NCBI GenBank assembly: GCA_023430885.1
Contig: JAEYYH010000026.1
Location: 19,599 to 83,598 of the forward strand
Length of the DNA stretch: 64,000 nt
Direction: 5' to 3'
Source: Bacillota bacterium
Lineage (GTDB): Bacteria > Bacillota_I > Bacilli_A > RF39 > UBA660
Of this stretch, positions 1-64,000 are shown piece after piece (positions within the stretch are counted from its first letter, which is position 1; each line of letters starts with the position of its first letter). The notes beneath the pieces were generated by a model. The model was not told where the DNA came from, did no database searches, and saw only the letters and a list, made by a program, of their open reading frames with translations. Made by a program: the position numbers and the translations under genes.

Positions 1-2
1 AA

Positions 3-1382
3 TTGCAAGTTAAAAATTATTTGGAAGCAATGGAAATGCAAGCTTTGCCATTGAGATTTGAACAAGAAAAAGTATTAAAATCAATGCTTCCAATTTACCC
101 AAAACAAGATATAGAAGATAGAATAGGTACCCCAATTCCTGCACCTACTTTAGCAGCTATGTATCCATTCATTTTTGATAGCATCAAAGATCCAGGACTA
201 GCATGTTTATTAGGTGTTGATTTCTCTGGTGGTGTTATATTATTTAATCAATTTTTATATCAAGAGAAAAAAGAAAATAATCGTAATAATGCTAACATGA
301 TTATATTAGGTACTTCTGGTAGTGGTAAATCAACTGCTGCTAAATTATTGCTTAGAACTAATATTCGTAACGATCATCAAATTATTGTTATAGATCCTGA
401 AGGTGAACTTGAGGAAATGACAAAAAGATACAATGGTGACTTTATTGACTTAGGTAAGGGTGGAGATTATGGTATGATTAATCCACTTGAAGTAATAGTC
501 GATGCTGATGAAGAAGAAATAGCTTCAGGTTTAGGATATACTGTACTTACTAGAACTATACAAACTGTAAAAGCATTTTTAAAATATTATGATCCTTCTA
601 TTGGAGAAGATGTTGTAAATATATTTAGTGAAGTTTTACAAGAAACATATAGAAGATTTAACATTAGTTTTGAATCAGATTTCACTAAATTTACATCTAA
701 AGATTTTCCAACTATAAAAGATGTTTATGCTACAGTACGTGGAAAAATACTTTCTATGCCTGAAAAAACACAAGAACGTGATATTTTGGAAAGATTGGAA
801 ATTAAATTAAGACCACTAGTAAAAGAATTGAAGTATTATTTTGATGGACATACTACGATTTCTTCAAAAAGTAATTTTATAGTGTTTAATATCAAAGAAT
901 TAATGAATACGGATGCAAATATCAGAAATGCTTTATTCTTTAATGTATTAAAATATGCTTGGGGATTAGCTTTGGATAAAAGTAGAAATACTATTTTGAT
1001 GGTTGATGAAGCACACGTATTAATGGCAGGAAATAATACATTGGGTGCAGATTTCTTAGCGCAGGTTCAAAGACGTGCTAGAAAATACAATACAGGTACT
1101 ATAATAATTACACAGCAACCAACAGATTTCTGTGATCCTGCTGTAATAGTACAAGGAAAAGCAATTTTCGACAATGCTGCTTATTATTTAGTTATGGGAC
1201 TTAAGAAACAAGCTGCAGACGATTTATCATTATTAATAGATTTAAATGATAATGAAAGAGAAAGTATAAAACATTATAGCCAAGGAGAAGCTTTATTTGT
1301 TTGTGGAAGCAGAAGAATGCGTATTAACGTAATAGCTACTGAACAAGAAATAGATTCATTTGGCGGTGGCGGCGGCCTATAA
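3..1382 (+). CDS. VirB4/TrsE-family conjugative transfer ATPase, C-terminal ATPase domain (5' end truncated by window start)
   Basis: Walker A ILGTSGSGKST, IVIDPEGE, Walker B ILMVDEAH, then ITQQP motif. The ORF is open to the window edge. Confidence 0.75.
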   Translation: MQVKNYLEAMEMQALPLRFEQEKVLKSMLPIYPKQDIEDRIGTPIPAPTLAAMYPFIFDSIKDPGLACLLGVDFSGGVILFNQFLYQEKKENNRNNANMIILGTSGSGKSTAAKLLLRTNIRNDHQIIVIDPEGELEEMTKRYNGDFIDLGKGGDYGMINPLEVIVDADEEEIASGLGYTVLTRTIQTVKAFLKYYDPSIGEDVVNIFSEVLQETYRRFNISFESDFTKFTSKDFPTIKDVYATVRGKILSMPEKTQERDILERLEIKLRPLVKELKYYFDGHTTISSKSNFIVFNIKELMNTDANIRNALFFNVLKYAWGLALDKSRNTILMVDEAHVLMAGNNTLGADFLAQVQRRARKYNTGTIIITQQPTDFCDPAVIVQGKAIFDNAAYYLVMGLKKQAADDLSLLIDLNDNERESIKHYSQGEALFVCGSRRMRINVIATEQEIDSFGGGGGL

Positions 1383-1407
1383 AATTTAATATAAAATTTA
1401 CTAGACT

Positions 1408-4400
1408 TTGGTGGTGATGGTTATGGATGAAAATAATAATGTGAATGAAAATAGTGGCGTTGATAAAAAAGCACTAGAAAAGCAACATACAGAGCAAAAT
1501 ACAAAAAAAGCTCTTCAAGTTGCAGAAAAAGGTGCCGCTACTTATTTTGCTGGTCCAGAAGGAGCAGCTGCAGTTAATGCACTCCATAATGCACCCGTTG
1601 TTGGTAAAGCTTTAAATAAAGTAGAAGACAAGGCTGTTGAAAAATTAGGAAAAAATAAAAATATTGCCAATCTTGCAAATAAATTAGGTGATAGTGGTGT
1701 TACAGATGCTGCTGATAAAGGTTTAGATGCAGTTGGCGCAGCTGGAGGCGGTGGTGCTGCTGCCGGTGCCAGTGGTGCTGCAAAGGCAGGTGGAGCAACG
1801 GCAGGAGCAAGTTCTTCTGCTACTTCAGCTGCAAAGGGGATAAATGATGGTCTAGGAAAATTACCAGCCGGTTTAAATGGTTCTGGTGGTTCAAATAGCC
1901 CAAATGGTCCTGGCGGTGGTTTTGGTGGTGGAGATGACGAACTTTCTCCATCTCAGCGAACTGTACAAGCAGTCAAAAAAACAGGTAAAATATTAAAAAT
2001 GATATCACCAGCTCTTCCATTTATTGGAGGAGCAATTGTTACAATATTAGTAGTTGTAATGGTTATGGCTGAAATCATGGTTATAAGAGATAAAATTGTT
2101 GGAGTAATCAATGAAGTTTTAAAGACGGAGCAGAGACTTACCAATTTTGTTACTGGAGATGGTTGGAGAACTGAAGATGAGGCTTTTTTCTACAAGTTAA
2201 AGGTAGCATATAACGATTTTAAATCAACTACTAATTCAGATAAGCCATTAGATATACCATTAATAGCTGCAACCATTCATTATTCAAAAGTTACAGATAT
2301 GAATAACTGGGATGGTGCTGAAGGTGAACACGAAGATGACATTGGTAAAAATGAAGATAATTACTCAGATTCTGAGGATACTGGTATAGGTTCATCTATA
2401 GTTGAAACATATAAGACGTGGAGTTTTTACCAAATGGCTAATGTAAAACTTGGTAACTACACTTTAACACCAGGGCAAAGAGGACTTCTTGGTCATTTGG
2501 TTCATACCGAAATAGAATGGCATAAAATTTGTATTTTAGATGCACCTGCAAAATGGGCAGAATTTTTTTCGGATCTTTTTGGTTTCAAGTCATTACAAGA
2601 AAATCTTGAATTAAATGATGGTAAAGTAGGATCAGCGTTGCTTGACGAAATAAGTCAATTTCTTCAACTTTCACCTATTGGAATGATAACAGGTTTTGCA
2701 GATTTGTTTAAAGATATTCAGGCTTTTGCTGATCAAGATTCCAGTGCTTTAGAATGGTGGTCTGCAAACTTTGTCTACGAAGCAAGAGAGTTCATTGAAT
2801 ATTTATCTGGAAACTTTAATGATGAAAGGTTAGTTAACACGCCATATTCATATTACAACAATTTAGAAGGAAGTGGAACTAAGGTAGATGGTACAAGTGT
2901 TGGGAAACCAGCTCAAAGTGTATATGATGAGTCTCAGAATTATTCCTCAGCTTCCACTGGTAAAACTACAGATGATGATGGTACATGTATACTTAATTTT
3001 CCATATCCTAAAGTTGTTAGAAGTATGGATTACAAGGGATACTATCGTTATTTAGTAAATGTATATATTCCATTAACATATTATAGAGGTTTAGAAGTAG
3101 ATAAAGATTATTCTTTTCTTGAAGTTGTTCAAACAGCTAATGCTATCTTTGATCAGAAGTATTTATATGAATATTTAGTTGGCGAAGATACTCAAAATTT
3201 AGCCAGTGGTTGTGATTATAACTTTTCTGGTTCGTCCTCCACGACAGTTAGTGTAGATAAAAATATGATTGACAATCTATATGTTAATGTAATGTCCGGT
3301 AGTTGTGGTAGTGTAAAAAATTGTACGAATATCGAAGAAACAGTATCTCTAAAAGATTATGTTATAGGTGTAGTTTATCGTGAAATTGGAGCTTCTATAA
3401 AAGATAATGCAGAATATTTAAAAGCAAATATTATTGCTGCAAAAAGTTTTACAGTCGGAAGAAGAACCGCTTCACAAAGTGGAGACAAGTATTACATAAA
3501 TATGATAAATAGTACAAACGATCAAGTATATTGCAGTGTAACAAAAGGTTGTATGGAAGCATCTAGTAATAAGAAACCAGCTCCATCTGCTGAACTTCTT
3601 GAGTATTTAGGTAAACTTTATGATGAAGTTTATAATGATTTCCTTTACAATTCATCAAGTAGTTCATTTACAGGTTACTATAGAGCAAAAGAATCGCAAT
3701 GTATTGGATCAGATATAGCGGGTGCTTGCCTAGGTCAAAATGAAAGCCAAGAAATGGGAGATGCTGGTAAAAAATATGAAGCTATTTTGGGATATTTTTA
3801 TGTAGATCCTATAGGAATGGTGGATATTTCTACCGGAAACTTCAGTGTTGGTGTAATGCAGTGTATATCATCAGGTCTTAAATTAGGAACAGACGGTTAC
3901 TATATGCGTACTACTAAGCCAGACCCAACCAATATTTACTTTAATCCTCCTTATGTATCTAATTCTAATAGAGGTCAATGTGTATGGTATGTAAAAGGAA
4001 GAGCACAAGAAATAATTGCCAATTCTATAGCAGATGCATCAAAAAAAGAAACCGCAAAAAATGCAATACAAGCTACAAATGGTAATGGAAATCAGTGGTT
4101 TACTGAAGAATTGCAAAAAGTATTTGGCAGTAGTACTGATTACAGACTTCCAAAAGTTGGATCAATAGCTGTTTACACATGGACAGACAGTCATTGTGCT
4201 CAATATTGGGGTGGAACTTGTAGAGAAAATTATGGACACTCCCTTATTGTTGAAGAAGTTAATGGAAATAATGTAACAACTTCTGAAGGTTATACAAAAT
4301 GTAGTACAGGAAGTCCAGGTTGGGAATGCCCTATATTCTTTAATGGACACTACACAATTGAGCAAATGAAAGATCTTGGCGGGAATTATAAATTTATTGG

Positions 4401-4422
4401 GTATATATATTTATTGGATTAA
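1408..4422 (+). CDS. Conjugation-associated cell-wall hydrolase: N-terminal Gly/Ala-rich low-complexity region, one TM segment, SpoIID/LytB-like domain and C-terminal CHAP domain. Likely true start is ATG 1423 after RBS GGTGGTGAT
   Basis: TM segment ISPALPFIGGAIVTILVVVMVMAEIMVI. SpoIID-like stretch LKDYVIGVVYREIGASIKDNAEYLKANIIAAKSFTV. CHAP Cys in GQCVWYVKGRAQE and His in GHSLIVEEV. Position between VirB4 and T4CP is typical of Gram-positive conjugation hydrolases. Confidence 0.7.
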   Translation: MVVMVMDENNNVNENSGVDKKALEKQHTEQNTKKALQVAEKGAATYFAGPEGAAAVNALHNAPVVGKALNKVEDKAVEKLGKNKNIANLANKLGDSGVTDAADKGLDAVGAAGGGGAAAGASGAAKAGGATAGASSSATSAAKGINDGLGKLPAGLNGSGGSNSPNGPGGGFGGGDDELSPSQRTVQAVKKTGKILKMISPALPFIGGAIVTILVVVMVMAEIMVIRDKIVGVINEVLKTEQRLTNFVTGDGWRTEDEAFFYKLKVAYNDFKSTTNSDKPLDIPLIAATIHYSKVTDMNNWDGAEGEHEDDIGKNEDNYSDSEDTGIGSSIVETYKTWSFYQMANVKLGNYTLTPGQRGLLGHLVHTEIEWHKICILDAPAKWAEFFSDLFGFKSLQENLELNDGKVGSALLDEISQFLQLSPIGMITGFADLFKDIQAFADQDSSALEWWSANFVYEAREFIEYLSGNFNDERLVNTPYSYYNNLEGSGTKVDGTSVGKPAQSVYDESQNYSSASTGKTTDDDGTCILNFPYPKVVRSMDYKGYYRYLVNVYIPLTYYRGLEVDKDYSFLEVVQTANAIFDQKYLYEYLVGEDTQNLASGCDYNFSGSSSTTVSVDKNMIDNLYVNVMSGSCGSVKNCTNIEETVSLKDYVIGVVYREIGASIKDNAEYLKANIIAAKSFTVGRRTASQSGDKYYINMINSTNDQVYCSVTKGCMEASSNKKPAPSAELLEYLGKLYDEVYNDFLYNSSSSSFTGYYRAKESQCIGSDIAGACLGQNESQEMGDAGKKYEAILGYFYVDPIGMVDISTGNFSVGVMQCISSGLKLGTDGYYMRTTKPDPTNIYFNPPYVSNSNRGQCVWYVKGRAQEIIANSIADASKKETAKNAIQATNGNGNQWFTEELQKVFGSSTDYRLPKVGSIAVYTWTDSHCAQYWGGTCRENYGHSLIVEEVNGNNVTTSEGYTKCSTGSPGWECPIFFNGHYTIEQMKDLGGNYKFIGYIYLLD

Positions 4423-4432
4423 GGAGGATATA

Positions 4433-5098
4433 ATGAATAAAAAGATATTAGTATTATTATTAATAACATTTATATTTTTCTTAACTGGTTGCGATGCCAA
4501 ATATGAGATGGAAATAAAAAACAATAAAATAACTGAAAATATTTCTGTCTCTATACCTAGTAAATATACAGAAAAGGAAATTAATGAAAATATTGATTAT
4601 TTTGGCATAAATTCTGATTCTGCTTATAATCAAAAAATTGAAAAAAAAGATAATGAGAGTATTATTTCACTTAGTGGAAAAAAATCAAAGATTGATGATT
4701 TTTTTAATAATAGTGATAGTTTTGTAAATAAATGTTATAATAAGGTTAGTTTTGTACTAGAGGATGGCAAATATTATATAGGGACATCAAAAGGATTTAA
4801 ATGTTTAACTTATGAATACATGGAATTAGATAGTCTTACTATAAACATTAAAACTTATCATAAAGTGTATGATAATAATGCTGACAAGGTAAGTAACAAT
4901 GTGTATACGTGGATTATTAATAAAAACAATATTTCAACAAACAACATTTTATTTGTTGTAAGCAAGAATGAATATGTTTGGTATTATAGATATAGATATT
5001 TATTTGGCGGAATAGTAGCAGTATCTGTTATATTCTTAGTTACTTACATAGTTATTTCTATATTCAGAACAACTAGTAAGCGAGCAAATAAAATTTAG
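4433..5098 (+). CDS. Lipoprotein with C-terminal TM anchor (T4SS-associated, function unknown). The ORF track starts at 4376, but RBS AAGGAGGA favours ATG 4433
   Basis: MNKKILVLLLITFIFFLTGC lipobox LTGC. C-terminal hydrophobic segment LFGGIVAVSVIFLVTYIVISIF. Confidence 0.5.
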   Translation: MNKKILVLLLITFIFFLTGCDAKYEMEIKNNKITENISVSIPSKYTEKEINENIDYFGINSDSAYNQKIEKKDNESIISLSGKKSKIDDFFNNSDSFVNKCYNKVSFVLEDGKYYIGTSKGFKCLTYEYMELDSLTINIKTYHKVYDNNADKVSNNVYTWIINKNNISTNNILFVVSKNEYVWYYRYRYLFGGIVAVSVIFLVTYIVISIFRTTSKRANKI

Positions 5099-5109
5099 GA
5101 GGTAAATAG

Positions 5110-7929
5110 ATGAAATTGAAATTCAGAGCAGATTCAAAAGACATAGTTATATTTGTAATATTTTGTGTAATATTACTTTATCTATGTGCTATAGCAGTAT
5201 TAAATTTATCAGAATTTTCAAAATACGGAACATTTTTTGGATTAAATCCATTTCCGGCTTTTACTTCTGAATATGTATTCCCAACTTTAGTAATATTTGT
5301 TTTTGCTTTAGTAGCCATTATTATGAGTGTCTCTTCTTATTTCTTTGATAGAGAAAAAGGAATAGGCATTAGCACTGATGCTAAAAAAGAAAAAGGTTAT
5401 TCAAGATGGTGTACTGATAAGGAAATGAAAAAAGAACTAAAACCTGTATTAGCAATGTCTGAGACAAGTGAATTTGCTGGTATACCAATAATGAATGACG
5501 GTAAAAAAATATGGGTTGATGATGGAGAATTTCATACTTTAGTTATTGGTTCTACTGGTGCAGGTAAAACTGAGATGACTATTCAACCTATGGTCAAAGT
5601 GCTTGCTAAAAAAGGCGAATCTATGATTATAACCGATCCAAAAGGTGAGATATATGAAAAGAATGCCTTGGAGTTAAAAGAAAAAGGATACAATATAGTT
5701 TTATTAAACTTTCGTAATCCTCAAAATGGTAATTGTTGGAATCCTCTAACTTTACCATATCAATTATACTGTGATAAAAATCAAGATAAAGCTTGCGAAT
5801 TGTTAGAGGATTTAGCTTTGAATATTCTATACGATGAATCATCAAAAGGGCAAGATCCATTCTGGGAAAAAACTTCCGCAGATTATTTTGCGGGTTTATC
5901 TTTAGCGTTATTTGAAGATGCTAAAGCAGAAGAAATTAACTTAAATAGTATTAATTTGATGACTACTGCTGGAGAAGATAAAATAGGTAACACTACATAT
6001 ATAAAAGAATATTTTAGTGATAAAGATCAGGGTTCTCCTGCATACATAAATGTAGCAAGTACATTAATGGCTCCAAATGAAACAAAGAGCAGTATTTTAT
6101 CTGTATTTAAACAAAAGATTAAACTATTTTCATCTCGTGAAAATCTATCTGAGATGTTATCTCATAGTGATTTTGACATGCATGATATTGGACGTAAAAA
6201 AACAGCTGTATTTATTGTAATACAAGATGAAAAGAAAACTTATCATTCACTTGTAACTATATTCTTAAAACAATGCTACGAAACGCTTATTAGTGTTGCG
6301 CAAGAATGTGGTGGGCATTTGCCATATAGAACAAACTTTATATTAGATGAGTTTGCTAATATGCCCCCCCTTAAAGATGTAACTACAATGGTAACTGCAG
6401 CTCGTAGTCGCCATATAAAATTTACATTTGTAATTCAAAACTTTGCACAACTTTATGAGGTATATGGCAAAGAAAATGGTGAAACAATAAAGGGTAACTG
6501 TGGTAATATAATTTATTTAATAAGTAGTGAGTTATCTGCTTTGGAAGAAATAAGTAAACTTTGTGGTGAAGTCAAATCAAAGGAAAAAGATAAGACGGAT
6601 TCTAGGCCACTTGTTACAGTTAGTGACTTGCAAAGATTGCCACAATGGACTTTAATAGCTATACGTATTCGTATGATGCCTTTTAAAACCAAACTTACTC
6701 CAAACTGGCAAATGGTTAAAGATAATAGTTGGGGTAGAAATTATGATCTAGCAACATATCCAGTTAGAGAAAAAGGCATAGTTCAAACATTTAATATAAA
6801 GCAGTTTGTTGATAAGAAAAAGGAAGAAAAAGTTACAAATATGCTTAATAATATAACTGGAGGTTCATCTAAGCCAGTTGATACAGGATTCAATCCTTTT
6901 GCTAGCCAAAAACCTACTAATGCTCCGCTTGCTTCGAAGAACGCAGGTGGATTTGATGTAGATGAAATGGTTCGTAGAATTGATGCAAAGATTGCTGAAC
7001 TTGAAGAAGAAGAAAGACAAGAAAAAGCAAAATTAGCCGAAAAAAATGCTGGCAATGCCAATCTGATTTCTAAGGATGATGTCACAATACCTATAGAAGA
7101 AAATAAATTAACTACATCACAAATTTCTTCAATTATACCTACAAGTGTTAAAGAAGAAAAATCTGAAACAGAAATAGATGAATCACCTGATTTTAATTTT
7201 AATATTCCAAAAACAGATGGAGAAAATTTAGATTTATCATTTAACAAACAAATTTTTCCATCTAGTGATTCAGTTGAATATAAAGATAATTCAAAATTAG
7301 ATTCAACACAAAATAAAAATGTGTTATTAGATTCATTAGCATCAGAAGATGATGCAAACGATGATAATGATAGTGGTAGATTCTTTGGTTTACCAGTTGT
7401 TGAAAATTCTTCAGCAAATAAAAATTCAGAGAACTTAGATGAGGAAGAACCAAAAGATGAAACTACTCAAAAAGAAAATAATAATAGCAGTCAATTTTTC
7501 GACTTCATTGTTCCTGTAGAAACTAAGAATGAAAAGCTAGAACCAAAACAGGAAGAAAATAATGTTGATATTAATATACAAGAAGAAAAAATTCCGGAAG
7601 GTATTATTAATGACATATTACCTGTATCTACTGTTCCTAAACAGGAATTAACACCAATTGATTCTTTACCAGAGGATTCATATATAGAAAAACCTGTGGA
7701 AGAAGATGTTGATATTCCAGCTTCTACAGAAGTGAAATTTATTCAACCAGTTATTGAAACCGCTCCATTAAAGCAAGAACAAAATGTTCCGACAAATGAA
7801 ATTAAAAATGAGACAGATAATAAAAAGACAATTGAAAAAAATATTGATAAATTAGATACAAAAGTGATTAATAATAATTATGTAACTGATGATCAATTCT
7901 TCGATGATTTCTTTAATGACGAAGAATAA
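5110..7929 (+). CDS. Type IV secretion coupling protein (VirD4/TraG/TcpA-like) with a ~380-aa acidic low-complexity C-terminal tail
   Basis: N-terminal TM helices. Walker A LVIGSTGAGKTEMT, IITDPKGE, Walker B FILDEFANMPP. C-terminal half is D/E/N/K/S-rich with no recognisable domain. Confidence 0.75.
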   Translation: MKLKFRADSKDIVIFVIFCVILLYLCAIAVLNLSEFSKYGTFFGLNPFPAFTSEYVFPTLVIFVFALVAIIMSVSSYFFDREKGIGISTDAKKEKGYSRWCTDKEMKKELKPVLAMSETSEFAGIPIMNDGKKIWVDDGEFHTLVIGSTGAGKTEMTIQPMVKVLAKKGESMIITDPKGEIYEKNALELKEKGYNIVLLNFRNPQNGNCWNPLTLPYQLYCDKNQDKACELLEDLALNILYDESSKGQDPFWEKTSADYFAGLSLALFEDAKAEEINLNSINLMTTAGEDKIGNTTYIKEYFSDKDQGSPAYINVASTLMAPNETKSSILSVFKQKIKLFSSRENLSEMLSHSDFDMHDIGRKKTAVFIVIQDEKKTYHSLVTIFLKQCYETLISVAQECGGHLPYRTNFILDEFANMPPLKDVTTMVTAARSRHIKFTFVIQNFAQLYEVYGKENGETIKGNCGNIIYLISSELSALEEISKLCGEVKSKEKDKTDSRPLVTVSDLQRLPQWTLIAIRIRMMPFKTKLTPNWQMVKDNSWGRNYDLATYPVREKGIVQTFNIKQFVDKKKEEKVTNMLNNITGGSSKPVDTGFNPFASQKPTNAPLASKNAGGFDVDEMVRRIDAKIAELEEEERQEKAKLAEKNAGNANLISKDDVTIPIEENKLTTSQISSIIPTSVKEEKSETEIDESPDFNFNIPKTDGENLDLSFNKQIFPSSDSVEYKDNSKLDSTQNKNVLLDSLASEDDANDDNDSGRFFGLPVVENSSANKNSENLDEEEPKDETTQKENNNSSQFFDFIVPVETKNEKLEPKQEENNVDINIQEEKIPEGIINDILPVSTVPKQELTPIDSLPEDSYIEKPVEEDVDIPASTEVKFIQPVIETAPLKQEQNVPTNEIKNETDNKKTIEKNIDKLDTKVINNNYVTDDQFFDDFFNDEE

Positions 7930-7931
7930 TT

Positions 7932-7984
7932 AAAAAAACCACTTATTAATATAATGCAAACATATTATATTATAGGTGGTTTTT
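7932..7984. terminator. Long imperfect hairpin (outer stem AAAAACCAC/GTGGTTTTT, loop CAAAC) flanked by A-run and T-run; bidirectional terminator candidate and possible element boundary
   Basis: Inverted repeat read directly from the sequence, immediately after the T4CP stop codon. Confidence 0.4.
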
Positions 7985-8269
7985 ATGTTAATAAATATAA
8001 GTGTTAGCGAGTTAAAAAAATTAATTGGGTCTATTAATATAATAGATATAAGAATTAAAGACGACTATGATAATGGACATATAAAAACGAGTATTAATAT
8101 TCCAAATAGTCAATTATTATGTAATTATAAACAATATTTAGACAAAACAAAAAAATATTATATATATTGTCAGTATGGAAAGACCAGTGTAAAAACATGT
8201 GCTTTCTTGAATAAATTAGGTTATGATGTTGTGAATATATCAGGTGGTTTTGATGAATTTTTTAAATAA
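7976..8269 (+). CDS. Single-domain rhodanese-like sulfurtransferase
   Basis: IIDIRIKDDYDNGHIKTSINIP and active-site loop YCQYGKTS. About 95 aa. Confidence 0.6.
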   Translation: MVFMLINISVSELKKLIGSINIIDIRIKDDYDNGHIKTSINIPNSQLLCNYKQYLDKTKKYYIYCQYGKTSVKTCAFLNKLGYDVVNISGGFDEFFK

Positions 8270-8408
8270 TGTATTATGATTATTGTAGAATTATTTTTTA
8301 ATAGTGTTTAATTAAATGTGTACAAACTATTGGTTTACAAAAAACAACAGAAATTTATAAATTAAGAAAAGAAAAGTATAATCTTACGATTTTTTCACAT
8401 AAATATAT

Positions 8409-8437
8409 TGAATTTTATGGTAAAATATAACAAGGAG
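8409..8437 (+). promoter_or_regulatory. Sigma-A-type promoter candidate for gpmI (TTGAAT ... TGgTAAAAT extended -10)
   Basis: Motifs read in sequence about 10-35 nt upstream of the gpmI RBS AAGGAGATGG. Confidence 0.35.
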
Positions 8438-8444
8438 ATGGTAA

Positions 8445-9944
8445 ATGATGAAACCTATAGTATTGTGCATCTTAGATGGTGTGGGAATAAGAAAAGAAGA
8501 ACATGGAAATGCTTTTGCGCAAGCAGCAAAGCCAAATTTTGATTTTTTATGGAATAAATATCCACATAGTTTACTTGAAGCAAGTGGAGAATTAGTTGGA
8601 CTTCCTCATGGACAAATGGGTAATAGTGAGGTAGGACACATGAATATTGGAGCTGGAAGAATAGTATATCAGCCACTTCAATTAATAAATGAAAAAATAA
8701 AAAATGGTGATTTTTTTGATAATAAAGAATATATAGATGTAATGGACTATGTTAACGAAAGAGACTCGAAGTTACATATTTTTGGATTACTTAGTGATGG
8801 TGGAATACACTCACATATTAATCATTTATTTGCTATACTTGATATGGCTAAAAAAAATGGGATCAAAAAATTATATCTACATATGTTTTTAGATGGTAGA
8901 GATACTCTTCCAGATGTAGCAGAAACATACTTAGATAAACTTGCCAAAAAAATAGATGAAATTGATTTAGGAGTTATTGCAACTATATCAGGAAGATATT
9001 ATGCAATGGATAGAGATAATAGGTGGGATAGAGTTAGTTTAGCATATAATGCCATTGCTAATGCTGATGGTATCGAATACGATAATTATCACGATGCAAT
9101 AAAAGATAGCTATGCAAATAAAATTTATGATGAATTTGTTTTGCCTACTGTTCTTGATAAAAATGGAACAGTGGAAGAAAATGATGGAATGATTTTGTTT
9201 AATTATAGACCAGATAGAGGTAGAGAATTATTTAGTGCTTTCACTAATCCAAAATTTACTGGATTTGAGAGAAAATTTATTAAAAATTTGAAACTAGTTA
9301 CAATGATGCCACTTAGCAATGAAGTAATTAATACAACGGCATTTGATAATCAAAATTTAACAAACACTTTGGGGGAGTACTTGTCAGATAATAATAAAAA
9401 ACAATTAAGAATAGCTGAAACAGAAAAATATGCTCATGTAACATATTTCTTTGATGGAGGATTAGAAAAAGAATTATCTGGATGTGATAGAATTTTAATT
9501 CCATCACCAAAAGTTGCTACATATGATTTAGCCCCTGAAATGAGTGCTGTTCAAATAACAGACAAGTTAATTGAAGTAATTGATAATTATGATGTTGTTA
9601 TAGTTAATTATGCAAATGGTGATATGGTTGGTCATACAGGGGTAATACCTGCTGCCATCACAGCCATTGAGTGTGTAGATGAATGTTTGGGAAGATTATA
9701 CAAAAAGGTGGATGAGATTGGCGGAACTTTATTAGTAACTGCTGATCATGGTAATTGCGATTGGATGCTGGATGATAACAATAATGTTATAACAAGTCAT
9801 TCAACTAGTTTAGTGCCTTTTATTATTAATAGGGATGTGGAATTAAAAGATGGTAAACTTGCTGATATTGCACCAACTATTTTAAAGATTTTGGATCTTG
9901 AAATTCCAGAAGAGATGACAGGAAGTATTCTTATTAAGAATTGA
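8445..9944 (+). CDS. gpmI: 2,3-bisphosphoglycerate-independent phosphoglycerate mutase
   Basis: ILDGVGIR, GNSEVGHMNIGAGR, ADHGN motifs. About 500 aa, typical iPGM. Confidence 0.9.
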   Translation: MMKPIVLCILDGVGIRKEEHGNAFAQAAKPNFDFLWNKYPHSLLEASGELVGLPHGQMGNSEVGHMNIGAGRIVYQPLQLINEKIKNGDFFDNKEYIDVMDYVNERDSKLHIFGLLSDGGIHSHINHLFAILDMAKKNGIKKLYLHMFLDGRDTLPDVAETYLDKLAKKIDEIDLGVIATISGRYYAMDRDNRWDRVSLAYNAIANADGIEYDNYHDAIKDSYANKIYDEFVLPTVLDKNGTVEENDGMILFNYRPDRGRELFSAFTNPKFTGFERKFIKNLKLVTMMPLSNEVINTTAFDNQNLTNTLGEYLSDNNKKQLRIAETEKYAHVTYFFDGGLEKELSGCDRILIPSPKVATYDLAPEMSAVQITDKLIEVIDNYDVVIVNYANGDMVGHTGVIPAAITAIECVDECLGRLYKKVDEIGGTLLVTADHGNCDWMLDDNNNVITSHSTSLVPFIINRDVELKDGKLADIAPTILKILDLEIPEEMTGSILIKN

Positions 9945-9955
9945 GGAACTTAGTA

Positions 9956-11311
9956 ATGAAAGAAAAGAAAAAAACAAAAATAAAATTTAAGAAAATAAAT
10001 ATATTTATTGCTTTAAATATATTATTTTTGCTTGGATGTTGTGTATTTTACGGATCTAGATTAATTTATTATTATAAAGTTGAACACCCAAAAGTAAAAG
10101 CTAACGAAGATTTAGTAGATTTAGTAACGCTTAAAAAAAATATAACTACAGTAGGCTCTGGTTTATACAAAACTGATGACGGTTATGTATATAAGGGTGA
10201 TAAAGTAGCAAATTATGTGCAGTATTCAGGCAGATTATGGCGTGTTATATCAGTAGATAAAGATAATAATATAAAATTAATTACGGATGCTTCACAAACA
10301 TCACTGGTATGGGGAATCTCTACAGATTATAAAAATTCTTATGTTAGATCATGGTTAAATGATGAGAGTAATAATATTAAATCATTTTATGAAAGTTTAG
10401 CAGACACAAGTAACCTCGTAAAAACTAAAACTTGTATTGATGAAATTTCAGAAAATAGTATTACTTGTGACGATTATGTAGAAGATAATATAGGACTATT
10501 ATCTGCATATGAATATCAGCTTGCAGGTGGTGAAGATAGTTATTTAAACATTGAACAATATTGGTGGACTAGTAATATAAATGATAATGAAACTGCTTGG
10601 TATGTGTATTCTAAGGGAAGCTTAAATGACACATCATATTCAGGGACTATGTATTATAGCTATGGTGTAAGGCCAACAATAACTATTAAAGGAACATCAG
10701 AAGTTAAAAGTGGTGATGGTAGTAGTGAAAACCCATATAATTTGGATATTTCAACAACAAACATACTAAATAAAAAATATGTTGGTAACTATATAAATTA
10801 TAGTGATTATACATGGCGTATAATAGAAACAGATGATAACTATGTAAAAGTTGTTATGGATGGTGTTGTTAAGAAAGATAACAAGGATTATTATACATCT
10901 TTTGGAACAACAAATTATTATTCAGTAGATTCAAAAGTTGGTAATTATCTAAACAAAAACTTTTATAATAGTTTGGATAATAAAGAGTATATTTTAAAAT
11001 CCGACTTTTATGCTGGTAGATATGATTATTCAAATAAATATGATTTTAATAGTATAACTGAATATAATGAAACATTAAAAGTGGGCTTATTACAATTAGG
11101 GGAATTGTTCGTTACAGATGTTTCAAAATATTTCTTATCAACAAGAACCAAAACAACTGATAATAATATTTATCAAGTATTAGAAGATGGTCGAATATAT
11201 GCTGGTGATTTAACAGATGAGTTAATGCTAAGGCCAACTATATATTTAAAACCAGACTTAGCAATAAATTCAGGTAATGGTACACAGAAAGATCCATATA
11301 TAGTTGGGTAG
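9956..11311 (+). CDS. Membrane-anchored extracellular protein with two internally repeated ~200-aa halves (function unknown). Start ATG 9956 after RBS GAGGAAC; the track's 9941 start overlaps the gpmI stop
   Basis: N-terminal TM INIFIALNILFLLGCCVFYG. Repeats G.KVANYVQYSGRLWRVI / KKYVGNYINYSDYTWRII. Each half ends NPY.L / DPYIV. Confidence 0.45.
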   Translation: MKEKKKTKIKFKKINIFIALNILFLLGCCVFYGSRLIYYYKVEHPKVKANEDLVDLVTLKKNITTVGSGLYKTDDGYVYKGDKVANYVQYSGRLWRVISVDKDNNIKLITDASQTSLVWGISTDYKNSYVRSWLNDESNNIKSFYESLADTSNLVKTKTCIDEISENSITCDDYVEDNIGLLSAYEYQLAGGEDSYLNIEQYWWTSNINDNETAWYVYSKGSLNDTSYSGTMYYSYGVRPTITIKGTSEVKSGDGSSENPYNLDISTTNILNKKYVGNYINYSDYTWRIIETDDNYVKVVMDGVVKKDNKDYYTSFGTTNYYSVDSKVGNYLNKNFYNSLDNKEYILKSDFYAGRYDYSNKYDFNSITEYNETLKVGLLQLGELFVTDVSKYFLSTRTKTTDNNIYQVLEDGRIYAGDLTDELMLRPTIYLKPDLAINSGNGTQKDPYIVG

Positions 11312-11318
11312 GTGACAT

Positions 11319-12329
11319 ATGAAAAAAAGTATATTTATATTAGTGACAATAGATTTTATAGTGGCAATATGTTTCTTTTTGACATATGGACCAATTGGTT
11401 ATTTTAGAAATTTTTTAATAACCACTGCTATGACTACTATGGATCACAAATATTTAGCTAGAATTTTCTATTCAGAAGATACAATTAATCGAGTATTAAG
11501 TGAAAATACAATAGAAGGCTTTTCCACTGGAACGGATACCAAACAAATAAATATTGGTGGTAGTGATGAGGACAATAAATATGCATCTGCATATGAAAAA
11601 GAAATTCTTGATCATAAAAAAGGTGATGTTTATAAACTAATTGAGTTTGAATATAATGGATATGATGCATATTTAGTTGCAGTTTATGATCCTACTAGAA
11701 TAAGCCTAATACAAACAAATAAAATAGGAAGTTATGGTCAAACTTTACTTAATATGGCTAAAGATAATGATGCTTTAGTAGCTATAAATGCCGGAGGATT
11801 TGAAGATCCTAATGGTCAAGGCAATGGTGGAACTCCTATGGGAAGTGTTATAAAAAATGGCAAAGTAGTGTGGGGAAGTAGTAGTGCTCCTACTGCAATG
11901 GCAGGATTTACTGATAAAGGTATTTTATTACTTAGTTATGGTAGTCCAAGTGATGCAATAAAACAAGGAATGAAAGATGCAGTTCAATTTGGGCCATTCT
12001 TGATTGTTAATGGTGTATCAGCTACTATAAATGGTAATGGCGGATGGGGAATCAATCCTCGTACAGCTATTGCTCAAAGAAAAGATGGTATAGTATTATT
12101 TTTAGTTATAGATGGAAACGGTGCTAATAGGTATAATTGGAGTGGTCGTGGTGGCGCAACCTTAAATGATGTTATAGCAATATTTGAACGTTATGGTGCT
12201 TATAATGCTGTTAATATGGATGGTGGTGCTTCAACCAATTTAATTATAGAAAATAAATTATGGAATAATCCATGTGCTATTAGTTCAACAGGAGAAAGAG
12301 AACTTCCAAATGGCTGGATGGTAAAGTGA
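11319..12329 (+). CDS. Phosphodiester glycosidase family protein (DUF2233, NAGPA-like), N-terminal TM anchor
   Basis: AINAGGFEDPNG, PRTAIAQRKDGIVLFLVIDG and NAVNMDGGAS motifs characteristic of DUF2233. Confidence 0.6.
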   Translation: MKKSIFILVTIDFIVAICFFLTYGPIGYFRNFLITTAMTTMDHKYLARIFYSEDTINRVLSENTIEGFSTGTDTKQINIGGSDEDNKYASAYEKEILDHKKGDVYKLIEFEYNGYDAYLVAVYDPTRISLIQTNKIGSYGQTLLNMAKDNDALVAINAGGFEDPNGQGNGGTPMGSVIKNGKVVWGSSSAPTAMAGFTDKGILLLSYGSPSDAIKQGMKDAVQFGPFLIVNGVSATINGNGGWGINPRTAIAQRKDGIVLFLVIDGNGANRYNWSGRGGATLNDVIAIFERYGAYNAVNMDGGASTNLIIENKLWNNPCAISSTGERELPNGWMVK

Positions 12330-12415
12330 TACATTAGTATCACTTTTTAATTTTTATTGTCTTATTTGCTTTAAAAAACAACGGTTTTTTGATAGAATAG
12401 ATAGAAGGTGATAGT

Positions 12416-15400
12416 ATGCATGAAAAATTAAAATTACTTTTAGAACAAGTAAATATGCCTAAAGAATATTATTCATATTTTAAAGATGGAAATTTGGATA
12501 AAATATCAGTATCAAAAAGAGAAAATACAGTTACTTTTATTGTAACTTTAGATAAAATATTACCAGTAGAAGTATATGTAAAATTATGTAATTTAATAAG
12601 TAATCAATTTAATATGTATAAGGAAACAAATGTAATTATAAATGTCTTAAATAAAGATTTTACTTTGTTAACAGAGTATTATAATTATTTAATTGAAGAA
12701 TATAGTATTGATTATCCATTATTACAAATGTTTGCGGGAATCTCAAATAAATTAGAAGATGATAATTTATATCTTGAGGTAAGTAATAAAGCTGAAGAAA
12801 TGAAACTTGAGAGTATAAAAGATAGAATAATTAGTGATTTAAATAGTGTTGGTTATAATAATATTAAAATCAAAGTTAATATTAATGAAGAAGCAAGAAA
12901 TGCTATTTTAAAGCAAATAGAGGAAGAAAAAGAAAAAGAACAACAGGTACTTAAAGAAGAAGCAGAAAAGAAGAATGCCATTATAAAAGGTTATGCCTTT
13001 GATGGTGAATCAAAAAGTATTAGTGATTTAAATTATGAAGGAAACAATATAATAATTGAAGCAAAAATATTTGGAATAGAAACAAAAGAAACTCCTAAAA
13101 TAAACATAATAACTTTAAAAGTAACGGATTATACAGATAGTATATTTGTAAAAGTATTTGAACGTGATTCTGAAGCTTATAAAAAGTTAGTTAAAAGTTT
13201 AAAACCAGGAAATTGGTTTAAAATGCGTGGCAGGGTGCAAGATGATGCATACTCTAAAGAAATTGTAATGATGGCTAATGATATCATCGCTATTAAACCT
13301 AAGGATGGTAATAAGGTCGTAGATGATGCTGAAGAAAAAAGAATTGAACTTCATGCACATACTAAAATGAGTCAGATGGATGGATTAGCAGATGAAGTTG
13401 CATTAGTAAAACAAGCCATGGCTTTTGGGCATAAGGGAATAGCAATAACAGATCATAATGGATGTCAGGCTTTTCCACATGTTTATAGTACTGTTAGTGA
13501 ATATAATAGAAAAATAGAAAATCCAGAGGATAAATTTAAGGCAATATATGGAACTGAACTTACTATGGTTGATGATGAAGTTTATACTATAATTAGAGGT
13601 AACGATAGTAGACTTGATGAAAATATTTATGTGATTTTTGACGTTGAAACAACAGGATTTAATGCAGGACTTAGTGATCAAATGATTGAAATTGGTGCTG
13701 TTAAAATTAAAGATGGAGAGATAACTGAGAGATTTGATGAACTTATTAATCCGGGTTATCCTATTGATTCTGAAATAACAGAAGTAACTTCAATAACAAA
13801 TGCTATGTTAATTGGAAAACCGAGTGAAGAAGAAGTTGTAAAAAGATTTAAAGATTTTATTGGTGATATGCCACTTGTAGCACATAATGCAAAATTTGAT
13901 ATGTCAATGTTAGAAATGGCATATTATAAATACAATTTAGGGCAGCTTACAAATCCTGTATTAGATACACTAGAAATATCTCGTACTATGGATAGAGATT
14001 ATTCTAAGCATAGTTTATCAGCACTTGTAAAAAGATATGCTATTCCATTTGATGAAGAACATCATCATAGAGCAGATTATGATGATGAGGGTACAGGTTA
14101 TATATTTTGTAAAATGATTAAAAAAATGCAGATGATGGGTATAGAAACACTAAATGACGTGAAAAAACTATGTACACCAGAGGAAACACACAAGTTTGCT
14201 AGAGAATATCACATTAATTTATTAGCATTAAATAAAACAGGTTTAAAAAATATATTTAAAATTGTTAGTTTAGCTAATACAACATATATATCAAAAGTTC
14301 CAAAAATTCCTCGCAAAGTAATTGAAGAAAACCGTGATGGCTTATTAGTAGGTAGTGGTTGCTATAAAAGTGAAGCTTTTTATGTAGCATCTACTAGATC
14401 TGATGAAGTACTTGAAGAAGTAATAAAATTTTATGATTACGTTGAAGTACAGCCACCAGAAGTATATGAACATTTAGTTTGGGGTCACGATGTAGATAAT
14501 GATAAAGATATAAAAGAATGTATTAGTAAAATTATTAGATGTACAAAAAAAACTGGCAAATTAATAGTTGCAACTGGTGATGTACACCATATATCTAGGG
14601 ATGATAAATTATATCGCGAATTTATAGTTAATCAAAAAGTTCCAGGTGGCGGAAGGCATCCACTAGCTAGAACACTTGATAAATTTCAAAAGATTCCAAG
14701 TCAGCATTTTAGAACAACAAAAGAAATGTTAAATGATTTTAGTTTCTTAGATGAAGATTTGCGCAAGGAAATAGTTATAGATAATCCTAAAGAAATATTA
14801 GATAAAGTAGATGAGATAGAAGTAATTATTGAAACGGGTGGTGTTCCTTTCTCGCCAATAATCGATAAATCAGTAGAAACAGTTACTAGTCTTGTTTTTG
14901 ATAAAGCAAAAGAATGGTACGGATCACCACTACCATTAAATATTGAAGAACGTATTTCAAAAGAATTATATGGTGATATATTATATAACAGTATTAAAGA
15001 AGATATTGAACAAGAAGGAAAACTAAGTGGACAAGAACTTGAAGAGACTGTATTTAAAAAATTACATGAAATAATACTTCAAGGTAAAGATGCAGTTAAG
15101 GACATAGTAAGAGTTAATATAAAGAAACATGATGAAGAATCTTTAGATGAAAAAGCTTTAGAAAAAAAGGTAAATAAATCTTTAGGAGGAATTATTGGTG
15201 GTGGATTTGATGTTATCTACTTAATAGCTCAAAAACTTGTAAACCACTCCAATGAAGATGGTTATTTAGTAGGATCAAGAGGTTCTGTAGGATCTTCATT
15301 TGTAGCAACCATGATGGGTATAACAGAAGTTAATCCACTTCCGGCACATTATAGATGTTTAAATTGTAAAATGAGTATTTTTGATGACGATAATGGCAAT

Positions 15401-16975
15401 CCTTTAGGAGCTGAATACTCTTCTGGGTTTGATTTACCTGATAAAATATGTCCAAATTGTGGAGAAAGATTATTTAAAGATGGTCAAGATATGCCGTTTG
15501 CGACATTCTTAGGTTTCAATGCTGATAAAGTACCTGATATAGATCTTAACTTTTCAGATTTAAATCAAGCAGCCGCTCATGAATATACTAAGGTTTTATT
15601 TGGTGAAGATAATGTATATAGAGCAGGAACAATTGGTACTGTAGCTGATAAGACAGCTTATGGATTTGTAAAAGGATTTTACGAAGACCGTGGAATTGTA
15701 AAAAGAAGTGCTGAAATTGAAAGATTAGCAGCTGGATGTACTGGCGTTAAAAGAACAACTGGGCAGCATCCAGGTGGAATTGTTGTTATTCCTGGGTATA
15801 TGGATGTATTTGATTTTACACCATTTCAATATCCAGCTGACGATAATACTGCGGCATGGAGAACTACTCATTTCGATTATCATGCTATCGATCAAGATGT
15901 ATTGAAACTTGATATTTTAGGTCATTCGGATCCAACACAGCTACGTATGATACAGGATTTAACAGGTATGGACGTTACTAAAGTTCCTTTAGATGATAAA
16001 GAAACAATGGCAATATTCTTATCACCTGAACCACTTGGTGTAACAAAAGAACAAATAATGTGCGAGACAGGGACAATAGGAGTACCAGAATTTGGAACGC
16101 CGTTTACTATTGGAATGCTTGTTGACACTAAACCTAAAACTTTTTCAGAACTTATTAAAATATCTGGTCTTTCACATGGTACTGATGTTTGGTTAGGTAA
16201 CGCTCAAGAATTAATAAGAAATAATGTTGTTCCTTTTAAGGAAGTAATTGGGTGTCGTGATGATATCATGGTATATCTAATGTATAACGGTTTAAAACCA
16301 ATAAAAGCATTTAAAATTATGGAATTTGTTCGTAAAGGAAAAGCAAGTAAGGAAATAGATGCATGGAAAGAACATGTTGAGACAATGCGGCAAGCAGGAA
16401 TTGCTGAATGGTTTATTGATTCATGTGCTAAAATAAAGTACATGTTTCCAAAAGCACATGCGGCTGCTTACGTAATTAGTGCATTTAGAATTGCATATTT
16501 CAAAGTTCATTATCCAGCAGTGTATTATGCATCATATTTAACATCACGTATAACTGATTTTGATATTGATGTTATGATAAAAGGATACAATGCTATTAGA
16601 AATAAAATAATAGAAATTAATAACAAAGGTTATGATGTTACAAACAAAGAAAGTTCTATTGTTGATACTCTTAAAATAGCTCTTGAAGCTACTGCTAGAG
16701 GAATTAAATTTGGTAAAATAGATATTATGCATAGTCACGCAGAACACTTTTTAATTGCAGAAGATGGTAAAACAATAATACCACCATTTAGAACATTAGA
16801 TGGTTTAGGAGAAAATGTTGCCAAAAAGATAGTTGAAGAACGAGAAATAAGACCTTTTATAAGTATTGAAGACTTACAAAAACGTGGAAAAGTTTCTGGA
16901 ACATTAATTGATAAAATGCGTACTATGGGTATACTTGACGGAATGGATGAATCTAGTCAGTTATCTTTATTTTAA
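12416..16975 (+). CDS. polC: DNA polymerase III PolC-type (Gram-positive replicative polymerase with PHP, 3'-5' exonuclease and polymerase domains)
   Basis: 1519 aa. Exonuclease motif VIFDVETTGF, PHP domain ELHAHTKMSQMDG, Zn-finger CLNCKMS...CPNCGE, conserved PolC polymerase core. Confidence 0.93.
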   Translation: MHEKLKLLLEQVNMPKEYYSYFKDGNLDKISVSKRENTVTFIVTLDKILPVEVYVKLCNLISNQFNMYKETNVIINVLNKDFTLLTEYYNYLIEEYSIDYPLLQMFAGISNKLEDDNLYLEVSNKAEEMKLESIKDRIISDLNSVGYNNIKIKVNINEEARNAILKQIEEEKEKEQQVLKEEAEKKNAIIKGYAFDGESKSISDLNYEGNNIIIEAKIFGIETKETPKINIITLKVTDYTDSIFVKVFERDSEAYKKLVKSLKPGNWFKMRGRVQDDAYSKEIVMMANDIIAIKPKDGNKVVDDAEEKRIELHAHTKMSQMDGLADEVALVKQAMAFGHKGIAITDHNGCQAFPHVYSTVSEYNRKIENPEDKFKAIYGTELTMVDDEVYTIIRGNDSRLDENIYVIFDVETTGFNAGLSDQMIEIGAVKIKDGEITERFDELINPGYPIDSEITEVTSITNAMLIGKPSEEEVVKRFKDFIGDMPLVAHNAKFDMSMLEMAYYKYNLGQLTNPVLDTLEISRTMDRDYSKHSLSALVKRYAIPFDEEHHHRADYDDEGTGYIFCKMIKKMQMMGIETLNDVKKLCTPEETHKFAREYHINLLALNKTGLKNIFKIVSLANTTYISKVPKIPRKVIEENRDGLLVGSGCYKSEAFYVASTRSDEVLEEVIKFYDYVEVQPPEVYEHLVWGHDVDNDKDIKECISKIIRCTKKTGKLIVATGDVHHISRDDKLYREFIVNQKVPGGGRHPLARTLDKFQKIPSQHFRTTKEMLNDFSFLDEDLRKEIVIDNPKEILDKVDEIEVIIETGGVPFSPIIDKSVETVTSLVFDKAKEWYGSPLPLNIEERISKELYGDILYNSIKEDIEQEGKLSGQELEETVFKKLHEIILQGKDAVKDIVRVNIKKHDEESLDEKALEKKVNKSLGGIIGGGFDVIYLIAQKLVNHSNEDGYLVGSRGSVGSSFVATMMGITEVNPLPAHYRCLNCKMSIFDDDNGNPLGAEYSSGFDLPDKICPNCGERLFKDGQDMPFATFLGFNADKVPDIDLNFSDLNQAAAHEYTKVLFGEDNVYRAGTIGTVADKTAYGFVKGFYEDRGIVKRSAEIERLAAGCTGVKRTTGQHPGGIVVIPGYMDVFDFTPFQYPADDNTAAWRTTHFDYHAIDQDVLKLDILGHSDPTQLRMIQDLTGMDVTKVPLDDKETMAIFLSPEPLGVTKEQIMCETGTIGVPEFGTPFTIGMLVDTKPKTFSELIKISGLSHGTDVWLGNAQELIRNNVVPFKEVIGCRDDIMVYLMYNGLKPIKAFKIMEFVRKGKASKEIDAWKEHVETMRQAGIAEWFIDSCAKIKYMFPKAHAAAYVISAFRIAYFKVHYPAVYYASYLTSRITDFDIDVMIKGYNAIRNKIIEINNKGYDVTNKESSIVDTLKIALEATARGIKFGKIDIMHSHAEHFLIAEDGKTIIPPFRTLDGLGENVAKKIVEEREIRPFISIEDLQKRGKVSGTLIDKMRTMGILDGMDESSQLSLF

Positions 16976-17001
16976 AAAAGCAAAATTTTTGCTTTTTTTA
17001 T
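16976..17001 (+). terminator. Rho-independent terminator after polC (GCAAAATTTTTGC hairpin plus T-run)
   Basis: AAAAAGCAAAATTTTTGCTTTTTTTATTTT read in sequence. Confidence 0.5.
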
Positions 17002-17144
17002 TTTCACTAATTACTTATTAAGTAGTACAAATAGAAGATTTTACTAATCTATTATTTAACAAATATAGTTTTTTCTTTTGGGATATTTATTTATAAACAA
17101 TGTTATATATGATATAATATTTAAATAATGAGGAGGTTTTAGAA

Positions 17145-19736
17145 GTGGAAAAAATAATATTAGTTGATGGTAATAATTTGCTTTTTAGAAGTTATTATGC
17201 AACAGCCTATAATGGTAATTTTATGAAAAATAGTAAAGGTTTTCCAACCAATGGATTATTTGGTTTTGTTAATATGATAAATAAAATTATATTAGAAGAA
17301 AAACCAATATATATGATAGTTGCTTTTGATAAAGGAAAAACTTTTAGACATGACAAATATGATTCTTATAAGGGTGGAAGAATTGAAACACCAGAAGAAT
17401 TGAAATTACAATTTCCAGTTGCCAAAGAACTTCTTACATGTATGGGGATAAAGTATTACGAAATAGATAATTATGAAGCAGATGATATTATAGGAACATT
17501 TGCTGAATATTGCAATAAAGATAGTGACTATATAGGAACTATTATAAGTAGTGATAAGGATTTATTACAACTTATAAGCAGTGATGTAGATATAAAGCTA
17601 TTAAAAATGAAAGACTATATTCGCTATGATGAAAAATCATTTAAAGAGGAATATGGTATAGATCCAATTAGAGTAGTTGATTTAAAAGCTTTAATGGGCG
17701 ATAGTTCTGATAATATACCAGGAGTAAAAGGAATAGGAGAGAAAACGGCTTTAAAACTTTTACAAGAATATAAATCTTTAGATAGTATTTATGAAAATAT
17801 TGATAATATTAAAGGTGCTGTAAAAGATAAACTTATAAATGATAAAGAAAATGCATATATGAGTTATGATCTTGCTACGATAGTAAGAGATGTTCCAGTT
17901 GAAATAGATTTAAATGACATAAAATATACTGGACCAAAACATGAATTATTAAATAAGATGTATGAAAATTTAGAATTTTATTCATTTTTAAAAAGAGATA
18001 CTGTTAAAGTTGAAAATATAAAACCAATAGATATAAAAGTAATAAAAAACATTAATGAAATTAATATTACTAAACCATGTTCTATATATTTAGAATTGTT
18101 GGGTACTAATTATCACGACGCAGAAATACTTGGTATGGCAGTATATAATTGTGAAGATAGTTTTTATGTACCATTCAGTTTATTAAAAGACGCTTTGAAA
18201 AAAATTGATGAAATTGATAAGTATACATATGATTTAAAGAAAACATATGTGGCATTAAAAAAACAAAATTTAGAAATAAACAATATTATTTTTGATACAA
18301 TGCTTGCTGCATATTTGTTAGATTATAATGTTAAAGACGATATTGCTTATGTTGCCAATAATTTTGATGCTGACATTGCGTTTTATGAAAAAATCTATGG
18401 TAAAAATAATAAATTATCTAAACCATCTGACGATATAATTGCCTATAATACTATAATGAAAGCAAAGTTTATATATGAAACGTATGATAATTTTTATGAC
18501 AAATTGTTTAATGAAAAAGAACTTAATTTGCTTGAACAAATAGAAATGCCTCTTAGTTATGTTCTTGGTGATATGGAATATGATGGTGTATGTGTTAATA
18601 TTGATACGCTTGATCAAATGGGAGAAGAAATTAAAATTAAATTAGATTTGCTAAGTAATGACATATATAATTATGCAGGAGTTAAATTTAATATATCTTC
18701 ACCTTCACAACTAGGAGAAGTACTATTTGAAACATTAAGTTTACCACATGGTAAAAAATTAAAAACAGGTTATTCAACTTCAGTAGATGTACTTGAAAAA
18801 TTAAAAGGGAAACATCCAATAATAGATTTAATTATGGAATATAGAACGCTATCCAAGTTATATTCAACATATATAGAAGGTTTAAAACCTTGCATAGCTA
18901 CAGATGGCAAAATACATACAATATATACGCAAGCAACAACAAGAACGGGAAGACTTTCCTCAATTGAACCAAATCTTCAAAATATACCTATTAGATATGA
19001 ATATGGAAGATTAATTAGAAAAGCTTTTGTACCAAGAGAAAATAGTATTATATTAAGTGGTGATTATTCACAAATTGAACTTAGAATTCTTTCACATATG
19101 GCAAATGTCGAAACTCTTATAGATGCATTTAAACATGGTATTGATATACATACAAAAACAGCCAGTGACATATTCAAAGTCGACATTGATAATGTTACTA
19201 AAAATCAGCGAAGACTTGCGAAAGCTGTTAATTTTGGTATAATTTATGGAATAAGTCCTTATGGATTATCAGAAAACACAGGAATATCAATGGCAGAAGC
19301 AAAAGAGTTTATTGATAATTATTTTGCATCTTACCCAGGGATAAAAGAATATATGGATTCTACTATAAAAGAAGCATATGAAAAAAAATATGTTACAACA
19401 CTTTTAAATAGAAAAAGAGTAATTGCTGAACTTTCTAATTCCAATTACATGATAAGACAACAAGGAGAAAGAATTGCTCTTAATACTCCTATTCAAGGAA
19501 CAAGTGCAGATATAATAAAAAAAGCAATGGTGGAAATACATAAAGCTTTTAAAACAAATAATATTAAAAGTAAGTTAATTATTCAGGTACACGATGAACT
19601 TGTTCTTGATGTAGTAAAAGATGAACAACAAAAAGTTACAGAAATAATTACTGATATAATGGAAAATACATTTAAACTAAATGTTCCATTAAAAGTTGAT
19701 ATAGAGTATGGTAATAATTGGTATGAAGCAAAGTAG
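17145..19736 (+). CDS. polA: DNA polymerase I (5'-3' exonuclease plus Klenow-like polymerase), GTG start
   Basis: RBS AGGAGG 8 nt upstream of GTG. N-terminal 5'-nuclease (ILVDGNNLLFRSYYA), polymerase motifs RRLAKAVNFGIIYG and QVHDELV. Confidence 0.9.
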   Translation: MEKIILVDGNNLLFRSYYATAYNGNFMKNSKGFPTNGLFGFVNMINKIILEEKPIYMIVAFDKGKTFRHDKYDSYKGGRIETPEELKLQFPVAKELLTCMGIKYYEIDNYEADDIIGTFAEYCNKDSDYIGTIISSDKDLLQLISSDVDIKLLKMKDYIRYDEKSFKEEYGIDPIRVVDLKALMGDSSDNIPGVKGIGEKTALKLLQEYKSLDSIYENIDNIKGAVKDKLINDKENAYMSYDLATIVRDVPVEIDLNDIKYTGPKHELLNKMYENLEFYSFLKRDTVKVENIKPIDIKVIKNINEINITKPCSIYLELLGTNYHDAEILGMAVYNCEDSFYVPFSLLKDALKKIDEIDKYTYDLKKTYVALKKQNLEINNIIFDTMLAAYLLDYNVKDDIAYVANNFDADIAFYEKIYGKNNKLSKPSDDIIAYNTIMKAKFIYETYDNFYDKLFNEKELNLLEQIEMPLSYVLGDMEYDGVCVNIDTLDQMGEEIKIKLDLLSNDIYNYAGVKFNISSPSQLGEVLFETLSLPHGKKLKTGYSTSVDVLEKLKGKHPIIDLIMEYRTLSKLYSTYIEGLKPCIATDGKIHTIYTQATTRTGRLSSIEPNLQNIPIRYEYGRLIRKAFVPRENSIILSGDYSQIELRILSHMANVETLIDAFKHGIDIHTKTASDIFKVDIDNVTKNQRRLAKAVNFGIIYGISPYGLSENTGISMAEAKEFIDNYFASYPGIKEYMDSTIKEAYEKKYVTTLLNRKRVIAELSNSNYMIRQQGERIALNTPIQGTSADIIKKAMVEIHKAFKTNNIKSKLIIQVHDELVLDVVKDEQQKVTEIITDIMENTFKLNVPLKVDIEYGNNWYEAK

Positions 19737-19749
19737 GTAGGGGTGTAAT

Positions 19750-20184
19750 ATGTTTAAATCTATATTATATTCAATAAGATATATTTTATTAATAGTATTA
19801 TTTTACTATATATTACAGTTAAAGATTATATATAACCTAAATGTATTAATGATAGCGATAATTCCAGTGAATTTTCTAGCTATTCATTATGGCATACTAT
19901 ATCAAATAAAAAAAGATAATTATGTAACAAAAAATTATATTCTTATGTCATTACTTATATTTACTTCTTTATTTAATGTGATTTTTCTATCATTAAATAA
20001 AGTTAATATGATTGTTATTGTATTTACAATATTTGTCAATGCATTAGAACTAATGTATTTAGATCTACCATCAAATAATAAGATAATAATTAATAAAAAG
20101 AATATAAATAATAAGCCTAAAGATACAAATGATAGAGAAGTAACAGTAATTGAATTTGACAAGAAAAAGAAAAACAAAAAATAG
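19750..20184 (+). CDS. Small polytopic membrane protein, K/N-rich C-terminus (hypothetical)
   Basis: Four hydrophobic segments; no recognisable motif. Confidence 0.35.
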   Translation: MFKSILYSIRYILLIVLFYYILQLKIIYNLNVLMIAIIPVNFLAIHYGILYQIKKDNYVTKNYILMSLLIFTSLFNVIFLSLNKVNMIVIVFTIFVNALELMYLDLPSNNKIIINKKNINNKPKDTNDREVTVIEFDKKKKNKK

Positions 20185-20266
20185 TTTTTCTTTTTTTCAC
20201 TAAACTTTCACTTTATAAATTTTACTATTACACTATATAATGTTATAATTACTTGGTGGTGATATT

Positions 20267-22081
20267 ATGTTTAAAAAAGAAAAAAGAATTAAAGATACAA
20301 AAGAAAAGAAGATAAATATTAATATAATTCTTGCGATTATATTAGTTTTGTCTTCTTTAATGTTATCTGGATTAGTTATATATGCTAACATATTTCCAAT
20401 AAAGTATTTAGCTCCAGCAATAATTATCTTGATAATTATGGTTGGTATAATTGTGTTTAAATTATTATCTAAAAAGACAAGAAAAAAAAGAAAAAACGTC
20501 CTTTATATATTATCTATATTGTTAAGTGTTATTTTTTTTATTGCTAGTTTTTTTGTAGCAAAAACAAAAATACTTTTAAATAGCAGTAATATTGATTATA
20601 AAACGCATAATTATTCTGTCATAGTATTAAATGATAGTAAATACTCAAATTTAAATGATTTGGAAAATGCAAGTATGGGCTATTTTGACAATGGTGCTGA
20701 AGGACTGAACGAGTCAATAAAAAAAATAGAAGATCAAATTGATGTTAGTATGGTTCCATATACTAATTTAGAAGAATTAGGTTATGCAGTATTATCAGGA
20801 GAAGTTGATTCTATAATTGTAGAGGATTCTTATAAAAGTATTCTAGATAATGAAGAAGATAATAGTGATAGATTGGAAAATTTTAAATCTCTAACTAAGA
20901 CAATATATAATTTTAGTATAAAAATTAAACAGGAAGATATAAGCAAGGATGTTGATGTAACAGATAAAACATTTGCAATATACATAAGTGGAATAGATAC
21001 ATATGGTGATATATCTTCTGTTTCATGTAGTGATGTAAATATGTTGCTTGTTGTTAATCCAAAAACTCATCAAATACTTATGGTTTCTATACCAAGAGAT
21101 TACTATGTTCAATTACATGGAACAACCGGTAATAAAGATAAATTAACACATGCTGGCAGTTACGGAATAGAAATGTCTATTCAAACTATTGAAGATTTAC
21201 TTGATATGAATATTAATTATTATGTTAAAGTTAATTTTACAAGTTTAATTGATATAGTGGATGCTTTAGGTGGCGTTGAAGTTTATTCAGAATATACATT
21301 TACTTCAATAGAAGGCTATAGTTATACAGCAGGATACAATAGTGTTGATGGAATACAAGCATTATGGTTTGCTAGAGAAAGAAAAGCTTTCTTAGATGGC
21401 GATAGACAAAGAGGAAGAAATCAACAAGCACTCATTGATGCTATATTTAGAAAAGCGACAAGTAAATCAGTTATAACAAAATATAATAGTTTACTAAATG
21501 GAATAAAGGGTAGTTTTGTTACTAATATGAGTGTAGACAGAATAACCGCATTAATAAAAATGCAGTTATCTGATAATGCAAAATGGACTATTACTTCAAC
21601 AAGTTTAGATGGTACAGATAGTTCTAATTACACTTATACATATAGCAACCAATTACTCTATGTTATGGAACCTAATATGGATAGTGTGGAAGCAGCTAAA
21701 TCAATGATAAATCAGGTTTACAATGGTGAAAAGTTAACAGCTTCTTATGAAGATACTAGTAGTGATGTTCATGATGTACAAAAGTATGATCCTATATATT
21801 ATCCAGAAGAAAATACTACTCCGGAAGAAAAACCAGTGATTACAACATATACAGTTAATTTTGATAGTACTGGTGGTAGCAGTGTAGCTAATCAAACTAT
21901 TGAAGAAGGTAAGATTGTGGTAGAGCCTATAGATCCAATCAAAGACGGATATACTTTCTTTGGTTGGTATGATGAAGCAGGAAAATTATATGATTTTACT
22001 AGTACAGTTTCGAAAAATATGACATTAACAGCCCAGTGGGAAGTAGCAGTAATAGAAGAAGAGCCTGTTACAACTCCTTAG
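20267..22081 (+). CDS. LytR-CpsA-Psr (LCP) family cell-wall glycopolymer transferase with a C-terminal Listeria-Bacteroides repeat domain
   Basis: LCP core HAGSYGIEMSIQTIEDLLDMNINYYVKVNFTSLIDIVDALGGVEV. C-terminal YTVNFDSTGGS...DGYTFFGWYDEAGKLYDF...TLTAQW repeat. Confidence 0.8.
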   Translation: MFKKEKRIKDTKEKKININIILAIILVLSSLMLSGLVIYANIFPIKYLAPAIIILIIMVGIIVFKLLSKKTRKKRKNVLYILSILLSVIFFIASFFVAKTKILLNSSNIDYKTHNYSVIVLNDSKYSNLNDLENASMGYFDNGAEGLNESIKKIEDQIDVSMVPYTNLEELGYAVLSGEVDSIIVEDSYKSILDNEEDNSDRLENFKSLTKTIYNFSIKIKQEDISKDVDVTDKTFAIYISGIDTYGDISSVSCSDVNMLLVVNPKTHQILMVSIPRDYYVQLHGTTGNKDKLTHAGSYGIEMSIQTIEDLLDMNINYYVKVNFTSLIDIVDALGGVEVYSEYTFTSIEGYSYTAGYNSVDGIQALWFARERKAFLDGDRQRGRNQQALIDAIFRKATSKSVITKYNSLLNGIKGSFVTNMSVDRITALIKMQLSDNAKWTITSTSLDGTDSSNYTYTYSNQLLYVMEPNMDSVEAAKSMINQVYNGEKLTASYEDTSSDVHDVQKYDPIYYPEENTTPEEKPVITTYTVNFDSTGGSSVANQTIEEGKIVVEPIDPIKDGYTFFGWYDEAGKLYDFTSTVSKNMTLTAQWEVAVIEEEPVTTP

Positions 22082-22085
22082 TATA

Positions 22086-22118
22086 AAAAAATAGAGTACG
22101 TTATGTACTCTATTTTTG
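22086..22118. terminator. Bidirectional rho-independent terminator between the convergent LCP and helicase genes
   Basis: AAAAAAATAGAGTACGTTATGTACTCTATTTTTG: perfect 9-bp stem flanked by A-run and T-run. Confidence 0.55.
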
Positions 22119-23714
22119 ATTCTTAGCAACTTCTGCTCTTATTGTTCTACCATTTAAAACAGTATTATGAATCTTCTTCATAAATGTTTTAACTTCTTTT
22201 GTTGAAACATCTAAGAAAGTAAATTTAGTTAATATCTCAATATTATTGAAACAATCTTTATCAATTCCAGTTTCTTTTTTCATGAAATCAAGTAAAGTTC
22301 CTCTTTTTAAATCATCTAATTTACCAATTGTTAAGAAAACTCTTGTAGAATTAGGATTAGTATTTCTATTCCTATTTCTATCTCCGCGTCTTTCTTCCTT
22401 AATAGTTAAATCTTTATTAAAATCTGAACCTATTTTATCATCTACACTTACCTTAAGAAGTGCAGCTGCAAGTTTCATAAGATCGTCTTTATTAAAATCT
22501 CTAACATATTCTAAAGCTTCATCATATTTTTTATTTGCTATAATTTCTTCAGCATTTGCTAAAGTTTTAGCATATTTGCTTTTAATTATATCTTCTTTGT
22601 TAGGAAGTTCTTTTCTTTCAATAGTTGATTTAGTGAATTTAGCTAAACCATTAAAGAATCCCATTTCTCTGTTACTTACAAAACTAATAGCTTCACCAAC
22701 AGCATCAGCTCTACCTGTACGTCCAATTCTGTGAACATAAGATTCAAAGTCTTGAGGTAAGTTATAGTTAATTACTAAATCTATATTATCAACATGTATA
22801 CCACGAGCTGCTACATCAGTTGCAATTAAAATATTAAATGCGTCATTTTTAAATCTATCAAGTGTTTGAATACGCATACTTTGTACGATATCACCATGCA
22901 TAACTTCAGCACTATAATTTCTTACGGATAATTCTTTTAATAGATTATCGCATTGCATTTTAGTTTGGCAAAAAATAATTATTCTTTTTGTATCTTTTAA
23001 ATCTATAACTCTACATATTGCTTCAATACGTATTTTTTCATTAACTACATAGTAATATTGCTTTACATTTGCAGCAGTTCTTGTTTTAGATTCTATCTCA
23101 ATATGTTGATAATCAGGTTTCATATACTTTTTAGCTATATTTTCAATTTCTTTTGGCATAGTAGCAGAAAGTAATAAAACTTGCTTATCTTTATTTGTTT
23201 GCTTAAATATACTTTCTATATCTTCTAAGAAACCCATGTTAAGCATTTCATCAGCTTCGTCAAGTACGAAAAACTCTAGTGTTTCAATATTTAAAGCTTT
23301 TCTTCTCATTAAATCCATTACTCTACCTGGAGTACCAACAACTATATCTACACCTTTTTTTAGTGCTCTTAGTTGTAATTCAATACTGCTTCCACCAAAT
23401 ACTGGAAGTATATTAAAGTTACTTGATTTATTAAGTGTTTCAAATTCTTCACTTACTTGGAGTGCAAGTTCTCTAGTAGGTGTAAGAACGATTGCTCTTA
23501 TTACATTTGTTTTAACATCTATTTTAGATAATACACTAGCAGCATATGCTAAAGTTTTACCTGTTCCTGTTTGAGCTTGTCCAATTACATCATATCCGTC
23601 CATTATGATAGGGATAAGCTCCTCTTGAATTTTACTAGGTTTAGTAAATCCTAAAGTGTCAATTGACTTTAGTACATTGCTAGATAAACCTAGATTTTTA
23701 AAATCATTATTCAT
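22110..23714 (-). CDS. DEAD-box ATP-dependent RNA helicase with C-terminal DbpA-type RNA-binding domain
   Basis: Q-motif, AQTGTGKT, PTRELA, DEAD, SAT, HRIGRTGR motifs. C-terminal TRVFLTIGKLDDLKRGTLLDFM (DbpA RBD). Confidence 0.88.
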   Translation of the reverse strand: MNNDFKNLGLSSNVLKSIDTLGFTKPSKIQEELIPIIMDGYDVIGQAQTGTGKTLAYAASVLSKIDVKTNVIRAIVLTPTRELALQVSEEFETLNKSSNFNILPVFGGSSIELQLRALKKGVDIVVGTPGRVMDLMRRKALNIETLEFFVLDEADEMLNMGFLEDIESIFKQTNKDKQVLLLSATMPKEIENIAKKYMKPDYQHIEIESKTRTAANVKQYYYVVNEKIRIEAICRVIDLKDTKRIIIFCQTKMQCDNLLKELSVRNYSAEVMHGDIVQSMRIQTLDRFKNDAFNILIATDVAARGIHVDNIDLVINYNLPQDFESYVHRIGRTGRADAVGEAISFVSNREMGFFNGLAKFTKSTIERKELPNKEDIIKSKYAKTLANAEEIIANKKYDEALEYVRDFNKDDLMKLAAALLKVSVDDKIGSDFNKDLTIKEERRGDRNRNRNTNPNSTRVFLTIGKLDDLKRGTLLDFMKKETGIDKDCFNNIEILTKFTFLDVSTKEVKTFMKKIHNTVLNGRTIRAEVAKNQK

Positions 23715-23769
23715 ATTTTTCCTCTTTTTTCTAAATCCGCTAGTTGATTATACTATAAAATCAAAATAT

Positions 23770-23800
23770 TAGCAACTTGTTTTCATATTATTATTGATAA
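23770..23800 (+). promoter_or_regulatory. Sigma-E-like sporulation promoter candidate upstream of spoIVA (ATATT - 13 nt - CATATTAT)
   Basis: Resembles the Bacillus sigma-E consensus kmATATT-14-CATACAmT. spoIVA is sigma-E dependent in B. subtilis. Confidence 0.25.
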
Positions 23801-23834
23801 TACATATATTTAAATGAAAGAAAGTAGGGATTAA

Positions 23835-25310
23835 ATGGATAAAAGTGATATTTTAAGAAGTATAACGCAAAGAACTAATGGAGATATATACTTAGGTGTT
23901 GTAGGTGCTGTAAGAACTGGTAAGAGCACTTTTATAAAAAAAGTTATAGAAAATCTTGTTGTTCCTAATATTCAAGATGAGTATGAAAGAAAAAGATGTT
24001 TAGATGAAATACCGCAAAGTGCTCAAGGCAAGACTATAATGACTACGGAGCCTAAGTTTGTGCCTAGTAATTCGGCCAATATTAATATTGACAATTTTAC
24101 GGCTAATATACGACTAGTTGATTGTGTAGGGTATGTTATTCCGAGTGCTAAAGGTTATGAAGATGAGAACGGTCCAAGAATGGTTAAAACACCATGGTAT
24201 GATGAACAAATTCCTTTTGTAGAAGCTGCAGAAATAGGAACAGAAAAAGTCATAAAAGATCATTCTACCATTGGGATTGTTGTTACGACAGATGGTTCAA
24301 TTGGTGAAATATCTAGAGATAATTATGTAGAAGCAGAAACAAGAGTTATAAATGAATTAAAAGAATATGGTAAGCCTTTTATTGTTATACTTAATAGTGT
24401 TCATCCAATGCTTCCAGAAACAGAGAGAATAGCTGAAAGTTTAAAATTGTCTCATGATGTGCCAGTGCTTCCAATAAATATAGAGAACATGAGCGAAAGA
24501 GATATATATACTATATTAAAAGAAGCATTATATGAATTTCCAATTAACGAAGTAAAAGTAAGTATGCCAGATTGGATAGGATGCTTATCGCCAAGTAATT
24601 GGTTAAAGAAAATTTATATTGATAAAATTAGAGAAAGTGTTACAAGTGTAAACAAATTAAAAGATGTTGACACAATAAATGGTCATTTTACAGATTGTGA
24701 ATATATTAGTAGGTCTTATTTATCTGAAGTTAATTCATCAAATGGAGAAGTAACTATAAATTTAGAAGCCCCAGATGAATTATATTCTAAAGTACTTAAT
24801 GAAATAATACCAGTTAATATAAATAGTAAAATGCAAATGTTAAAATTATTTCAAGATTATAACGAAACAAAGATTGAATTTGAGCAGTTCAAGTCAGCTT
24901 TGAAAATGGTTAAACAAACAGGTTATGGAGTAGCATCACCAACACTTCTTGATATGAAATTAGATAAACCAGAAATAGTAAAACAAGGAAATAGATACGG
25001 CATAAAATTAAAAGCTGTAGCACCAGCTATTCACATGATTAGAGTTGATGTTGAAAGTACTTTTGAACCTATAATTGGATCAGAATTACAGAGTAAAGAA
25101 TTAATTAATTACTTGATGAAAGATTATGACACAAATCCTAATAATATCTGGAAAAGTGAACTATTTGGTAGAAGTTTAGATTCAATAGTAAAAGAAGGAA
25201 TACAAGCAAAACTTGCTTTAATGCCAGATAACATTAGATTTAAATTACAACAAACATTAACTAAATTAGTTAATAAAGGTTCAGGAAATTTATTTGCAAT
25301 TGTATTATAA
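23835..25310 (+). CDS. spoIVA: Stage IV sporulation protein A (spore coat basement-layer ATPase)
   Basis: N-terminus DIYLGVVGAVRTGKSTFIKK is near-identical to B. subtilis SpoIVA. About 491 aa. Confidence 0.9.
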   Translation: MDKSDILRSITQRTNGDIYLGVVGAVRTGKSTFIKKVIENLVVPNIQDEYERKRCLDEIPQSAQGKTIMTTEPKFVPSNSANINIDNFTANIRLVDCVGYVIPSAKGYEDENGPRMVKTPWYDEQIPFVEAAEIGTEKVIKDHSTIGIVVTTDGSIGEISRDNYVEAETRVINELKEYGKPFIVILNSVHPMLPETERIAESLKLSHDVPVLPINIENMSERDIYTILKEALYEFPINEVKVSMPDWIGCLSPSNWLKKIYIDKIRESVTSVNKLKDVDTINGHFTDCEYISRSYLSEVNSSNGEVTINLEAPDELYSKVLNEIIPVNINSKMQMLKLFQDYNETKIEFEQFKSALKMVKQTGYGVASPTLLDMKLDKPEIVKQGNRYGIKLKAVAPAIHMIRVDVESTFEPIIGSELQSKELINYLMKDYDTNPNNIWKSELFGRSLDSIVKEGIQAKLALMPDNIRFKLQQTLTKLVNKGSGNLFAIVL

Positions 25311-25312
25311 GG

Positions 25313-25345
25313 TATAAAATATAAAATTTTATACTTTTTATTTTT
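25313..25345 (+). terminator. Rho-independent terminator after spoIVA
   Basis: GTATAAAATATAAAATTTTATAC perfect 9-bp stem followed by TTTTTATTTTTTT. Confidence 0.5.
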
Positions 25346-25382
25346 TTACAAAAAAGAATATGTTATAATGTACTAGTAAGGA

Positions 25383-25853
25383 ATGATAAATATGAAAAAC
25401 TATAATATAAAGAAAGTGATTTTTTACGCATTTACTTTTTGTGTAATGCTATTTGTAGGTTCAAATAGTGTATTAGCCGATGGCAATCTAACTACCACAT
25501 ATATACAGTGTGGTAATAATACATTTCCAGCTCCAGTAGCTGCAATAATACGTACAATAATTTTACTTTTACAAATTATTATTCCAATTGGGATAGTCAT
25601 TATGGGAAGCCTAGACTTCTTAAAGGCAGTGATTGCTGGTGACTCTGATAAAATGAAGAAAAATCAAAAAAGATTTATCTCTAGATTAATAGCAGGAGCT
25701 ATTACATTTTTTGTATTTGTTATAGTGAAATTTGTAGTTTCTATGGCTGCTGATTCAGGAGCCTCACAAAGTTTTACTACATGTTTAGATTGCTTAATAA
25801 ACGATGAAGGAAGCTGTAACACAGTAGCTACTTCTCCTTTTGAATCAAATTAA
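25383..25853 (+). CDS. Small secreted/membrane protein (hypothetical), signal peptide plus two internal hydrophobic segments
   Basis: Signal-like VIFYAFTFCVMLFVGSNSVLADG and Cys-rich C-terminus. No known motif. Confidence 0.35.
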   Translation: MINMKNYNIKKVIFYAFTFCVMLFVGSNSVLADGNLTTTYIQCGNNTFPAPVAAIIRTIILLLQIIIPIGIVIMGSLDFLKAVIAGDSDKMKKNQKRFISRLIAGAITFFVFVIVKFVVSMAADSGASQSFTTCLDCLINDEGSCNTVATSPFESN

Positions 25854-25925
25854 TAGTTGATAATAATCAAATAAATGTAAAATGTTTCTTTTTGTCATTA
25901 GGTTTACATTTGCTACTTGGTATAA

Positions 25926-25953
25926 TTGACATTATCTTAAAATAAAGTATAAT
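25926..25953 (+). promoter_or_regulatory. Sigma-A promoter candidate (TTGACA-16-TATAAT) for the downstream Zn-ribbon membrane protein gene
   Basis: Motifs read directly; an additional TGgTATAAT lies just upstream. Confidence 0.4.
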
Positions 25954-25994
25954 ATTAAATAGAATAAATAGATAAATAGGAAGGGTGTTTAAAA

Positions 25995-27374
25995 ATGAAT
26001 TGTAATAAGTGTGGAACTCCAATTTTGCCAGGCGAAAACTCTTGTCGTTTTTGTGGTACTATTGGTGACTATTCAAAAAGAACTCATGAAGAAACAAAAC
26101 CAGAAATAATAGATTTTACTACAGGCGATGACGATGTAGTTATTATAGATGATGAACCAGAAAAAATAGAAAGTATACCAGTAATTAAACCTGTTAGTGC
26201 TCCAGTAGTGCCAACAATTTCAAGGCAAGAAATGGTAGCAGCCCCAGTCCAAATGCCAACGCCAGTAGTTAGAGAGACAGTAGTAAGTACTCCTACTCCT
26301 GCACCGACAGTATTACCAGTTAATAATACTGCTGTTCCTAAAGTGGAAATTCCTGTTAGTATTCCAACAGTTAGTATTCCAGTAGTTACTCCAATTGTTA
26401 GTGAACCAGTTCCAGCAGTTGTAAAGCAAGCTCCTGTTATTCCAATTGTTTCAAATATAGAAGCAGAACCAATTCCTGTAATTAAAAAGGAAGAAGTAAT
26501 TACTCCTATAGTAAAAACACAAATAGATAATCCAACAGTAGATCAAGCTACTCCAGTAGTTTCAGTAGAATCGAATTCAGTTCCTACTGCTGTTTCAGCG
26601 TCTACTCCAGTATTAGTTACAAAAACTGATTCAAAAGAATCAAAAGAAGATTTAATAAGTGAGATTGTAACTCCAGTTGTAGAAGATAAGAAAGAAGCTA
26701 AAGAAAAGAAGAACACTCATGGATTATTCAATATAGTAACTTTTATATTAATAGTATTATTATTAATTTCAGTAATAGCTAATTGCTTTTTACTAATGGG
26801 AAACAGTAAAGAAAATCAAGAGGTGGACGATACTCCAGTAGTTAGTACTACTAATCAAACTATATATTTTAATGGTTATAAAGTAGAAGTTCCAAGTAAT
26901 TGGATAACTACTACTAATAAAGATGTAAATTATATTACATTAATGGACAGCACTGAAAATTGGGCATTTACTTTAAATGTGGCACCAAATACTAATGCAA
27001 GTGCTATTAGTGATAAAACAAGTATTGAAAATATTACAAAGGCATTTGGATCTAACAAATATTTATTTACTAGTGATTATTCTAAAACAGTTGATGGTAA
27101 AGATTTTTATATATTTAAAGGTAAATATTATGACTATAGTGTATATATAATAACTTCAAGTTTAGATAGTACAAATGCAGTTATAGCCGATTTAAAGTTT
27201 AAGGGTGAAGTGGATGATGAAGTTTTAACTAATGTTTTAAGTTCATTAACTACATTAAGTATTAAAGATTTGACAACTTTTTATAAAAATGATTTTAGTT
27301 TTGGAGATATTGCTTCATTAGTAACAAGTAATATTAATGTACCAACTACTACAAATACAGGAGGAAATGAATAA
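25995..27374 (+). CDS. Zn-ribbon / Pro-Val-rich linker / single-TM / extracellular-domain protein (hypothetical, signalling-like topology)
   Basis: N-terminus CNKCGTPILPGENSCRFCG. About 130-aa P/V/T-rich linker. TM LFNIVTFILIVLLLISVIANCFLLM. About 190-aa extracellular domain. Confidence 0.45.
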   Translation: MNCNKCGTPILPGENSCRFCGTIGDYSKRTHEETKPEIIDFTTGDDDVVIIDDEPEKIESIPVIKPVSAPVVPTISRQEMVAAPVQMPTPVVRETVVSTPTPAPTVLPVNNTAVPKVEIPVSIPTVSIPVVTPIVSEPVPAVVKQAPVIPIVSNIEAEPIPVIKKEEVITPIVKTQIDNPTVDQATPVVSVESNSVPTAVSASTPVLVTKTDSKESKEDLISEIVTPVVEDKKEAKEKKNTHGLFNIVTFILIVLLLISVIANCFLLMGNSKENQEVDDTPVVSTTNQTIYFNGYKVEVPSNWITTTNKDVNYITLMDSTENWAFTLNVAPNTNASAISDKTSIENITKAFGSNKYLFTSDYSKTVDGKDFYIFKGKYYDYSVYIITSSLDSTNAVIADLKFKGEVDDEVLTNVLSSLTTLSIKDLTTFYKNDFSFGDIASLVTSNINVPTTTNTGGNE

Positions 27375-27406
27375 TTTCCTTTTTTTTATAATTTTTTAAA
27401 AGGTAT

Positions 27407-27435
27407 TGACTTTTTTTAGTATCTAATTTATAATT
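27407..27435 (+). promoter_or_regulatory. Consensus sigma-A promoter: TTGACT - 17 nt - TATAAT
   Basis: Perfect -35/-10 spacing, about 7 nt before the start of the first T-box leader. Confidence 0.6.
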
Positions 27436-27439
27436 ATGG

Positions 27440-27712
27440 ACATAGGCGTTGAAGAAACGAGTAATAATAACAACTAATTTGAGCGAGTTAGATATGGTGG
27501 AAGCTAACAATTAAGTTTATTATGAAGAACAGTTCGGAGCTATCTATTTGAACTATAGTAGAATAGATCGGTTGTAATCCGTTACCAAGTTACATGAGAG
27601 ATTATATATTACTATACTTTGTATAATGATATTTAATAATGTGGGTGGTACCGCGGATACAACAGTAATTCGTCCCTTTGTGGAATTTTGAAGTACTGTT
27701 TTTTTATTCGAA
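27440..27712 (+). promoter_or_regulatory. T-box riboswitch leader 1 (putative Asn specifier AAC) with intrinsic terminator
   Basis: Canonical T-box sequence AATGTGGGTGGTACCGCGG at about 27641-27657. Terminator hairpin about 27664-27700 plus T7 run. Stem I region AGTAATAATAACAACTAATTTGAGCGAG contains AAC. Confidence 0.7.
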
Positions 27713-27716
27713 TTTG

Positions 27717-27792
27717 CCTGATTAGCTCAGTTGGTAGAGCATCCGGCTGTTAACCGGCAGGTCGTAGGTCCGAGTCCTACATCAGGCGCCAT
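27717..27792 (+). tRNA. tRNA-Asn (anticodon GUU) with encoded CCA; atypical T-loop UCCGAGU (C at position 55)
   Basis: Cloverleaf folded by hand. Acceptor GCCTGAT/ATCAGGC, D-arm GCTC-AGTTGGTA-GAGC, anticodon loop CTGTTAA, T-arm GTAGG-TCCGAGT-CCTAC, discriminator G, then CCA. Confidence 0.75.
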
Positions 27793-28043
27793 TTTTATTT
27801 TATAAGCGATGATTAAGAGAGTAATAATATGACTAGTAAAAGCGAGTTAGGTATGGTGGAAGCTAACAACCAATAGTATTATGAAAAACACTTATGAGCT
27901 ATTATTCTGAAATAAAGTAAGTTTAATCGGTTTAACCCGTTATCAAGTTAGAGTGACTATAGAATTATTTTATAGTAATTTGGGTGGTACCGCGGATACA
28001 ACAGTAATTCGTCCCTACAGGGATTGAATACTGTTTTTTTTAT
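27793..28043 (+). promoter_or_regulatory. T-box riboswitch leader 2 (putative Asp GAC specifier), near-duplicate of leader 1, directly upstream of gatC
   Basis: T-box sequence AATTTGGGTGGTACCGCGG at about 27980-27996. Terminator ACAGTAATTCGTCCCT/AGGGATTGAATACTGT plus T8. Stem I region AGTAATAATATGACTAGTAAAAGCGAG. Confidence 0.7.
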
Positions 28044-28065
28044 ACATTAAAGGAGGGATAATATT

Positions 28066-28362
28066 ATGGCAAGATTTACTAAGGAAATGGTTGTAGATTA
28101 TGCAGATAAGTTATTAATTGGTTTGACAGAAGAAGAAGTGACAATGGTACTAGATGAGTTTGAGATAATAGATAAGAATATTGATTTAATAAATGTAATA
28201 CCAAATATTTCAAAGGTAGAGCCAATGACTCATTGTTTGGATAATTTCATTTATGAATTAAGAGAAGATATACCAGACGAATCAGTAGATATTGATGAAT
28301 TATTACAAAATTGTGATAGTTATTTAAATAGAGAAGTAAAAGTACCAAAGGTGGTGGAATAA
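28066..28362 (+). CDS. gatC: Asp/Glu-tRNA amidotransferase subunit C
   Basis: 98 aa, RBS AAGGAGGG, translationally coupled to gatA, typical GatC. Confidence 0.85.
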   Translation: MARFTKEMVVDYADKLLIGLTEEEVTMVLDEFEIIDKNIDLINVIPNISKVEPMTHCLDNFIYELREDIPDESVDIDELLQNCDSYLNREVKVPKVVE

Positions 28363-28363
28363 T

Positions 28364-29821
28364 ATGGAATATATGGGTAAAACTATTGAAGAAATTCATG
28401 AAGCAATATTAAATAAAGAAGTAACAGTAAAAGAATTAATTGACGAATCAATTAAAAAATCACATTCTGTTCAAGAAAAATGTAATGCTTTTGTAACAAT
28501 ATTAGATGATGCTAAAGAAGTAGAAGTAACTTCTGATTTTTTATCTGGTATACCCTATGGAGTTAAGGATAATTATAGTACTAAGGGTATACTAAGTACT
28601 GGATCTAGTAACACATTAAGAGACTATGTTCCATTTTTTACTGCAACAGCTATTGAAAATTTAGAAAAAGCTGGTGCTGTAGCAGTAAATAAAACTGTTT
28701 TAGATGAATTTGGTATGGGTGGAACAGGAACAACGGGGCATACAGGAATTGTAAGAAATCCATGGGATTTATCAAGAATGTGTGCTGGGTCATCTGCTGG
28801 ATCAGCAGCAGCAGTAGCAGCAGGTGTATATCCTTATGCTACCGGAAGCGATACCGGCGATTCCATTCGTAAACCAGCAGCATATTGTGGAATAGTTGGT
28901 TATAAACCAACATATGGCATGATATCTAGATACGGTTTATTTGCTTTTGCAAGCAGTTTAGACCACTGTGGAGTTTTGACTAGAACAGTAAAAGATGCAG
29001 CTATAGTAGTTGACAGTATGAAGGGTATAGACAAAAATGATATGACTAGTTGGGATTCAAGTAGTATTCAGTTATATAAATCAATTACTGGTGAAGTAAC
29101 TGGTAAAAAAATGTGCTATATCAAAGAAATATGTGATATAAATATGTATCCAAACGCTTCAGAAGAACTAAAAGAACATTTAAGTAATTTTAATAAAGTA
29201 TTAGATAAATGTAAACAACTAGGAATAGAAATAGAAGAGGTAAGTATTGATAAGAAATTACTTAATGCTGTTCCTTCTGTTTATGTAGTTATTTCTTGTG
29301 CTGAAGCAACTTCAAATATGTCTAATTTAACAGGTATTATTTTTGGACCTAGAGGTGAAGGCGATAATTATATCGATAAAATGAAAAACTATAGAACTGA
29401 AGGTTTTTCTCCATTAATTAAGAGAAGATTTGTAATAGGTTCATATGTTTTACAATCACAAAACAAAGATAGATATTTCCATAATGCTCAAAGAGTTAGA
29501 AGACTTTTAGTAGATGAATGGAATAAATTATTTGATAATTATGATGCAGTTATATTACCAGTAGGAAGTGGACCAGCTAAATATATAGATGGATCACAAA
29601 ATATGCTAGAAGAAAACACTGCTATTTTAGAAGAACACTTACAAGTTGGTAACTTTGGAGGATTTCCTTCAATTACAATTCCAGATGGATTTGTAAGTAA
29701 ATTACCAGTAGGTGTCAACATAACAGGTAAATGCTATGATGATGCCAACGTATTAAACATAGCTTATGCTTTAGAAAGTACAATGGATTATAAAAACCAA
29801 ATAGCTAAGGAGGTAAAATAA
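28364..29821 (+). CDS. gatA: Asp/Glu-tRNA amidotransferase subunit A (amidase)
   Basis: Amidase signature GGSSAGSAAAVAAG; Ser-cisSer-Lys family. Confidence 0.92.
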   Translation: MEYMGKTIEEIHEAILNKEVTVKELIDESIKKSHSVQEKCNAFVTILDDAKEVEVTSDFLSGIPYGVKDNYSTKGILSTGSSNTLRDYVPFFTATAIENLEKAGAVAVNKTVLDEFGMGGTGTTGHTGIVRNPWDLSRMCAGSSAGSAAAVAAGVYPYATGSDTGDSIRKPAAYCGIVGYKPTYGMISRYGLFAFASSLDHCGVLTRTVKDAAIVVDSMKGIDKNDMTSWDSSSIQLYKSITGEVTGKKMCYIKEICDINMYPNASEELKEHLSNFNKVLDKCKQLGIEIEEVSIDKKLLNAVPSVYVVISCAEATSNMSNLTGIIFGPRGEGDNYIDKMKNYRTEGFSPLIKRRFVIGSYVLQSQNKDRYFHNAQRVRRLLVDEWNKLFDNYDAVILPVGSGPAKYIDGSQNMLEENTAILEEHLQVGNFGGFPSITIPDGFVSKLPVGVNITGKCYDDANVLNIAYALESTMDYKNQIAKEVK

Positions 29822-31278
29822 TGGATAAATATAAAGTACTAATTGGTCTAGAAATGCACTGTGAAATAAGTGAAACGAAAACTAAAGTTTTCTCTAGTGC
29901 TAAAAACTTATATTGTGATGTGGCAAATAGTAACATTAGACCAGTAGATATGGCTTTTCCAGGAACTTTACCTGTCTTAAATAAAGAAGCTGTAAAAAAA
30001 TCATTAATGGCGAGTATGATACTTGGTTGTACTGTACCAGAATATATATACTTTGAAAGAAAAAATTATTATTATCCTGATTTACCAAAAGGTTATCAAA
30101 TTACTCAAGAAACAAAACCTGCTCCTGTAGGAATATATGGAGAGTTAAGATATGAGTGTGAAGGAGAATATAAAACTGTAAGAGTTAATAATATTCATTT
30201 AGAAGAAGATGCGGCTTCAACAGATCATTATTCAAGATATTCAACAATTGATTATAATAGAGCGGGAGTACCACTTCTTGAACTTGTTACTGAACCAGAT
30301 TTTCATTCAGCTATTGAAGCAGTTTCGTTTTTAGAAACAATGCGAACAATTTATCAATATGCTGGAATTAGTGAAGCTGATAGTAGAAAAGGTCAATTAA
30401 GATGTGATGTAAACGTATCTATTATGGATGTAGACAAAGATGATAAGAATCCTGAAAACTGGGGAACAAAAGTAGAAATAAAAAATATTAATTCTCTTGG
30501 CGGAGTAAGAGATGCCATTAATTACGAAGTAGCAAGACAAATTGAAGCAAAAGAAAACAATACTTATGATAAAATTGAGCAACAAACGAGAAGATGGGAC
30601 GAAGCAACTATGACTACTGTATATATGAGAAGTAAAGTAGATGCTATTGACTATAAATACTTTGTTGAGCCAAATATACCAAAGTTTAAGTTATCAAAAG
30701 AGTGGCTTGAAGAAATAAGAAATAGTATTCCTGTACTTGCAACCGCTCGAAAAGAGAAATATATAAATGAGTATGGTTTATCAGCTTATGATGCAACTAT
30801 ACTTGTTAAAGAAAAAAATATTTCTGATTTCTATGAAGAAACTATTAAATTAGGTGCTGATCCTAAAGTAAGTTCAAACTGGATGACTACTATGGTTTTA
30901 GGTCATTTAAATAAAGCTGAACTTGAATTAAAGGACATCTTTTTAACACCAACATATTTAGTAGAATTAATTAATTTAATAAATAGTGGAGAAATATCTT
31001 CAAAACAAAGTAAAGAAATTTTTTACAAGATGTTAGAAGAAAAGAAAGAACCTAAAAAACTTGTAAAAGAAATGGGAATGAAACAAATTGGTGATGAGTC
31101 TACATTAAGACCTATGATTATTGCAATTATAGAAGAACACTTAGAACTAATTGAGGAATATAGAAAAGGCAGAAATGTATTTGACTTTTTCGTAGGCCAA
31201 GTAATGAAGCAAACTCGTGGTCAAGCTAATCCAACATTAACAGCGCAAATAATTAAAGAAGAAATAGATAAAAGATAG
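29821..31278 (+). CDS. gatB: Asp/Glu-tRNA amidotransferase subunit B
   Basis: N-terminus IGLEMHCE and C-terminal YqeY-like helical domain; 485 aa. Confidence 0.92.
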   Translation: MDKYKVLIGLEMHCEISETKTKVFSSAKNLYCDVANSNIRPVDMAFPGTLPVLNKEAVKKSLMASMILGCTVPEYIYFERKNYYYPDLPKGYQITQETKPAPVGIYGELRYECEGEYKTVRVNNIHLEEDAASTDHYSRYSTIDYNRAGVPLLELVTEPDFHSAIEAVSFLETMRTIYQYAGISEADSRKGQLRCDVNVSIMDVDKDDKNPENWGTKVEIKNINSLGGVRDAINYEVARQIEAKENNTYDKIEQQTRRWDEATMTTVYMRSKVDAIDYKYFVEPNIPKFKLSKEWLEEIRNSIPVLATARKEKYINEYGLSAYDATILVKEKNISDFYEETIKLGADPKVSSNWMTTMVLGHLNKAELELKDIFLTPTYLVELINLINSGEISSKQSKEIFYKMLEEKKEPKKLVKEMGMKQIGDESTLRPMIIAIIEEHLELIEEYRKGRNVFDFFVGQVMKQTRGQANPTLTAQIIKEEIDKR

Positions 31279-31287
31279 GTGATATGA

Positions 31288-32664
31288 ATGAAAGATTCCA
31301 AAGAATTATATAGTACTTATAGTGATTTTATAGGTAAAGAAGTTACACTACAAGGATGGATTAAAAATCATCGTAAACAAAAAGAAATGGGCTTCATTGA
31401 ATTTAATGATGGAACATTTTTTAAGAGTGTTCAACTTATATATAATAGTAAATTAAGAAAATTTGAGGATATACAAAAATTACGTATTGGTAGTGCTATA
31501 ACTGTTGTTGGTACTGTTATAGAATCACCTAGAGAAGAGCAACCATTTGAAATAGCTGTTAAAGAAATTACTTTAGAAGGTGATTGTCCAGATGACTATC
31601 CAATTCAACCAAAGAGACACACTAGGGAATTTTTAAGAGAACAAGCTTATTTAAGACCTAGAACTAACTTATTTGGAGCGGTATTTAGAGTAAGAAGTGT
31701 AGTAGCAATGGCTATTCACTCATATTTTCAAGAAAGAGGATATGTCTATGTTCATGCACCAATAATTACAGGCAGTGATTGTGAAGGTGCAGGAGAAATG
31801 TTTCAAGTTACAACAATAAATGTTGATAAACTAGATGGTAAAGAAATAGATTACACAAAAGATTTCTTTGGTAAAAAAACAAGTCTTACCGTATCTGGTC
31901 AACTTCAAGGTGAAGCATTTGCAATGGCTTATAAAAAGATATATACATTTGGGCCGACTTTCAGAGCTGAAAACTCTAATACGAAAACACATGCTTCTGA
32001 ATTTTGGATGATTGAACCAGAAATAGCTTTTTGCGATTTAAATGGTTTAATGGATATAGAAGAAGATGTTTTAAAGTATATTATAAAATATACTTTAGAG
32101 CATGCTAAAGAAGAATTAGAATTTTTTGATAAATTTGTTGAATCTGGACTTATTAACAAATTAGAAAAAGTAGTAAGTTCAAAAGCAGCTAGAATCACTC
32201 ATAAAGAAGCTATTAAGATATTATTGAAGTCTGGTAAAGACTTTGAAAATAAACCAGCTTATGGTGAAGATCTTGCTACTGAACATGAAAAATATTTAAC
32301 AGGAGAACATTTTAATAGTCCAGTATTTGTTTGCGATTGGCCAAAAGATATAAAAGCATTTTATATGCGCATGAATGATGATAAAGAAACAGTTGCAGCT
32401 GTAGATTTATTAGTGCCAGGATCAGGAGAACTTATGGGTGGTTCTCAAAGAGAAGAAAGAATAGATTTAATGATTGATAGAATGAAAAAACTTGGTATAG
32501 ATGCTAGTGAAATGGATTGGTATCTTAACTTAAGAAAATTTGGTGGCTGCAAGCACAGTGGATTTGGTATGGGATTTGAGCGCTTACTTATTTATATAAC
32601 AGGTGTTGAAAATATTAGAGATGTTATACCTTTCCCAAGAACTCCAAAAAATTGTGAATTTTAA
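31288..32664 (+). CDS. asnS: Asparaginyl-tRNA synthetase
   Basis: Class IIb with N-terminal OB fold. SGQL (rather than the Asp-type QSPQ) and FGPTFRAENSNTKTHASEFWMIEPE match AsnRS. 458 aa, no GAD insertion. Confidence 0.85.
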   Translation: MKDSKELYSTYSDFIGKEVTLQGWIKNHRKQKEMGFIEFNDGTFFKSVQLIYNSKLRKFEDIQKLRIGSAITVVGTVIESPREEQPFEIAVKEITLEGDCPDDYPIQPKRHTREFLREQAYLRPRTNLFGAVFRVRSVVAMAIHSYFQERGYVYVHAPIITGSDCEGAGEMFQVTTINVDKLDGKEIDYTKDFFGKKTSLTVSGQLQGEAFAMAYKKIYTFGPTFRAENSNTKTHASEFWMIEPEIAFCDLNGLMDIEEDVLKYIIKYTLEHAKEELEFFDKFVESGLINKLEKVVSSKAARITHKEAIKILLKSGKDFENKPAYGEDLATEHEKYLTGEHFNSPVFVCDWPKDIKAFYMRMNDDKETVAAVDLLVPGSGELMGGSQREERIDLMIDRMKKLGIDASEMDWYLNLRKFGGCKHSGFGMGFERLLIYITGVENIRDVIPFPRTPKNCEF

Positions 32665-32675
32665 GAGGTGATAAA

Positions 32676-34418
32676 ATGAAAGGTAATAAATATAGAACAG
32701 TCTACTGTGGTAAAGTTACTAAAGAAGATATTGGTAAGGTTATAAGAATAGCCGGCTTTGTTGAAAATATTAGAGACCATGGTGGTATTATATTTGTTGA
32801 TATCAGAGACGAATCTGGAAGTATTCAAACAGTAAGTAATGATGAAAAGATTTTTGATCATATTACACGTGAATCATCAATAACACTACTTGGTACTGTT
32901 AGACTTAGATCAGAAGATACAATAAATAACAGACTAGCTACAGGTGAGTTAGAATTACTAGTAACAGAACTTGAGGTTCTTGGCAAAGCTAACAACGAAC
33001 TTCCTTTTGAAATAATGACTTCAAAAGATGTTAAAGAAGATATAAGATTAAAATATAGATATTTAGATTTAAGAAATGAAAAAGTACATGAAAACATAGT
33101 ATTTAGATCTAAAGTAATATCACATTTAAGAGAAAAAATGAGTAGTATGGGATTTTTAGAAATACAAACTCCAATTTTAACTTGTTCTTCTCCAGAAGGA
33201 GCTAGAGATTATATAGTTCCATCAAGAATATATCATGGTAAATTTTATGCATTACCACAAGCTCCACAAATGTTTAAACAATTACTTATGGTAAGCGGTT
33301 TTGATAGATATTTTCAAATAGCACCTTGTTTTAGAGACGAAGATGCTAGAGCAGATCGTGCTCCAGGTGAATTTTATCAATTAGATTTTGAAATGGCCTT
33401 TGCAGAAGCAGAAGATGTTTATGCTGTTGCTGAAGAGGTTCTATATGATACATTTACTAAATTTAGTACTAAAGAAGTTAGTAGTAAACCATTTAGAAGA
33501 ATATCATATGCAGAGTCAATGTTAAAATATGGAACAGATAAGCCCGATTTAAGAAATCCTTTAGAGATAATTGATCTAACTGAAGTGTTTGCTGATACTA
33601 CATTTAAACCATTTGCAAATACTATCATAAGAGGTATAGCGGTAGATGATATAGGAACTAAATCAAACTCATGGTTTAATGATTTAGTTGATTATGCTAA
33701 GACACTTGGTATGCCAGGAATTGGTTATGTAACACTAATGGAAGATGGTACTTTAAAAGGACCTATTGATAAGTTTTTATCTGAAGAAGAAAGAGATTTA
33801 TTAATATCTAAAGCTAATTTAAAAACAAACAGTGTATTATTTTTTATCGCTGATAAGAAAAAGGCTCCAACTTTAGCGGGTTTTATAAGAAGTGAACTTG
33901 GAAGAAGATTAGAAATAATTGATAATAGTAAATTTGAGTTTTGCTTTATTGTGGATTTTCCTATGTATGAATGGGATGAAGAAGAAGACAAATACGTCTT
34001 TACACATAATCCTTTCTCAATGCCACAAGGTGGTATGAATGATCTATTAAATAAAAAACCAGAAGATATCCTTGCATATCAATACGATATAGTATGTAAC
34101 GGTGTTGAATTATCTAGCGGTGCTGTTAGAAATCATGATTTAGATATAATGGAAAAAGCTTTTTCAATAGCTGGATATTCTAAAGATGAATTAGAAAGAC
34201 GCTTCAAAGCTTTATATACAGCATTTCATTACGGTGCTCCACCACATGCTGGTATGGCTCCTGGTATTGATAGAATGATAATGCTTTTAAAAGAAGAAGA
34301 AAGTATTCGTGAAGTAATTGCATTCCCAATGAGTAGCAGTGCTCAAGATTTAATGATGGGATCACCTAGTGATGTAACAGAACAGCAATTAAGAGATGTT
34401 CATATTAAGATAAGATAA
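32676..34418 (+). CDS. aspS: Aspartyl-tRNA synthetase, bacterial type with GAD insertion domain
   Basis: LPQAPQMFKQLLMVSG, FRDED, GAPPHAGMAPGIDRMIMLL. 580 aa. Confidence 0.9.
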   Translation: MKGNKYRTVYCGKVTKEDIGKVIRIAGFVENIRDHGGIIFVDIRDESGSIQTVSNDEKIFDHITRESSITLLGTVRLRSEDTINNRLATGELELLVTELEVLGKANNELPFEIMTSKDVKEDIRLKYRYLDLRNEKVHENIVFRSKVISHLREKMSSMGFLEIQTPILTCSSPEGARDYIVPSRIYHGKFYALPQAPQMFKQLLMVSGFDRYFQIAPCFRDEDARADRAPGEFYQLDFEMAFAEAEDVYAVAEEVLYDTFTKFSTKEVSSKPFRRISYAESMLKYGTDKPDLRNPLEIIDLTEVFADTTFKPFANTIIRGIAVDDIGTKSNSWFNDLVDYAKTLGMPGIGYVTLMEDGTLKGPIDKFLSEEERDLLISKANLKTNSVLFFIADKKKAPTLAGFIRSELGRRLEIIDNSKFEFCFIVDFPMYEWDEEEDKYVFTHNPFSMPQGGMNDLLNKKPEDILAYQYDIVCNGVELSSGAVRNHDLDIMEKAFSIAGYSKDELERRFKALYTAFHYGAPPHAGMAPGIDRMIMLLKEEESIREVIAFPMSSSAQDLMMGSPSDVTEQQLRDVHIKIR

Positions 34419-34432
34419 TTCTTATCTTTTTG
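34408..34432 (+). terminator. Rho-independent terminator overlapping the aspS stop
   Basis: GATAAGATAATTCTTATCTTTTTG. Confidence 0.5.
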
Positions 34433-34536
34433 TTTGCGTAATATTTTGGCGTGACATAAGCATTAAAATATTTATTTGTCAAGATATAAAATTAATAGTT
34501 TTTCCTTTATTTTCAATAAAAAAGCATGAAAAGTTC

Positions 34537-34565
34537 TTGCAATTGCAATTAAAAAATGATATTCT
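34537..34565 (+). promoter_or_regulatory. Promoter candidate for hup: TTGCAA-17-TATTCT with TG extension; the -35 sits in a 12-bp perfect palindrome TTGCAATTGCAA
   Basis: Read in sequence about 80 nt upstream of hup. Confidence 0.4.
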
Positions 34566-34643
34566 TTAATTGTAAGCAAGATAGGTGATAGTTGGATATC
34601 AATAAAAGCTTATGATAATAAAAATACATGGGAGGTAATTTAT

Positions 34644-34916
34644 ATGTCAAAAACTGATTTAGTAAACTATATTGCAGAAGAAACAGGATTAACAAAAGCT
34701 GATTCAGCAAGAGCTTTAGAAGCTTTCGTTGGAGGAGTAACAGAAGGTCTTAAAAAAGAAGGTAAAGTTACTTTAACTGGTTTCGCTACTTTCACTGCTA
34801 AGAAAAAAGCAGCAAAAACAGGACGTAATCCTCGTACTGGTGAAGCTGTAGCTATTCCTGCAAGAGTTGCTGTAACTGTTAAAGCTGGTTCTAAATTAAA
34901 AGACGCTTTAAACTAA
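34644..34916 (+). CDS. hup: DNA-binding protein HU
   Basis: MSKTDLVNYIAEETGLTKAD...GFATF...RNPRTGE, 90 aa. Confidence 0.9.
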   Translation: MSKTDLVNYIAEETGLTKADSARALEAFVGGVTEGLKKEGKVTLTGFATFTAKKKAAKTGRNPRTGEAVAIPARVAVTVKAGSKLKDALN

Positions 34917-34920
34917 TTTT

Positions 34921-34947
34921 AAAAAAAGGCTTTTCCGCCTTTTTTTC
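34921..34947 (+). terminator. Rho-independent terminator after hup
   Basis: AAAAAAAGGCTTTTCCGCCTTTTTTT. Confidence 0.55.
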
Positions 34948-34964
34948 ATGTGAGGAGGGATAAC

Positions 34965-36068
34965 TTGTTTAATATTTCACTTAAGATACTAGAAAAAATA
35001 GAACAAACCGGATTTGAAGCATATATAGTTGGTGGATTTGCAAGAGATAATTACATAGGACGTAATAGTACTGATGTAGATATATGTACAAATGCAACTC
35101 CAAAAGAACTAAAAAATATTTTTCAAGGAAGTATGCTTCCAAAAGAACAATATGGTTCAGTTGCCGTCATATATAAGAAAATTAGATTTGATATAACAAC
35201 TTATCGTAAAGATATAAAATATCAGAATAATAGATTACCTGTTGAAATAAAATACATAAATAATTTAGAGGATGATTTGAAAAGAAGAGACTTTACTATG
35301 AATACACTTTGTATTGATAAAGAAGGAAATTATATAGACCTATTAAATGCTAGAGCTGATATTGATAAAAAGATTATAAAAACTGTAGGAAATGCTAAAG
35401 AAAAACTAAATGAAGATTCACTTAGAATACTTCGTGCCATTAGATTTGCAACTATACTTGATTTTGAATTAGATGAAGAATTAAAGCAAGCTATAAAAGA
35501 ATATGGCTATTTATTAAAGAAACTATCTTATTTTAGAAAAAAGGAAGAATTAGACAAGATTTTTAGCAGTATTAATGTTAAACGTGGTATAAAGTTATTA
35601 CTTGAATTTGATCTTGATAAGTATTTAGATTTAAACAATTTAGATAAAATAATTATCACATCATCGCCTTTAGCAATATGGGCACAGTTGGATGTTTTAA
35701 ATACATATAGTTTTTCAAATATTGAAAAATGTTCAATAGAAACAATAAATATATTGAAAACAAATATGTCGTTTGATAACTACGAGCTATATACTTATGG
35801 ATTATATTTGACTTCTTTAGTTGCAGAAATTAATAATATTGATAAAACTTTATTAACAAAAAGGTATATGAGTCTTCCTATAAAAAACAAAAGAGATATA
35901 GTGATTGATGGTGCTGAAATATGTAATGTTCTTAATATAAAACCATCAAAGATTATAAAAGAAATAATAGAGGATTTAGAGAAGAAAATCATTCATGGGC
36001 AACTAGAAAATGACAAAAATCTTATAATTAATTATATTAAAAAGAATTATTCTGGAAGAGTTGAATAA
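34965..36068 (+). CDS. cca: CCA-adding tRNA nucleotidyltransferase; TTG start after RBS GAGGAGGG (the track's 34950 start lies inside the hup terminator)
   Basis: GGFARD motif, nucleotidyltransferase head plus HD-less Firmicute-type tail. Confidence 0.8.
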   Translation: MFNISLKILEKIEQTGFEAYIVGGFARDNYIGRNSTDVDICTNATPKELKNIFQGSMLPKEQYGSVAVIYKKIRFDITTYRKDIKYQNNRLPVEIKYINNLEDDLKRRDFTMNTLCIDKEGNYIDLLNARADIDKKIIKTVGNAKEKLNEDSLRILRAIRFATILDFELDEELKQAIKEYGYLLKKLSYFRKKEELDKIFSSINVKRGIKLLLEFDLDKYLDLNNLDKIIITSSPLAIWAQLDVLNTYSFSNIEKCSIETINILKTNMSFDNYELYTYGLYLTSLVAEINNIDKTLLTKRYMSLPIKNKRDIVIDGAEICNVLNIKPSKIIKEIIEDLEKKIIHGQLENDKNLIINYIKKNYSGRVE

Positions 36069-36113
36069 TTCTTTTTTAATTGATATAATTTATATATGAT
36101 AGGATGCGATAGT

Positions 36114-38729
36114 ATGAATAAAAAGAAAGGTTTTACATTGGTAGAAATACTGGCTGTTGTAATAATACTTGGGGTTATAAGTATTATTGTTTATCCAGTT
36201 CTTAATAAAGTCTTAAAAGATAATAGAAAAAGAGCATTTGAGGCTAGTCTAAATGCAGTAGTTAGAGCAGCTGAATTATATAAAACAGATAATAATAATG
36301 TTTTGGGTATATTTGATTACGATGACGAAAATATTGATATAAGTAATCTAGGTAAATGGCAAGCAGGAACTTTAACTGATTCTGTTGATACTGATGGAAA
36401 TACAAAAATATATCTTACGGGATTTTATGATGGTGAATTTTGTGCCACTGGTTATGAAGGTAACTTCACAATAATTGAAGGAAAGTGTGTGGAAACACCT
36501 GAATTATGTTTCATTATGAAAAATAACGAAATTATACAATATGAATTTGACTATAGTGCATGTCCAACGAATGTTAATATTCCTACTAGCATTGATGGTC
36601 AGGATGTTTTATATATAGGCGAAGGTGTTTTTGAAAGTTCACCTATAGCTTCTGTAATTATTCCTAATAGTATTAAAGAAATTAGAGATAATGCTTTTAA
36701 TGATAGTGCCTTGACATCACTTGATTTGACTAATGCTACATCTCTTCAAATAATTGGTTCTGGGGCATTTGAATATACACACTTAACTAATGTAGATTTT
36801 ACCAATCTTACAAGTTTAGTAGAAATAAAAGGTGCGGCTTTTGAATATTCTGGACTAACAGGAACTTTAGATTTAACAAACTCTACAAATTTAACAAGGA
36901 TATGGCCATATTCATTTGAAGAAAATCAAATATCTTCAGTTAAATTAAGTGGTTTAACTCATCTTGAAAGAATTGGAGAATATGCTTTTGAAGAAAATAA
37001 TATAACAGGAGTTTTAGAATTAACAAACATGCCAGCATTAGTATCATTAGATGATGGTGCTTTTAGCAATAATAATATAACAAGTATTAATCTAACAAGC
37101 ACTAATGTTCTAGAAAGCATTGGTCAAAATGCTTTTGCATATAATGATATTACTAATATTAATGTAGATACAATTAATAATATAATGTGGTTAGGAGCAT
37201 ATGCTTTTGCATATAATGATTTAACTAGTTTCAGTTTAACGTTATTTCCAAATATCGATTATGTTTCAGCTGGTGTAGTTAATAATAATCAGCTATCTAA
37301 TAGTGAAGCCTTCATATATAATGTAGTTAATGGAACAATAGAGCCTAGTATTTTGATATCATACGGTGGTGCAAGTAGAAGTAATATTGTAATACCTAGC
37401 ACTGTAGTATCAATAGGTGAGAATACTTTTTATAGTCAGGGTATAACAAGTGTTGACTTTAGTCAGGCTACTGGATTAACAAATATTGATTATTATGCAT
37501 TCGCTTCCAATAATTTAACTACAATAACATTACCTAGTACGTTAATAGAAATAGGTCAATATGCATTTTCTGAAAATCAACTAGTTAGTATTACTATTCC
37601 AGAAAATACAACAACAATAGATGATTATGCATTTTACTCTAACAGATTAACTTCTGTAACATTACCCAGCACATTATTAGGAATAGGACAATATGCATTT
37701 GCTTACAATCAATTAGCTAATATTACTATTCCAGGTAATACAACAACAATAGAAAACTATGCATTTAAAAGTAATGCTACTTGGCAAACAATAACAATCT
37801 TATCTAATGGGGTAAATAGTACATTGAGATTTAATTATGTTTGGGCTGATATTGGTTGGCCAATGGAAAAAATTCCTACTGTAGAAGTATTATCAACTCT
37901 TTCTACAGCAGCCCAAAATAATTTTGATTTTCAAAATTTTACATATTATAAAGTTGCTGTACCAACAAGTGGGCAATACAAATTTGAGGTATGGGGAGCC
38001 CAAGGAGGTTGTAACAGTGGTGGCAAAGGTGGATATTCTACCGGCTTAGTACAATTAAATAGTGGAGATACCTTATATGTTTATGTTGGTGGTAAAGGTT
38101 TGTGTTCAAGCGAAACTAGTTCTAGTCTAATGGGGGGATTTAATGGTGGCGGATTTGCTTATAAAAATAGTTATACCGCTGGTTCTGGAGGCGGTGCTAC
38201 CGACATAAGAGTAACAACTAATTCATTATATGCCCGTGTGATTGTTGCCGGTGGCGGCGGTGGTTATAGTTCTGTTGGCGGTTATACTGGCGGTTTTGGT
38301 GGAGGTTTAGTAGGTGGTTCAACATATAACAATGCTACATTTTCAGCTGGTGGTGGAACTCAAATAAATGGTGGGGTAAATGGCTGTTATTCTAATGGAA
38401 ATGGTAAATTTGGATTTGGTGGTTCATACGGTTCTGCTTGTGGTTCACTTTGGGGATATCCAATTTCTGGTGGTGGATCAGGTTGGTATGGTGGTGGAAG
38501 CACCAGCATAAGTGCCGGCGGTGGTTCTGGTTGGATTTACACATCAACAGACTTTACAAATTGGCAATCAGGAAATGCAACAGATGCAGCACAATGGTTA
38601 TTAAATAGTTCATATTATTTATTAAGTGCACAAACAATTGCGGGTAATCTTGCAATTACTAATCCAGATGGTAGCAGTGTTACAGGTCATGCAGGTAATG
38701 GTTACGCCAGAATAACATTTATAGCTTAA
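36114..38729 (+). CDS. Modular type IV pilin: prepilin leader plus pilin domain, BspA-type leucine-rich repeats, C-terminal Gly-rich domain
   Basis: MNKKKG|FTLVEIL class III signal. Pilin D-region FCATGYEGNFTIIEGKC. More than 15 LRR_5-like repeats (L..IG..AF....LT.I). C-terminal 250 aa is Gly-rich and ends GNGYARITFIA. Confidence 0.65.
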   Translation: MNKKKGFTLVEILAVVIILGVISIIVYPVLNKVLKDNRKRAFEASLNAVVRAAELYKTDNNNVLGIFDYDDENIDISNLGKWQAGTLTDSVDTDGNTKIYLTGFYDGEFCATGYEGNFTIIEGKCVETPELCFIMKNNEIIQYEFDYSACPTNVNIPTSIDGQDVLYIGEGVFESSPIASVIIPNSIKEIRDNAFNDSALTSLDLTNATSLQIIGSGAFEYTHLTNVDFTNLTSLVEIKGAAFEYSGLTGTLDLTNSTNLTRIWPYSFEENQISSVKLSGLTHLERIGEYAFEENNITGVLELTNMPALVSLDDGAFSNNNITSINLTSTNVLESIGQNAFAYNDITNINVDTINNIMWLGAYAFAYNDLTSFSLTLFPNIDYVSAGVVNNNQLSNSEAFIYNVVNGTIEPSILISYGGASRSNIVIPSTVVSIGENTFYSQGITSVDFSQATGLTNIDYYAFASNNLTTITLPSTLIEIGQYAFSENQLVSITIPENTTTIDDYAFYSNRLTSVTLPSTLLGIGQYAFAYNQLANITIPGNTTTIENYAFKSNATWQTITILSNGVNSTLRFNYVWADIGWPMEKIPTVEVLSTLSTAAQNNFDFQNFTYYKVAVPTSGQYKFEVWGAQGGCNSGGKGGYSTGLVQLNSGDTLYVYVGGKGLCSSETSSSLMGGFNGGGFAYKNSYTAGSGGGATDIRVTTNSLYARVIVAGGGGGYSSVGGYTGGFGGGLVGGSTYNNATFSAGGGTQINGGVNGCYSNGNGKFGFGGSYGSACGSLWGYPISGGGSGWYGGGSTSISAGGGSGWIYTSTDFTNWQSGNATDAAQWLLNSSYYLLSAQTIAGNLAITNPDGSSVTGHAGNGYARITFIA

Positions 38730-38730
38730 A

Positions 38731-38751
38731 AAGGTCTATGACCTTTTTTTC
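38731..38751 (+). terminator. Rho-independent terminator (AAAGGTCTATGACCTTTTTTT)
   Basis: Hairpin plus T-run directly after the stop codon. Confidence 0.5.
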
Positions 38752-38796
38752 TTGAAAAATAAAGAAATAAAAGATATAATGTATAAAGGTGATTTT

Positions 38797-39769
38797 ATGT
38801 TTAAAATAAAGAATTTAGAAATAAAAAACAATGTCGTTCTAGCACCAATGGCGGGCATTTGTAATAGTGCATATAGAACTATTATAAAAGATATGGGATG
38901 CGGACTTATATATGCCGAAATGGTAAGTGATAAAGCGATAACATATGGTAGTAAAAAAACTATAGATATGCTTTATATGACAGATTATGAAAGACCAATT
39001 GCTCAACAAATATTTGGTAGCGATAAAGAATCATTTGTTCTTAGTGCTAAATATATATATGAAAATATGAAACCGGATATAATAGATATTAATATGGGTT
39101 GTCCTGTACCAAAAGTAGCAGTCCGTGCACAAGCAGGAAGTGCTCTATTAAAGAGTCCAGATAAAGTTAAAGAAATAGTAGAAGCAGTTGTTAAGGCTGT
39201 TCCTGTCCCTGTTACAGTCAAAATTAGAAGTGGTTGGGATGATAAGAGTATAAATGCAGTAGAAATTGCTAAAATAGTAGAGAAAGCTGGGGCTTCTGCT
39301 ATTACGATTCATCCTAGAACTAGAGCACAGGGATATAGCGGAAATGCAAACTGGGATATAATAAAGCAAGTTAAAGATGCTGTTTCAATTCCTGTTATTG
39401 GAAATGGAGATATAAAGTCCTGTTATGATGCCAAACGTATGCTTGATGAAACTGGATGTGATGCTGTAATGATAGGTAGAGGTGTACTTGGTAATCCTTG
39501 GCTTATAAAAGAGTGTATCGATTATATTGAAAAAGGAATAGAACCTCAAAAAGTACCTGTAGAAGCAAAAATAGATATGATAAAACATCATATTAATTTA
39601 CTTAGAAAAACTAAGTGTGACAAGCTAGCTTTACTTGAAATAAGAAGCCATGCTACTTGGTATTTAAAGGGGATAAAAAATAGTAGTGGTTTACGAAGTG
39701 AAATTTGTCACGCAGCAAGTATTAATGAATTATTAAATATGTTAGATACTTTTTTAAAGGAGAAAAAAT

Positions 39770-39780
<11 letters not shown>
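38797..39780 (+). CDS. dus: tRNA-dihydrouridine synthase (DusB-like)
   Basis: MFKIKNLEIKNNVVLAPMAG start after RBS AAGGTGAT. Catalytic Cys in NMGCPVPK, TIM-barrel FMN motifs. Confidence 0.8.
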
Positions 39781-41855
<2,075 letters not shown>

Positions 41856-41863
41856 GAGGAAGT

Positions 41864-43042
41864 ATGAAAGTATTATCAGTTAACGCAGGTAGTTCATCAT
41901 TAAAATTTCAAATGTATGAAATGCCAGAAGAAAAAGTTTTAATTTCAGGAGTATTCGAAAGAATAGGTATAGACGGAAGTTTTTATACAATTAAAATAAA
42001 TGGTGAAAAAATAAAGAAAGAAGTTTCTTTATCAAATCATAAAGTGGCTTTTGAAATTTTAGTTAAAGAATTATTAGATAATAAAGTAGTAGAAAATTTA
42101 GATGAAATAAAAGGTATTGGCCATAGGGTAGTTCAAGGTGGCGATTATTTTGATAAAACTGTAGTTGTTGATGAGGATGTTATTGCTAAAATAGATGAAT
42201 TATCATCTTTAGCACCACTTCATAATCCTGCTGCTATAACAGGTATTAAAGCAGCCCAAGCTGTAATTAAATATGCTGTTCAAACTGCTGTATTTGACAC
42301 TGCTTTTCATCAAACAATGGATGAAGTGAATTATATGTATGCTGTACCTTATTCATGGTATACAGATTATAAAATAAGAAGATATGGCGCTCATGGTACA
42401 AGTCATAAATATGTATCAGTTAGAATGAACGAGATATTGGGCAGATTAAATACAAAGCTAATTACATGTCATATTGGAAATGGTGCTAGTATAAGTGCAG
42501 TTTCTAATGGCAAATGTATTAATACATCAATGGGACTTACACCTAATGCTGGTTTAATAATGGGATCTCGTTGTGGTGATATAGATGCTACTATAGTTCC
42601 ATATATAATGAATAAAACTGGAATGACACCTAATGAAGTAGACACTGCTTTAAATAAGCAAAGCGGTTTACTTGGAATAAGTGGAGTTAGTAGTGATTCT
42701 AGAGATGTTGAAGCAGGAATAAATGATGGAAATGATAGATGTTTACTTGCTCAAAAAATGTATGTTAGAAGAGTAATTGATTATATTGCCAAATACTATG
42801 TTGAGCTTGGTGGAGCAGATGCCATTGTATTTACAGCTGGAGTTGGTGAAAATTCAATTAGTACTAGAAGAGAAATTATGGATGGTTTAAAAGTTTTAGG
42901 AGTAGAAGTAGATGAAGAAGCAAATGAAACTCGTGGACAAGAAATAATGATTAGTACAAAAGAATCAAAAATTCCATGTTATGTAATACCAACTGATGAA
43001 GAGGTAATGATTGCAAGAGACACATATGATTTTATAAAATAG
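41864..43042 (+). CDS. ackA: Acetate kinase
   Basis: MKVLSVNAGSSSLKFQ, HLGNG, VHGGG-like motifs. Confidence 0.92.
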   Translation: MKVLSVNAGSSSLKFQMYEMPEEKVLISGVFERIGIDGSFYTIKINGEKIKKEVSLSNHKVAFEILVKELLDNKVVENLDEIKGIGHRVVQGGDYFDKTVVVDEDVIAKIDELSSLAPLHNPAAITGIKAAQAVIKYAVQTAVFDTAFHQTMDEVNYMYAVPYSWYTDYKIRRYGAHGTSHKYVSVRMNEILGRLNTKLITCHIGNGASISAVSNGKCINTSMGLTPNAGLIMGSRCGDIDATIVPYIMNKTGMTPNEVDTALNKQSGLLGISGVSSDSRDVEAGINDGNDRCLLAQKMYVRRVIDYIAKYYVELGGADAIVFTAGVGENSISTRREIMDGLKVLGVEVDEEANETRGQEIMISTKESKIPCYVIPTDEEVMIARDTYDFIK

Positions 43043-43058
43043 GAAGTAGTCGATAAAG

Positions 43059-44018
43059 ATGAATAATAAGTACTATAAAATATATCGCAAGATAAAAAAA
43101 TATAATACAATAGTAATTGCTAGACATGTAGGAGCAGACCCTGATGCTTTAGGTAGTCAGATGGCATTAAAAACAGCCATCCTTGATAAGTTTCCTAAAA
43201 AGAAGGTTTATGCTGTTGGAGCACCAGCTTCGACATTTAAATATTTAGGAACACTTGATAGGTTTAGCGAAGAAATGTATGAAAACAGTTTACTTATTGT
43301 TTTAGACACTCCTGATGCAAAAAGAGTAGATGGGGTTATGCCAGAACAATTTAAATATTCAATAAAAATTGATCATCATCCATTTGTAGATGAGTTTTGT
43401 AAAATAGAATGGATTGATGATAGTGCTAGTAGTGCATCACAACTAGTATTAGAATTAATTAATAAGACACCATTAAAATTAACAAAAGAAGTAGCAGAAA
43501 AAATATTTGTTGGAATAGTAGCAGATACGAACAGGTTTCTATTTAAATATACTACTCCAAAAACATTTAAATTGGTATCTAATATGATTAAGGATACTGA
43601 TTTGGAATTTACTGAATTATACGAAAGTTTATATTTGAGACCTATAAAAGAAATTAGATTTCAAGGTTATATTGCTGATAATATGACAGTAACAGCCAAT
43701 GGTTTTGGCTATATGAAAATTAGTAATGATGAACTTAAAAAATATAATGTTGATGCAGCAACTGCTGGAAATATGGTTAATAATTTTAACTATATAAATG
43801 AAGTATATGCATGGGCGATATTTTCAGAGGATGTAGCAAATGATGTTATAAGAGGTTCAATTAGATCAAGAGGACCAATAATTAATGAAGTTGCTTCACA
43901 CTTTGGTGGTGGTGGCCACATATTTGCTAGTGGTGTACGTTTAAAATCTGAAGAAGATAATGACAAATTAATAGCTGAACTAGATGAAGCTTGCCGCATT
44001 TATGCAAAAGAGAAATAG
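43059..44018 (+). CDS. nrnA: DHH/DHHA1 phosphoesterase (NrnA-like nanoRNase / pAp phosphatase)
   Basis: IARHVGADPDALGS (DHH) and C-terminal GGGH (DHHA1). Confidence 0.75.
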   Translation: MNNKYYKIYRKIKKYNTIVIARHVGADPDALGSQMALKTAILDKFPKKKVYAVGAPASTFKYLGTLDRFSEEMYENSLLIVLDTPDAKRVDGVMPEQFKYSIKIDHHPFVDEFCKIEWIDDSASSASQLVLELINKTPLKLTKEVAEKIFVGIVADTNRFLFKYTTPKTFKLVSNMIKDTDLEFTELYESLYLRPIKEIRFQGYIADNMTVTANGFGYMKISNDELKKYNVDAATAGNMVNNFNYINEVYAWAIFSEDVANDVIRGSIRSRGPIINEVASHFGGGGHIFASGVRLKSEEDNDKLIAELDEACRIYAKEK

Positions 44019-44101
44019 ATAATTCTATTTCTCTTTTATATTACAAAAATGTTATTTTATTTTGTGAACATTTCGTGTATAATTTATATAGGAGGATAGT
44101 T

Positions 44102-45718
44102 ATGAAAAACAAAGTTATTAATGAAAAAAAACAAAGCAACATTGTAATAAATCTTATTATTACAATAGTTTCAGCCTTAGTTATATATTTCTTCTTTTTA
44201 CCTGCACTTAATCTAAGTAGTATAGGTTTTTGGATATATATAATAATTATAATAGGTATTTTTACAGTCCTAGGATTAATTCCTAATGTTGACTCAAAGG
44301 GAAGATTGACTGGTAGTATGAAATCATTATCAATTTGTGGTATAACAATAGTTACTATATTCGTAGGAATATTTTTAATTAATTTTATATTATCACCATT
44401 ATTTTCTTCAAAGAAATATTCAGAGCGTATTTCTGTAAATGAAGATGGTAATTTTTTAGAAGATATAGAATTAGTAGATTTTAATACTTTACCACTTCTT
44501 GATAAAGATTCAAGTCAAAAATTAGGCGACAGAGTTATGGGGCAGATGCCTGAATTAGTATCACAATTTTATGTATCTGATTTATATACTCAGATAAACT
44601 ATAATGATGATATAGTTAGAGTTACTCCACTTGAATATAATGGGTTCTTTAAGTATTTAGCAAATCATAAAAATGGTGTTACTGGATATATTACAGTTAA
44701 TTCTGTAACTGGAGCATCAGAACTTACTAAATTAGATAAAGGTATGAAATATATGCCTTCAGCTATTTTAATGGAAAATCTTAATAGAAAACTAAGATTC
44801 AGTTATCCAACAAAAATATTTGGTGAAAAAACATTTGAACTTGATAATGATGGTAATCCATATTGGATAGTACCTTCTATAAAGTATTCTGGTATCGAAC
44901 TTCTTGAAGAAGTAGAGGGTGTTATAATTTTAGACCCGATAACTGGTAAGTCTGATTATTATGATGTAAAAGATGTTCCGACTTGGGTAGATCATGTTTA
45001 TAGTGCAGATCTAATTGTTGAACAATTAGATGACTGGGGACAATATAAAGATGGATTTTTAAATAGTGTGTTTGGTCAAAAGAATGTTACTATGACAACT
45101 GATGGTTATAACTATATGGTTATGAATGATGATGTATATTTATATACTGGTATCACTTCAGTTGCAAGTGACGAATCAAATCTAGGATTTATTTTAACAA
45201 ATATGCGTACAAAAGAAACAATTTTTTATCCAGTACCAGGTGCTGAAGAATTTAGTGCTATGGCAAGTGCTGAAGGACAAGTACAACAAATGAAATATAC
45301 AGCTTCATTCCCATTATTAATTAATTTAAATGGAAAAGCTACGTATTTATTATCTTTAAAAGATGATGCTGGACTTGTAAAAATGTATGCTTTTGTAGAT
45401 GTAGCTGATTATCAAAAGGTTGTTGTTACAGATGCTTCAGAAGGTATAGAAAAGGCTGCACAAAATTATTTGGGCGAATCTTCTATAGAGGTAGATGAGG
45501 ATACACTTACAACAAAAGAGATAACAGTAAGCAGTGTTACAACTGCTATAATCAATGGCTATACATATTACTATATAACAGACACAGCTAATCAAAAATA
45601 TATGGTATCAATAACAGCTAACAAAGAATTATTACCATTTGTAGGTAAGGATACAAAAGTAACTGTTTCATATCAAAAAACTGATGCAAATGTTATAACT
45701 TTAACAAAGATTAAATAA
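44102..45718 (+). CDS. Membrane protein with 3-4 N-terminal TM helices and ~400-aa extracellular domain (hypothetical); start ATG 44102
   Basis: Hydrophobic N-terminus, no recognisable catalytic motif. Confidence 0.45.
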   Translation: MKNKVINEKKQSNIVINLIITIVSALVIYFFFLPALNLSSIGFWIYIIIIIGIFTVLGLIPNVDSKGRLTGSMKSLSICGITIVTIFVGIFLINFILSPLFSSKKYSERISVNEDGNFLEDIELVDFNTLPLLDKDSSQKLGDRVMGQMPELVSQFYVSDLYTQINYNDDIVRVTPLEYNGFFKYLANHKNGVTGYITVNSVTGASELTKLDKGMKYMPSAILMENLNRKLRFSYPTKIFGEKTFELDNDGNPYWIVPSIKYSGIELLEEVEGVIILDPITGKSDYYDVKDVPTWVDHVYSADLIVEQLDDWGQYKDGFLNSVFGQKNVTMTTDGYNYMVMNDDVYLYTGITSVASDESNLGFILTNMRTKETIFYPVPGAEEFSAMASAEGQVQQMKYTASFPLLINLNGKATYLLSLKDDAGLVKMYAFVDVADYQKVVVTDASEGIEKAAQNYLGESSIEVDEDTLTTKEITVSSVTTAIINGYTYYYITDTANQKYMVSITANKELLPFVGKDTKVTVSYQKTDANVITLTKIK

Positions 45719-45721
45719 ATA

Positions 45722-45748
45722 AAAAAGACTTAATTAAGTCTTTTTTTG
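45722..45748. terminator. Bidirectional terminator (AAGACTTAATTAAGTCTT palindrome with A/T runs)
   Basis: Perfect palindrome read in sequence. Confidence 0.55.
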
Positions 45749-46003
45749 TTTATACATTTTTTCTTCAATAGAACTACCTAGATATGATCCAATCATTGCA
45801 CCTAGACAAAAAAAGAAAATTTTATATGGATTACTATCAACGTTTATAAGAACCATACTGGTACTTAATATCCAAATTAAAGATATTAATCCATTTAATA
45901 TAGCCCCAGTCATCTTCTTGTTTTTCGCAATAACAATTATCCTAACTGTACCAAGCATATTTTCAATAATTTTATTAATAAATATAATTAAACATATAAT
46001 CAT
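45734..46003 (-). CDS. Small two-TM membrane protein (hypothetical)
   Basis: 89-aa ORF with two hydrophobic segments; weak support. Confidence 0.3.
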   Translation of the reverse strand: MIICLIIFINKIIENMLGTVRIIVIAKNKKMTGAILNGLISLIWILSTSMVLINVDSNPYKIFFFCLGAMIGSYLGSSIEEKMYKQKKT

Positions 46004-46160
46004 ACAATCACCATTCTATTATGTACTTATATAATAAATCTTAACCATAGTAATTGCATATTTGAAATATTTTATATAATATACTTCTATTTAATGAATG
46101 ACTTCTTTTTATTATAGAAAACTTTTATAATGTACATAATAAAATAATAGGAGGAATTGT

Positions 46161-46559
46161 ATGAAAATAATTAATAAAGAGTCAGTAACTTACAAAAAAG
46201 GTTTTACGCTAATAGAATTAATTGCTGTAATTTTATTAATAGGCATAATTTCATTAATAACAGTGCCAACAGTATCAAATATAATACAAGAATCAAAAGA
46301 AAAAGCTTTTAAAGCACAAGCAATATATATATTTGAAGCTACGATGATATATTTATATGATAATGATTATGCTGATATACCATCAGAGGGACTTGATGTC
46401 ACTATAATAAATAGTATAGATCCAAATCCTTTTATAACCGGATATGTATTTAGAAATGCCAGTGGTAAATTTGAAATCGCTTATGTAAGTGATGGAAATT
46501 ATTGTGCAAATGGTGAAAAAAATAATTTAGTAATAACAAGAGGAACTTGTGATGTATAA
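46161..46559 (+). CDS. Minimal type IV (pseudo)pilin with prepilin cleavage/methylation signal
   Basis: YKKG|FTLIELIAVILLIGIISLITVP. D-region DGNYCANGEKNNLVITRGTC. Confidence 0.7.
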   Translation: MKIINKESVTYKKGFTLIELIAVILLIGIISLITVPTVSNIIQESKEKAFKAQAIYIFEATMIYLYDNDYADIPSEGLDVTIINSIDPNPFITGYVFRNASGKFEIAYVSDGNYCANGEKNNLVITRGTCDV

Positions 46560-46827
46560 AGCTTGATAAAATTCCATTATATTTGTGATTTCAAATTTTG
46601 TATGTTGTGTATTGCCTTCCATAATTTCCCATACTTTAAACAAAATATGTACATAATTATGTAATATACTTATAACAGTGGAGGTGATAAGAGAAAAATA
46701 ATAACAAACAAATATTAAAAATAATAATGTAAAACTTAAAATAAAATAATACACTCTAAAATATAAACGAAATGAAGGTGATAGATTAAAGAATAAAAAA
46801 ATGATATACTACTAATGAGGTGTTAAA

Positions 46828-47487
46828 ATGTATAAAATTTGTTTAGTAGAAGATGAAATCAATTTAAATAACCTTATTAAGAATTATTTAGAACATGAAA
46901 ATTATGAAGTAGTCCAAAAGTTTAGTGGAAATGAAGCTATAAATTATGTAGGGACAGAAAATATTGATCTATGGATTCTTGATATAATGCTTGGCGATGA
47001 TATAAGTGGTTATGATATAATCAAAAAAATAAGAGAAAAATCTCCTTTAGTTCCTGTGATATTTACATCAGCACGTGATCAAGATTTAGATAAAATAATT
47101 GGTCTAGAACTTGGAAGTGATGATTATGTTACAAAACCATATTCTCCTAAAGAGTTAGTTCTTAGAGTAAATAAGTTAATTGGTAGAGTTTATAATAAGG
47201 TTGAAGAAAAACTTAGATATGAAAATTATGAAATAGATGCTACAAAAAGAGAAGTCGTTGCTAGCGGCAAAGAAGTAAAATTAACAACACTTGAATTTGA
47301 TTTATTGATGTTATTTATTAACAACAAAAACAAATCTTTTAGTAGAGAAGAAGTATTAACCAGTGTATGGGGGACAGATTATTTTGGAAGTGATAGGGTA
47401 GTTGATGACTTAGTAAGAAGACTAAGAAAAAAAATGCCTAATATGCGTATAAATACTTTGTATGGATATGGATATAGATTATCATGA
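46828..47487 (+). CDS. OmpR-family response regulator
   Basis: Receiver Asp in ILDIMLGD. Winged-helix C-terminus LTTLEFDLL...GYGYRL. Confidence 0.85.
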   Translation: MYKICLVEDEINLNNLIKNYLEHENYEVVQKFSGNEAINYVGTENIDLWILDIMLGDDISGYDIIKKIREKSPLVPVIFTSARDQDLDKIIGLELGSDDYVTKPYSPKELVLRVNKLIGRVYNKVEEKLRYENYEIDATKREVVASGKEVKLTTLEFDLLMLFINNKNKSFSREEVLTSVWGTDYFGSDRVVDDLVRRLRKKMPNMRINTLYGYGYRLS

Positions 47488-48749
47488 TAAAAAAATTCAA
47501 TTTGTCTAAACAATTACTATGTATAGTAATTGTAATATTTGGAGTAATAACTGTTGCAATAGGATATTTACTTCCTAAAGTATTACTACCAGTTTATGAA
47601 AGTAATATATATACAATTTTAAAGCAACCATTAGAATTTATGAACGATACTAACTTTGACGATTATGAATTTAATTCAGATATCGCTTATTTATATATAA
47701 CAAACGAAGGAAAAGTAATAGAGTCAACAAACTTAATCAATGTTATTAAAATATCTACTGAACAATTAATTAAAAGAATAGATAGTCAGTCTGGTAACTT
47801 TACTTATCTAGGCAGTAAATATTACTATATTGCTGAAACAGATAATTATGTTACAAAGATAGCTATAACTAATGATAATTATATAATAACAATAAAAGAG
47901 GAAATAATTGACACCATATTTCCTATACTACTCTTCACGCTATTAATAATAGTTGGACTTGTGTTATTGTGGTCTCAACTATTAATAAAAAAAATTGAAC
48001 GACTAAAAGAAAAAATAGATAATTTAGATAATGATAATTATACAGACAGGTTTAATTACTATTTCGATGATGAACTTAAATCTTTATCAATATCCATCGA
48101 TGATATGAAAGATACCCTAAAAGAACAAGAAGAATATAAAAATCAAATGTATCAAAATATATCGCATGATTTTAAAACACCACTTACTGTAATAAAATCA
48201 TATATAGAAGGTATGGAAGATGGTATTCAAGATAAAGATGAAGGTGCTAGAATCATCAGCGAACAGGTAAACAAATTAGAATTAAAAGTACACTCCTTAC
48301 TATATTTAAATAAATTAAATTATATAAAAGATTTAGACAATTATAAACATGAAACTACAGATGTCTCTCGGGTTATAACAGAATCTGTAGAAAAGTTTAA
48401 AATACAAAGGCCAGATGTTGAATGGGAAGTTAATATCATTGATAAAAAAAGTGATTTTAAAGGAACTTTTGATATGTGGGAAGCTATTATTGATAATTTA
48501 CTAAATAATTTTGTTCGCTATGCCGAAAAAAATATAAAAATAATTATTAAAAACAATAAAATAACCTTATATAACGATGGACCTAACATCGACCCTAATA
48601 TACTAAACGATATTTTTACTCCGTATAAAAAAGGTATAAAAGGACAATTTGGTTTGGGCTTATCAATAGTAAAGAAAACTATAATGCTTTTTGGTTATGA
48701 AATAACCGTTCATAACGAAAAGAAAGGAATTAGTTTTATAATTAAATAA
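47484..48749 (+). CDS. Sensor histidine kinase with ~120-aa extracytoplasmic sensor domain
   Basis: Two TM segments. H-box ISHDFKTPLT. HATPase N/G boxes (LLNNFVRYA, GLGLSIVK). Confidence 0.85.
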   Translation: MIKKFNLSKQLLCIVIVIFGVITVAIGYLLPKVLLPVYESNIYTILKQPLEFMNDTNFDDYEFNSDIAYLYITNEGKVIESTNLINVIKISTEQLIKRIDSQSGNFTYLGSKYYYIAETDNYVTKIAITNDNYIITIKEEIIDTIFPILLFTLLIIVGLVLLWSQLLIKKIERLKEKIDNLDNDNYTDRFNYYFDDELKSLSISIDDMKDTLKEQEEYKNQMYQNISHDFKTPLTVIKSYIEGMEDGIQDKDEGARIISEQVNKLELKVHSLLYLNKLNYIKDLDNYKHETTDVSRVITESVEKFKIQRPDVEWEVNIIDKKSDFKGTFDMWEAIIDNLLNNFVRYAEKNIKIIIKNNKITLYNDGPNIDPNILNDIFTPYKKGIKGQFGLGLSIVKKTIMLFGYEITVHNEKKGISFIIK

Positions 48750-48808
48750 AAGTAACGTAAGTTACTTTTTTTTATGTTATAATTATATTAAGATAGAGGA
48801 GAATTAAA

Positions 48809-49291
48809 ATGCAAAAGTTAGATTTAAATAAAAAAAAATATGAAGTAGAAATACCTAAAGAAGAAGTTACAAAAAAGAAACCCGTATTGTATAACGTTAT
48901 TTTGATTATCGTTTTAGTTACTCTTATTTGTTTGTTTACATTTTTATTTAAAAAATATACAAACAAAGAGGCTTTAGCTACTCTTGAAAGTAGAGTTAAC
49001 ATGACTATAAATTTAGCACGTGAGGTAGTAGATGATGAAAGTTATACAGAAGATTATCTGTTAATAAAGTTCCCTGATACTGAAGAAATTATTACTAAAG
49101 ATGGGAAAATGAATTTTAATAATAAAGAATTAGAAGAATTTTCAAATGGCTATATTATTGTTTATAAAGATAGTTCAATAGCTTTTAAGCTAAGTGATGG
49201 TGAATACTGTGCTTCTAAATCATATAATGATGCGTCATATAAGTTATTTATATTTGGTAATTGTTCTAATTATGACGTTGAATATAAATAG
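48809..49291 (+). CDS. Membrane-anchored pilin-domain-like protein (no prepilin signal), paralog 1
   Basis: Cytoplasmic K-rich N-terminus, one TM. C-terminal DGEYCASKSYNDASYKLFIFGNC matches the pilin D-region pattern of the 46161 protein. Confidence 0.5.
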   Translation: MQKLDLNKKKYEVEIPKEEVTKKKPVLYNVILIIVLVTLICLFTFLFKKYTNKEALATLESRVNMTINLAREVVDDESYTEDYLLIKFPDTEEIITKDGKMNFNNKELEEFSNGYIIVYKDSSIAFKLSDGEYCASKSYNDASYKLFIFGNCSNYDVEYK

Positions 49292-49305
49292 GGTGATTTT
49301 GTAAT

Positions 49306-49797
49306 ATGAAAACACACGAAACAACAATTCATGTTTATGATTATGGAAAGAAAAAGCGCAAACATCATAATGCAAAACTAAAAATATCAAATATCTTAAA
49401 AATAGTATTACCGTTACTAGTACTTATATTTGCAGCATTTTGTATATATAAATATTCTAATAAAGATAAAATTAAAGAAATAGATAAAAAAATTGCTATG
49501 TCAATTGAATTAATGCAAAATGTTGTAAAAGATAAAAGCTTTGATGGCGATTATTTATTAGTAACATTTCCAGATAATTCAAAAGTTGTATCAAACGACG
49601 GTTATATAATTAATAATATAGGTTCTTCATATAAAGAGTTTGATGCAGGTTACATTATATTATATAAAGATGGAACATATAAATTCGAATTACAAGATAC
49701 TGGATATTGTGCTACAAAAGATATTTATGATAAAAAATATCAGTTATTGATATTTAAAAAATGTTCAAGTAAAGAAGTTGATTACTTAAAAAAATAA
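49306..49797 (+). CDS. Membrane-anchored pilin-domain-like protein, paralog 2 (tandem duplicate)
   Basis: Same architecture. DTGYCATKDIYDKKYQLLIFKKC. Shares LL(I/V)(K/T)FPD and GYII(V/L)YKD with paralog 1. Confidence 0.5.
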   Translation: MKTHETTIHVYDYGKKKRKHHNAKLKISNILKIVLPLLVLIFAAFCIYKYSNKDKIKEIDKKIAMSIELMQNVVKDKSFDGDYLLVTFPDNSKVVSNDGYIINNIGSSYKEFDAGYIILYKDGTYKFELQDTGYCATKDIYDKKYQLLIFKKCSSKEVDYLKK

Positions 49798-49810
49798 AAC
49801 AATAGTTTAT

Positions 49811-50752
49811 CTATTGTTTTATTTTGTCTCCTTGATAAATATCTTTTTTAACCATGGCTTTATCTATTTCATTTAGAACTCCAAACTTTTTTATTAACCA
49901 TTCTGGTTCTACTAAATCGCTAGCTTTAGGATCACCAGTAATTCTATTAATAACTATTTCTGGTCGTAAATATTCAAGTTGTTCACATACTATATCAACA
50001 TACTCTTCTTTGGATAAGACGTGAAAATGCTCTTTCTTATACAAATTGGCAAGTTCTGTATTTTTTAATATATGTAGCATATGTATTTTTATTCCTTGGA
50101 TATCTAAGTTATTCAGATATTTAATGGTATCTATCATCATTTCTCTTGTCTCATATGGAAGTCCATTGATAATATGTACAACAACATTTATATTACGACT
50201 TCTTAACTTTTCCACCATATAATTAAAACATTCAAGAGTATGACAACGATTTATTAACAATGAAGTCTTTTCATGAATGGTTTGAAGTCCTAATTCCACA
50301 GTTAAGTATGTTTTTTTACTTAGCTTTTCTAAATAATCCACACATTCATCAGTTATAGCATCAGGACGTGTTGCAATTGAAAGACCAACAACATTTTTTT
50401 GTTTTAAAATAAGTTCGTATTTTTCTTTTAAAACATCAAGTGGCGCATATGTATTAGTGTTGGCTTGAAAATATCCGATATATTTACTATTTGGCCATTT
50501 CTTAGACATAATTTCTTTGACATCTTCAAATTGTTTTAGCAAGTTATCATTAACATTACCTGCATAATCGCCACTACCAAGACTAGAACAATATATACAA
50601 CCTTTAGTTCCTACTTTACCATCCCTGTTAGGACAAGTAAAACCTGCATTTAAACTTACTTTAAATATTTTGGAATTAAATTTATGTTTATAAAAGTAAT
50701 CTAAAGTGTGATATCTTTTATTAGAATCACTATATTTAAACAAATTTTTCAT
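49811..50752 (-). CDS. Radical SAM protein, TIGR01212 (YhcC-like) family
   Basis: CPNRDGKVGTKGCIYC Cys cluster. About 313 aa with the family's C-terminal domain. Confidence 0.75.
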   Translation of the reverse strand: MKNLFKYSDSNKRYHTLDYFYKHKFNSKIFKVSLNAGFTCPNRDGKVGTKGCIYCSSLGSGDYAGNVNDNLLKQFEDVKEIMSKKWPNSKYIGYFQANTNTYAPLDVLKEKYELILKQKNVVGLSIATRPDAITDECVDYLEKLSKKTYLTVELGLQTIHEKTSLLINRCHTLECFNYMVEKLRSRNINVVVHIINGLPYETREMMIDTIKYLNNLDIQGIKIHMLHILKNTELANLYKKEHFHVLSKEEYVDIVCEQLEYLRPEIVINRITGDPKASDLVEPEWLIKKFGVLNEIDKAMVKKDIYQGDKIKQ

Positions 50753-50881
50753 ACTTTCACCTAATTTCTTAATAATTATACCATATTTTTTTGTGACGAA
50801 AGTGTGAAAAATAACAAAATAACTTTAAATTATTTAATAATCTTTAGAAATTTGCTATAATTAATATGGAGGTAATAGATA

Positions 50882-52351
50882 ATGAAAAAAATGAGGGAAA
50901 AATACAATTTATTTACAGCAATAGTTATTTGTTTTTTAGTTTATGTAGTACTTAGTTGGTTTGTTCCAACTGGAGCGGTAACAAGTAGTGCATATGCTGG
51001 TGCTGGTACAAATCCAGTAGGATTATTTGGACTAGTATATTATCCTGGTATTACAGTTGGAACATTTGCTCAATTTGGTCTAATTATTTTAGCAATTGGA
51101 GCGTTCTATGGTGTAATGAATAAAACTGGTGTTTATGGAACATTAGTTAATAAAACAGTAAACAAATTTAAAGGAAAAGAAAAAACCTTTATAACAGTTA
51201 CAGTAGCTTTATTAATTATTATAAGCTCACTAATGGGTCTTCCATATGCTATGTTAATAGTAGTACCTTTTATTATGGCTATTTTGTTAAAACTAGGTTA
51301 CAATAAAATAACTACAGTAGCAAGTACAGTAGGAGCAATTTTAGTTGGCCAAATAGCATCAACTTTTGGTTATACTATAGCTGGTATGTCAGCAAGTCTA
51401 CTTGGTCTTAAAATAAATGAAGGTATTTGGTCAAGACTAGCATTACTAGTAATAGTAATATTCTTATTTGTTTTATTTGTAACAGGAAACAAAGAAACAA
51501 AATTAAACCAATCAAAGAAAATAGTTAAAGACAAAAAAGCAAAGAAGGATATAGTAGAAGAAGAAATATCTGAAGACAAAGTTATTTTCTTAGAAAATGA
51601 AGTTACTTCAACAAAGAAAACTTTCTCGCTTAAACTATTATTTATTCTTACTTTAATAATTGCCTTTATTAGTATGTTCAATTGGAACACAGTTTTCAAA
51701 ATTACTTTATTTGAAGATTTTTATGAAAAAATTATGGGAATAACTGTTTCAGATTATCCAATTATGCAAAATTTATTAGGATTAACTAATCCTTTTGGAT
51801 ACTGGGATTCATATGAATTAGTTGCATTATTAACAGTTTCATCTATAATAATGGGATGGGTTTATAATTTATCTTTAGTAGATGTATATGAAGGAATGAA
51901 GGCTGGGGCTAAGAGAGTTCTTAAACCTGCATGTCTTATCACAATAGCTAATATTATATTTACTTTAACACTATCATCTTCAGATGGTACTATGTTAGTA
52001 TATATTACAGAAAAACTTGGAACAATATCTGATTCATTTAATTTATTTACAACTGCATTAACAGGTATAATAGGTGGATTTTTCTATAACAACTATTATT
52101 ATTACTTTAATGCAATTGCAACAGACTTAGCAATACATGTTGATGCTAATTACTATACAATAATGACATTTGTTCTACAAAGTATATATGGATTAATGAT
52201 GATGATTCTTCCTACAAGTTTAATACTTGTAAGTGGTCTTAGCATGCTTGGTGTATCATTCAAGGAATGGATTAAATACATTTGGCGTTTCGTAGCTCAA
52301 TTATTAGTAATTATTCTTATAATAAGTGTTATCTTAGTATTAGTTGTGTAA
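50882..52351 (+). CDS. YfcC/DcuC-family integral membrane protein (putative transporter)
   Basis: LAIGAFYGVMNKTG and FIMAILLKLGYNKITTV resemble E. coli YfcC motifs. More than 10 TM segments. Confidence 0.55.
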   Translation: MKKMREKYNLFTAIVICFLVYVVLSWFVPTGAVTSSAYAGAGTNPVGLFGLVYYPGITVGTFAQFGLIILAIGAFYGVMNKTGVYGTLVNKTVNKFKGKEKTFITVTVALLIIISSLMGLPYAMLIVVPFIMAILLKLGYNKITTVASTVGAILVGQIASTFGYTIAGMSASLLGLKINEGIWSRLALLVIVIFLFVLFVTGNKETKLNQSKKIVKDKKAKKDIVEEEISEDKVIFLENEVTSTKKTFSLKLLFILTLIIAFISMFNWNTVFKITLFEDFYEKIMGITVSDYPIMQNLLGLTNPFGYWDSYELVALLTVSSIIMGWVYNLSLVDVYEGMKAGAKRVLKPACLITIANIIFTLTLSSSDGTMLVYITEKLGTISDSFNLFTTALTGIIGGFFYNNYYYYFNAIATDLAIHVDANYYTIMTFVLQSIYGLMMMILPTSLILVSGLSMLGVSFKEWIKYIWRFVAQLLVIILIISVILVLVV

Positions 52352-52375
52352 AAGAGACTTTTGTCTCTTTTTTTA
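52352..52375 (+). terminator. Rho-independent terminator (AAGAGACTTTTGTCTCTTTTTTT)
   Basis: Hairpin plus T-run. Confidence 0.5.
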
Positions 52376-52423
52376 TTTTATTTTTTGTGGTAAAATTATA
52401 AGTGATAAGAATAGGGTGAAGTT

Positions 52424-53308
52424 ATGGAATATGCAAATATGATTTTTATTTATTTATGTGCAGGCTGGTTTGTATTATATGCAGTAGTATTAATTTATCT
52501 ATATGTAAAAAATTTCAAACCATATAAACCACAATTTAATATGGATTTTTATACTGAATTACCTAGCGCTATTACTCCAATTGAGCTTAGTGATTTAATG
52601 TATAAAAAAATAATGCCGGCAGCACTTTCAGCCGCAGTAATTGATCTATTTAATGAAGGCATAATCAAATTAGTAAATGATAATGGTGAAGATTATATAT
52701 GTATTGATAGAATAAATGCTAGAGATTATAGTATTGGACAAGATTATACTGTTAAATTATTAATAAATATAATTGGTGATGGTAATCGTGTTTCTGTTAA
52801 TGAAATATATAAATTTTGTGATCGAAAAAAGAATTGTGATGTCTTTTTAATGGAATATAATATATGGGTTAGAATTATGCGTAAAGAAAATTTCAAACAT
52901 ATTTTCTATGAAACTAAAAATCAATATGGTATGGTTAAGTTTGTAACAGTTTTAGGTTGTGCTTTATTTATTGCAAATATTGCTGGACAATTTAGAACAA
53001 TAATTGGTTACGTAACTTTAATTCCTGCAATATTCATATTGTTATATTTTACTAAAATATATAAAAGAACGAGAGAAGCAAATGAAGAATATCATAAATG
53101 GATTGCTTTTAAACAATTTCTAGAAAATATTGAAAATTTCCAATATGCTATAGCAGATCCAGATAAATATGTTATGTATGGAACTGTGTTAGGAATAAAA
53201 GGATTAGAGAAAAAAATAACTAATCATGCATATTTTGATCGCATAGCAGAAGCAGTTAATAGATGTGTTGTTAGAGCAATCTTAAACGGTAATAGAAAGA
53301 TTTTATAA
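52424..53308 (+). CDS. Membrane protein (hypothetical; DUF2207 C-terminal-like)
   Basis: Hydrophobic segments at N-terminus and middle; no motif. Confidence 0.35.
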   Translation: MEYANMIFIYLCAGWFVLYAVVLIYLYVKNFKPYKPQFNMDFYTELPSAITPIELSDLMYKKIMPAALSAAVIDLFNEGIIKLVNDNGEDYICIDRINARDYSIGQDYTVKLLINIIGDGNRVSVNEIYKFCDRKKNCDVFLMEYNIWVRIMRKENFKHIFYETKNQYGMVKFVTVLGCALFIANIAGQFRTIIGYVTLIPAIFILLYFTKIYKRTREANEEYHKWIAFKQFLENIENFQYAIADPDKYVMYGTVLGIKGLEKKITNHAYFDRIAEAVNRCVVRAILNGNRKIL

Positions 53309-53309
53309 A

Positions 53310-53945
53310 ATGATTTACAGACTAGATAATGAAGATTACGAAGTAGAAATACTAAAAAAAGGTAATAAGAACACTTATGTAAGGGTGAAAGAAAATTTAA
53401 CAATACAAGTAACAACAAATCATTTCGCTACTAAACATGATATTAAAAATTTACTTGATCGTAATCAAGACTTCTTAAGAAAAACATTAGGAAAAAGAGA
53501 AATAGAAAAACAAAAAGATGATGACTTTTACTTTTTGGGAAAAAAGTTTGATATCGTTGTTGTTCCAATACTAAAAGGTGTTGAGATAGACGGTAATAAG
53601 TTATATGTCCCTGACAAATCACTATTAGACAAATGGCTAAAGAAGCAGACATTATCAATTTTTGAAGAACGTTTAAAATATAATTATAATCTTTTTGAAG
53701 AAAATATACCTTATCCTCATCTACGAATTAGAAGTATGAAAACGCGATGGGGTGTATGTAATAGAAAAAATTTAATTGTCACTATTAATAGTAAATTAAT
53801 AAGGGAGAGTATTGATAAAATAGACTATGTAATAATACATGAATTATCACATTTAGTACATTTCAATCATTCAAGAGATTTTTGGGAAGTAGTAGATAAG
53901 TACTGCCCTAAATACAAAAGAATACGTAAAGATTTAAGGGAGTAG
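53310..53945 (+). CDS. YgjP/DUF45-like zinc-dependent hydrolase (M48-like HExxH)
   Basis: HELSHLVHFNHSRDFW. Confidence 0.7.
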   Translation: MIYRLDNEDYEVEILKKGNKNTYVRVKENLTIQVTTNHFATKHDIKNLLDRNQDFLRKTLGKREIEKQKDDDFYFLGKKFDIVVVPILKGVEIDGNKLYVPDKSLLDKWLKKQTLSIFEERLKYNYNLFEENIPYPHLRIRSMKTRWGVCNRKNLIVTINSKLIRESIDKIDYVIIHELSHLVHFNHSRDFWEVVDKYCPKYKRIRKDLRE

Positions 53946-53952
53946 GTGAATC

Positions 53953-55128
53953 ATGAAATATATAAAGAAAGTAATAAATATATTATTAATATTTGTTTTA
54001 CTAGTTCCAATGTTTGTCGCACCATACGTGGTAAATGCAGCTGATAAAGACGATATGACTGTCAAGGAACTTGAAGAGGAAATTGCTAAAGAAGAAGCTG
54101 CACTAGCAAATAATAAAAGTAATATAAAATTAACAGAAGCTGAAATAACTAAAATTCAAAATAATATAAAATTAATTTCTAAACAAATAGCTGAGAGCAC
54201 TAATGAGATTTCAAAAATAAGAGAAGAAATAATTGCACTGGAAGAAAATATAAAATCTAAAAAAGGTGAAATTGATGAGATTGTCAGATTTTTAGAAGTA
54301 TCAAATGGAGAATCGGATTATCTTGAATATATGTTTGGTGCAAAAACGTTTACTGATTTTATATATAGAATGGCTATAACTGAACAATTAACTAATTATA
54401 ACGATAGATTAATTAAAGAATATAATGATATGATCGTTAGTAATAAGCAAAAACAGGTTGATTTAAATAAGGAAATAGAAAGCGCAAAAGCAAAACAAGC
54501 TGAAATTGCATCAGAATCAATGAAGCTTCAAGCCAATTTAGTAAATTTAAAATCTGATGGTGGTAGTATAGAAGAGAGTTTAAAAGAAACTAAAAGCACT
54601 TTAAATGATTTAAAATCTAAAGGCTGTAGAGATGATGAAACAGTAAGAACATGCGCAACAAGAATATATGGTGTTCCAATAAGTTCTTCTGGAATGATTA
54701 GACCATTAAGAACAGGTATAGTAACAGCAGAATTTGGTGAACCACGTCCTGAAGGCCCACATGGTGGTATTGATATAGGCGTCCCTGTAGGAACACCAGT
54801 TTACGCAGTTGCTGATGGTATTGTAAGTGGTGTTTGGGACTACGGTGGAACAGGTATGTCAATTCACATAATACACATCATTAATGGAGTAAGGTATACA
54901 TCAGGTTATCAACATTTATCAAAATATGAAGTATATGTAGGACAAACAGTAAGAAGAGGCGACGAAATAGCTTTATCAGGTAATACTGGTTATTCATTTG
55001 GCCCTCACTTACATTTCACACTTTTATATGGATGGGCTGGACCAATTAAGGACTTCCATGATTATGGAATATGGAGTACAACATACTGGGGTATGTGGTT
55101 TAATCCAAGAGCAATGATTAACTTTTAA
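53953..55128 (+). CDS. M23 (LytM-type) peptidase with N-terminal signal anchor and long coiled coil
   Basis: HGGIDIGVPVGTPVYAVADGIV ... GNTGYSFGPHLHF. Confidence 0.8.
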   Translation: MKYIKKVINILLIFVLLVPMFVAPYVVNAADKDDMTVKELEEEIAKEEAALANNKSNIKLTEAEITKIQNNIKLISKQIAESTNEISKIREEIIALEENIKSKKGEIDEIVRFLEVSNGESDYLEYMFGAKTFTDFIYRMAITEQLTNYNDRLIKEYNDMIVSNKQKQVDLNKEIESAKAKQAEIASESMKLQANLVNLKSDGGSIEESLKETKSTLNDLKSKGCRDDETVRTCATRIYGVPISSSGMIRPLRTGIVTAEFGEPRPEGPHGGIDIGVPVGTPVYAVADGIVSGVWDYGGTGMSIHIIHIINGVRYTSGYQHLSKYEVYVGQTVRRGDEIALSGNTGYSFGPHLHFTLLYGWAGPIKDFHDYGIWSTTYWGMWFNPRAMINF

Positions 55129-55177
55129 ATCGACAAAATTTTATATATTAATGTGATATCATCTAGATGGTGATAAT

Positions 55178-55348
55178 ATGAAAGTTAAAGTATTTGATGA
55201 AAATCATGAAAAAGATTTAGAAGAATCAATAAACAAATTTCTAAAAGAGTTTGATGGCGATATAGTCGACATTAAATTTCAGACAGCAATAGGTATAATG
55301 GGTGAGGAACAGATATATTGTTTTTCAGCGTTAGTAATTTATAATTAA
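55178..55348 (+). CDS. cse60: Sporulation protein Cse60 family (56 aa); below the ORF-track length cutoff
   Basis: MKVKVFDENHEKDLEESINKFLKEFDGDIVDIKFQTAIGIMGEEQIYCFSALVIYN translated by hand. Resembles B. subtilis Cse60/YteV as recalled. Followed by a terminator. Confidence 0.55.
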   Translation: MKVKVFDENHEKDLEESINKFLKEFDGDIVDIKFQTAIGIMGEEQIYCFSALVIYN

Positions 55349-55372
55349 AAGGATTAGTAAATCCTTTTTTTG
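55349..55372 (+). terminator. Rho-independent terminator (AGGATTAGTAAATCCTTTTTTTG)
   Basis: Hairpin plus T-run. Confidence 0.5.
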
Positions 55373-55407
55373 TTAATTTTAAAAATAATATTTAAAATAG
55401 AGATTTT

Positions 55408-57042
55408 ATGATAAAATATACATTGGTGATGTTTATGAAGGGTAGTAATTTAAACTTATCTTTTGGACTAGAATTAATATATGAAAATGCTAACTTTCAA
55501 TTAAACGATTTTGATAAAGTTGGAGTAGTTGGTGTTAATGGTGCTGGTAAAACAACTTTATTTAAAGTAATATTAAAAACTCAAGATTTAGACAGTGGTA
55601 AAATAGACGTGATTAATAAAAGAATTGGATATCTTCCACAGGAAATAGTATTAGAAGATAAAGATATAACTGTTTTTGATTATATTATGACAGCAAGACC
55701 AATAGAAAAACTAGAACAAGAATTAACTAAATTATATAATGATGTTGCAGTAACAACTGGTAAAGAACAAGATAAGATAATGAATAAAATTTCTAAGACT
55801 CAAGGTTTATTAGAATACTATGATTATTATAATGCAGAAAATATTATGTTGGAATTAATTAGTAATATGAATATTGACTTTGATTTATTAGATATGAAAT
55901 TGTGTGATTTATCAGGTGGACAAAAGTCAAAAATAGCTTTTGCCCATCTTCTATATTCAAAACCAGAAATTCTTTTACTTGATGAACCTACTAATCACTT
56001 AGATGTAGGTACAAGAAAGTTTATAACTAATTATTTAAAAAATTATAAGGGTATGGTTTTAATAATAAGTCATGATATAGAATTCTTAAATGATATAGTT
56101 AATAAGACTTTGTATGTAGATAAAGCAGAAAAAAGTTTATCTGTATATAATGGTAACTATAGAGATTTTATGAAAAAGAGAACGGCTGAAAAGGAAGCTA
56201 AAGAAAAACTAATTGAAAAGCAAGAAAAAGAAATAGAAAAATTAAGAAGTACTGTTCTTTTATATAGTAACTCATCTGGTAATAGAAAAAAGATGGCTCA
56301 AAGTAGGGAAAAAGTTTTAGATAAAAAAATGGATGAATTACTAGTAAGAGATAAAACACTAAAAAAAGTAAGATTAAATATTAAACCGGATAGAGAAGGC
56401 TCTAAAATACCAGTTAAAATAAATAATATTACTTTTGGATATAATGAACATAAACTAATAAAAGATTTATCATTAAATATAACAAATAGAGAAAGATTTC
56501 TTATTGTAGGGGAAAATGGAGTAGGTAAGTCTACTTTATTAAAACTTATTGTAGGGAAACTAAAACCTGATAGTGGTTCAATATGGTATGGTAATAAAAC
56601 TGATATTGCATATTATGCTCAGGAATTAGAATTGCTTGATTTAGATAAAACTATAATTGCTAATGTTGATAATGATACTTATACTGAAAGAGAACTTCGT
56701 ACAGTATTAGGTAACTTTTTATTCTATGGTGAAGATGTATTTAAGAAAGCTCAGGTTTTATCACCTGGTGAAAAAGCAAGGGTAGCTTTATGTAAGATTC
56801 TTTTAAAGAAAGCTAATCTTCTTATTCTTGACGAACCAACAAACCATTTAGATCCAGAAACCCAACAAATAATAGGTGAGAACTTTAAAAACTATGAGGG
56901 TACTATTATTATGGTAAGTCATAATCCAGCTTTTACTTCTAACATTGGAATTAATAGAATTTTAATTCTTCCTAATGGAAAAATAACTAATTATTCAGAT
57001 GAAAAATTAGAATATTATTATAAACTAAATACTAAGGATTAA
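55408..57042 (+). CDS. ABC-F family ATPase (two ABC cassettes joined by a charged linker)
   Basis: Two Walker A (GVNGAGKTT, GENGVGKST), two signature LSGGQK/LSPGEK, linker EKEAKEKLIEKQEKEIEKLR. Confidence 0.85.
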   Translation: MIKYTLVMFMKGSNLNLSFGLELIYENANFQLNDFDKVGVVGVNGAGKTTLFKVILKTQDLDSGKIDVINKRIGYLPQEIVLEDKDITVFDYIMTARPIEKLEQELTKLYNDVAVTTGKEQDKIMNKISKTQGLLEYYDYYNAENIMLELISNMNIDFDLLDMKLCDLSGGQKSKIAFAHLLYSKPEILLLDEPTNHLDVGTRKFITNYLKNYKGMVLIISHDIEFLNDIVNKTLYVDKAEKSLSVYNGNYRDFMKKRTAEKEAKEKLIEKQEKEIEKLRSTVLLYSNSSGNRKKMAQSREKVLDKKMDELLVRDKTLKKVRLNIKPDREGSKIPVKINNITFGYNEHKLIKDLSLNITNRERFLIVGENGVGKSTLLKLIVGKLKPDSGSIWYGNKTDIAYYAQELELLDLDKTIIANVDNDTYTERELRTVLGNFLFYGEDVFKKAQVLSPGEKARVALCKILLKKANLLILDEPTNHLDPETQQIIGENFKNYEGTIIMVSHNPAFTSNIGINRILILPNGKITNYSDEKLEYYYKLNTKD

Positions 57043-58006
57043 TATTGTTGTTAATTAGTATTGTTATAATATCTTGATAATTATAACCATCATATTCTAA
57101 TAACTTAGGATACATACTTATATTAGTAAATCCCGGTAATGTATTAATTTCATTTAGATATATTATATTATTTTTATAGTCATAAAAGAAATCTATTCTA
57201 GCTAAGTCTTTACAGTTAAGCACAGTAAAGACTTTTTTAGATATCCTTCTAATCCTATCAGCAATATTTTGCCCAATAAAGGCTGGTATTAAAACTTTTG
57301 AATCATTGATGATATATTTATCATCATAATCATAAAACTCTCTAGAAGGCTTTATTTGGCCAACAGTAGACACATGTATTTTATCTTTATCTTGCATAAC
57401 TGCACACTCAAGTTCTAGGCCTGTAATAAATTCCTCGATAATAACATTATTATCATATTGCATAGCTAGTTTAATAGCTTCTTTTAATTCATTTTTATTA
57501 TTGACTTTAGTAATTCCAATTGATGAACCTCCACTAGATGGTTTGACAATCATTGGGTACTTTAGTTTATTTTCTATATCGCTTAAACTATTGTTATATA
57601 AAACATATTTAACTTGTTTAATCTTATATCTATTTAGTATTGTTTTAGTAATATGTTTATTCATACATATCATACTTGATATATGATTAGGTCCAACATA
57701 CTTAATATCCATTAATTCAAATAGACTTACATATTTGCCATCCTCACCATCATTGCCGTGTATTATATTAAATACACAGTCAAAATTTTTTAAAAAAGTT
57801 ATGATATTTGGTACTTTTTTTAACATACTAATATTGATATCATTAAAATTATTATCAAATATGTACCAATTATTAGTTTTAGATACATAAACACTAGTTA
57901 CATTAAATATATTTTTATTGATATTATTATATATATTTTTAGCGGATTTACATGATACTTCATGCTCATAAGAACGGCCTCCAAATAGGAGTAAAACATT
58001 TTTCAA
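57032..58006 (-). CDS. ddl: D-alanine--D-alanine ligase; TTG start after RBS AGAGGTG (the track extends to 58063)
   Basis: KNVLLLFGGRSYEHEVS, ATP-grasp motifs. Its 3' end overlaps the ABC-F stop convergently. Confidence 0.85.
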   Translation of the reverse strand: MKNVLLLFGGRSYEHEVSCKSAKNIYNNINKNIFNVTSVYVSKTNNWYIFDNNFNDINISMLKKVPNIITFLKNFDCVFNIIHGNDGEDGKYVSLFELMDIKYVGPNHISSMICMNKHITKTILNRYKIKQVKYVLYNNSLSDIENKLKYPMIVKPSSGGSSIGITKVNNKNELKEAIKLAMQYDNNVIIEEFITGLELECAVMQDKDKIHVSTVGQIKPSREFYDYDDKYIINDSKVLIPAFIGQNIADRIRRISKKVFTVLNCKDLARIDFFYDYKNNIIYLNEINTLPGFTNISMYPKLLEYDGYNYQDIITILINNNINP

Positions 58007-58175
58007 TTTAAACACCTCTGTATATTTTATGAAATAATGAAATAAAATATAATTAAGTTGCATATTTAATTTAAGTGTGCTATACTGTAAGTGGTTTATA
58101 ACTTATTTCGTTACTTCCGTTTTGAAAGTGTCCTAAATAATTATATAATCAATATTTCAAAAAGGAGGGACAGTC

Positions 58176-58370
58176 ATGGAAAAAGAACTTAAGGATATCG
58201 AAATTACTTGCAAAGATTGTGGAGAAAAATTCTTATTCACAGTTAGAGATCAAGAATTCTATGCTGAAAAAGGTTTCACTAACCAACCAGTTAGATGCAA
58301 AGCTTGTCGTGATAAGAAAAAATCTGAACGTAATAATAACCGTAGATTTGATAATAACGACAGATACTAA
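58176..58370 (+). CDS. Small zinc-ribbon protein (CxxC...CxxC, FYxEKGF motif), conserved Firmicute family of unknown function
   Basis: TCKDCGEKFLFTVRDQEFYAEKGFTNQPVRCKACR. RBS AAGGAGGG. Preferred over the overlapping 58219 ORF. Confidence 0.6.
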   Translation: MEKELKDIEITCKDCGEKFLFTVRDQEFYAEKGFTNQPVRCKACRDKKKSERNNNRRFDNNDRY

Positions 58371-58374
58371 CAAA

Positions 58375-58402
58375 ATGGATTCGAAAGAATCCTTTTTTGT
58401 TG
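58375..58402 (+). terminator. Rho-independent terminator (GGATTCGAAAGAATCC plus T6)
   Basis: Perfect hairpin read in sequence. Confidence 0.55.
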
Positions 58403-58450
58403 CTAAATAAAGGAATATATAGTATAATTTAGTAGCGAGAGGGCGATAAA

Positions 58451-59506
58451 ATGATAGAAAGATTAGAAAATATTGAAAAAAAATATAATGAGCTTAATGA
58501 AGAAGTAATGAAACCCGAAACTATTTCTAATATTAAAAGAACATTAGAAATAACAAAAGAACAATCTTTATTAAGAGAAGCATATGAGGCATATCAAGAG
58601 TATAAAAAAATATTAAATGAAATAGAAGAAGCTAAGGAACTTGTTAAAGATCCAGAACTTGGAGAATTTGCTAAAGAAGAACTTAGTGAACTTGAAACAA
58701 AAAAATCTTCTATGGAAAGTGAATTTGAAATTCTTTTACTTCCTAAAGATCCTAATGATGCTAAAAATATTATTATGGAAATAAGAGGCGCAGCAGGTGG
58801 AGATGAAGGTAATATCTTTGCTGGCGATTTATATCGCATGTATACAAGATATGCTGAAAAACAAGGATGGAAATATGAAACACTTTCTGAAATAGAAGGC
58901 GAAGCAGGTGGATATTCTTTAATAGAGTTTTTAATTAAGGGAGATAGTGTATATTCAAAACTTAAGTATGAATCAGGAGCTCATAGAGTTCAAAGAGTGC
59001 CTGAAACAGAATCACAAGGTAGAGTACATACTTCTACAGCAACGGTTTTAGTAATGCCAGAAGCTGAGGAAGTAGATTATGAACTTGATATGAGTGAAGT
59101 TAGAATAGATATAACAAGAAGTAGTGGTTGCGGTGGTCAAGGTGTTAATACTACTGATTCAGCTGTTAGACTTACACATTTACCAACTGGAATAACAGTA
59201 TATTCTCAACAAGAAAGATCTCAAATTAAGAATAAAGAAAGAGCAATCAAGATACTTCAAACAAGACTATTTGATTTTAAAACTCAACAAAGAGAACAAG
59301 AATTAGGTACAGAAAGAAGAAGTAAAATAGGTACAGGTGATCGTTCTGAAAAGATAAGAACATACAATTATCCTCAAAACCGTGTTACAGATCATAGAAT
59401 TGGATTTACATTAAAACAATTAGATAGAGTTATGGAAGGAGAGCTTGATGAAATTATTGAGGCCCTAATAACTGAAGATCAAGCACGCAAACTTCGTGGA
59501 GAATAA
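58451..59506 (+). CDS. prfA: Peptide chain release factor 1
   Basis: PET tripeptide context (QRVPETESQGR) and GGQ motif (SGCGGQGVNTTDSAVR). Confidence 0.93.
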   Translation: MIERLENIEKKYNELNEEVMKPETISNIKRTLEITKEQSLLREAYEAYQEYKKILNEIEEAKELVKDPELGEFAKEELSELETKKSSMESEFEILLLPKDPNDAKNIIMEIRGAAGGDEGNIFAGDLYRMYTRYAEKQGWKYETLSEIEGEAGGYSLIEFLIKGDSVYSKLKYESGAHRVQRVPETESQGRVHTSTATVLVMPEAEEVDYELDMSEVRIDITRSSGCGGQGVNTTDSAVRLTHLPTGITVYSQQERSQIKNKERAIKILQTRLFDFKTQQREQELGTERRSKIGTGDRSEKIRTYNYPQNRVTDHRIGFTLKQLDRVMEGELDEIIEALITEDQARKLRGE

Positions 59507-60272
59507 TTTAATTGAATATGGAGTTTCTAAACTAAGAGAAAATAATATTGATACTCAGTTGGCATATTATTTATACAAATATTTAAATAATTTAGATGTT
59601 TATAAAGAATCAATAGATAAACTTATAAAGGGAATACCAGTTCAGTACATAGTCGGGAATGTTGATTTTTATGGACTTATATTTAATGTCAATGAAAATG
59701 TTTTAATCCCACGTTTTGAAACAGAAGAATTAGTTGAAAAATCAATTAAATATATAAATAATTTTTTTGGTAATAAAGTTGATATAGTTGATATTGGAAC
59801 AGGAAGTGGATGCATTGCCATTTCACTTAAAAAACATCTGTTATGTAATATGGATGCAGTAGATATTTCAACTAAAGCTTTAGAAGTAGCAAGGGGAAAT
59901 GCTAAGAAACTAAATGCTGATATAAATTTCTATAATGGTGATTTATTAACTCCTTTAAATAAAAGATATGATGTAATAATAAGCAATCCTCCATATATTT
60001 CAAAAAATGAAGAGATAATGGATTTGGTCAAAAAGAATGAGCCCAATATAGCTTTATATGCTGATAATGAAGGTCTTAAAAATTATGAAGATATCTTAAA
60101 AAATGCTTCTAATCACTTAAATAATAAAAATATGATTATTTTTGAAATAGGGGAAACACAAGGTGTTAAAATAAAGGAAATGACACTAGATTATTTTCCT
60201 GAATCAACTGTGAAAATTGAAAAAGATATGCAAGGAAGAGATAGATTTATATTCATTTTTAATGAATCATAA
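59496..60272 (+). CDS. prmC: Release factor glutamine N5-methyltransferase (HemK/PrmC), GTG start overlapping the prfA stop
   Basis: VDIGTGSGCIAI SAM motif and NPPY catalytic motif. Confidence 0.85.
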   Translation: MENNLIEYGVSKLRENNIDTQLAYYLYKYLNNLDVYKESIDKLIKGIPVQYIVGNVDFYGLIFNVNENVLIPRFETEELVEKSIKYINNFFGNKVDIVDIGTGSGCIAISLKKHLLCNMDAVDISTKALEVARGNAKKLNADINFYNGDLLTPLNKRYDVIISNPPYISKNEEIMDLVKKNEPNIALYADNEGLKNYEDILKNASNHLNNKNMIIFEIGETQGVKIKEMTLDYFPESTVKIEKDMQGRDRFIFIFNES

Positions 60273-60320
60273 ATCTTTTTTTTTGCTTTATATTATGCTA
60301 TACTTATAATAGGTGATAGT

Positions 60321-62369
60321 ATGAAAAATAAAAAAGGATTCACGCTTGTAGAGTTAATTGCAATAATAATTGTTATTGGAATAATTATTGGAATTATAGC
60401 GCCTACTGCAATTAAACTTATAGAGAAATCCAAGGTTAATTCTTTTAGAGAAGGTTTAAGAAGTATAATACGATCAGCGGAAATTTATATGGAAGAAAAT
60501 GATTTGAAAACTCTTCCAGAAGATGGAATATATTTACAAGATAACGATCTTGATATTGATTATGCGGATGGTTATAGTGGAATAATAAAATATATAAATG
60601 GAGAAATTGTATTACAAAATATAGGTAACGGGACATATTGTGGTAGTGGCAGTAAAGATACTTTATCTGTATCTGGTTTTACTGAAGATTGTGTAGTGGT
60701 CAAACCTGAGCCTCAGTGCTACTTGATGGGAACCACTGATACTACAGGTGATACTATCATTGGGTACGATTATGAAAAAGAAGATTGTAGTTCTATGGAA
60801 TTATCAATTCCAGCGACAGTTAATGAAGTGCCTGTTAAATATATTGCAGATGGAGCATTTTTAGATTCTTATGAATATGTACTTGGTGTAGGTTACTATG
60901 ACACTACTCCATTAGGTGGTCCAGGTCTTTTTCCAGTAATTGAACTTTTAGATAATTTATCTTATATGGGTGTGACTCCTTTTGAAACAATCTATATGAA
61001 TACTCTTCCGCAAATGCCAAAATTCTGTCTTACAACTTCTATGGAAGAAGCAACGGTTCCAATAAATTATATGATGTCATCAGGTGGATACGTTTTTTGC
61101 AATTTTGAAATGTATGATGATCTTTCTTCTTATCAAGCACATGGTATTGGTATAACAAAAGTAGATTTTAGTAATGCAACTAATTTGGTTAAAATTGGTA
61201 ATTCAGCTTTTTCTTATAATTTTATAACAGGGGCAATGGATTTAAGTGGTGCCACTAAATTAACAGAAATAGCTTCAAATGCCTTTGGTTATAATCAAAT
61301 AGAATCTATAAAGTTACCTAGTAGTCTTGTTACAATAGGAAGTTCTGCTTTTGTAGGTAATCAAATACAAACAATATCAATACCTTCTTCAGTTACAACA
61401 ATTGGCGATTATGCTTTTGAAGATAATAATTGGAATAGCGTTACTATTGGATCAAACTCAACTAATAAAGAAGATAGATTTAATGATAGTTGGGAAGTTA
61501 TCGGCTGGCCTTTGGAAATAATGCCAGAAGAATCTATTTCTGATCCTATTGATTATACATTAACGACGTCAACAAACACATTTGATTATATAAAAGGTTA
61601 TTATATTGTAAATGTTCAAACAAGTGGTAATTATAAATTAGAAGTTTGGGGCGGTTCCGGTTCAAATGGTGCTTCAAATGATCCTTCTGCATATGCATAT
61701 CCAAGTTATAGCGGTGGCTATACATCAGGTACAGTATATCTTTCTGCAGGAACAAAAATATATGTATACGTTGGTGGCGCAGGAAATGATATAAAAGGTG
61801 GATATAATGGAGGTGGAAACTCCATTTCACCAGATGGCGATTGTGAAGACAATGGCGCTGGCGGTGGCGCTACTGACATAAGATTAGTTGGTGGAGATTG
61901 GAATGCTCAATCAAGTTTATTGTCAAGGATTATTGTGGCTGGCGGTGGCGGCGGCGGTAGAGTAACCGCGCCATCTACAAATGCTGGTACTGAAATAGGA
62001 TTGGCTGGATCACAAACACAATCTGGAGTGGCAACGGATACTGAAAATTCTTGGAATGATAGTATAACTTGCGATATTGCTGGAGGTTTTGGTTTTGGTG
62101 GCTCAGAAAATTCGTCAGATGATAATCCCGGCGGTGGCGGAGGCTGGTATGGTGGATGTTCAGGCTATGATGCTATGGGTGGTGGTGGTTCTAACTACGC
62201 ACTTACTAGCGAATCAGTAAAACCATCAGGATATACCCCAACTAGTACTTACTATTTGTCTAACATTGTATCAACAGCTGGTAATGCTTCAATGCCAACT
62301 TATGATGGTCTTAGTACAATGACTGGAAATATAGGCAATGGCTATGCCAAAATAACTTATATTGGATAA
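60321..62369 (+). CDS. Modular type IV pilin paralog: prepilin leader plus pilin domain, short LRR block, C-terminal Gly-rich domain
   Basis: MKNKKG|FTLVELIAIIIVIGI. D-region GNGTYCGSGSKDTLSVSGFTEDC. LRR_5-type repeats. Gly-rich C-terminus with GGGATDIRL, RIIVAGGGGGG, ending GNGYAKITYIG. Confidence 0.65.
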   Translation: MKNKKGFTLVELIAIIIVIGIIIGIIAPTAIKLIEKSKVNSFREGLRSIIRSAEIYMEENDLKTLPEDGIYLQDNDLDIDYADGYSGIIKYINGEIVLQNIGNGTYCGSGSKDTLSVSGFTEDCVVVKPEPQCYLMGTTDTTGDTIIGYDYEKEDCSSMELSIPATVNEVPVKYIADGAFLDSYEYVLGVGYYDTTPLGGPGLFPVIELLDNLSYMGVTPFETIYMNTLPQMPKFCLTTSMEEATVPINYMMSSGGYVFCNFEMYDDLSSYQAHGIGITKVDFSNATNLVKIGNSAFSYNFITGAMDLSGATKLTEIASNAFGYNQIESIKLPSSLVTIGSSAFVGNQIQTISIPSSVTTIGDYAFEDNNWNSVTIGSNSTNKEDRFNDSWEVIGWPLEIMPEESISDPIDYTLTTSTNTFDYIKGYYIVNVQTSGNYKLEVWGGSGSNGASNDPSAYAYPSYSGGYTSGTVYLSAGTKIYVYVGGAGNDIKGGYNGGGNSISPDGDCEDNGAGGGATDIRLVGGDWNAQSSLLSRIIVAGGGGGGRVTAPSTNAGTEIGLAGSQTQSGVATDTENSWNDSITCDIAGGFGFGGSENSSDDNPGGGGGWYGGCSGYDAMGGGGSNYALTSESVKPSGYTPTSTYYLSNIVSTAGNASMPTYDGLSTMTGNIGNGYAKITYIG

Positions 62370-62375
62370 CATTAA

Positions 62376-62401
62376 AATAAAGGATCAAACTCCTTTATTT
62401 T
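62376..62401 (+). terminator. Rho-independent terminator (AAAGGATCAAACTCCTTT plus T-run)
   Basis: Hairpin plus T-run. Confidence 0.5.
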
Positions 62402-62440
62402 TTTTAATTATTATAGTAAAATAACCTATAGGTGATGAAT

Positions 62441-63085
62441 ATGTTTGATAAAGTATTAAATTTAGTAAAAACTAGAAATTTAGTAGTTCCTGGAACTATA
62501 TTTTTTCATTTAAATGAATTAGGAATTAGTTATGAGGAATTATATATTCTAACATATGTTATTAATCTTGATAATTTAGAATTTGATATGGTTAAAATGT
62601 CTAAAGAACTAAACATGAAACCCAAAGAACTTTTGGTCGTAGTTAATTCTTTAGTTGAAAAAGATTACTTAAAACTAGATGTAATTAAAAATGAATGTAA
62701 TGCGGGCGAATATTTTAACTTAGATGGAATATATCGAAAATTAGCTTTTAATATAATTGGAAAAGAAGAAGAAAAGATTACTATACCAGCTACTTTATAT
62801 GATGAATTTGAACAAGACTTTAAAAGACCATTAACTCCTATGGAATTTCAAATAATAGATGCATGGAAAGAAGTAGGATACTCTTCTGAACTTATTATAT
62901 TAGCTTTAAAAGAGGCTACTTATAATGGGGCTTATAGTGTGACATATATTGATAAAGTATTGAGTGCTTGGGATAAAAAGGGGATAAGAACTGCTGCAGA
63001 TGTTGAAAAAAACAAACAAGAATTTAAGAAAAATAAAACAGTTCCCGCTGAATTAGAAGAAGAGTATGATTGGTTAAATGAATAA
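62441..63085 (+). CDS. DnaD-domain replication initiation / membrane attachment protein (DnaD/DnaB-like)
   Basis: Winged-helix N-terminus and C-terminal DnaD-like domain (YNGAYSVTYIDKVLSAWDKKGI). dnaD-nth adjacency as in B. subtilis. Confidence 0.65.
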   Translation: MFDKVLNLVKTRNLVVPGTIFFHLNELGISYEELYILTYVINLDNLEFDMVKMSKELNMKPKELLVVVNSLVEKDYLKLDVIKNECNAGEYFNLDGIYRKLAFNIIGKEEEKITIPATLYDEFEQDFKRPLTPMEFQIIDAWKEVGYSSELIILALKEATYNGAYSVTYIDKVLSAWDKKGIRTAADVEKNKQEFKKNKTVPAELEEEYDWLNE

Positions 63086-63704
63086 AGAAAGAATATTTAA
63101 TTATTTAGATGAATTAATTACAAATCCGATTTGCGAGTTAGACTTTACTAAAGATTATGAACTTTTGATTGCAGTAATGCTTAGTGCACAAACAACAGAT
63201 AAAAGAGTTAATATGGTTACTAAAGTTTTATTTGACGAGTACCAATCACTTGAAGAATTAAGCAAAGCAAATATTGAAGATGTTAAAAAAATTATTAAAT
63301 CACTTGGAACTTATTCTAAAAAAGCTTCTAATGTAGTTATAATATCTAATAGATTACTTAACGATAGTAATGGAGTAGTACCTAATGATCGTGATTTTTT
63401 AGAAAGTTTACCAGGAGTAGGCAGAAAGACAACTAATGTAGTTCTAGGCATCCTTTATAATGTTCCGTGTATTGCTGTTGATACACACGTAGCTAGAGTA
63501 GCAGTAAGACTTGGTTTTGCTAAAGAAGGAGACTCTGTTTATACTATTGAGCAAAAGCTAACAAAAAAAATACCAAAAGATAATATGATAAGAATTCATC
63601 ATCAACTTTTATTATTTGGTAGATATTATTGTAAAGCAATTAAACCAGAATGCCAAACATGTAAATTATATGATATATGTAAAGAAAAAAGGAAATCATT
63701 TTGA
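63078..63704 (+). CDS. nth: Endonuclease III
   Basis: HhH-GPD (LPGVGRKTTNVVL), catalytic Lys/Asp, C-terminal 4Fe-4S cluster C-x6-C-x2-C-x5-C. Confidence 0.88.
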   Translation: MNKERIFNYLDELITNPICELDFTKDYELLIAVMLSAQTTDKRVNMVTKVLFDEYQSLEELSKANIEDVKKIIKSLGTYSKKASNVVIISNRLLNDSNGVVPNDRDFLESLPGVGRKTTNVVLGILYNVPCIAVDTHVARVAVRLGFAKEGDSVYTIEQKLTKKIPKDNMIRIHHQLLLFGRYYCKAIKPECQTCKLYDICKEKRKSF

Positions 63705-63718
63705 TTTCCTTTTTATAT

Positions 63719-64000
63719 TAGTTTGTAATTGTAAGTGTACCAGTATTACTAGGTGATTTAGAACCACATGCATATGTTACTTTTAATGAATGTGTTCCAA
63801 CATCTAAAGTTTTAATTTCATTAATAGCAGCAGTCCAACTCGTATATTTTGATCCACTATCAATAACAATTTCACTTACTGTAGTACATGAACTTGGTGA
63901 AACAGTTACATAATTTGCATAATTATATGTGCCACCTTTTGTTATACTTGCAGGGGCAATTGTTACACTATATGTAGTAGCTGTTCCATTAATTTTTGCT
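63719..64000 (-). CDS. 3' end of a minus-strand gene for a surface/Ig-like-domain protein (no start in window; absent from the ORF track)
   Basis: Reverse-complement translation reads ...LDVGTHSLKVTYACGSKSPSNTGTLTITN* with stop at 63719-63721. Open to the window edge. Confidence 0.3.

Follow-up and report, generated by a model that had tools for sequence, protein, structure and literature searches.

Organization of the Locus

Annotation of the window, that is, the whole 64,000-nucleotide stretch of Bacillota DNA analyzed here, demonstrated that positions 1–7929 carry consecutive transfer genes for the C-terminus of VirB4, a SpoIID + CHAP wall hydrolase, a lipoprotein, and VirD4 (Table 1). The intergenic gaps between these genes are 40, 10, and 11 nt, and a hairpin, a rhodanese gene, and then gpmI come downstream of VirD4. 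An earlier note, made from the sequence alone, had listed the same four genes in a row (with VirB4 open at the edge) as T4SS genes of the conjugation type, followed by a rhodanese gene and gpmI. This gene content was confirmed by Pfam, NCBIfam, and the lipobox for the transfer genes and by PF00581 and TIGR01307 for the two genes that follow, and the profile matches of VirB4 and VirD4 agree with the conjugation type.

Table 1. Features of the window discussed in the text.
Feature	Position	Strand	Evidence or remark
VirB4-type ATPase, C-terminal 459 aa	3..1382	+	Open at window edge; Pfam and NCBIfam matches
T4SS-associated cell-wall hydrolase, 999 aa	1423..4422	+	Pfam PF08486, PF05257
Lipoprotein, 221 aa	4433..5098	+	Lipobox LTGC, C-terminal TM helix, LppM-like fold
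VirD4-type coupling protein, 939 aa	5110..7929	+	T4SS-DNA_transf, TrwB_AAD_bind, TraG-D_C
VirD4 C-terminal peptide VTDDQFFDDFFNDEE	7882..7926	+	Nearly invariant; ends disordered tail
Hairpin with U run	7934..7982	+	22-bp stem, one bulge; intrinsic terminator of T4SS operon
Single-domain rhodanese, 94 aa	7985..8269	+	PF00581; ATG at 7985; active-site loop CQYGKTS
Spacer	8270..8444	.	Synteny with most relatives stops here; also gpmI promoter region
gpmI	8445–9944		TIGR01307, 681 bits
Orphan T4SS pilin-family paralogue, 156 aa	25383..25853	+	Outside cluster

The metagenome scaffold L001 is 100% identical to the window over 14 kb and adds 8.6 kb upstream of it. The complete VirB4 gene encodes 594 aa and starts 403 nt upstream of the window, and VirB4 is split, with its N-domain encoded by a separate 181-aa ORF. 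The top NCBIfam match of the window VirB4 was the mycoplasma-ICE VirB4 model NF045975 (E 2e-83), and CD1110, AAA_10, and P-loop_TraG were also matched. The full-length VirB4 in L001 (8176–9960) covers positions 295–892 of NF045975, and the N-domain ORF covers positions 98–276. The ATPase motifs of VirB4 are intact. The locus was assigned to the monoderm conjugation-type (MPF_FATA-like) T4SSs by the presence of the VirB4 ATPase, the VirD4 coupling protein, and a dedicated peptidoglycan hydrolase carrying SpoIID and CHAP domains directly 3′ of VirB4.

In this hydrolase, the SpoIID domain occupies residues 641–714 and the CHAP domain residues 853–961; the N-terminus is Gly/Ala-rich with a TM segment, and the middle region has no domain match. 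Public assemblies or contigs contain an identical protein, and the same slot is filled in other species by metallophosphatase, C39-like, M23, or GH25 proteins. The lipobox Cys of the lipoprotein is invariant among 77 homologues.

VirD4 matched T4SS-DNA_transf (PF02534) with an E value of 1e-57, scored 290 bits against a cutoff of 250 with the NCBIfam CD1115 family NF045973, and gave a distant match to TrwB in the PDB. Two TM helices lie at the N-terminus of the protein. Its ATPase body (residues 1 to about 630) has intact Walker A (GSTGAGKT) and Walker B (FILDEF) motifs and is followed by a hypervariable acidic linker. The linker differs in sequence and length (about 30–300 aa), whereas the C-terminus that follows it bears the motif (V/I)(T/S)DDQFFDDFF in about 68 of 70 species. 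The acidic tail resembles the relaxosome-docking tail of F TraD, and the C-terminal peptide is a putative docking motif. When the VirD4 of plasmid pBMB67 was checked for this end motif, it was absent.

Terminator Hairpin and Rhodanese Gene

The imperfect hairpin that had been noticed at the junction (7932–7984) proved to be real and was placed at 7934–7982, with an MFE of -19.9 kcal/mol and a z score of -5.55; none of 200 shuffles folded as well. It was missed by a simple consensus terminator scan and detected by folding. The hairpin begins 5 nt past the VirD4 stop codon and UUUUU lies at 7980–7984, so that a stable stem-loop, a U run, and a position directly past a stop codon, the characters of an intrinsic terminator, are found together. 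This hairpin is the intrinsic terminator of the T4SS operon and not an att site. An Rfam search with the hairpin gave no match, and its sequence was not repeated elsewhere in L001; likewise, a search of L001 for the attL repeat that had been suggested to match the region around 7930–7990 found no repeat.

The rhodanese Shine-Dalgarno sequence (AGGTGG) lies in the 3′ arm of the hairpin together with a -10-like box, and the motif CATATAAT-N5-AGGGTGGTTA-ATG is conserved 5′ of the rhodanese gene. This Shine-Dalgarno sequence was paired in the spacer MFE fold in 29 of 40 related spacers. On transcripts that read through, the hairpin would also mask the ribosome-binding site of the rhodanese gene. 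The rhodanese gene lies directly 3′ of VirD4 in 53 loci, whatever genes come next, and closes the conserved block. Because it stays with VirD4 in these loci, the synteny break lies beyond 8269, and the earlier placement of the end of the transfer module at about 7930, against core genes, cannot be retained.

Upstream Genes and the Tad-Like Pilus

The prediction that the gene set continues upstream was borne out by L001, where genes for VirB4N, a VirB3-like protein, a VirB6-like protein, T4SS pilin, and a Tad-like pilus were identified. Pfam PF18895 (T4SS_pilin) was matched by 47 of 72 pilin-family members, and the pilin arrays hold one to seven genes per locus. The 700-aa VirB6-like protein matched Mbov_0396/MMCAP2_0566 below the cutoff, with a weak TrbL_4 match in one relative. 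The upstream ATPase was recognized by Pfam T2SSE, and sources name its relatives CpaF; RcpC/CpaB was recognized in relatives (RcpC, 31.5 bits against a cutoff of 28.8; TIGR03177, E 4e-11). The CpaF/TadA ATPase and CpaB/RcpC expected of a Tad (Flp, type IVc) pilus are both represented.

The assignments of TadB/C, TadE, the TadZ-like p320, the Flp-like pilin, and VirB3 are weak or plasmid-only profile matches. For the TadB/C-like proteins p300 and p268, only the pBMB67 counterparts matched (E 7e-13 and 7e-14), and p143 gave a weak match to DUF4320 (TadE-like; E 1e-4). The VirB3/PrgI-like protein matched PrgI weakly as a single sequence (E 0.007), and its family profile matched the pBMB67 PrgI at 5.6e-6. 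No Pfam T2SSF or Flp match was obtained among the upstream genes, the p320 profile had no match in the PDB, and neither a TadV-type prepilin peptidase nor a VirB8-like (NTF2-fold) cell-wall subunit was found in the cluster.

Distribution, Synteny, and Selection

The cluster is colinear in the best 80 GTDB species representatives, all of them uncultured Bacilli including an RF39 genus, and further metagenome contigs (L083–L092) have the same gene order. The link to RF39 is given by locus L031, which is from ‘Acholeplasma sp. CAG:878’; the GTDB genus CAG-878 belongs to the order RF39 (PMC8035907). VirB4 is 77–86% identical to that of the best 80 species representatives and forms one full-length 50%-identity cluster among 1.84 billion representatives, with the next relatives at 44–45% identity.

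The flanks are composed of housekeeping genes (RmuC, RNase R, SmpB, Lon, Obg, RpoA, and PGK). After the rhodanese gene, rmuC-DUF2238-rnr-smpB follows in most species and gpmI-DUF6273-NAGPA-polC in the clade of the window. The left flanks vary between species and the right flank has these two contexts, indicating that some rearrangement or movement occurred. Distances of VirB4 were correlated with those of RmuC (Mantel r = 0.72, n = 45, p = 0.001) and RNase R (r = 0.82), and the housekeeping pair RmuC and RNase R gave 0.86. Co-transfer of large segments could in principle also be a source of such co-divergence.

The cluster is under strong purifying selection. The dN/dS of all cluster genes was 0.012–0.36, with 0.012–0.017 for VirB4, which is lower than that of gpmI, and 0.19–0.20 for the hydrolase. 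The dS values, which are close to saturation, were similar to those of gpmI and NAGPA. Mean pairwise identity was 81% for VirB4, 72% for RmuC, and 67% for RNase R, and all cluster genes are intact, in the relatives as well as in the window.

Search for Mobile-Element Functions

The absence of a recombinase remarked on earlier extends to the relatives, where no Pfam family of tyrosine, serine, or DDE recombinases appeared in the gene tables of the cluster and both flanks. The relaxase or integrase expected upstream was found neither in L001 nor in these tables. Three other species (L083–L087, L091) provided the left end of the cluster, and the tables spanning it contained no integrase or relaxase Pfam match. 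The 108 flank or insert proteins that are not conserved included no recurrent recombinase or relaxase family, tblastn with the MobP3 relaxase of pBMB67 gave no match in the window or in 91 other fetched loci, and no relaxase was found within 10–20 kb in any locus examined. No tRNA gene was detected in the eight loci scanned, and there is no GC break at 7930. Neither the patchy distribution with empty sites nor the host-decoupled phylogeny of an ICE was observed in the sample, which consisted of VirB4-bearing genomes (best 80).

Comparison With Known Systems

The closest annotated relative of the cluster is the transfer module of Bacillus thuringiensis plasmid pBMB67 (strain YBT-1520), which has the same two-module T4SS and Tad layout and profile-detectable homologues of nine components. 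Both T4SS modules combine a CD1115-family VirD4 with a small TM protein, TrbL/VirB6, and PrgI/VirB3, and in both the VirB4 of roughly 600 aa is accompanied by an N-domain ORF of its own. In the Tad modules, two TadB/C-like proteins occur with a T2SSE ATPase and SAF/CpaB, and a large secreted protein, a small pilin, a small TM protein, and DUF4320 (TadE-like) complete the shared set. The VirB4 proteins are 28.8% identical. The order of the cluster differs, with the Tad module first and VirD4 last, and the cluster is chromosomal and lineage-fixed, whereas pBMB67 is a plasmid with a MobP3 relaxase immediately upstream of VirD4, which the cluster loci lack. The long acidic tail and invariant end motif of the cluster VirD4 also have no counterpart in pBMB67. 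The pAW63/pXO2-like plasmids have been described with VirB4, VirD4, and a ‘VirB11’ ATPase.

Mycoplasma ICEs (MICEs; Mbov_0396/0397 families) provided the best NCBIfam matches for the cluster VirB4 (350 bits at full length) and the VirB6-like protein, and the order pilin-like protein, TM protein, VirB4 is common to both. Nevertheless, the cluster scores are under the mycoplasma-ICE equivalog cutoffs (VirB4, 350 + 56 against 590; VirB6-like, 44 against 70), and VirB4 is split in the cluster but fused in these ICEs. MICEs are patchily distributed mobile elements with a DDE recombinase; none of these properties was seen in the cluster loci. The T4SSs of Firmicute ICEs and conjugative transposons (Clostridioides difficile CD1110/CD1115; ICEBs1/Tn916 type) share with the cluster VirB4 followed by a wall hydrolase and a monoderm architecture without VirB7/9/10, and the cluster VirD4 passes the CD1115 model. 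In contrast, VirB4 is under the CD1110 cutoff (175 against 325), no integrase, relaxase, or att sites were found in the cluster, inheritance is vertical, and a Tad-like pilus is added.

Patescibacteria/CPR possess chromosomal, clade-wide T4SSs derived from MPF_FATA, mostly without a relaxase (PMC12102498). Their tandem VirB2-like/T4SS pilin arrays hold 2–11 genes compared to 1–7 in the RF39 cluster (PMC12102498), and both groups have reduced genomes and many auxotrophies. Patescibacteria belong to another phylum, and the likeness is one of description; unlike their T4SS, the RF39 locus is joined to a Tad-like pilus operon, and each species retains both VirD4 and a wall hydrolase. RF39 bacteria have been predicted to be walled spore-formers (PMC10868615). 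The rvh system of Rickettsiales is a T4SS of conjugative origin, chromosomally fixed and conserved throughout a lineage with reduced genomes (PMC2653234). This parallel is conceptual; rvh is a diderm P-type system on several islands and non-homologous in detail.

Proposed Nature and Function of the Cluster

Positions 1–8269 very probably form the 3′-terminal part of a chromosomal cluster of roughly 30 kb that is inherited vertically, is fixed in uncultured, reduced-genome RF39 Bacilli, and encodes a domesticated conjugation-type machine. In the loci covered, the cluster carries neither a relaxase nor a recombinase, and it has ceased to act as a mobile element. It probably descends from the transfer module found on pBMB67 and similar Bacillus plasmids or shares an ancestor with it. 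Judging from its genes, the secretion system looks fully functional. Its Tad-like part would comprise CpaB, the CpaF ATPase, TadB/C-like proteins, a small pilin, TadE-like proteins, and a large secreted Cys-rich protein, and its T4SS part the pilin array, the VirB6-like and VirB3/PrgI-like proteins, the split VirB4, hydrolase(s), lipoprotein(s), and VirD4. Cell contact would be made by the pilus, peptidoglycan would be opened by the SpoIID/CHAP enzyme, the channel would be built from VirB6, VirB3, VirB4, and pilins, and the substrate would be recruited by a VirD4 hexamer via its invariant acidic-aromatic C-terminal peptide.

The order-wide conservation, the constraint on VirB4 above that of glycolytic and RNA-decay enzymes, and the lack of a relaxase nearby suggest, tentatively, a putative function in the contact-dependent translocation of protein or nucleoprotein that serves the host, by analogy with what has been proposed for Patescibacteria. 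The same machine might instead be a host-fixed, working conjugation apparatus that moves chromosomal DNA between RF39 cells with a relaxase in trans or none, as in mycoplasma chromosomal transfer. The homology to mycoplasma ICE VirB4 and TM proteins and to plasmid transfer modules, the retention of the VirD4 DNA-transfer domain and TraG-D_C, and the F TraD-like acidic tail all speak for DNA exchange, which we nonetheless regard as rather unlikely, given that no locus has a relaxase within 10–20 kb and that constraint on VirB4 exceeding that on core metabolic genes is unusual for a gene-exchange function.

The earlier note had interpreted the locus as either the right end (attR) of an ICE or a decayed integrated plasmid, and neither proposal agrees with the colinearity in the best 80 representatives, the housekeeping neighbors, the co-divergence, and the purifying selection. 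An ICE whose integrase, relaxase, and attL lie further upstream and whose attachment site is marked by the hairpin would account for the conjugation-type genes, a VirD4 above the CD1115 cutoff, and the nearest annotated relatives on conjugative plasmids, as well as for left flanks that vary between species, the left end being known from other species. It is highly improbable in view of the colinear block with the rhodanese attached, dS values equal to those of core neighbors with very low dN/dS, and the absence of MobP3 and of integrase and relaxase Pfam matches at the left end in three species. Moreover, the junction has no tRNA, repeat, or GC break, and the 3′ arm of the hairpin is the conserved Shine-Dalgarno/-10 region of the rhodanese gene, with equivalent hairpins in 29 of 40 relatives. 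T4SS loci without a neighboring relaxase are often taken as protein secretion systems or as undergoing degradation (PMC4027160). A decayed plasmid or ICE remnant under loss would fit the missing relaxase and recombinase, but it is extremely improbable for genes that are intact in the window and relatives, with VirB4 and VirD4 ATPase motifs preserved, low dN/dS values, a VirB4 more conserved than RmuC and RNase R, and an invariant VirD4 C-terminal peptide kept across species. The earlier note had also allowed for an ancient domesticated remnant conserved in all relatives; the conservation holds in all those sampled, whereas ‘remnant’ does not suit genes that are intact and under selection.

Outside the cluster, the window contains an orphan pilin-family paralogue (Table 1), which matched the pilin-array genes of the cluster with BLASTP E values of 1e-18 to 1e-28.

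Gene Content of the Cluster

The gene content that an earlier note had described at the start of this DNA was borne out, as VirB4, the SpoIID + CHAP protein, the lipoprotein, VirD4, rhodanese, gpmI, and the hairpin are all present in the window. The four leading ORFs are separated by 40, 10, and 11 nt. The G + C content is approximately 29% across the whole window, with no compositional break around 7930. The lipoprotein was considered as the missing VirB8-like subunit and ruled out, its fold being LppM-like.

Coordinates of features in the window and of cluster genes on the upstream scaffold L001
Feature	Position	Strand	Remark
VirB4 N-domain, 181-aa ORF	L001		Model positions 98–276; the 594-aa VirB4 covers 295–892
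PrgI/VirB3-like, 104 aa	L001, upstream of window start
VirB6-like polytopic protein, 700 aa (p700)	L001		Matches mycoplasma-ICE Mbov_0396/MMCAP2_0566 models
Two-helix protein, 121 aa	L001		T4SS pilin family
320-aa protein (p320)	L001, upstream of window start
Two 143-aa proteins and 86-aa pilin-like protein	L001, upstream of window start
Two membrane proteins, 268 and 300 aa	L001, upstream of window start
T2SSE/CpaF-type ATPase	L001, upstream of window start
VirB4 C-terminus	3–1382	+	Top NCBIfam model, mycoplasma-ICE VirB4 NF045975
SpoIID + CHAP protein, 999 aa	1423–4422	+
Lipoprotein	4433–5098	+	Lipobox LTGC; C-terminal TM helix
VirD4 coupling protein	5110–7929	+	Above CD1115-family cutoff; Walker motifs intact
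VirD4 end peptide	7882–7926
Junction hairpin	7934–7982
Conserved motif before rhodanese	7955–7990
Rhodanese	7985–8269		ATG at 7985; followed by gpmI
DUF6273 gene	9956–11311
LytR-Cps2A-Psr	20267–22081
SpoIVA	23835–25310
Orphan paralogue of T4SS pilin family	25383–25853
T-box leader	27440–27680		117 bits
tRNA-Asn(GTT)	27716–27791
T-box leader	27800–28019		131 bits
D-Ala-D-Ala ligase (Ddl)	57032–58063

The continuation of the module upstream, as the earlier note had expected, was confirmed by L001, a 93.6-kb metagenome scaffold found via the hydrolase protein on record and 100% identical to the window across 14 kb. Together with the relatives, it shows that a Tad-like pilus module and a monoderm T4SS are joined in one cluster of approximately 30 kb. 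The 121-aa family is a T4SS pilin, with 47 of its 72 members matching PF18895. Several Tad component assignments are weak. For p320, suspected to be TadZ/ParA-like, the single sequence gave CbiA as its only Pfam match (E value, 0.022; weak), and the family profile had no match in the PDB. Farther left, the relatives encode CpaB/RcpC, a DUF5411 protein, an 860–1077-aa secreted Cys-rich protein, a protein of approximately 215 aa, and a membrane protein of approximately 525 aa. The left flanks vary by species and consist of truA and an ECF transporter, CmpB and a lipase, or DFP and HAD.

Distribution and Boundary of the Conserved Block

A VirB4 scan was performed with one genome per GTDB species, a search that samples carriers of VirB4 alone, and VirB4 identity was 77–86% in all 80 best-matching loci. 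Most record titles were uncultured Bacilli, Tenericutes, or Mollicutes, and one was “Acholeplasma sp. CAG:878”; the GTDB genus CAG-878 is a member of the order RF39 (PMC8035907). Some locus-bearing records were titled Muribaculaceae, Vescimonas coprocola, or Clostridium sp. (L012, L025, L037–L039, L042, L051, and L030). Binning or naming errors probably explain these labels, since the sequences match the RF39-type locus at 77–81%. The sole complete circular chromosome among the relatives (L043, OZ007038.1) carries the locus at 105943–127724 of 1,538,818 bp, within the first 8%.

ORF clustering with all-vs-all comparison demonstrated a common gene order across the 80 best loci, with variation limited to the number of pilin paralogues (1–7), the hydrolases and lipoproteins, and an insert here and there. 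Rhodanese immediately follows VirD4 in 53 loci. In most species it precedes rmuC, DUF2238, rnr (RNase R), and smpB, while the clade of the window (lipoprotein 66–75% identical, contigs up to 959 kb) has the same rhodanese-gpmI-DUF6273-NAGPA-polC order as the window. Because rhodanese is retained after VirD4 while the later genes differ, the conserved block ends after rhodanese, at 8269 and not at 7930. Since a surface machine of approximately 30 kb is kept in every sampled species, with a strongly constrained motor ATPase, it is likely central to the RF39 lifestyle.

A hot spot for insertions separates the TadC-like gene from the small pilin (L083–L085, 12974–15454; L091, 12928–21146; L055, L056, and L057); this spacer contains YfhO in certain species and, in another, an ABC transporter and a glycosyltransferase block. 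DUF6273 proteins are encoded inside the pilin array in approximately 20 species (L008, L009, L014, and about 17 other loci); in the clade of the window, the DUF6273 gene lies just outside the cluster, after gpmI. The DUF6273 protein may be a cluster-associated surface protein. Locus L089 has an additional 451-aa gene between rhodanese and gpmI, and the orphan pilin paralogue of the window is located 17 kb off the cluster, beside spoIVA.

Mobility Genes, Inheritance, and Selection

The T4SS genes at the window start had been interpreted in the earlier note as the right end (attR) of an ICE or as a decayed integrated plasmid. That they are of the conjugation type was confirmed. An ICE boundary at approximately 7930 is not supported by the loci searched. 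Precomputed Pfam annotation of loci spanning the whole cluster and its flanks in relatives contained no integrase or relaxase family, and the MobP3 relaxase of the nearest plasmid, pBMB67, had no tblastn match in the window or 91 other fetched loci. Neither tRNA genes at the cluster flanks (eight loci) nor, within L001, a direct repeat involving the junction, as an attL copy would supply, were found. Families that recurred among 108 non-conserved flank and insert proteins were hydrolases, housekeeping proteins, and two Rpn-like PDDEXK_2 proteins, with none of the recombinase or relaxase type. The Rpn-like PDDEXK_2 “transposase” genes, the sole recombination-related family seen more than once, lie at varied sites within the cluster in a few species (L016, L033, L034, L047, and L076; c25).

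The reading as a decayed plasmid was not borne out either, as low dN/dS, purifying selection, and co-divergence with housekeeping genes misfit a decaying or recently acquired element. Pairwise VirB4 identities correlated with those of RmuC (r = 0.72, n = 45, Mantel p = 0.001) and RNase R (r = 0.82), about as strongly as the two housekeeping proteins with each other (r = 0.86). The mean identity of VirB4 was the highest of the three (81%, compared with 72% for RmuC and 67% for RNase R). Substitution rates were calculated from two congeneric contigs against the window; dS was 0.5–1.4, near saturation, and alike in cluster genes and in gpmI and NAGPA. The dN/dS values were 0.012–0.017 for VirB4 and 0.02–0.05 for p320, compared with 0.06–0.085 for the housekeeping gene gpmI, followed by VirD4 (0.12–0.14), the lipoprotein (0.15–0.16), the hydrolase (0.19–0.20), and the VirB6-like protein (0.34–0.36). 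The constraint on the motor ATPase exceeds that on glycolytic or RNA-decay enzymes, and the fastest-evolving components are the surface-exposed parts, namely, pilins, the VirB6-like protein, hydrolases, and lipoproteins. Among 1.84 billion representatives at 50% identity, this VirB4 type forms one full-length cluster (72% to the query); the next clusters are at 44–45% and thereafter at ≤38%. Two labels were obtained for the nearest VirB4 relatives outside RF39, namely, a plasmid labeled “Mycoplasmatota bacterium” and a Solobacterium MAG. Co-divergence, dS, dN/dS, and VirB4 clustering all fit long vertical descent under purifying selection. As a caution for annotation, the presence of a T4SS beside core genes in such genomes should not lead to an ICE call.

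Junction Hairpin and Rhodanese Leader

RNA folding paired the sequence between VirD4 and rhodanese into a hairpin followed by a U run (MFE, −19.9 kcal/mol; z = −5.55). A consensus terminator scan did not list this hairpin, probably due to its bulge and AU-rich stem, and no Rfam family matches it. Its 3′ arm contains the rhodanese Shine–Dalgarno sequence AGGTGG and a −10-like box, and the motif CATATAAT-N5-AGGGTGGTTA-(N)-ATG is conserved before rhodanese in the window and in the equivalent spacers of L003–L082. The Shine–Dalgarno sequence is paired in the MFE fold of 29 of 40 spacers, and some species have an extra canonical terminator upstream. The hairpin would terminate the T4SS operon and, on read-through RNA, would mask the rhodanese Shine–Dalgarno sequence, and a transcript from the rhodanese promoter would be without the 5′ arm. 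We infer that the hairpin is not an attachment site. The −10-like box is just approximately 5 nt from the Shine–Dalgarno sequence; such tight spacing implies that the leader is very short or that the motif has a role at the RNA level.

Relationship to Known Systems

The best plasmid matches were pBMB67-type plasmids of B. thuringiensis, with a VirB4 identity of 28.8% over 99% of the length. One pBMB67 module encodes the MobP3 relaxase, VirD4 (CD1115), a 126-aa protein, TrbL, PrgI, a 227-aa protein, and DUF87 (VirB4), and the other encodes 851-aa and 142-aa proteins, an SAF protein, an AAA ATPase, a T2SSE ATPase, 305-, 297-, and 89-aa proteins, and DUF4320. RF39 family profiles detected nine pBMB67 components, and those of p700, p320, and the pilin had no match to TrbL, the AAA ATPase, and the 126-aa protein. 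On this comparison, a plasmid transfer module is regarded as a relative of the RF39 locus, which is chromosomal and relaxase-less. pBMB67 is listed as a putative conjugative plasmid without demonstrated self-transfer, and the experimentally conjugative pAW63 has a tra region with VirB4, VirD4, and “VirB11” (PMC9673590). Mycoplasma ICE proteins are nearest to the RF39 locus by NCBIfam score, yet the scores fall under their membership cutoffs.

Conceptually closest are the chromosomal, mostly relaxase-less MPF_FATA-type T4SSs of Patescibacteria with pilin arrays, which are conserved there, lie close to the replication origin, and are believed to have been recruited to another function (PMC12102498). 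The literature searched on type IV secretion, pili, or conjugation in RF39 contained no account of such a locus. The start of the window is better described as the 3′ end of a lineage-fixed T4SS and Tad-like pilus locus, a variant of the already known domesticated T4SSs. If true, RF39 would join Patescibacteria as a second lineage with a reduced genome in which a monoderm conjugation system independently became fixed and took on a new role.

VirD4 Tail and Possible Function

VirD4 consists of a conserved ATPase body of approximately 630 aa and an acidic low-complexity linker whose length and sequence vary by species, and its last residues are (V/I)(T/S)DDQFFDDFF in about 68 of 70 species. This peptide is absent from the VirD4 of pBMB67. 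It is probably a docking motif for a partner, because a near-invariant end peptide after a hypervariable tail is a pattern typical of short docking motifs. By analogy, the tail of F TraD binds TraM. The peptide offers a handle for finding the substrate.

In the proposed mechanism, the Tad-like pilus would provide cell contact, the SpoIID/CHAP enzyme would open the wall, VirB6, VirB3, and VirB4 with the pilins would form the conduit, and VirD4 would choose the substrate via its tail. Because the constraint matches that of core genes and extends across the order, and because the loci searched had no relaxase, we tentatively favor a host-serving, contact-dependent translocation, at slightly less than even confidence, over the exchange of chromosomal DNA, which we regard as less likely. 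It seems rather improbable that RF39 needs the domesticated conjugation machine and Tad-like pilus for obligatory contact-dependent exchange with other cells, by delivery or acquisition of macromolecules; if so, the system would be to Bacilli what the essential T4SS is to epibiotic Patescibacteria, and the tail peptide TDDQFFDDFF would be a substrate or adaptor docking site. The suggested dependence on cell–cell contact could guide co-culture and might account for failed axenic cultivation.

RF39 is among the most prevalent uncultured orders of human and animal guts, with a nearly unknown lifestyle and highly reduced, auxotrophic genomes (PMC6784871); the genome is approximately 1.5 Mb. The window encodes SpoIVA, Ddl, and LytR-Cps2A-Psr, and the organism is therefore walled, with sporulation genes kept despite the reduced genome. 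These genes agree with the prediction that RF39 is walled and sporulating (PMC10868615).

The tRNA-Asn(GTT) gene of the window lies between two full T-box leaders, and this region (27440–28065) is directly upstream of gatC-gatA-gatB. The arrangement would be a T-box-controlled tRNA gene ahead of the amidotransferase making Asn-tRNA.

Follow-up and report, generated by a model that had tools for sequence, protein, structure and literature searches.

What is regulated, and by which tRNA, when a tRNA gene lies between two T-box leaders? T-boxes are textbook sensors of tRNA charging, controlling genes for aminoacyl-tRNA synthetases, biosynthesis and transporters. In the 64,000-nt stretch of a Bacillota genome analysed here (the window), an initial annotation had described a TTGACT-17-TATAAT promoter, two complete T-box attenuators in series around a tRNA-Asn gene, each ending in a terminator hairpin and T-run, and gatCAB-asnS-aspS downstream. 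It saw no separate promoter for leader 2, and reasoned that readthrough of attenuator 1 makes the sensed tRNA itself and leads to attenuator 2. It further read different codons in the two leaders, Asn in one and Asp or Thr in the other. Our analysis, which included the covariance-model search, tRNA finding and survey of relatives that the annotation had recommended, bears out this description in everything except the codons. The locus is probably transcribed as a single unit in which one Asn-specific T-box attenuator follows another.

Elements of the locus

All features lie on the forward strand. A sigma-A-type promoter, TTGACT-17-TATAAT (27406-27434), matches at 11 of 12 positions in the promoter scan, and its hexamers and 17-nt spacing are kept in five related loci (L120, L121, L013, L093 and L097). 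Where the upstream ORF (25995-27374) ends, a terminator-like hairpin, GGAAAT/ATTTCC followed by eight T residues (27363-27387), can be read off the sequence. Hairpin and T-run are kept in the first four of these loci and would isolate the unit from transcription upstream.

Both leaders are called by the Rfam T-box model RF00230 (cmscan) over its full length (model positions 1-219) and above its gathering score of 93. Leader 1, from Stem I to the antiterminator (27440-27680), scores 117.0 bits (E=3e-25), and leader 2, over the same elements (27800-28019), 131.1 bits (E=8e-29). Between them lies a tRNA-Asn gene with an encoded CCA (27716-27791), called by ARAGORN as tRNA-Asn(GTT) and by Rfam as a tRNA (27716-27788, 68.4 bits). 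It has the cloverleaf, the anticodon GUU and the discriminator G73 expected of tRNA-Asn, and leader 2 begins 8 nt past its CCA.

The T-box sequence GGGTGGTACCGCGG is present in leader 1 (27643-27656) and in leader 2 (27982-27995), both by inspection and in the cmscan alignment. Its bulge, GGGUGGUACCGCGG, has U as the variable base in both leaders, which can form a wobble with G73; in leader 1 the UGGU at 27646-27649 is predicted to pair with the G73-CCA end of tRNA-Asn through this U•G73 wobble. Among 121 surveyed leaders, 67 have U at this position and 54 have C, either of which suits G73, and G73 is present in every downstream tRNA-Asn gene of the surveyed loci.

Each leader folds into a terminator hairpin followed by seven or eight U residues. 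In leader 1 the element spans 27661-27706 (hairpin 27661-27700, U-run 27699-27706); a 70-nt segment folds at -16.2 kcal/mol, with no significant gain in stability over shuffled sequence (z = -1.2), and the terminator is kept in relatives. That of leader 2 (28000-28041; hairpin 28000-28035, U8 run 28034-28041) folds at -18.8 kcal/mol (z = -2.5). The antiterminators are aligned by the covariance model and the terminator hairpins share the strand ACAACAGUAAUUCGUCCC, as expected of a mutually exclusive antiterminator and terminator. Both terminators are A+U-rich, and a generic terminator scan reported none in the region because it requires at least three G-C pairs.

Leader 2 is followed by the ribosome-binding site AAGGAGGG (28050-28057) and by gatC (28066-28362; NCBIfam TIGR00135, E=2e-10, under the curated cut-off, with a weak Pfam GatC match on an identical protein). 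Then come gatA (28364-29821; TIGR00132, 434 bits against a cut-off of 481), gatB (29821-31278; NF004012, 558 bits, above cut-off), asnS for asparagine--tRNA ligase (31288-32664; NF003037, 643 bits) and aspS for a bacterial-type aspartate--tRNA ligase (32676-34418; NF001750, 750 bits). The sole paralogue of these genes within the window is a distant class II synthetase (40374-41855).

Both leaders carry an asparagine specifier

The Stem I of each leader contains the GA/K-turn base, a Specifier Loop with the S-turn GAA, the codon and a purine, the AG bulge and the distal loop. The specifier codon is AAC (Asn) in both, at 27528-27530 in leader 1, where the invariant AAC column is flanked by two covarying helices, and at 27887-27889 in leader 2, where alignment, conservation and covariation agree. 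The 3' side of the Specifier Loop reads GAAGAACA in leader 1 (27524-27531; GAA-G-AAC-A) and GAAAAACA in leader 2 (27883-27890; GAA-A-AAC-A).

Folding by minimum free energy alone did not reproduce the canonical Stem I (z ~0). Because the sequence is A+U-rich and the stem depends on tertiary motifs, we took its structure from the covariance-model alignment and from covariation among 23 aligned leaders. In these, 93% of cells are paired, against 30-48% when the partners are slid. Compensatory changes are seen in 16 of the 20 pairs, and pairing reaches 96-97% in the helices on either side of the Specifier Loop. The motifs UGA, AGUA, AGNGAG, GGUG and GAA-N-AAC-R are invariant, and AAC stands at the specifier position in all 23. 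The wider survey gives the same picture, with an Asn codon in 121 of 121 leaders, AAC in 117 of them. Both checkpoints are thus predicted to sense uncharged tRNA-Asn, and the locus is best described as a two-step asparagine switch.

An 8-nt Specifier Loop could also be read in two frames, as for the NT-box of Clostridium acetobutylicum: besides AAC, leader 1 would offer GAA (Glu) and leader 2 would offer AAA (Lys), with different second tRNAs being integrated. Leader 1 of the window and of L013 does contain GAAC, and reviews, as far as they summarise that system, report that the T-box of the C. acetobutylicum transamidation operon binds both tRNA-Asn and tRNA-Glu via overlapping codons. However, the base before AAC drifts. 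Leader 1 has G there in the window, L013 and L121 and A in L093 and L097, while leader 2 has A in the window and G in L121 and L122. Of the 121 leaders, 82 have T at this position, 24 have A, 10 have G and one has C, and the commonest form, UAAC, gives no second sense codon. With G before AAC in only 10 of 121 leaders, the overlapping GAA of the NT-box is not a conserved feature here, and we consider dual-codon reading unlikely.

A single predicted transcription unit

Could the locus instead be two independent units, a promoter with T-box 1 and tRNA-Asn, followed by T-box 2 and gatCAB under a promoter of their own over the tRNA gene or the spacer? The region is A+T-rich and contains weak -10-like hexamers, such as TATTTT at 27796-27801, and a weak promoter overlapping the tRNA-Asn gene may exist. 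The one promoter-like match close by (27799-27828, 9 of 12 positions), however, lies inside leader 2; it would start transcription within Stem I and so truncate it. Promoter-like matches in the region number 7, fewer than the 10.1 expected from shuffled sequences. The scan found no credible promoter in the 8-nt spacer between the tRNA and leader 2, nor are there conserved promoter hexamers in this spacer, 8-12 nt long, across four species. Related operons also argue for co-transcription: in about 90 of them the last tRNA and gatC are some 60 nt apart and no T-box stands between them, and in one locus (L045) the scan predicts no promoter from the start of tRNA-Ile to gatC. Two independent units are therefore very unlikely. 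The locus, with two complete T-box units and no credible or conserved promoter between them, is predicted to be a single transcription unit. Since no credible promoter serves leader 2, neither synthesis of the tRNA nor transcription into attenuator 2 should occur without readthrough of attenuator 1, as the initial annotation had proposed.

The same annotation had placed on this series an AND gate for uncharged tRNA-Asn and tRNA-Asp, which fails because the specifier is AAC in both leaders. That the leaders sense different tRNAs (Asn in leader 1, Asp or Thr in leader 2) is highly improbable and already contradicted by structure and conservation. The 5' half of Stem I does contain AACAAC in leader 1 and AUGACU in leader 2, and aspS and asnS are both in the operon. 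But the candidate codons (AAUAACAACUAAU and AAUAUGACUAGU) belong to the 5' strand of upper Stem I, where they form part of an internal loop (alignment columns 34-40) outside the Specifier Loop. This site is unconserved, reading GAC, TAC, GAC and AAC in leader-2 orthologues, whereas at the canonical position the two leaders and every relative have AAC and then a purine. The annotation had also named an outcome that would tell against it, namely identical codons unrelated to Asn or Asp; the codons did prove identical, but they are Asn codons.

Distribution in relatives and origin of the second T-box

Five further independent assemblies (L013, L093, L097, L120 and L121) share the T-box–tRNA-Asn–T-box architecture. 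This, together with the identity of only about 65% between the two leaders of the window, shows that it is not an assembly artefact. In a tree of the leaders, the leader-1 and leader-2 clades are sisters. Leader-1 orthologues are 78-98% identical and leader-2 orthologues 81-98%, while the two leaders within one genome share 62-70%. Recent duplication or concerted evolution of the leaders was considered and is ruled out by this tree. The second T-box came from one old duplication in the window's lineage (with L013, L093 and L097), both copies being kept, and the duplicated leader was placed between the tRNA array and gatC. The tRNA-Asn genes between the two T-boxes number from one to at least three among contigs with identical GatC.

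It is scarcely credible that one leader is a non-functional duplicate, or the duplication an artefact of assembly. The leaders do share an identical 34-nt segment that includes the T-box sequence and the 5' half of the terminator, and some assemblies break at this repeat, contigs L124 and L125 starting 80 nt ahead of gatC. But both leaders are full-length and exceed the Rfam threshold in the genome of the window and in those of three other species, AAC, terminator and U-run are kept in each, the divergence of the copies relative to their orthologues fits an old duplication with both under constraint, and the architecture recurs across six independent assemblies.

The core of this arrangement, in which a T-box precedes tRNA-Asn and gatCAB, is common. 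We found at least 119 species genomes, mostly of uncultured gut Bacilli, in which a T-box(Asn) is followed by one to six tRNA-Asn genes, and most of these loci have a single T-box and run on into gatCAB(-asnS/aspS). Rfam called a full-length T-box in all 18 loci sampled. tRNA-Asn follows the T-box in 97 of 98 untruncated loci, 91 of which continue into gatC(AB). Five loci are arranged T-box–tRNA-Asn–asnS without gatCAB and were counted against the main explanation. Some T-boxes are embedded in tRNA operons, in the order tRNA-Ile, tRNA-Glu, T-box and a variable number of tRNA-Asn genes. The ancestral, widespread form was probably a promoter (or tRNA-Ile–tRNA-Glu), T-box(Asn), one to six tRNA-Asn genes and gatCAB-(asnS/aspS). 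By this comparison of sequences, the window carries a local variant form of an operon, T-box–tRNA-Asn–gatCAB, that is itself widespread.

A metagenome scan for a T-box 12-mer followed by a tRNA with an anticodon starting with A, C or U gave 34 matches, mostly in high-GC contigs, where the downstream tRNAs included those for Arg, Val and Ala. Rfam found no T-box in the 20 of these loci tested, and the number of matches agrees with the estimate of about 30 chance co-occurrences of the 12-mer near tRNA genes. We therefore regard these matches as chance, and within its limits, for anticodons starting with A, C or U, the scan supports specificity for Asn.

A proposed model for the two-step switch

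Termination, readthrough and tRNA processing at this locus may be modelled by analogy with the established T-box mechanism. According to this model, transcription would start from the promoter at 27406-27434 and end at about 27700 in leader 1 unless uncharged tRNA-Asn is bound. The GUU anticodon would base-pair to the specifier codon AAC, while the unacylated G73-CCA end would pair with the UGGU bulge and stabilise the antiterminator. Readthrough would transcribe the tRNA-Asn gene, the tRNA then being cut from the precursor, and polymerase would reach leader 2, where the same test would be repeated. Only transcripts that pass leader 2 would include gatCAB, asnS and aspS.

With readthrough probabilities p1 and p2 at the two leaders, the output of tRNA-Asn would follow p1 and that of the enzymes p1 x p2. 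The tRNA would therefore be induced at a milder shortage of Asn-tRNA, and the enzymes later and more steeply. Making the sensed ligand would add positive feedback, and the induced AsnRS, AspRS and GatCAB would recharge the pool and close a negative loop. A pure positive feedback would require basal readthrough if the gated genes were the only tRNA-Asn genes of the genome. Positive autoregulation by a product that includes the sensed tRNA would thus be added to a system usually called simple negative feedback.

One may also speculate that tRNA-Asn is co-induced as a scaffold for tRNA-dependent asparagine synthesis. This idea is weakened by the acceptor end of the tRNA. Bacterial GatCAB reportedly requires a U1-A72 first pair, its identity element, in the substrate tRNA of the Asn-transamidosome composed of ND-AspRS and GatCAB (PMC4206432). 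The tRNA-Asn of the window has G1-C72 in its place, as do all 234 complete tRNA-Asn genes of related loci, and does not conform to such a substrate. How GatCAB recognises a tRNA-Asn of this kind is a question that the locus raises.

The survey suggests that many small-genome gut Bacilli co-regulate the copy number and expression of tRNA-Asn with the transamidation genes, which would bear on the balance between asparagine supply and tRNA pools. We see an even chance that these loci form an undescribed, widespread class, in which T-boxes gate the genes of their own ligand in at least 119 species, apparently for tRNA-Asn specifically. The tRNA would then be an inducible component of asparagine supply along with gatCAB, aspS and asnS; the lineage of the window would have a two-tier version with separate thresholds for tRNA and enzymes, and this clade of GatCAB may follow a non-canonical tRNA-Asn identity rule. 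In the searchable literature we found no description of T-box-gated tRNA genes, nor of the exact T-box–tRNA–T-box arrangement.

Comparison with known systems

Tandem T-box leaders are known from thrZ of B. subtilis and from some trp operons. There, as here, two or more complete units of the same specificity stand in series, each with its own terminator, presumably multiplying their readthrough probabilities. In the known cases, however, the units are adjacent and the downstream mRNA is the sole output, whereas in the window the ligand tRNA is encoded between them and the first unit has an output of its own. Co-transcription of tRNA genes with protein genes is likewise known, as in thrU-tyrU-glyT-thrT-tufB of E. 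coli, where tRNA-processing nucleases cut a common precursor into tRNAs and mRNA. In contrast to the locus in the window, operons of that type are not known to be under a riboswitch for the tRNA that they encode.

A 2020 review states that it is unknown how tandem T-boxes act. Serial T-boxes with an output between them may offer a handle on it, the tRNA reporting p1 and the mRNA p1 x p2 from the same transcript. A tandem riboswitch AND gate has been described in which a T box is combined with a ppGpp riboswitch (PMC5912903). It resembles the present arrangement in placing serial attenuators on one leader, and it embodies the concept that the initial annotation had invoked, but it joins two ligands, whereas the two units of the window read one, which would sharpen or stage a single signal instead of computing a function of two inputs.

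A further likeness concerns the operon itself. Wels et al. (2008) found no T-boxes upstream of amidotransferase genes in their genome set. In C. acetobutylicum, a T-box(Asn), the 'NT-box', is reported to control an aspS-gatCAB operon (Saad et al. 2012 JBC, 2013 PNAS), and as papers citing that work summarise it, it shares with the window an Asn-specifier T-box of the terminator/antiterminator type ahead of gatCAB and aspS, which serve to form Asn-tRNA-Asn by the tRNA-dependent route, and the class of 8-nt Specifier Loop; leader 1 of the window even has GAAC. In the relatives of the window the overlapping GAA codon of the NT-box is not conserved. The C. acetobutylicum unit, as those citing papers describe it, has a single T-box and no tRNA gene inside; set against that description, the operon of the window and its relatives adds one or more tRNA-Asn genes behind T-box 1, another complete T-box, and asnS.

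Results

An Rfam scan of the whole 64-kb window (G+C 29%) gave exactly three matches above the gathering thresholds, two T-box leaders and one tRNA, all on the forward strand. Leader 1 (27440-27680; 117.0 bits, E=3e-25) and leader 2 (27800-28019; 131.1 bits, E=8e-29) were both called by cmscan as full-length RF00230 (model positions 1-219), and the gene between them, matched by the Rfam tRNA model at 27716-27788, is called by ARAGORN as a tRNA-Asn with anticodon GTT (GUU in the RNA) at 27716-27791. The unit is preceded by a predicted sigma-A-type promoter, TTGACT-17-TATAAT (27406-27434; 11/12 matches in the promoter scan), and RNA folding places a terminal hairpin with a U7 run at 27661-27700 in leader 1 and one with a U8 run at 28000-28035 in leader 2. 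Aligned with each other, the leaders are near-identical at the 5' end, in the T-box sequence and at the terminator, and the downstream ORFs are, by family match, gatC, gatA, gatB, asnS and aspS. The layout described in the initial annotation is thus confirmed. Upstream of the unit lies spoIVA, which indicates that the host is a spore-forming Firmicute.

GatC and GatA of the window (28066-29821) score below their NCBIfam equivalog cut-offs (40.6 bits against 47.1, and 434 against 481), GatB scores above its own, and this GatCAB may represent a divergent clade. Beyond aspS are the genes for HU and then the CCA-adding enzyme (34644-36068), with no terminator detected between aspS and HU by a simple scan. 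HU and cca likewise come after asnS in loci where a T-box and tRNA-Asn precede asnS (L001, L059), so the neighbourhood is conserved. Elsewhere in the window, 40374-41855 encodes a paralogous class II aminoacyl-tRNA synthetase (493 aa; probably lysS), ahead of which Rfam called no T-box.

T-box leaders carry their specifier in the 3' strand of the Stem I Specifier Loop, directly ahead of a conserved purine and the loop-closing helix. By this rule, which is also the one used by TBDB, the cmscan alignments (model consensus 'GAAauuca') place the Specifier Loop of leader 1 at GAAGAACA, with AAC at 27528-27530, and that of leader 2 at GAAAAACA, with AAC at 27887-27889. So that the placement would not depend on one alignment, Stem I was aligned across 23 leaders, those of the window and of 19 related loci, and pairs were counted on the Rfam-derived structure. 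Standard pairs occupy 93% of Stem I cells, as compared with 30-48% after shifting the 3' partners 1-3 columns; changes on both sides occur in 16 of the 20 pairs, and the covariation score was reached by 0 of 500 shuffles. Pairing reaches 96.5% and 97.1% in the two helices that adjoin the Specifier Loop, where compensatory changes are numerous, and the segment between these helices, GAA-N-AAC-R, is invariant except at N. Among the matches listed in the wider survey, the specifier position holds an Asn codon in 121/121 leaders (AAC in 117). With AAC at this covariation-supported position, both leaders of the window are predicted to be Asn T-boxes. The initial annotation had instead read different codons, Asn in leader 1 and Asp or Thr in leader 2, but the bases it quoted sit within the 5' strand of upper Stem I, in an internal loop, and the position read as GAC in leader 2 is TAC, GAC and AAC in three orthologues. 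A gate requiring two uncharged tRNAs of different amino acids is therefore refuted.

The UGGU bulge of the T-box is predicted to fit the G73-CCA end of tRNA-Asn, with U and G73 forming a wobble pair. Among the matches listed, the variable base of the bulge is U in 67 leaders and C in 54, and G73 is found in every downstream tRNA-Asn of the loci listed.

Leader 2 begins, at its first model position, only 8 nt past the CCA of the tRNA. The sole promoter-like match near this junction (9/12, 27799-27828) lies inside leader 2, and a start from it would cost the leader the 5' half of Stem I; such matches number 7 in the region, against 10.1 in shuffled sequence. The promoter ahead of leader 1 (TTGACT-17-TATAAT) is kept in four species, across which the junction is a short A+T-rich spacer with no conserved hexamers. 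It is therefore most likely, as the initial annotation had also proposed, that transcription reaches leader 2 only by reading through leader 1 and the tRNA gene.

We surveyed species, each represented by one genome, for a T-box sequence with a tRNA-Asn anticodon arm 65-95 nt downstream. At least 119 species genomes carry the pattern (examples are L045, 4135-4908, L108 and L014), and those among the matches listed are nearly all uncultured gut Bacilli, 'Tenericutes' or Erysipelotrichaceae MAGs. Rfam called a full-length T-box in 18/18 sampled loci (117-142 bits). Architecture was counted in the 98 listed loci with at least 800 nt beyond the T-box. In 97/98, tRNA-Asn genes come immediately after the terminator, as one copy (18 loci), two (57), three (11), four (10) or six (1). 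The next gene is gatC(-gatA-gatB), with aspS and/or asnS, in 91 loci, asnS in 5 and aspS in 1, at a median gap of 62 nt from the last tRNA and without a second T-box. These counts indicate, at the sequence level, that an Asn T-box gating tRNA-Asn genes ahead of transamidation genes is common in this part of the tree.

In 30 loci among the matches listed, a tRNA-Glu gene, usually preceded by tRNA-Ile, ends 10-25 nt upstream of the leader, which puts the T-box inside a tRNA operon; in L045 the sole predicted promoter precedes tRNA-Ile, and the scan gave none between tRNA-Glu and the T-box. The arrays usually hold two tRNA-Asn isodecoders with different acceptor stems in a fixed order (e.g. L001, 386-537), GCUCAAU... 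then GCCUGAU... in 32 of the matches listed, and many of the listed loci share identical copies of each isodecoder (27 and 23 copies). In one locus, L082, the last tRNA-Asn is ~1.3 kb from gatC, as opposed to ~60 nt elsewhere.

Among the species-genome matches listed, the T-box - tRNA - T-box form of the window recurs only in L013, L093 and L097. The first two are close relatives (GatC 95-97% identical, with spoIVA-ORF-ORF upstream in common), and the third is more distant (GatC 80%). In a leader tree, the leader-1 copies form one clade (78-98% identity) and the leader-2 copies its sister (81-98%), whereas the two leaders of the same genome are only 62-70% identical. This pattern indicates a single duplication that would predate the divergence of these species, with both copies kept and no concerted evolution. 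Metagenome contigs whose GatC is identical to that of the window share the architecture with a varying number of tRNA-Asn genes between the T-boxes: one in L120, at least two in L121 (1753-1985, across a scaffold gap) and at least three in L122 (1-218). Two further contigs (L124, L125) start 80 nt before gatC, probably at an assembly break in the repeated T-box. Given the at least 119 species with the simpler form, the finding is broader than initially thought, and the double T-box appears as a minor, lineage-specific elaboration of it.

A metagenome scan for the T-box sequence ahead of tRNAs whose anticodon begins with a base other than G gave 34 matches (L126-L159), in 26 of which a tRNA does follow the motif. 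In these, the 12-mer GGTGGNACCGCG stands 47-76 nt upstream of tRNA genes, in many cases of tRNA-Arg, on high-GC contigs. We rejected them as non-Asn T-box loci, since Rfam called a T-box in 0/20 tested and their number fits the roughly estimated 30 or so times that the 12-mer would fall near a tRNA gene by chance. As far as tRNAs with a non-G first anticodon base, and Asn among the G34 tRNAs, are concerned, the arrangement looks Asn-specific.

Discussion

By analogy with characterised T-boxes, each leader would let transcription pass only when uncharged tRNA-Asn pairs with both AAC and the UGGU bulge, and would otherwise terminate it. Leader 1 would then gate the tRNA-Asn gene or genes, and leader 2 would pose the same test again before gatCAB-asnS-aspS. 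With readthrough probabilities p1 and p2 at the two attenuators, tRNA output would scale with p1 and enzyme output with p1 x p2, giving a staged induction in which the enzyme response is the steeper. The tRNA would be cut out by the normal tRNA-processing nucleases, its production as ligand would add positive feedback, and the induced AsnRS, AspRS and GatCAB would restore charging and turn the system off. Of the earlier proposal, serial attenuation with feed-forward production of the tRNA remains plausible, while the tRNA-Asn/tRNA-Asp gate does not stand.

As to purpose, it is an attractive idea that tRNA-Asn is induced as the scaffold of tRNA-dependent Asn synthesis, with the operon supplying the other parts of the pathway. 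In its simple form this idea is opposed by the tRNAs themselves, as the tRNA-Asn gene of the window (27716-27791) and all 234 complete tRNA-Asn genes of the listed loci have G1-C72, along with G73 and an encoded CCA, whereas U1-A72 has been reported as a requirement of bacterial GatCAB (PMC4206432). It is also opposed by the five loci in which the gated tRNAs are paired with asnS alone. The G1-C72 genes nonetheless share an operon with gatCAB despite that reported requirement. In more general terms, tRNA, AsnRS and the indirect pathway would be raised together, increasing the flux to Asn-tRNA-Asn when Asn is scarce.

The components are all standard T-box and tRNA elements. In the full-text literature, mostly without subscription papers, we found no description of a tRNA gene preceded by a T-box or of a T-box - tRNA - gatCAB operon, and the phrase 'tRNA gene' is absent from a 2020 T-box review; the undescribed status of T-box-gated tRNA genes is therefore provisional. 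No description appears to exist either of a T-box that regulates the tRNA it binds as ligand or of tandem T-box units with a gene product encoded between them. Tandem T-boxes as such are known, with a mode of action that the 2020 review calls unknown, as are logic gates made of tandem riboswitches (PMC5912903). Wels et al. (2008) reported the amidotransferase genes of their genome set to be without upstream T-boxes. Among the closest known systems is the transamidation operon of C. acetobutylicum, for which T-box(Asn) control and a two-codon (Asn/Glu) Specifier Loop have been reported; the GAAC motif of that loop recurs in leader 1 of the window, but its G is not conserved in the related leaders.

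Follow-up and report, generated by a model that had tools for sequence, protein, structure and literature searches.

Organisation of the locus

We analysed a 64-kb stretch of DNA (hereafter the window) from an uncultured gut bacterium with a small genome and a G+C content of 29%. Five contiguous genes, gatC-gatA-gatB-asnS-aspS, occupy positions 28066–34418 of the forward strand, and are preceded by a leader in which a promoter-like site is followed by T-box 1, a tRNA-Asn(GTT) gene and T-box 2. The features, with their positions in the window, are as follows.

27359..27387, + strand: intrinsic terminator ending the preceding 459-aa gene, taken as the 5′ boundary (hairpin 27359–27383 and then a U-run; −9.0 kcal/mol, z = −2.6)
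27406..27434, + strand: promoter-like site, TTGACT, 17-nt spacer, TATAAT (best regional match, 11/12 positions; a consensus match only)
27440..27705, + strand: T-box 1 (Rfam RF00230, 117.0 bits, E = 3e-25; specifier AAC 27528–27530; UGGU bulge 27646–27649)
27661..27705, + strand: T-box 1 terminator, predicted fold (hairpin 27661–27700, U-tract to 27705; U7 run)
27716..27791, + strand: tRNA-Asn(GTT) gene (ARAGORN; Rfam tRNA, 68.4 bits; cloverleaf fold)
27800..28042, + strand: T-box 2 (RF00230, 131.1 bits, E = 8e-29; specifier AAC 27887–27889; UGGU bulge 27985–27988)
28000..28042, + strand: T-box 2 terminator (hairpin 28000–28035, U-tract to 28042; −14.9 kcal/mol, z = −3.6; U8 run)
28066..28362, + strand: gatC, 98 aa (NCBIfam TIGR00135, 40.6 bits, below the cut-off of 47.1; weak Pfam GatC match)
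28364..29821, + strand: gatA, 485 aa (TIGR00132, 434 bits, below the cut-off of 481; Pfam Amidase, 339 bits)
29821..31278, + strand: gatB, 485 aa (NF004012, 558 bits, cut-off 338; Pfam GatB_N and GatB_Yqey)
31288..32664, + strand: asnS, AsnRS, 458 aa (NF003037, 642.8 bits, cut-off 414)
32676..34418, + strand: aspS, AspRS, 580 aa (NF001750, 750 bits, cut-off 443; Pfam GAD domain)
34407..34436, + strand: terminator-like hairpin overlapping the aspS stop and followed by UUUGUUUG, taken as the 3′ boundary (−10.5 kcal/mol, z = −4.2)

The open reading frames are placed exactly as claimed in a first-pass annotation of this DNA. A 1-nt spacer separates gatC from gatA (TAA-T-ATG), gatA and gatB overlap by 1 nt (TAATG), and the gatB/asnS and asnS/aspS spacers are 9 and 11 nt. 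Every gene junction has a Shine-Dalgarno sequence, and that of gatC is AAAGGAGG at 28050. The annotation had also placed T-box leaders upstream of gatC. Two are real, both scoring above the RF00230 gathering score of 93 and covering the full length of the model (positions 1–219 of 219, from Stem I to the antiterminator). The tRNA-Asn gene between them had gone unmentioned, and is the main feature of the leader; in it the CCA end is encoded, the first base pair is G1-C72, the discriminator is G73 and position 55 (27770) is C.

The leader and genes are predicted to form one transcription unit

The proposal of a single operon is supported by one strong promoter-like site, located 6 nt 5′ of the start of T-box 1, and by predicted terminators on both flanks. 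Folding equal to that of the 3′ hairpin was found in 0/200 shuffles; its stem is AT-rich, which is why a strict terminator scan overlooked it. From the predicted promoter and terminators, we infer that 27406–34436 is co-transcribed.

Alternatively, adjacent elements might be transcribed separately, with the tRNA gene, or T-box 2 together with gatC, having its own promoter. T-box 1 would then gate at most the tRNA, which would be a housekeeping gene that had landed in the leader. Weak promoter-like matches (9/12 positions) do occur inside the leader at 27582–27618 and 27799–27828, and in some relatives tRNA-Asn lies 3′ of aspS, outside the leader. However, promoter-like matches across the region as a whole are scarcer than in shuffled versions of it (34 versus 45.8), and transcripts starting at the weak internal matches would lack Stem I and so terminate by default. 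The gaps are also too short to accommodate a separate promoter: 10 nt between the T-box 1 U-tract and tRNA-Asn and 8 nt between tRNA-Asn and T-box 2 in the window, and 1–12 nt in relatives (mostly 7–12 nt between a T-box U-run and the first tRNA after it, 1–11 nt between adjacent tRNAs). At 30 loci, tRNA-Asn directly precedes gatC without an intervening T-box, the last tRNA ending 28–100 nt from the gatC ATG. Finally, the order T-box 1/tRNA/T-box 2 is kept across species, with the T-boxes orthologous position by position. Orthologous first T-boxes (loci L004, L019, L008 and L039) are 83–88% identical and second T-boxes 81–92% identical; since first T-boxes cluster with first and second with second, the double gate is old and retained. 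We regard separate transcription as highly improbable.

Both T-boxes are predicted to be specific for tRNA-Asn

AAC, the specifier of both T-boxes, is complementary to GUU, the anticodon of the embedded tRNA-Asn, making both leaders Asn-specific. They lie in similar contexts, GAA-G-AAC-A in T-box 1 (27524–27531) and GAA-A-AAC-A in T-box 2 (27883–27890), and in both leaders the 5′ arm of the terminator overlaps the 3′ strand of the antiterminator. The UGGU bulge can pair with the GCCA end of tRNA-Asn, its variable U facing G73 as a G-U wobble, while seven relatives' loci have UGGC, which gives a G-C pair with G73. All lineage T-boxes have one of these two bulges, both compatible with discriminator G73. 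The GAA-N-AAC-A context was found in 51 leaders by automated parsing, in others by eye from the printed sequence, and also in outgroup and metagenome loci.

Since T-box 1 contains an overlapping GAA codon (G-AAC), we considered dual specificity of the kind described for the two-codon T-box of C. acetobutylicum: T-box 1 (GAAC) would read tRNA-Glu (GAA) as well as tRNA-Asn (AAC), and T-box 2 (AAAAC) tRNA-Lys (AAA) as well as tRNA-Asn. There are precedents in C. acetobutylicum (Saad 2013, as relayed by PMC4052509) and in the B. cereus lysK T box, which is partly tRNA-Asn-induced according to the account in PMC2916919, and the variable U of a UGGU bulge could make a Watson-Crick pair with A73, the discriminator of the lineage's tRNA-Glu. 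Against this, the base before AAC is mostly U in the lineage and less often A or G, so that the overlapping codon is unconserved and AAC alone is invariant. UGGC at the seven loci suits G73 of tRNA-Asn but not A73 of tRNA-Glu. Within the window, T-box 2 lacks the GAAC of T-box 1, and the two-codon arrangement of the C. acetobutylicum T-box is not reproduced. Dual specificity is therefore a quite improbable reading, and we retain recognition of tRNA-Asn alone.

The enzymes of the direct and indirect routes

GatCAB is encoded by adjacent gatC, gatA with an amidase signature, and gatB with both cradle and YqeY tail. The gatC assignment is supported by its position immediately 5′ of gatA, and alignment to S. 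aureus GatA shows that the Lys/Ser/Ser amidase motifs are retained. This GatCAB lineage is divergent, the closest GatB from outside the lineage being just 47% identical.

The 458-aa protein had been annotated as AsnRS, and it scored above the cut-offs of both NCBIfam AsnRS models (595.3 bits for the second, cut-off 342.6). An archaeal-type AspRS2 was considered for the same protein and rejected, because its scores fell below the cut-offs of both archaeal AspRS models (251 bits, cut-off 353; 212.9 bits, cut-off 368.4). AsnRS is apparently widespread in the clade, but asnS lies inside the unit in only 22/81 related loci and is stand-alone elsewhere, indicating that its position here is derived, a late addition. 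In one relative, the stand-alone asnS has its own AAC T-box, which suggests that both routes answer to the same signal. Neither asnA nor asnB was found within the 64-kb window.

AspRS is of the bacterial GAD type, as previously annotated. Whether it is non-discriminating had been raised as a question, and can be approached through two residues. His at the residue equivalent to P. aeruginosa H31 reportedly marks non-discriminating enzymes and Leu discriminating ones, and Gly at the equivalent of G83 is said to be ‘usually’ present in the former (Bernard et al. 2006, J Bacteriol). The window AspRS has the His, within an ‘RDHGG’ motif shared with PDB entries 4wj3, 4o2d and 4rmf (annotated Asp/Asn ligases from P. 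aeruginosa and Mycobacterium), where E. coli has ‘RDLGS’; the same His was present in 66/66 genome loci, 11/11 metagenome loci and the outgroup. The Gly was found nowhere: the window enzyme has Asp here, and those of relatives have D, E, N or T. Of the two residues, the first thus agrees with relaxed specificity and the second does not, and we conclude that this AspRS is probably non-discriminating and would aspartylate tRNA-Asn.

An Asn T-box precedes gatCAB throughout the clade

To place the locus in context, we compared it with 81 related loci and 20 metagenome contigs; representatives of each layout type were confirmed by Rfam. An AAC T-box lies 5′ of gatCAB in every informative locus of this set, across lineages in which GatB is just 47–60% identical. 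No fewer than 560 species-level genome loci have this gene block following an Asn T-box, and so the layout is not due to chance. In 35/81 loci, the T-box is followed by 1–5 tRNA-Asn genes and then gatC, and in 33/81 it is directly 5′ of the first protein gene. In a close relative (L131; amino-acid identity 96–98%), the corresponding pair of T-boxes encloses five tRNA-Asn genes. A T-box(UUC) followed by tRNA-Phe was found in the unrelated contigs L116 and L127, indicating that gating of its own cognate tRNA gene by a T-box is a recurring design. Most operons of the clade contain aspS and lack asnS. On this comparison, the ancestral core of the clade appears to be T-box(Asn)-gatCAB-aspS, to which tRNA genes, asnS and a second T-box were later added. 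The earlier suggestion that GatCAB is mainly used for Gln runs against this regulation, with clade gatCAB operons lying behind an AAC T-box and often accompanied by tRNA-Asn genes.

The tRNA-Asn conflicts with the U1-A72 rule

Bacterial GatCAB is reported to require a U1-A72 pair, and a G1-C72 mutation reduces kcat/KM ∼100-fold (PMC1635274, PMC2811023, PMC9976931). In agreement, a survey ties tRNA-Asn use by GatCAB to this pair (PMC4206432, Table S1). The embedded tRNA-Asn, as judged from its gene, conflicts with this requirement of the indirect route in bacteria, and it is not an exception in its clade: G1-C72 was present in 161/161 tRNA-Asn genes examined (115 from genome-derived loci plus the window, or 114 without a duplicate copy in L001, and 46 from metagenomes). 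Only one tRNA-Gln of a relative was seen, and its first base pair is the canonical U1-A72.

In bacterial GatB, U1-A72 selection involves a 3-10 turn with a hydrophobic anchor. Alignment to GatB chains in the PDB showed ‘ADSRKG’ in the window in place of ‘VKMEEG’ in S. aureus; K183-M184-E185-E186 are replaced by D-S-R-K, leaving the turn at its bacterial length and without the hydrophobic anchor. Throughout the lineage, position 184 is Ser at 77 loci and Thr at one, and position 185 is Lys or Arg. Among diverse GatB representatives, by comparison, residue 184 is hydrophobic in 144/147 and Lys or Arg occurs at 185 in 0/147. Thus, in the turn predicted to read the first base pair, the hydrophobic anchor is lost clade-wide and almost nowhere else. 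Archaea resemble this lineage in combining a G1-C72 tRNA-Asn with a GatB turn that departs from the bacterial consensus (PMC1635274, PMC2811023). Their turn, however, is 1–3 residues shorter, whereas here only residues have changed (Met184 to Ser, Glu185 to Lys/Arg and Glu186 to Lys) in a GatB that is otherwise clearly bacterial-type. This GatCAB may amidate a G1-C72 tRNA-Asn.

The main competing explanation is that only the direct route operates: AsnRS would charge tRNA-Asn, AspRS only tRNA-Asp, and GatCAB would act only on Glu-tRNA-Gln. The Asn T-box before gatCAB and aspS would then be historical, or tRNA-Asn charging would report on translational demand in general, in an organism that is rich in Asn and low in G+C. 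This would fit a G1-C72 pair that the bacterial GatCABs studied disfavour, the canonical tRNA-Gln of the relative and the broad occurrence of AsnRS in the clade. The related bacteria Mycoplasma and Erysipelothrix offer a parallel, having a tRNA-Asn without U1-A72 together with AsnRS, AsnA and GatCAB, and no GlnRS (PMC4206432, Table S1). However, it leaves unexplained the AAC T-box before gatCAB-aspS at such GatB divergence, the tRNA-Asn genes between T-box and gatC, and the majority of operons with aspS and without asnS. It also does not account for the AspRS His signature in all cases, or for a GatB element enforcing U1-A72 selection being altered specifically in this clade. We consider it unlikely that the direct route is the only one. 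The annotation's claim that both routes are encoded in one unit stands for the AsnRS, AspRS and GatCAB genes; that both are used is only inferred, because G1-C72 conflicts with the substrate rule.

An asparagine-starvation-induced unit is the favoured model

Element order, spacing, specificity signatures and conservation are established, and on these we favour, as the probable explanation, a unit induced by asparagine starvation that makes tRNA-Asn, AsnRS, AspRS and GatCAB together. Transcription would start at the promoter-like site and reach T-box 1, where uncharged tRNA-Asn would pair through its GUU anticodon with the AAC specifier and through its free GCCA end with the UGGU bulge, giving the antiterminator and read-through; without this pairing, transcription would stop at the T-box 1 hairpin and U-tract. 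Such antitermination in response to the charging state of tRNA-Asn is predicted from the leader features. Upon read-through, tRNA-Asn would be transcribed and then cut from the transcript, and T-box 2 would repeat the check before the five genes are transcribed. Since the enzymes would lie behind both gates in series and the tRNA behind only the first, a steeper enzyme response is expected. The induced unit would supply every macromolecule needed for Asn-tRNA-Asn: by the direct route, AsnRS would charge free asparagine onto tRNA-Asn, and by the indirect route, the probably non-discriminating AspRS and GatCAB would form asparagine on tRNA-Asn, which would be both substrate and scaffold.

Two further considerations count against this model. 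If gatCAB and aspS are the only copies in the genome, gating by tRNA-Asn would tie the supply of Gln-tRNA and Asp-tRNA to asparagine status. In addition, uncharged tRNA inducing more of the same tRNA would be a positive loop, whose benefit is conjectural.

Comparison with known systems

Our literature search found no published description of this T-box/tRNA-Asn/Asn-tRNA operon layout. Tandem T-box leaders are known from B. subtilis thrZ and the trp operons of some Firmicutes, in which T-boxes of the same specificity act in series and a sharper response is expected. Here, unlike in those leaders, a functional cognate tRNA gene lies between the T-boxes, so that the gates would control different outputs. 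The thrU-tyrU-glyT-thrT-tufB operon of E. coli combines tRNA genes and an mRNA in one primary transcript, separated by processing; its tRNAs are not known to be gated by a riboswitch, whereas here transcription of the tRNA would depend on the charging of that same tRNA.

Both routes coexist in Thermus thermophilus, Deinococcus radiodurans, Staphylococcus aureus, Bdellovibrio bacteriovorus and Legionella pneumophila; the suggested reason is that AsnRS exploits asparagine that is at hand, and that under shortage the amino acid is made by the indirect route (PMC4206432). These bacteria likewise have AsnRS, GatCAB and an AspRS accepting tRNA-Asn, the last being a probable feature of the present lineage. 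Neither a shared operon nor a common riboswitch is described for them in that source, which lists their tRNA-Asn as U1-A72; in the window, by contrast, all components lie together and are predicted to be regulated as one, and U1-A72 is missing from the tRNA.

The closest likeness is to C. acetobutylicum, in which a tRNA-Asn-dependent T-box controls an AspRS-GatCAB operon (Saad 2012 J Biol Chem, as cited in PMC4206432 and PMC4052509). As far as the citing papers relay that work (Saad 2012, 2013 PNAS), an Asn-specific T-box leader, AspRS with GatCAB, and an organism that also has AsnRS are common to both, as is the logic that uncharged tRNA-Asn induces tRNA-dependent Asn-tRNA formation. The differences are that C. 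acetobutylicum has duplicated gatCAB and aspS sets, whereas the present organism has a small genome; that its tRNA-Asn is listed with U1-A72 (Table S2) rather than G1-C72; and that the overlapping Glu codon is unconserved in the present lineage. Moreover, asnS lies inside the operon here, the gated transcript of the present clade contains 1–5 tRNA-Asn genes, and in the window two T-boxes stand in series around the tRNA. On the favoured model, the locus is a variation on the C. acetobutylicum T-box transamidation operon.

Two T-boxes flank a tRNA-Asn gene upstream of gatCAB-asnS-aspS

The five open reading frames gatC, gatA, gatB, asnS and aspS are contiguous at the coordinates where the first-pass annotation had placed them, and the T-box leaders that it had described before them were both recovered as full-length Rfam matches.

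Features of the unit in the window
27440-27680, +: T-box 1; full-length Rfam match, 117 bits (gathering score 93)
27716-27791, +: tRNA-Asn(GTT); Rfam tRNA match and ARAGORN call; between both T-boxes
27800-28019, +: T-box 2; full-length Rfam match, 131 bits (gathering score 93)
28066-28362, +: gatC; open reading frame; TIGR/NCBIfam GatC 40.6 bits (cut-off 47.1)
28364-29821, +: gatA; open reading frame; NCBIfam GatA 434 bits (cut-off 481)
29821-31278, +: gatB; open reading frame; curated HMM 558 bits (cut-off 338)
31288-32664, +: asnS; 458 aa; asparagine--tRNA ligase HMM 642.8 bits (cut-off 414)
32676-34418, +: aspS; 580 aa; bacterial AspRS HMM 750 bits; GAD domain

In each T-box the specifier lies in the context GAA-N-AAC-A, AAC being an Asn codon; a UGGU bulge is suited to pairing with the GCCA end of the tRNA (with a G-U wobble at the discriminator), and a hairpin with a U-tract closes the element. 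A two-codon (Glu/Asn) form of T-box 1 was rejected as a conserved feature. The tRNA gene begins 10 nt after the T-box 1 U-tract and ends 8 nt before T-box 2. A promoter-like element, predicted by consensus match (TTGACT, 17-nt spacer, TATAAT), lies 6 nt 5′ of T-box 1, a predicted terminator closes the gene upstream of the operon, and at the 3′ end an AT-rich hairpin (z = -4.2), itself followed by a U-tract, overlaps the stop codon of aspS. This last hairpin and both T-box terminators were missed by a strict terminator scan and were recovered by folding. The gene junctions are, in order, a 1-nt spacer, a TAATG overlap, a 9-nt spacer and an 11-nt spacer, with a Shine-Dalgarno sequence before each gene. 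The simplest reading of this sequence is that promoter, T-box 1, tRNA-Asn, T-box 2, gatCAB-asnS-aspS and terminator form one transcription unit.

The 458-aa protein had been called AsnRS, with an archaeal-type AspRS2 named as the identity that would overturn the call. Since the archaeal-type aspartate--tRNA(Asn) ligase model reaches only 251 bits (cut-off 353), compared with 642.8 for the AsnRS model, the protein is an AsnRS. The AspRS is of the bacterial GAD-containing type, as annotated. GatA and GatC score slightly below their NCBIfam cut-offs. The whole lineage is divergent; among 1.8 billion cluster representatives, the closest GatB outside the lineage's own cluster is 47% identical. Alignment to S. 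aureus GatA showed that the Lys/Ser/Ser catalytic motifs are retained.

The T-loop of the window tRNA-Asn (UCCGAGU) has C at position 55 (27770), where U (pseudouridine 55) is nearly universal. This C55 T-loop was found in 39 of 114 tRNA-Asn genes, across 23 loci. The window tRNA-Asn also has a U27-C43 mismatch topping the anticodon stem. The tRNA elbow is the docking place of T-box Stem I. Immediately 5′ of the unit (25995-27374) is a gene for a 459-aa protein without a Pfam match. Its N terminus bears a Cys-rich motif resembling a zinc ribbon, and the protein further contains a long stretch rich in Pro, Val and Thr and a transmembrane segment; it is 43-67% identical in relatives with the double T-box layout.

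Directly 3′ of the operon (34644-41855), genes for HU, CCA-adding enzyme, tRNA-dihydrouridine synthase and LysRS follow, so that tRNA-related functions are clustered locally. Within the 64-kb window, glnS, asnA, asnB, hisS, gltX, a second gatCAB or aspS and other tRNA-Asn genes are absent. The window opens (3-7929) with genes of conjugation type, for a TraG/HerA-like ATPase, a 1004-aa CHAP-domain protein and a VirD4/TraG coupling protein, which suggest an integrated conjugative element. Two large proteins (36096-38729 and 60321-62369) combine BspA-type leucine-rich repeats with an ALK/LTK-like glycine-rich domain, and a near-identical copy of the first, in locus L001, has a weak N-terminal pilin-type N-methylation match.

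tRNA-Asn genes lie between T-box and gatC in many loci of the lineage

The lineage is uncultured and from the gut. Its members are labelled 'Bacilli bacterium' or 'Tenericutes bacterium', and relatives include CAG:822, Ca. Coprosoma and Ca. Fimihabitans. The window has 29% G+C, and the relatives' complete chromosomes are 1.3-1.5 Mb. A GatA scan of the genome collection gave at least 560 related loci, of which the best 80 were analysed together with the window (n = 81). An AAC T-box precedes the operon in all of these loci that have an intact 5′ side, save one or two, and Rfam confirmation was obtained for representatives of every architecture. In 35/81 loci, one to five tandem tRNA-Asn genes separate the T-box from gatC, and in 33/81 the T-box stands directly before the first protein gene, the remainder being mostly cut at a contig end. 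The distance from T-box U-run to first tRNA is mostly 7-12 nt, with 1-11 nt from tRNA to tRNA and 28-100 nt from the last tRNA to the gatC ATG. Spacing this tight argues that the tRNA genes cannot have promoters of their own and would have to be transcribed through the T-box. In metagenomes, a scan that required a tRNA D-arm 50-80 nt beyond a T-box core added 20 more T-box(AAC)-tRNA-Asn-gatC contigs.

The double T-box form is common to the window and four relatives (L004, L019, L008 and L039). First T-boxes are 83-88% identical to each other and second T-boxes 81-92%, compared with 73-81% between first and second. The T-boxes thus group by position across species, which rules out a recent duplication and indicates that the double gate is old and has been kept. 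In metagenome contig L131 (Ga0074193_1000066), with 96-98% protein identity to the window, these two T-boxes enclose five tRNA-Asn genes, where the window has one. When relatives carry tandem tRNA-Asn genes, the copies differ as isodecoders, their acceptor stems (GCCUGAU and GCUCAAU types) showing compensatory changes.

Other tRNA genes adjoin the unit. Many relatives have a tRNA-Ile/tRNA-Glu pair upstream (L043:8887-9310, L037, L042, L044, L048, L050, L056, L061, L072, L080 and L083), with only ∼26 nt from tRNA-Glu to the T-box start, and the T-box there looks like an attenuator within a tRNA operon rather than a leader that has a promoter to itself. Where the T-box-gatC interval is without a tRNA, a tRNA-Asn/tRNA-Glu pair was seen ∼80-360 nt 3′ of aspS (L007, L015, L018, L021, L023, L027, L034, L046, L055, L064 and L065). 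Therefore, tRNA-Asn stays linked to the operon in either position.

asnS is a variable addition to an ancestral core

The first-pass annotation had stressed that both routes to Asn-tRNA share one operon in the window. asnS lies within the unit in 22 of the 81 loci. Elsewhere in the clade it stands alone in the context YuzI-DUF3603-asnS, and one stand-alone asnS carries its own AAC T-box. Recruitment of T-box 2 from this leader was rejected, as T-box 2 is no closer to it than T-box 1 (both ∼55% identity). Several loci (L047, L080, L083, L073 and L051) have T-box-(tRNA-Asn)-gatCAB-asnS with no aspS after it, so aspS and asnS seem interchangeable as the last gene. The outgroup, with a GatB 47% identical, has T-box(AAC)-gatC-gatA-gatB-aspS. 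This shared layout identifies T-box(Asn)-gatCAB-aspS as the ancestral core, on which the window, in joining both routes, has elaborated secondarily. The same core is described for C. acetobutylicum, where experiments are reported to have established a transamidation operon under tRNA-Asn control (Saad 2012/2013, via PMC4206432, PMC4052509). Compared with that type as described there, what is surprising here is the gated tRNA genes and a G1-C72 tRNA-Asn accompanied by a remodelled GatB.

T-boxes precede tRNA-Phe genes in metagenome contigs

T-box riboswitches are classic sensors of whether a tRNA is charged, and their described targets are synthetase, biosynthesis and transporter genes. In the literature covered, the T-box database paper included, we came across no account of T-box control over tRNA genes. 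Two metagenome units extend the observation beyond asparagine. In L116:911-1400 (FWWL01000098.1), two tRNA-Phe(GAA) genes and an intrinsic terminator come after a full-length T-box (115 bits) whose specifier is UUC; L127:3661-4100 (Ga0153923_100001) has a full-length T-box (106 bits), again with UUC, then a single tRNA-Phe(GAA) gene and an intrinsic terminator. As neither unit contains a protein gene, each T-box appears, from this layout, to control solely its own cognate tRNA. These tRNA-Phe cases make T-box gating of a cognate tRNA gene a recurring design.

In L095:82-290, L120:850-1060 and L105:1218-1400, a T-box-like core (GGGTGGTACCGCG plus terminator) precedes an unusual element that resembles a tRNA and receives the ARAGORN call Arg(GCG). 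The L095 and L120 elements are without CCA and have an aberrant anticodon loop; downstream of them are ORFs that resemble arginine-biosynthesis genes, with argG-like and argC-like N-termini. A scan of L095 and L105 gave no Rfam T-box match at the gathering score, and none of the three loci was counted as a case of T-box-gated tRNA.

AspRS with a His signature and GatB with a remodelled turn accompany a G1-C72 tRNA-Asn

The first-pass annotation had asked whether AspRS is non-discriminating and whether GatCAB is mainly used for Gln. In alignment to solved structures, the window AspRS shares 'RDHGG' with the Asp/Asn ligases of P. aeruginosa and mycobacteria; the E. coli enzyme reads 'RDLGS'. Bernard and colleagues reportedly identified this His (H31), in 2006, as the chief mark of non-discriminating AspRS enzymes in bacteria. 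All loci compared have it without variation (66/66 in the lineage, 11/11 in metagenomes), as does the outgroup. At the other reported position, Gly83, the lineage has residues other than Gly. The His signature and the Asn T-box control thus favour, but do not prove, a non-discriminating AspRS, and the Gly83 position speaks against it.

All tRNA-Asn genes examined (115 from the window and genome loci, 46 from metagenome loci) have G1-C72, G73 and an encoded CCA; U1-A72, the canonical pair, is present in the sole tRNA-Gln observed. For bacterial GatCAB, U1-A72 is a reported requirement, with a ∼100-fold loss of kcat/KM on change to G1-C72 (PMC1635274), a rule repeated in a 2023 review (PMC9976931). 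In a survey of 547 genera, every genus without AsnRS had U1-A72 (PMC4206432), and the lineage's relatives Mycoplasma, Acholeplasma and Erysipelothrix, which are without U1-A72, each have AsnRS and AsnA (PMC4206432 Table S1). From this pattern, G1-C72 was probably inherited from direct-route ancestors.

The U1-A72 pair is enforced by a 3-10 turn of GatB, which in S. aureus is K183-M184-E185-E186 with Met184 as anchor, and which is 1-3 residues shorter in archaea (PMC2811023). The window turn keeps the bacterial length with residues D-S-R-K. An archaeal-type deletion was ruled out, as the bacterial length is found in the window and in 146/147 diverse GatB representatives. Position 184 is Ser (once Thr) and 185 is Lys/Arg in ∼78 lineage loci, whereas among the 147 representatives 184 is Met/Leu/Ile/Phe in 144 and 185 is Lys/Arg in none. 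Ser184 is seen again in the outgroup P0121 and in two more distant lineages with the T-box/tRNA-Asn arrangement, L096 and L134. These residues fit co-evolution of GatB with a G1-C72 tRNA-Asn, although the turn-bearing lineages may all be one clade, in which case the correlation is not independent evidence.

The main rival explanation is that GatCAB serves glutamine only. The G1-C72 pair of tRNA-Asn agrees with this, and a genome so small likely has a single gatCAB, which must also make Gln-tRNA. However, a role in glutamine alone cannot explain the universal AAC specifier or the embedded tRNA-Asn genes, and leaves the co-operonic AspRS with its His signature and the altered GatB turn unexplained. 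The AAC T-box control answers the question raised at first pass: it points to an operon dedicated to asparagine and away from a mainly Gln-directed GatCAB. The two roles are compatible, as one GatCAB may serve both. The reading we put forward, tentatively and with a shade less than even confidence, is that the T-boxes gate the genes for the very tRNA that they bind as ligand and that the clade's GatCAB amidates a G1-C72 tRNA-Asn, the U1-A72 rule having been abandoned.

A proposed circuit for Asn-tRNA supply

Beyond the anatomy of the unit, we infer the following steps. Uncharged tRNA-Asn would stabilise the T-box 1 antiterminator, and read-through would yield more tRNA-Asn. T-box 2 would repeat the identical check before polymerase enters gatCAB-asnS-aspS. 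The induced enzymes would raise Asn-tRNA-Asn, AsnRS from free asparagine and AspRS with GatCAB from aspartate on the tRNA, and the tRNA on the same transcript would furnish the RNA component of the AspRS-tRNA-GatCAB complex. Thus, a positive loop at the tRNA level would nest inside a negative loop at the enzyme level, and the whole Asn-transamidosome (tRNA-Asn scaffold, AspRS and GatCAB), with or without AsnRS, would come from one transcript gated by uncharged tRNA-Asn. Remodelling of the 3-10 turn in GatB, with Met replaced by Ser and Glu by Lys/Arg, would have permitted amidation of G1-C72 tRNA-Asn, and with the U1-A72 rule abandoned, discrimination against tRNA-Asp would need other elements.

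If tRNA-Asn genes are gated by uncharged tRNA-Asn, then tRNA supply would be under riboswitch control across a large gut-bacterial clade, with a positive loop built into the regulatory circuit. The uniform G1-C72 pair, in operons whose regulation suggests tRNA-dependent Asn synthesis, challenges the U1-A72 rule, and nominates the GatB turn residues as the adaptation to G1-C72.
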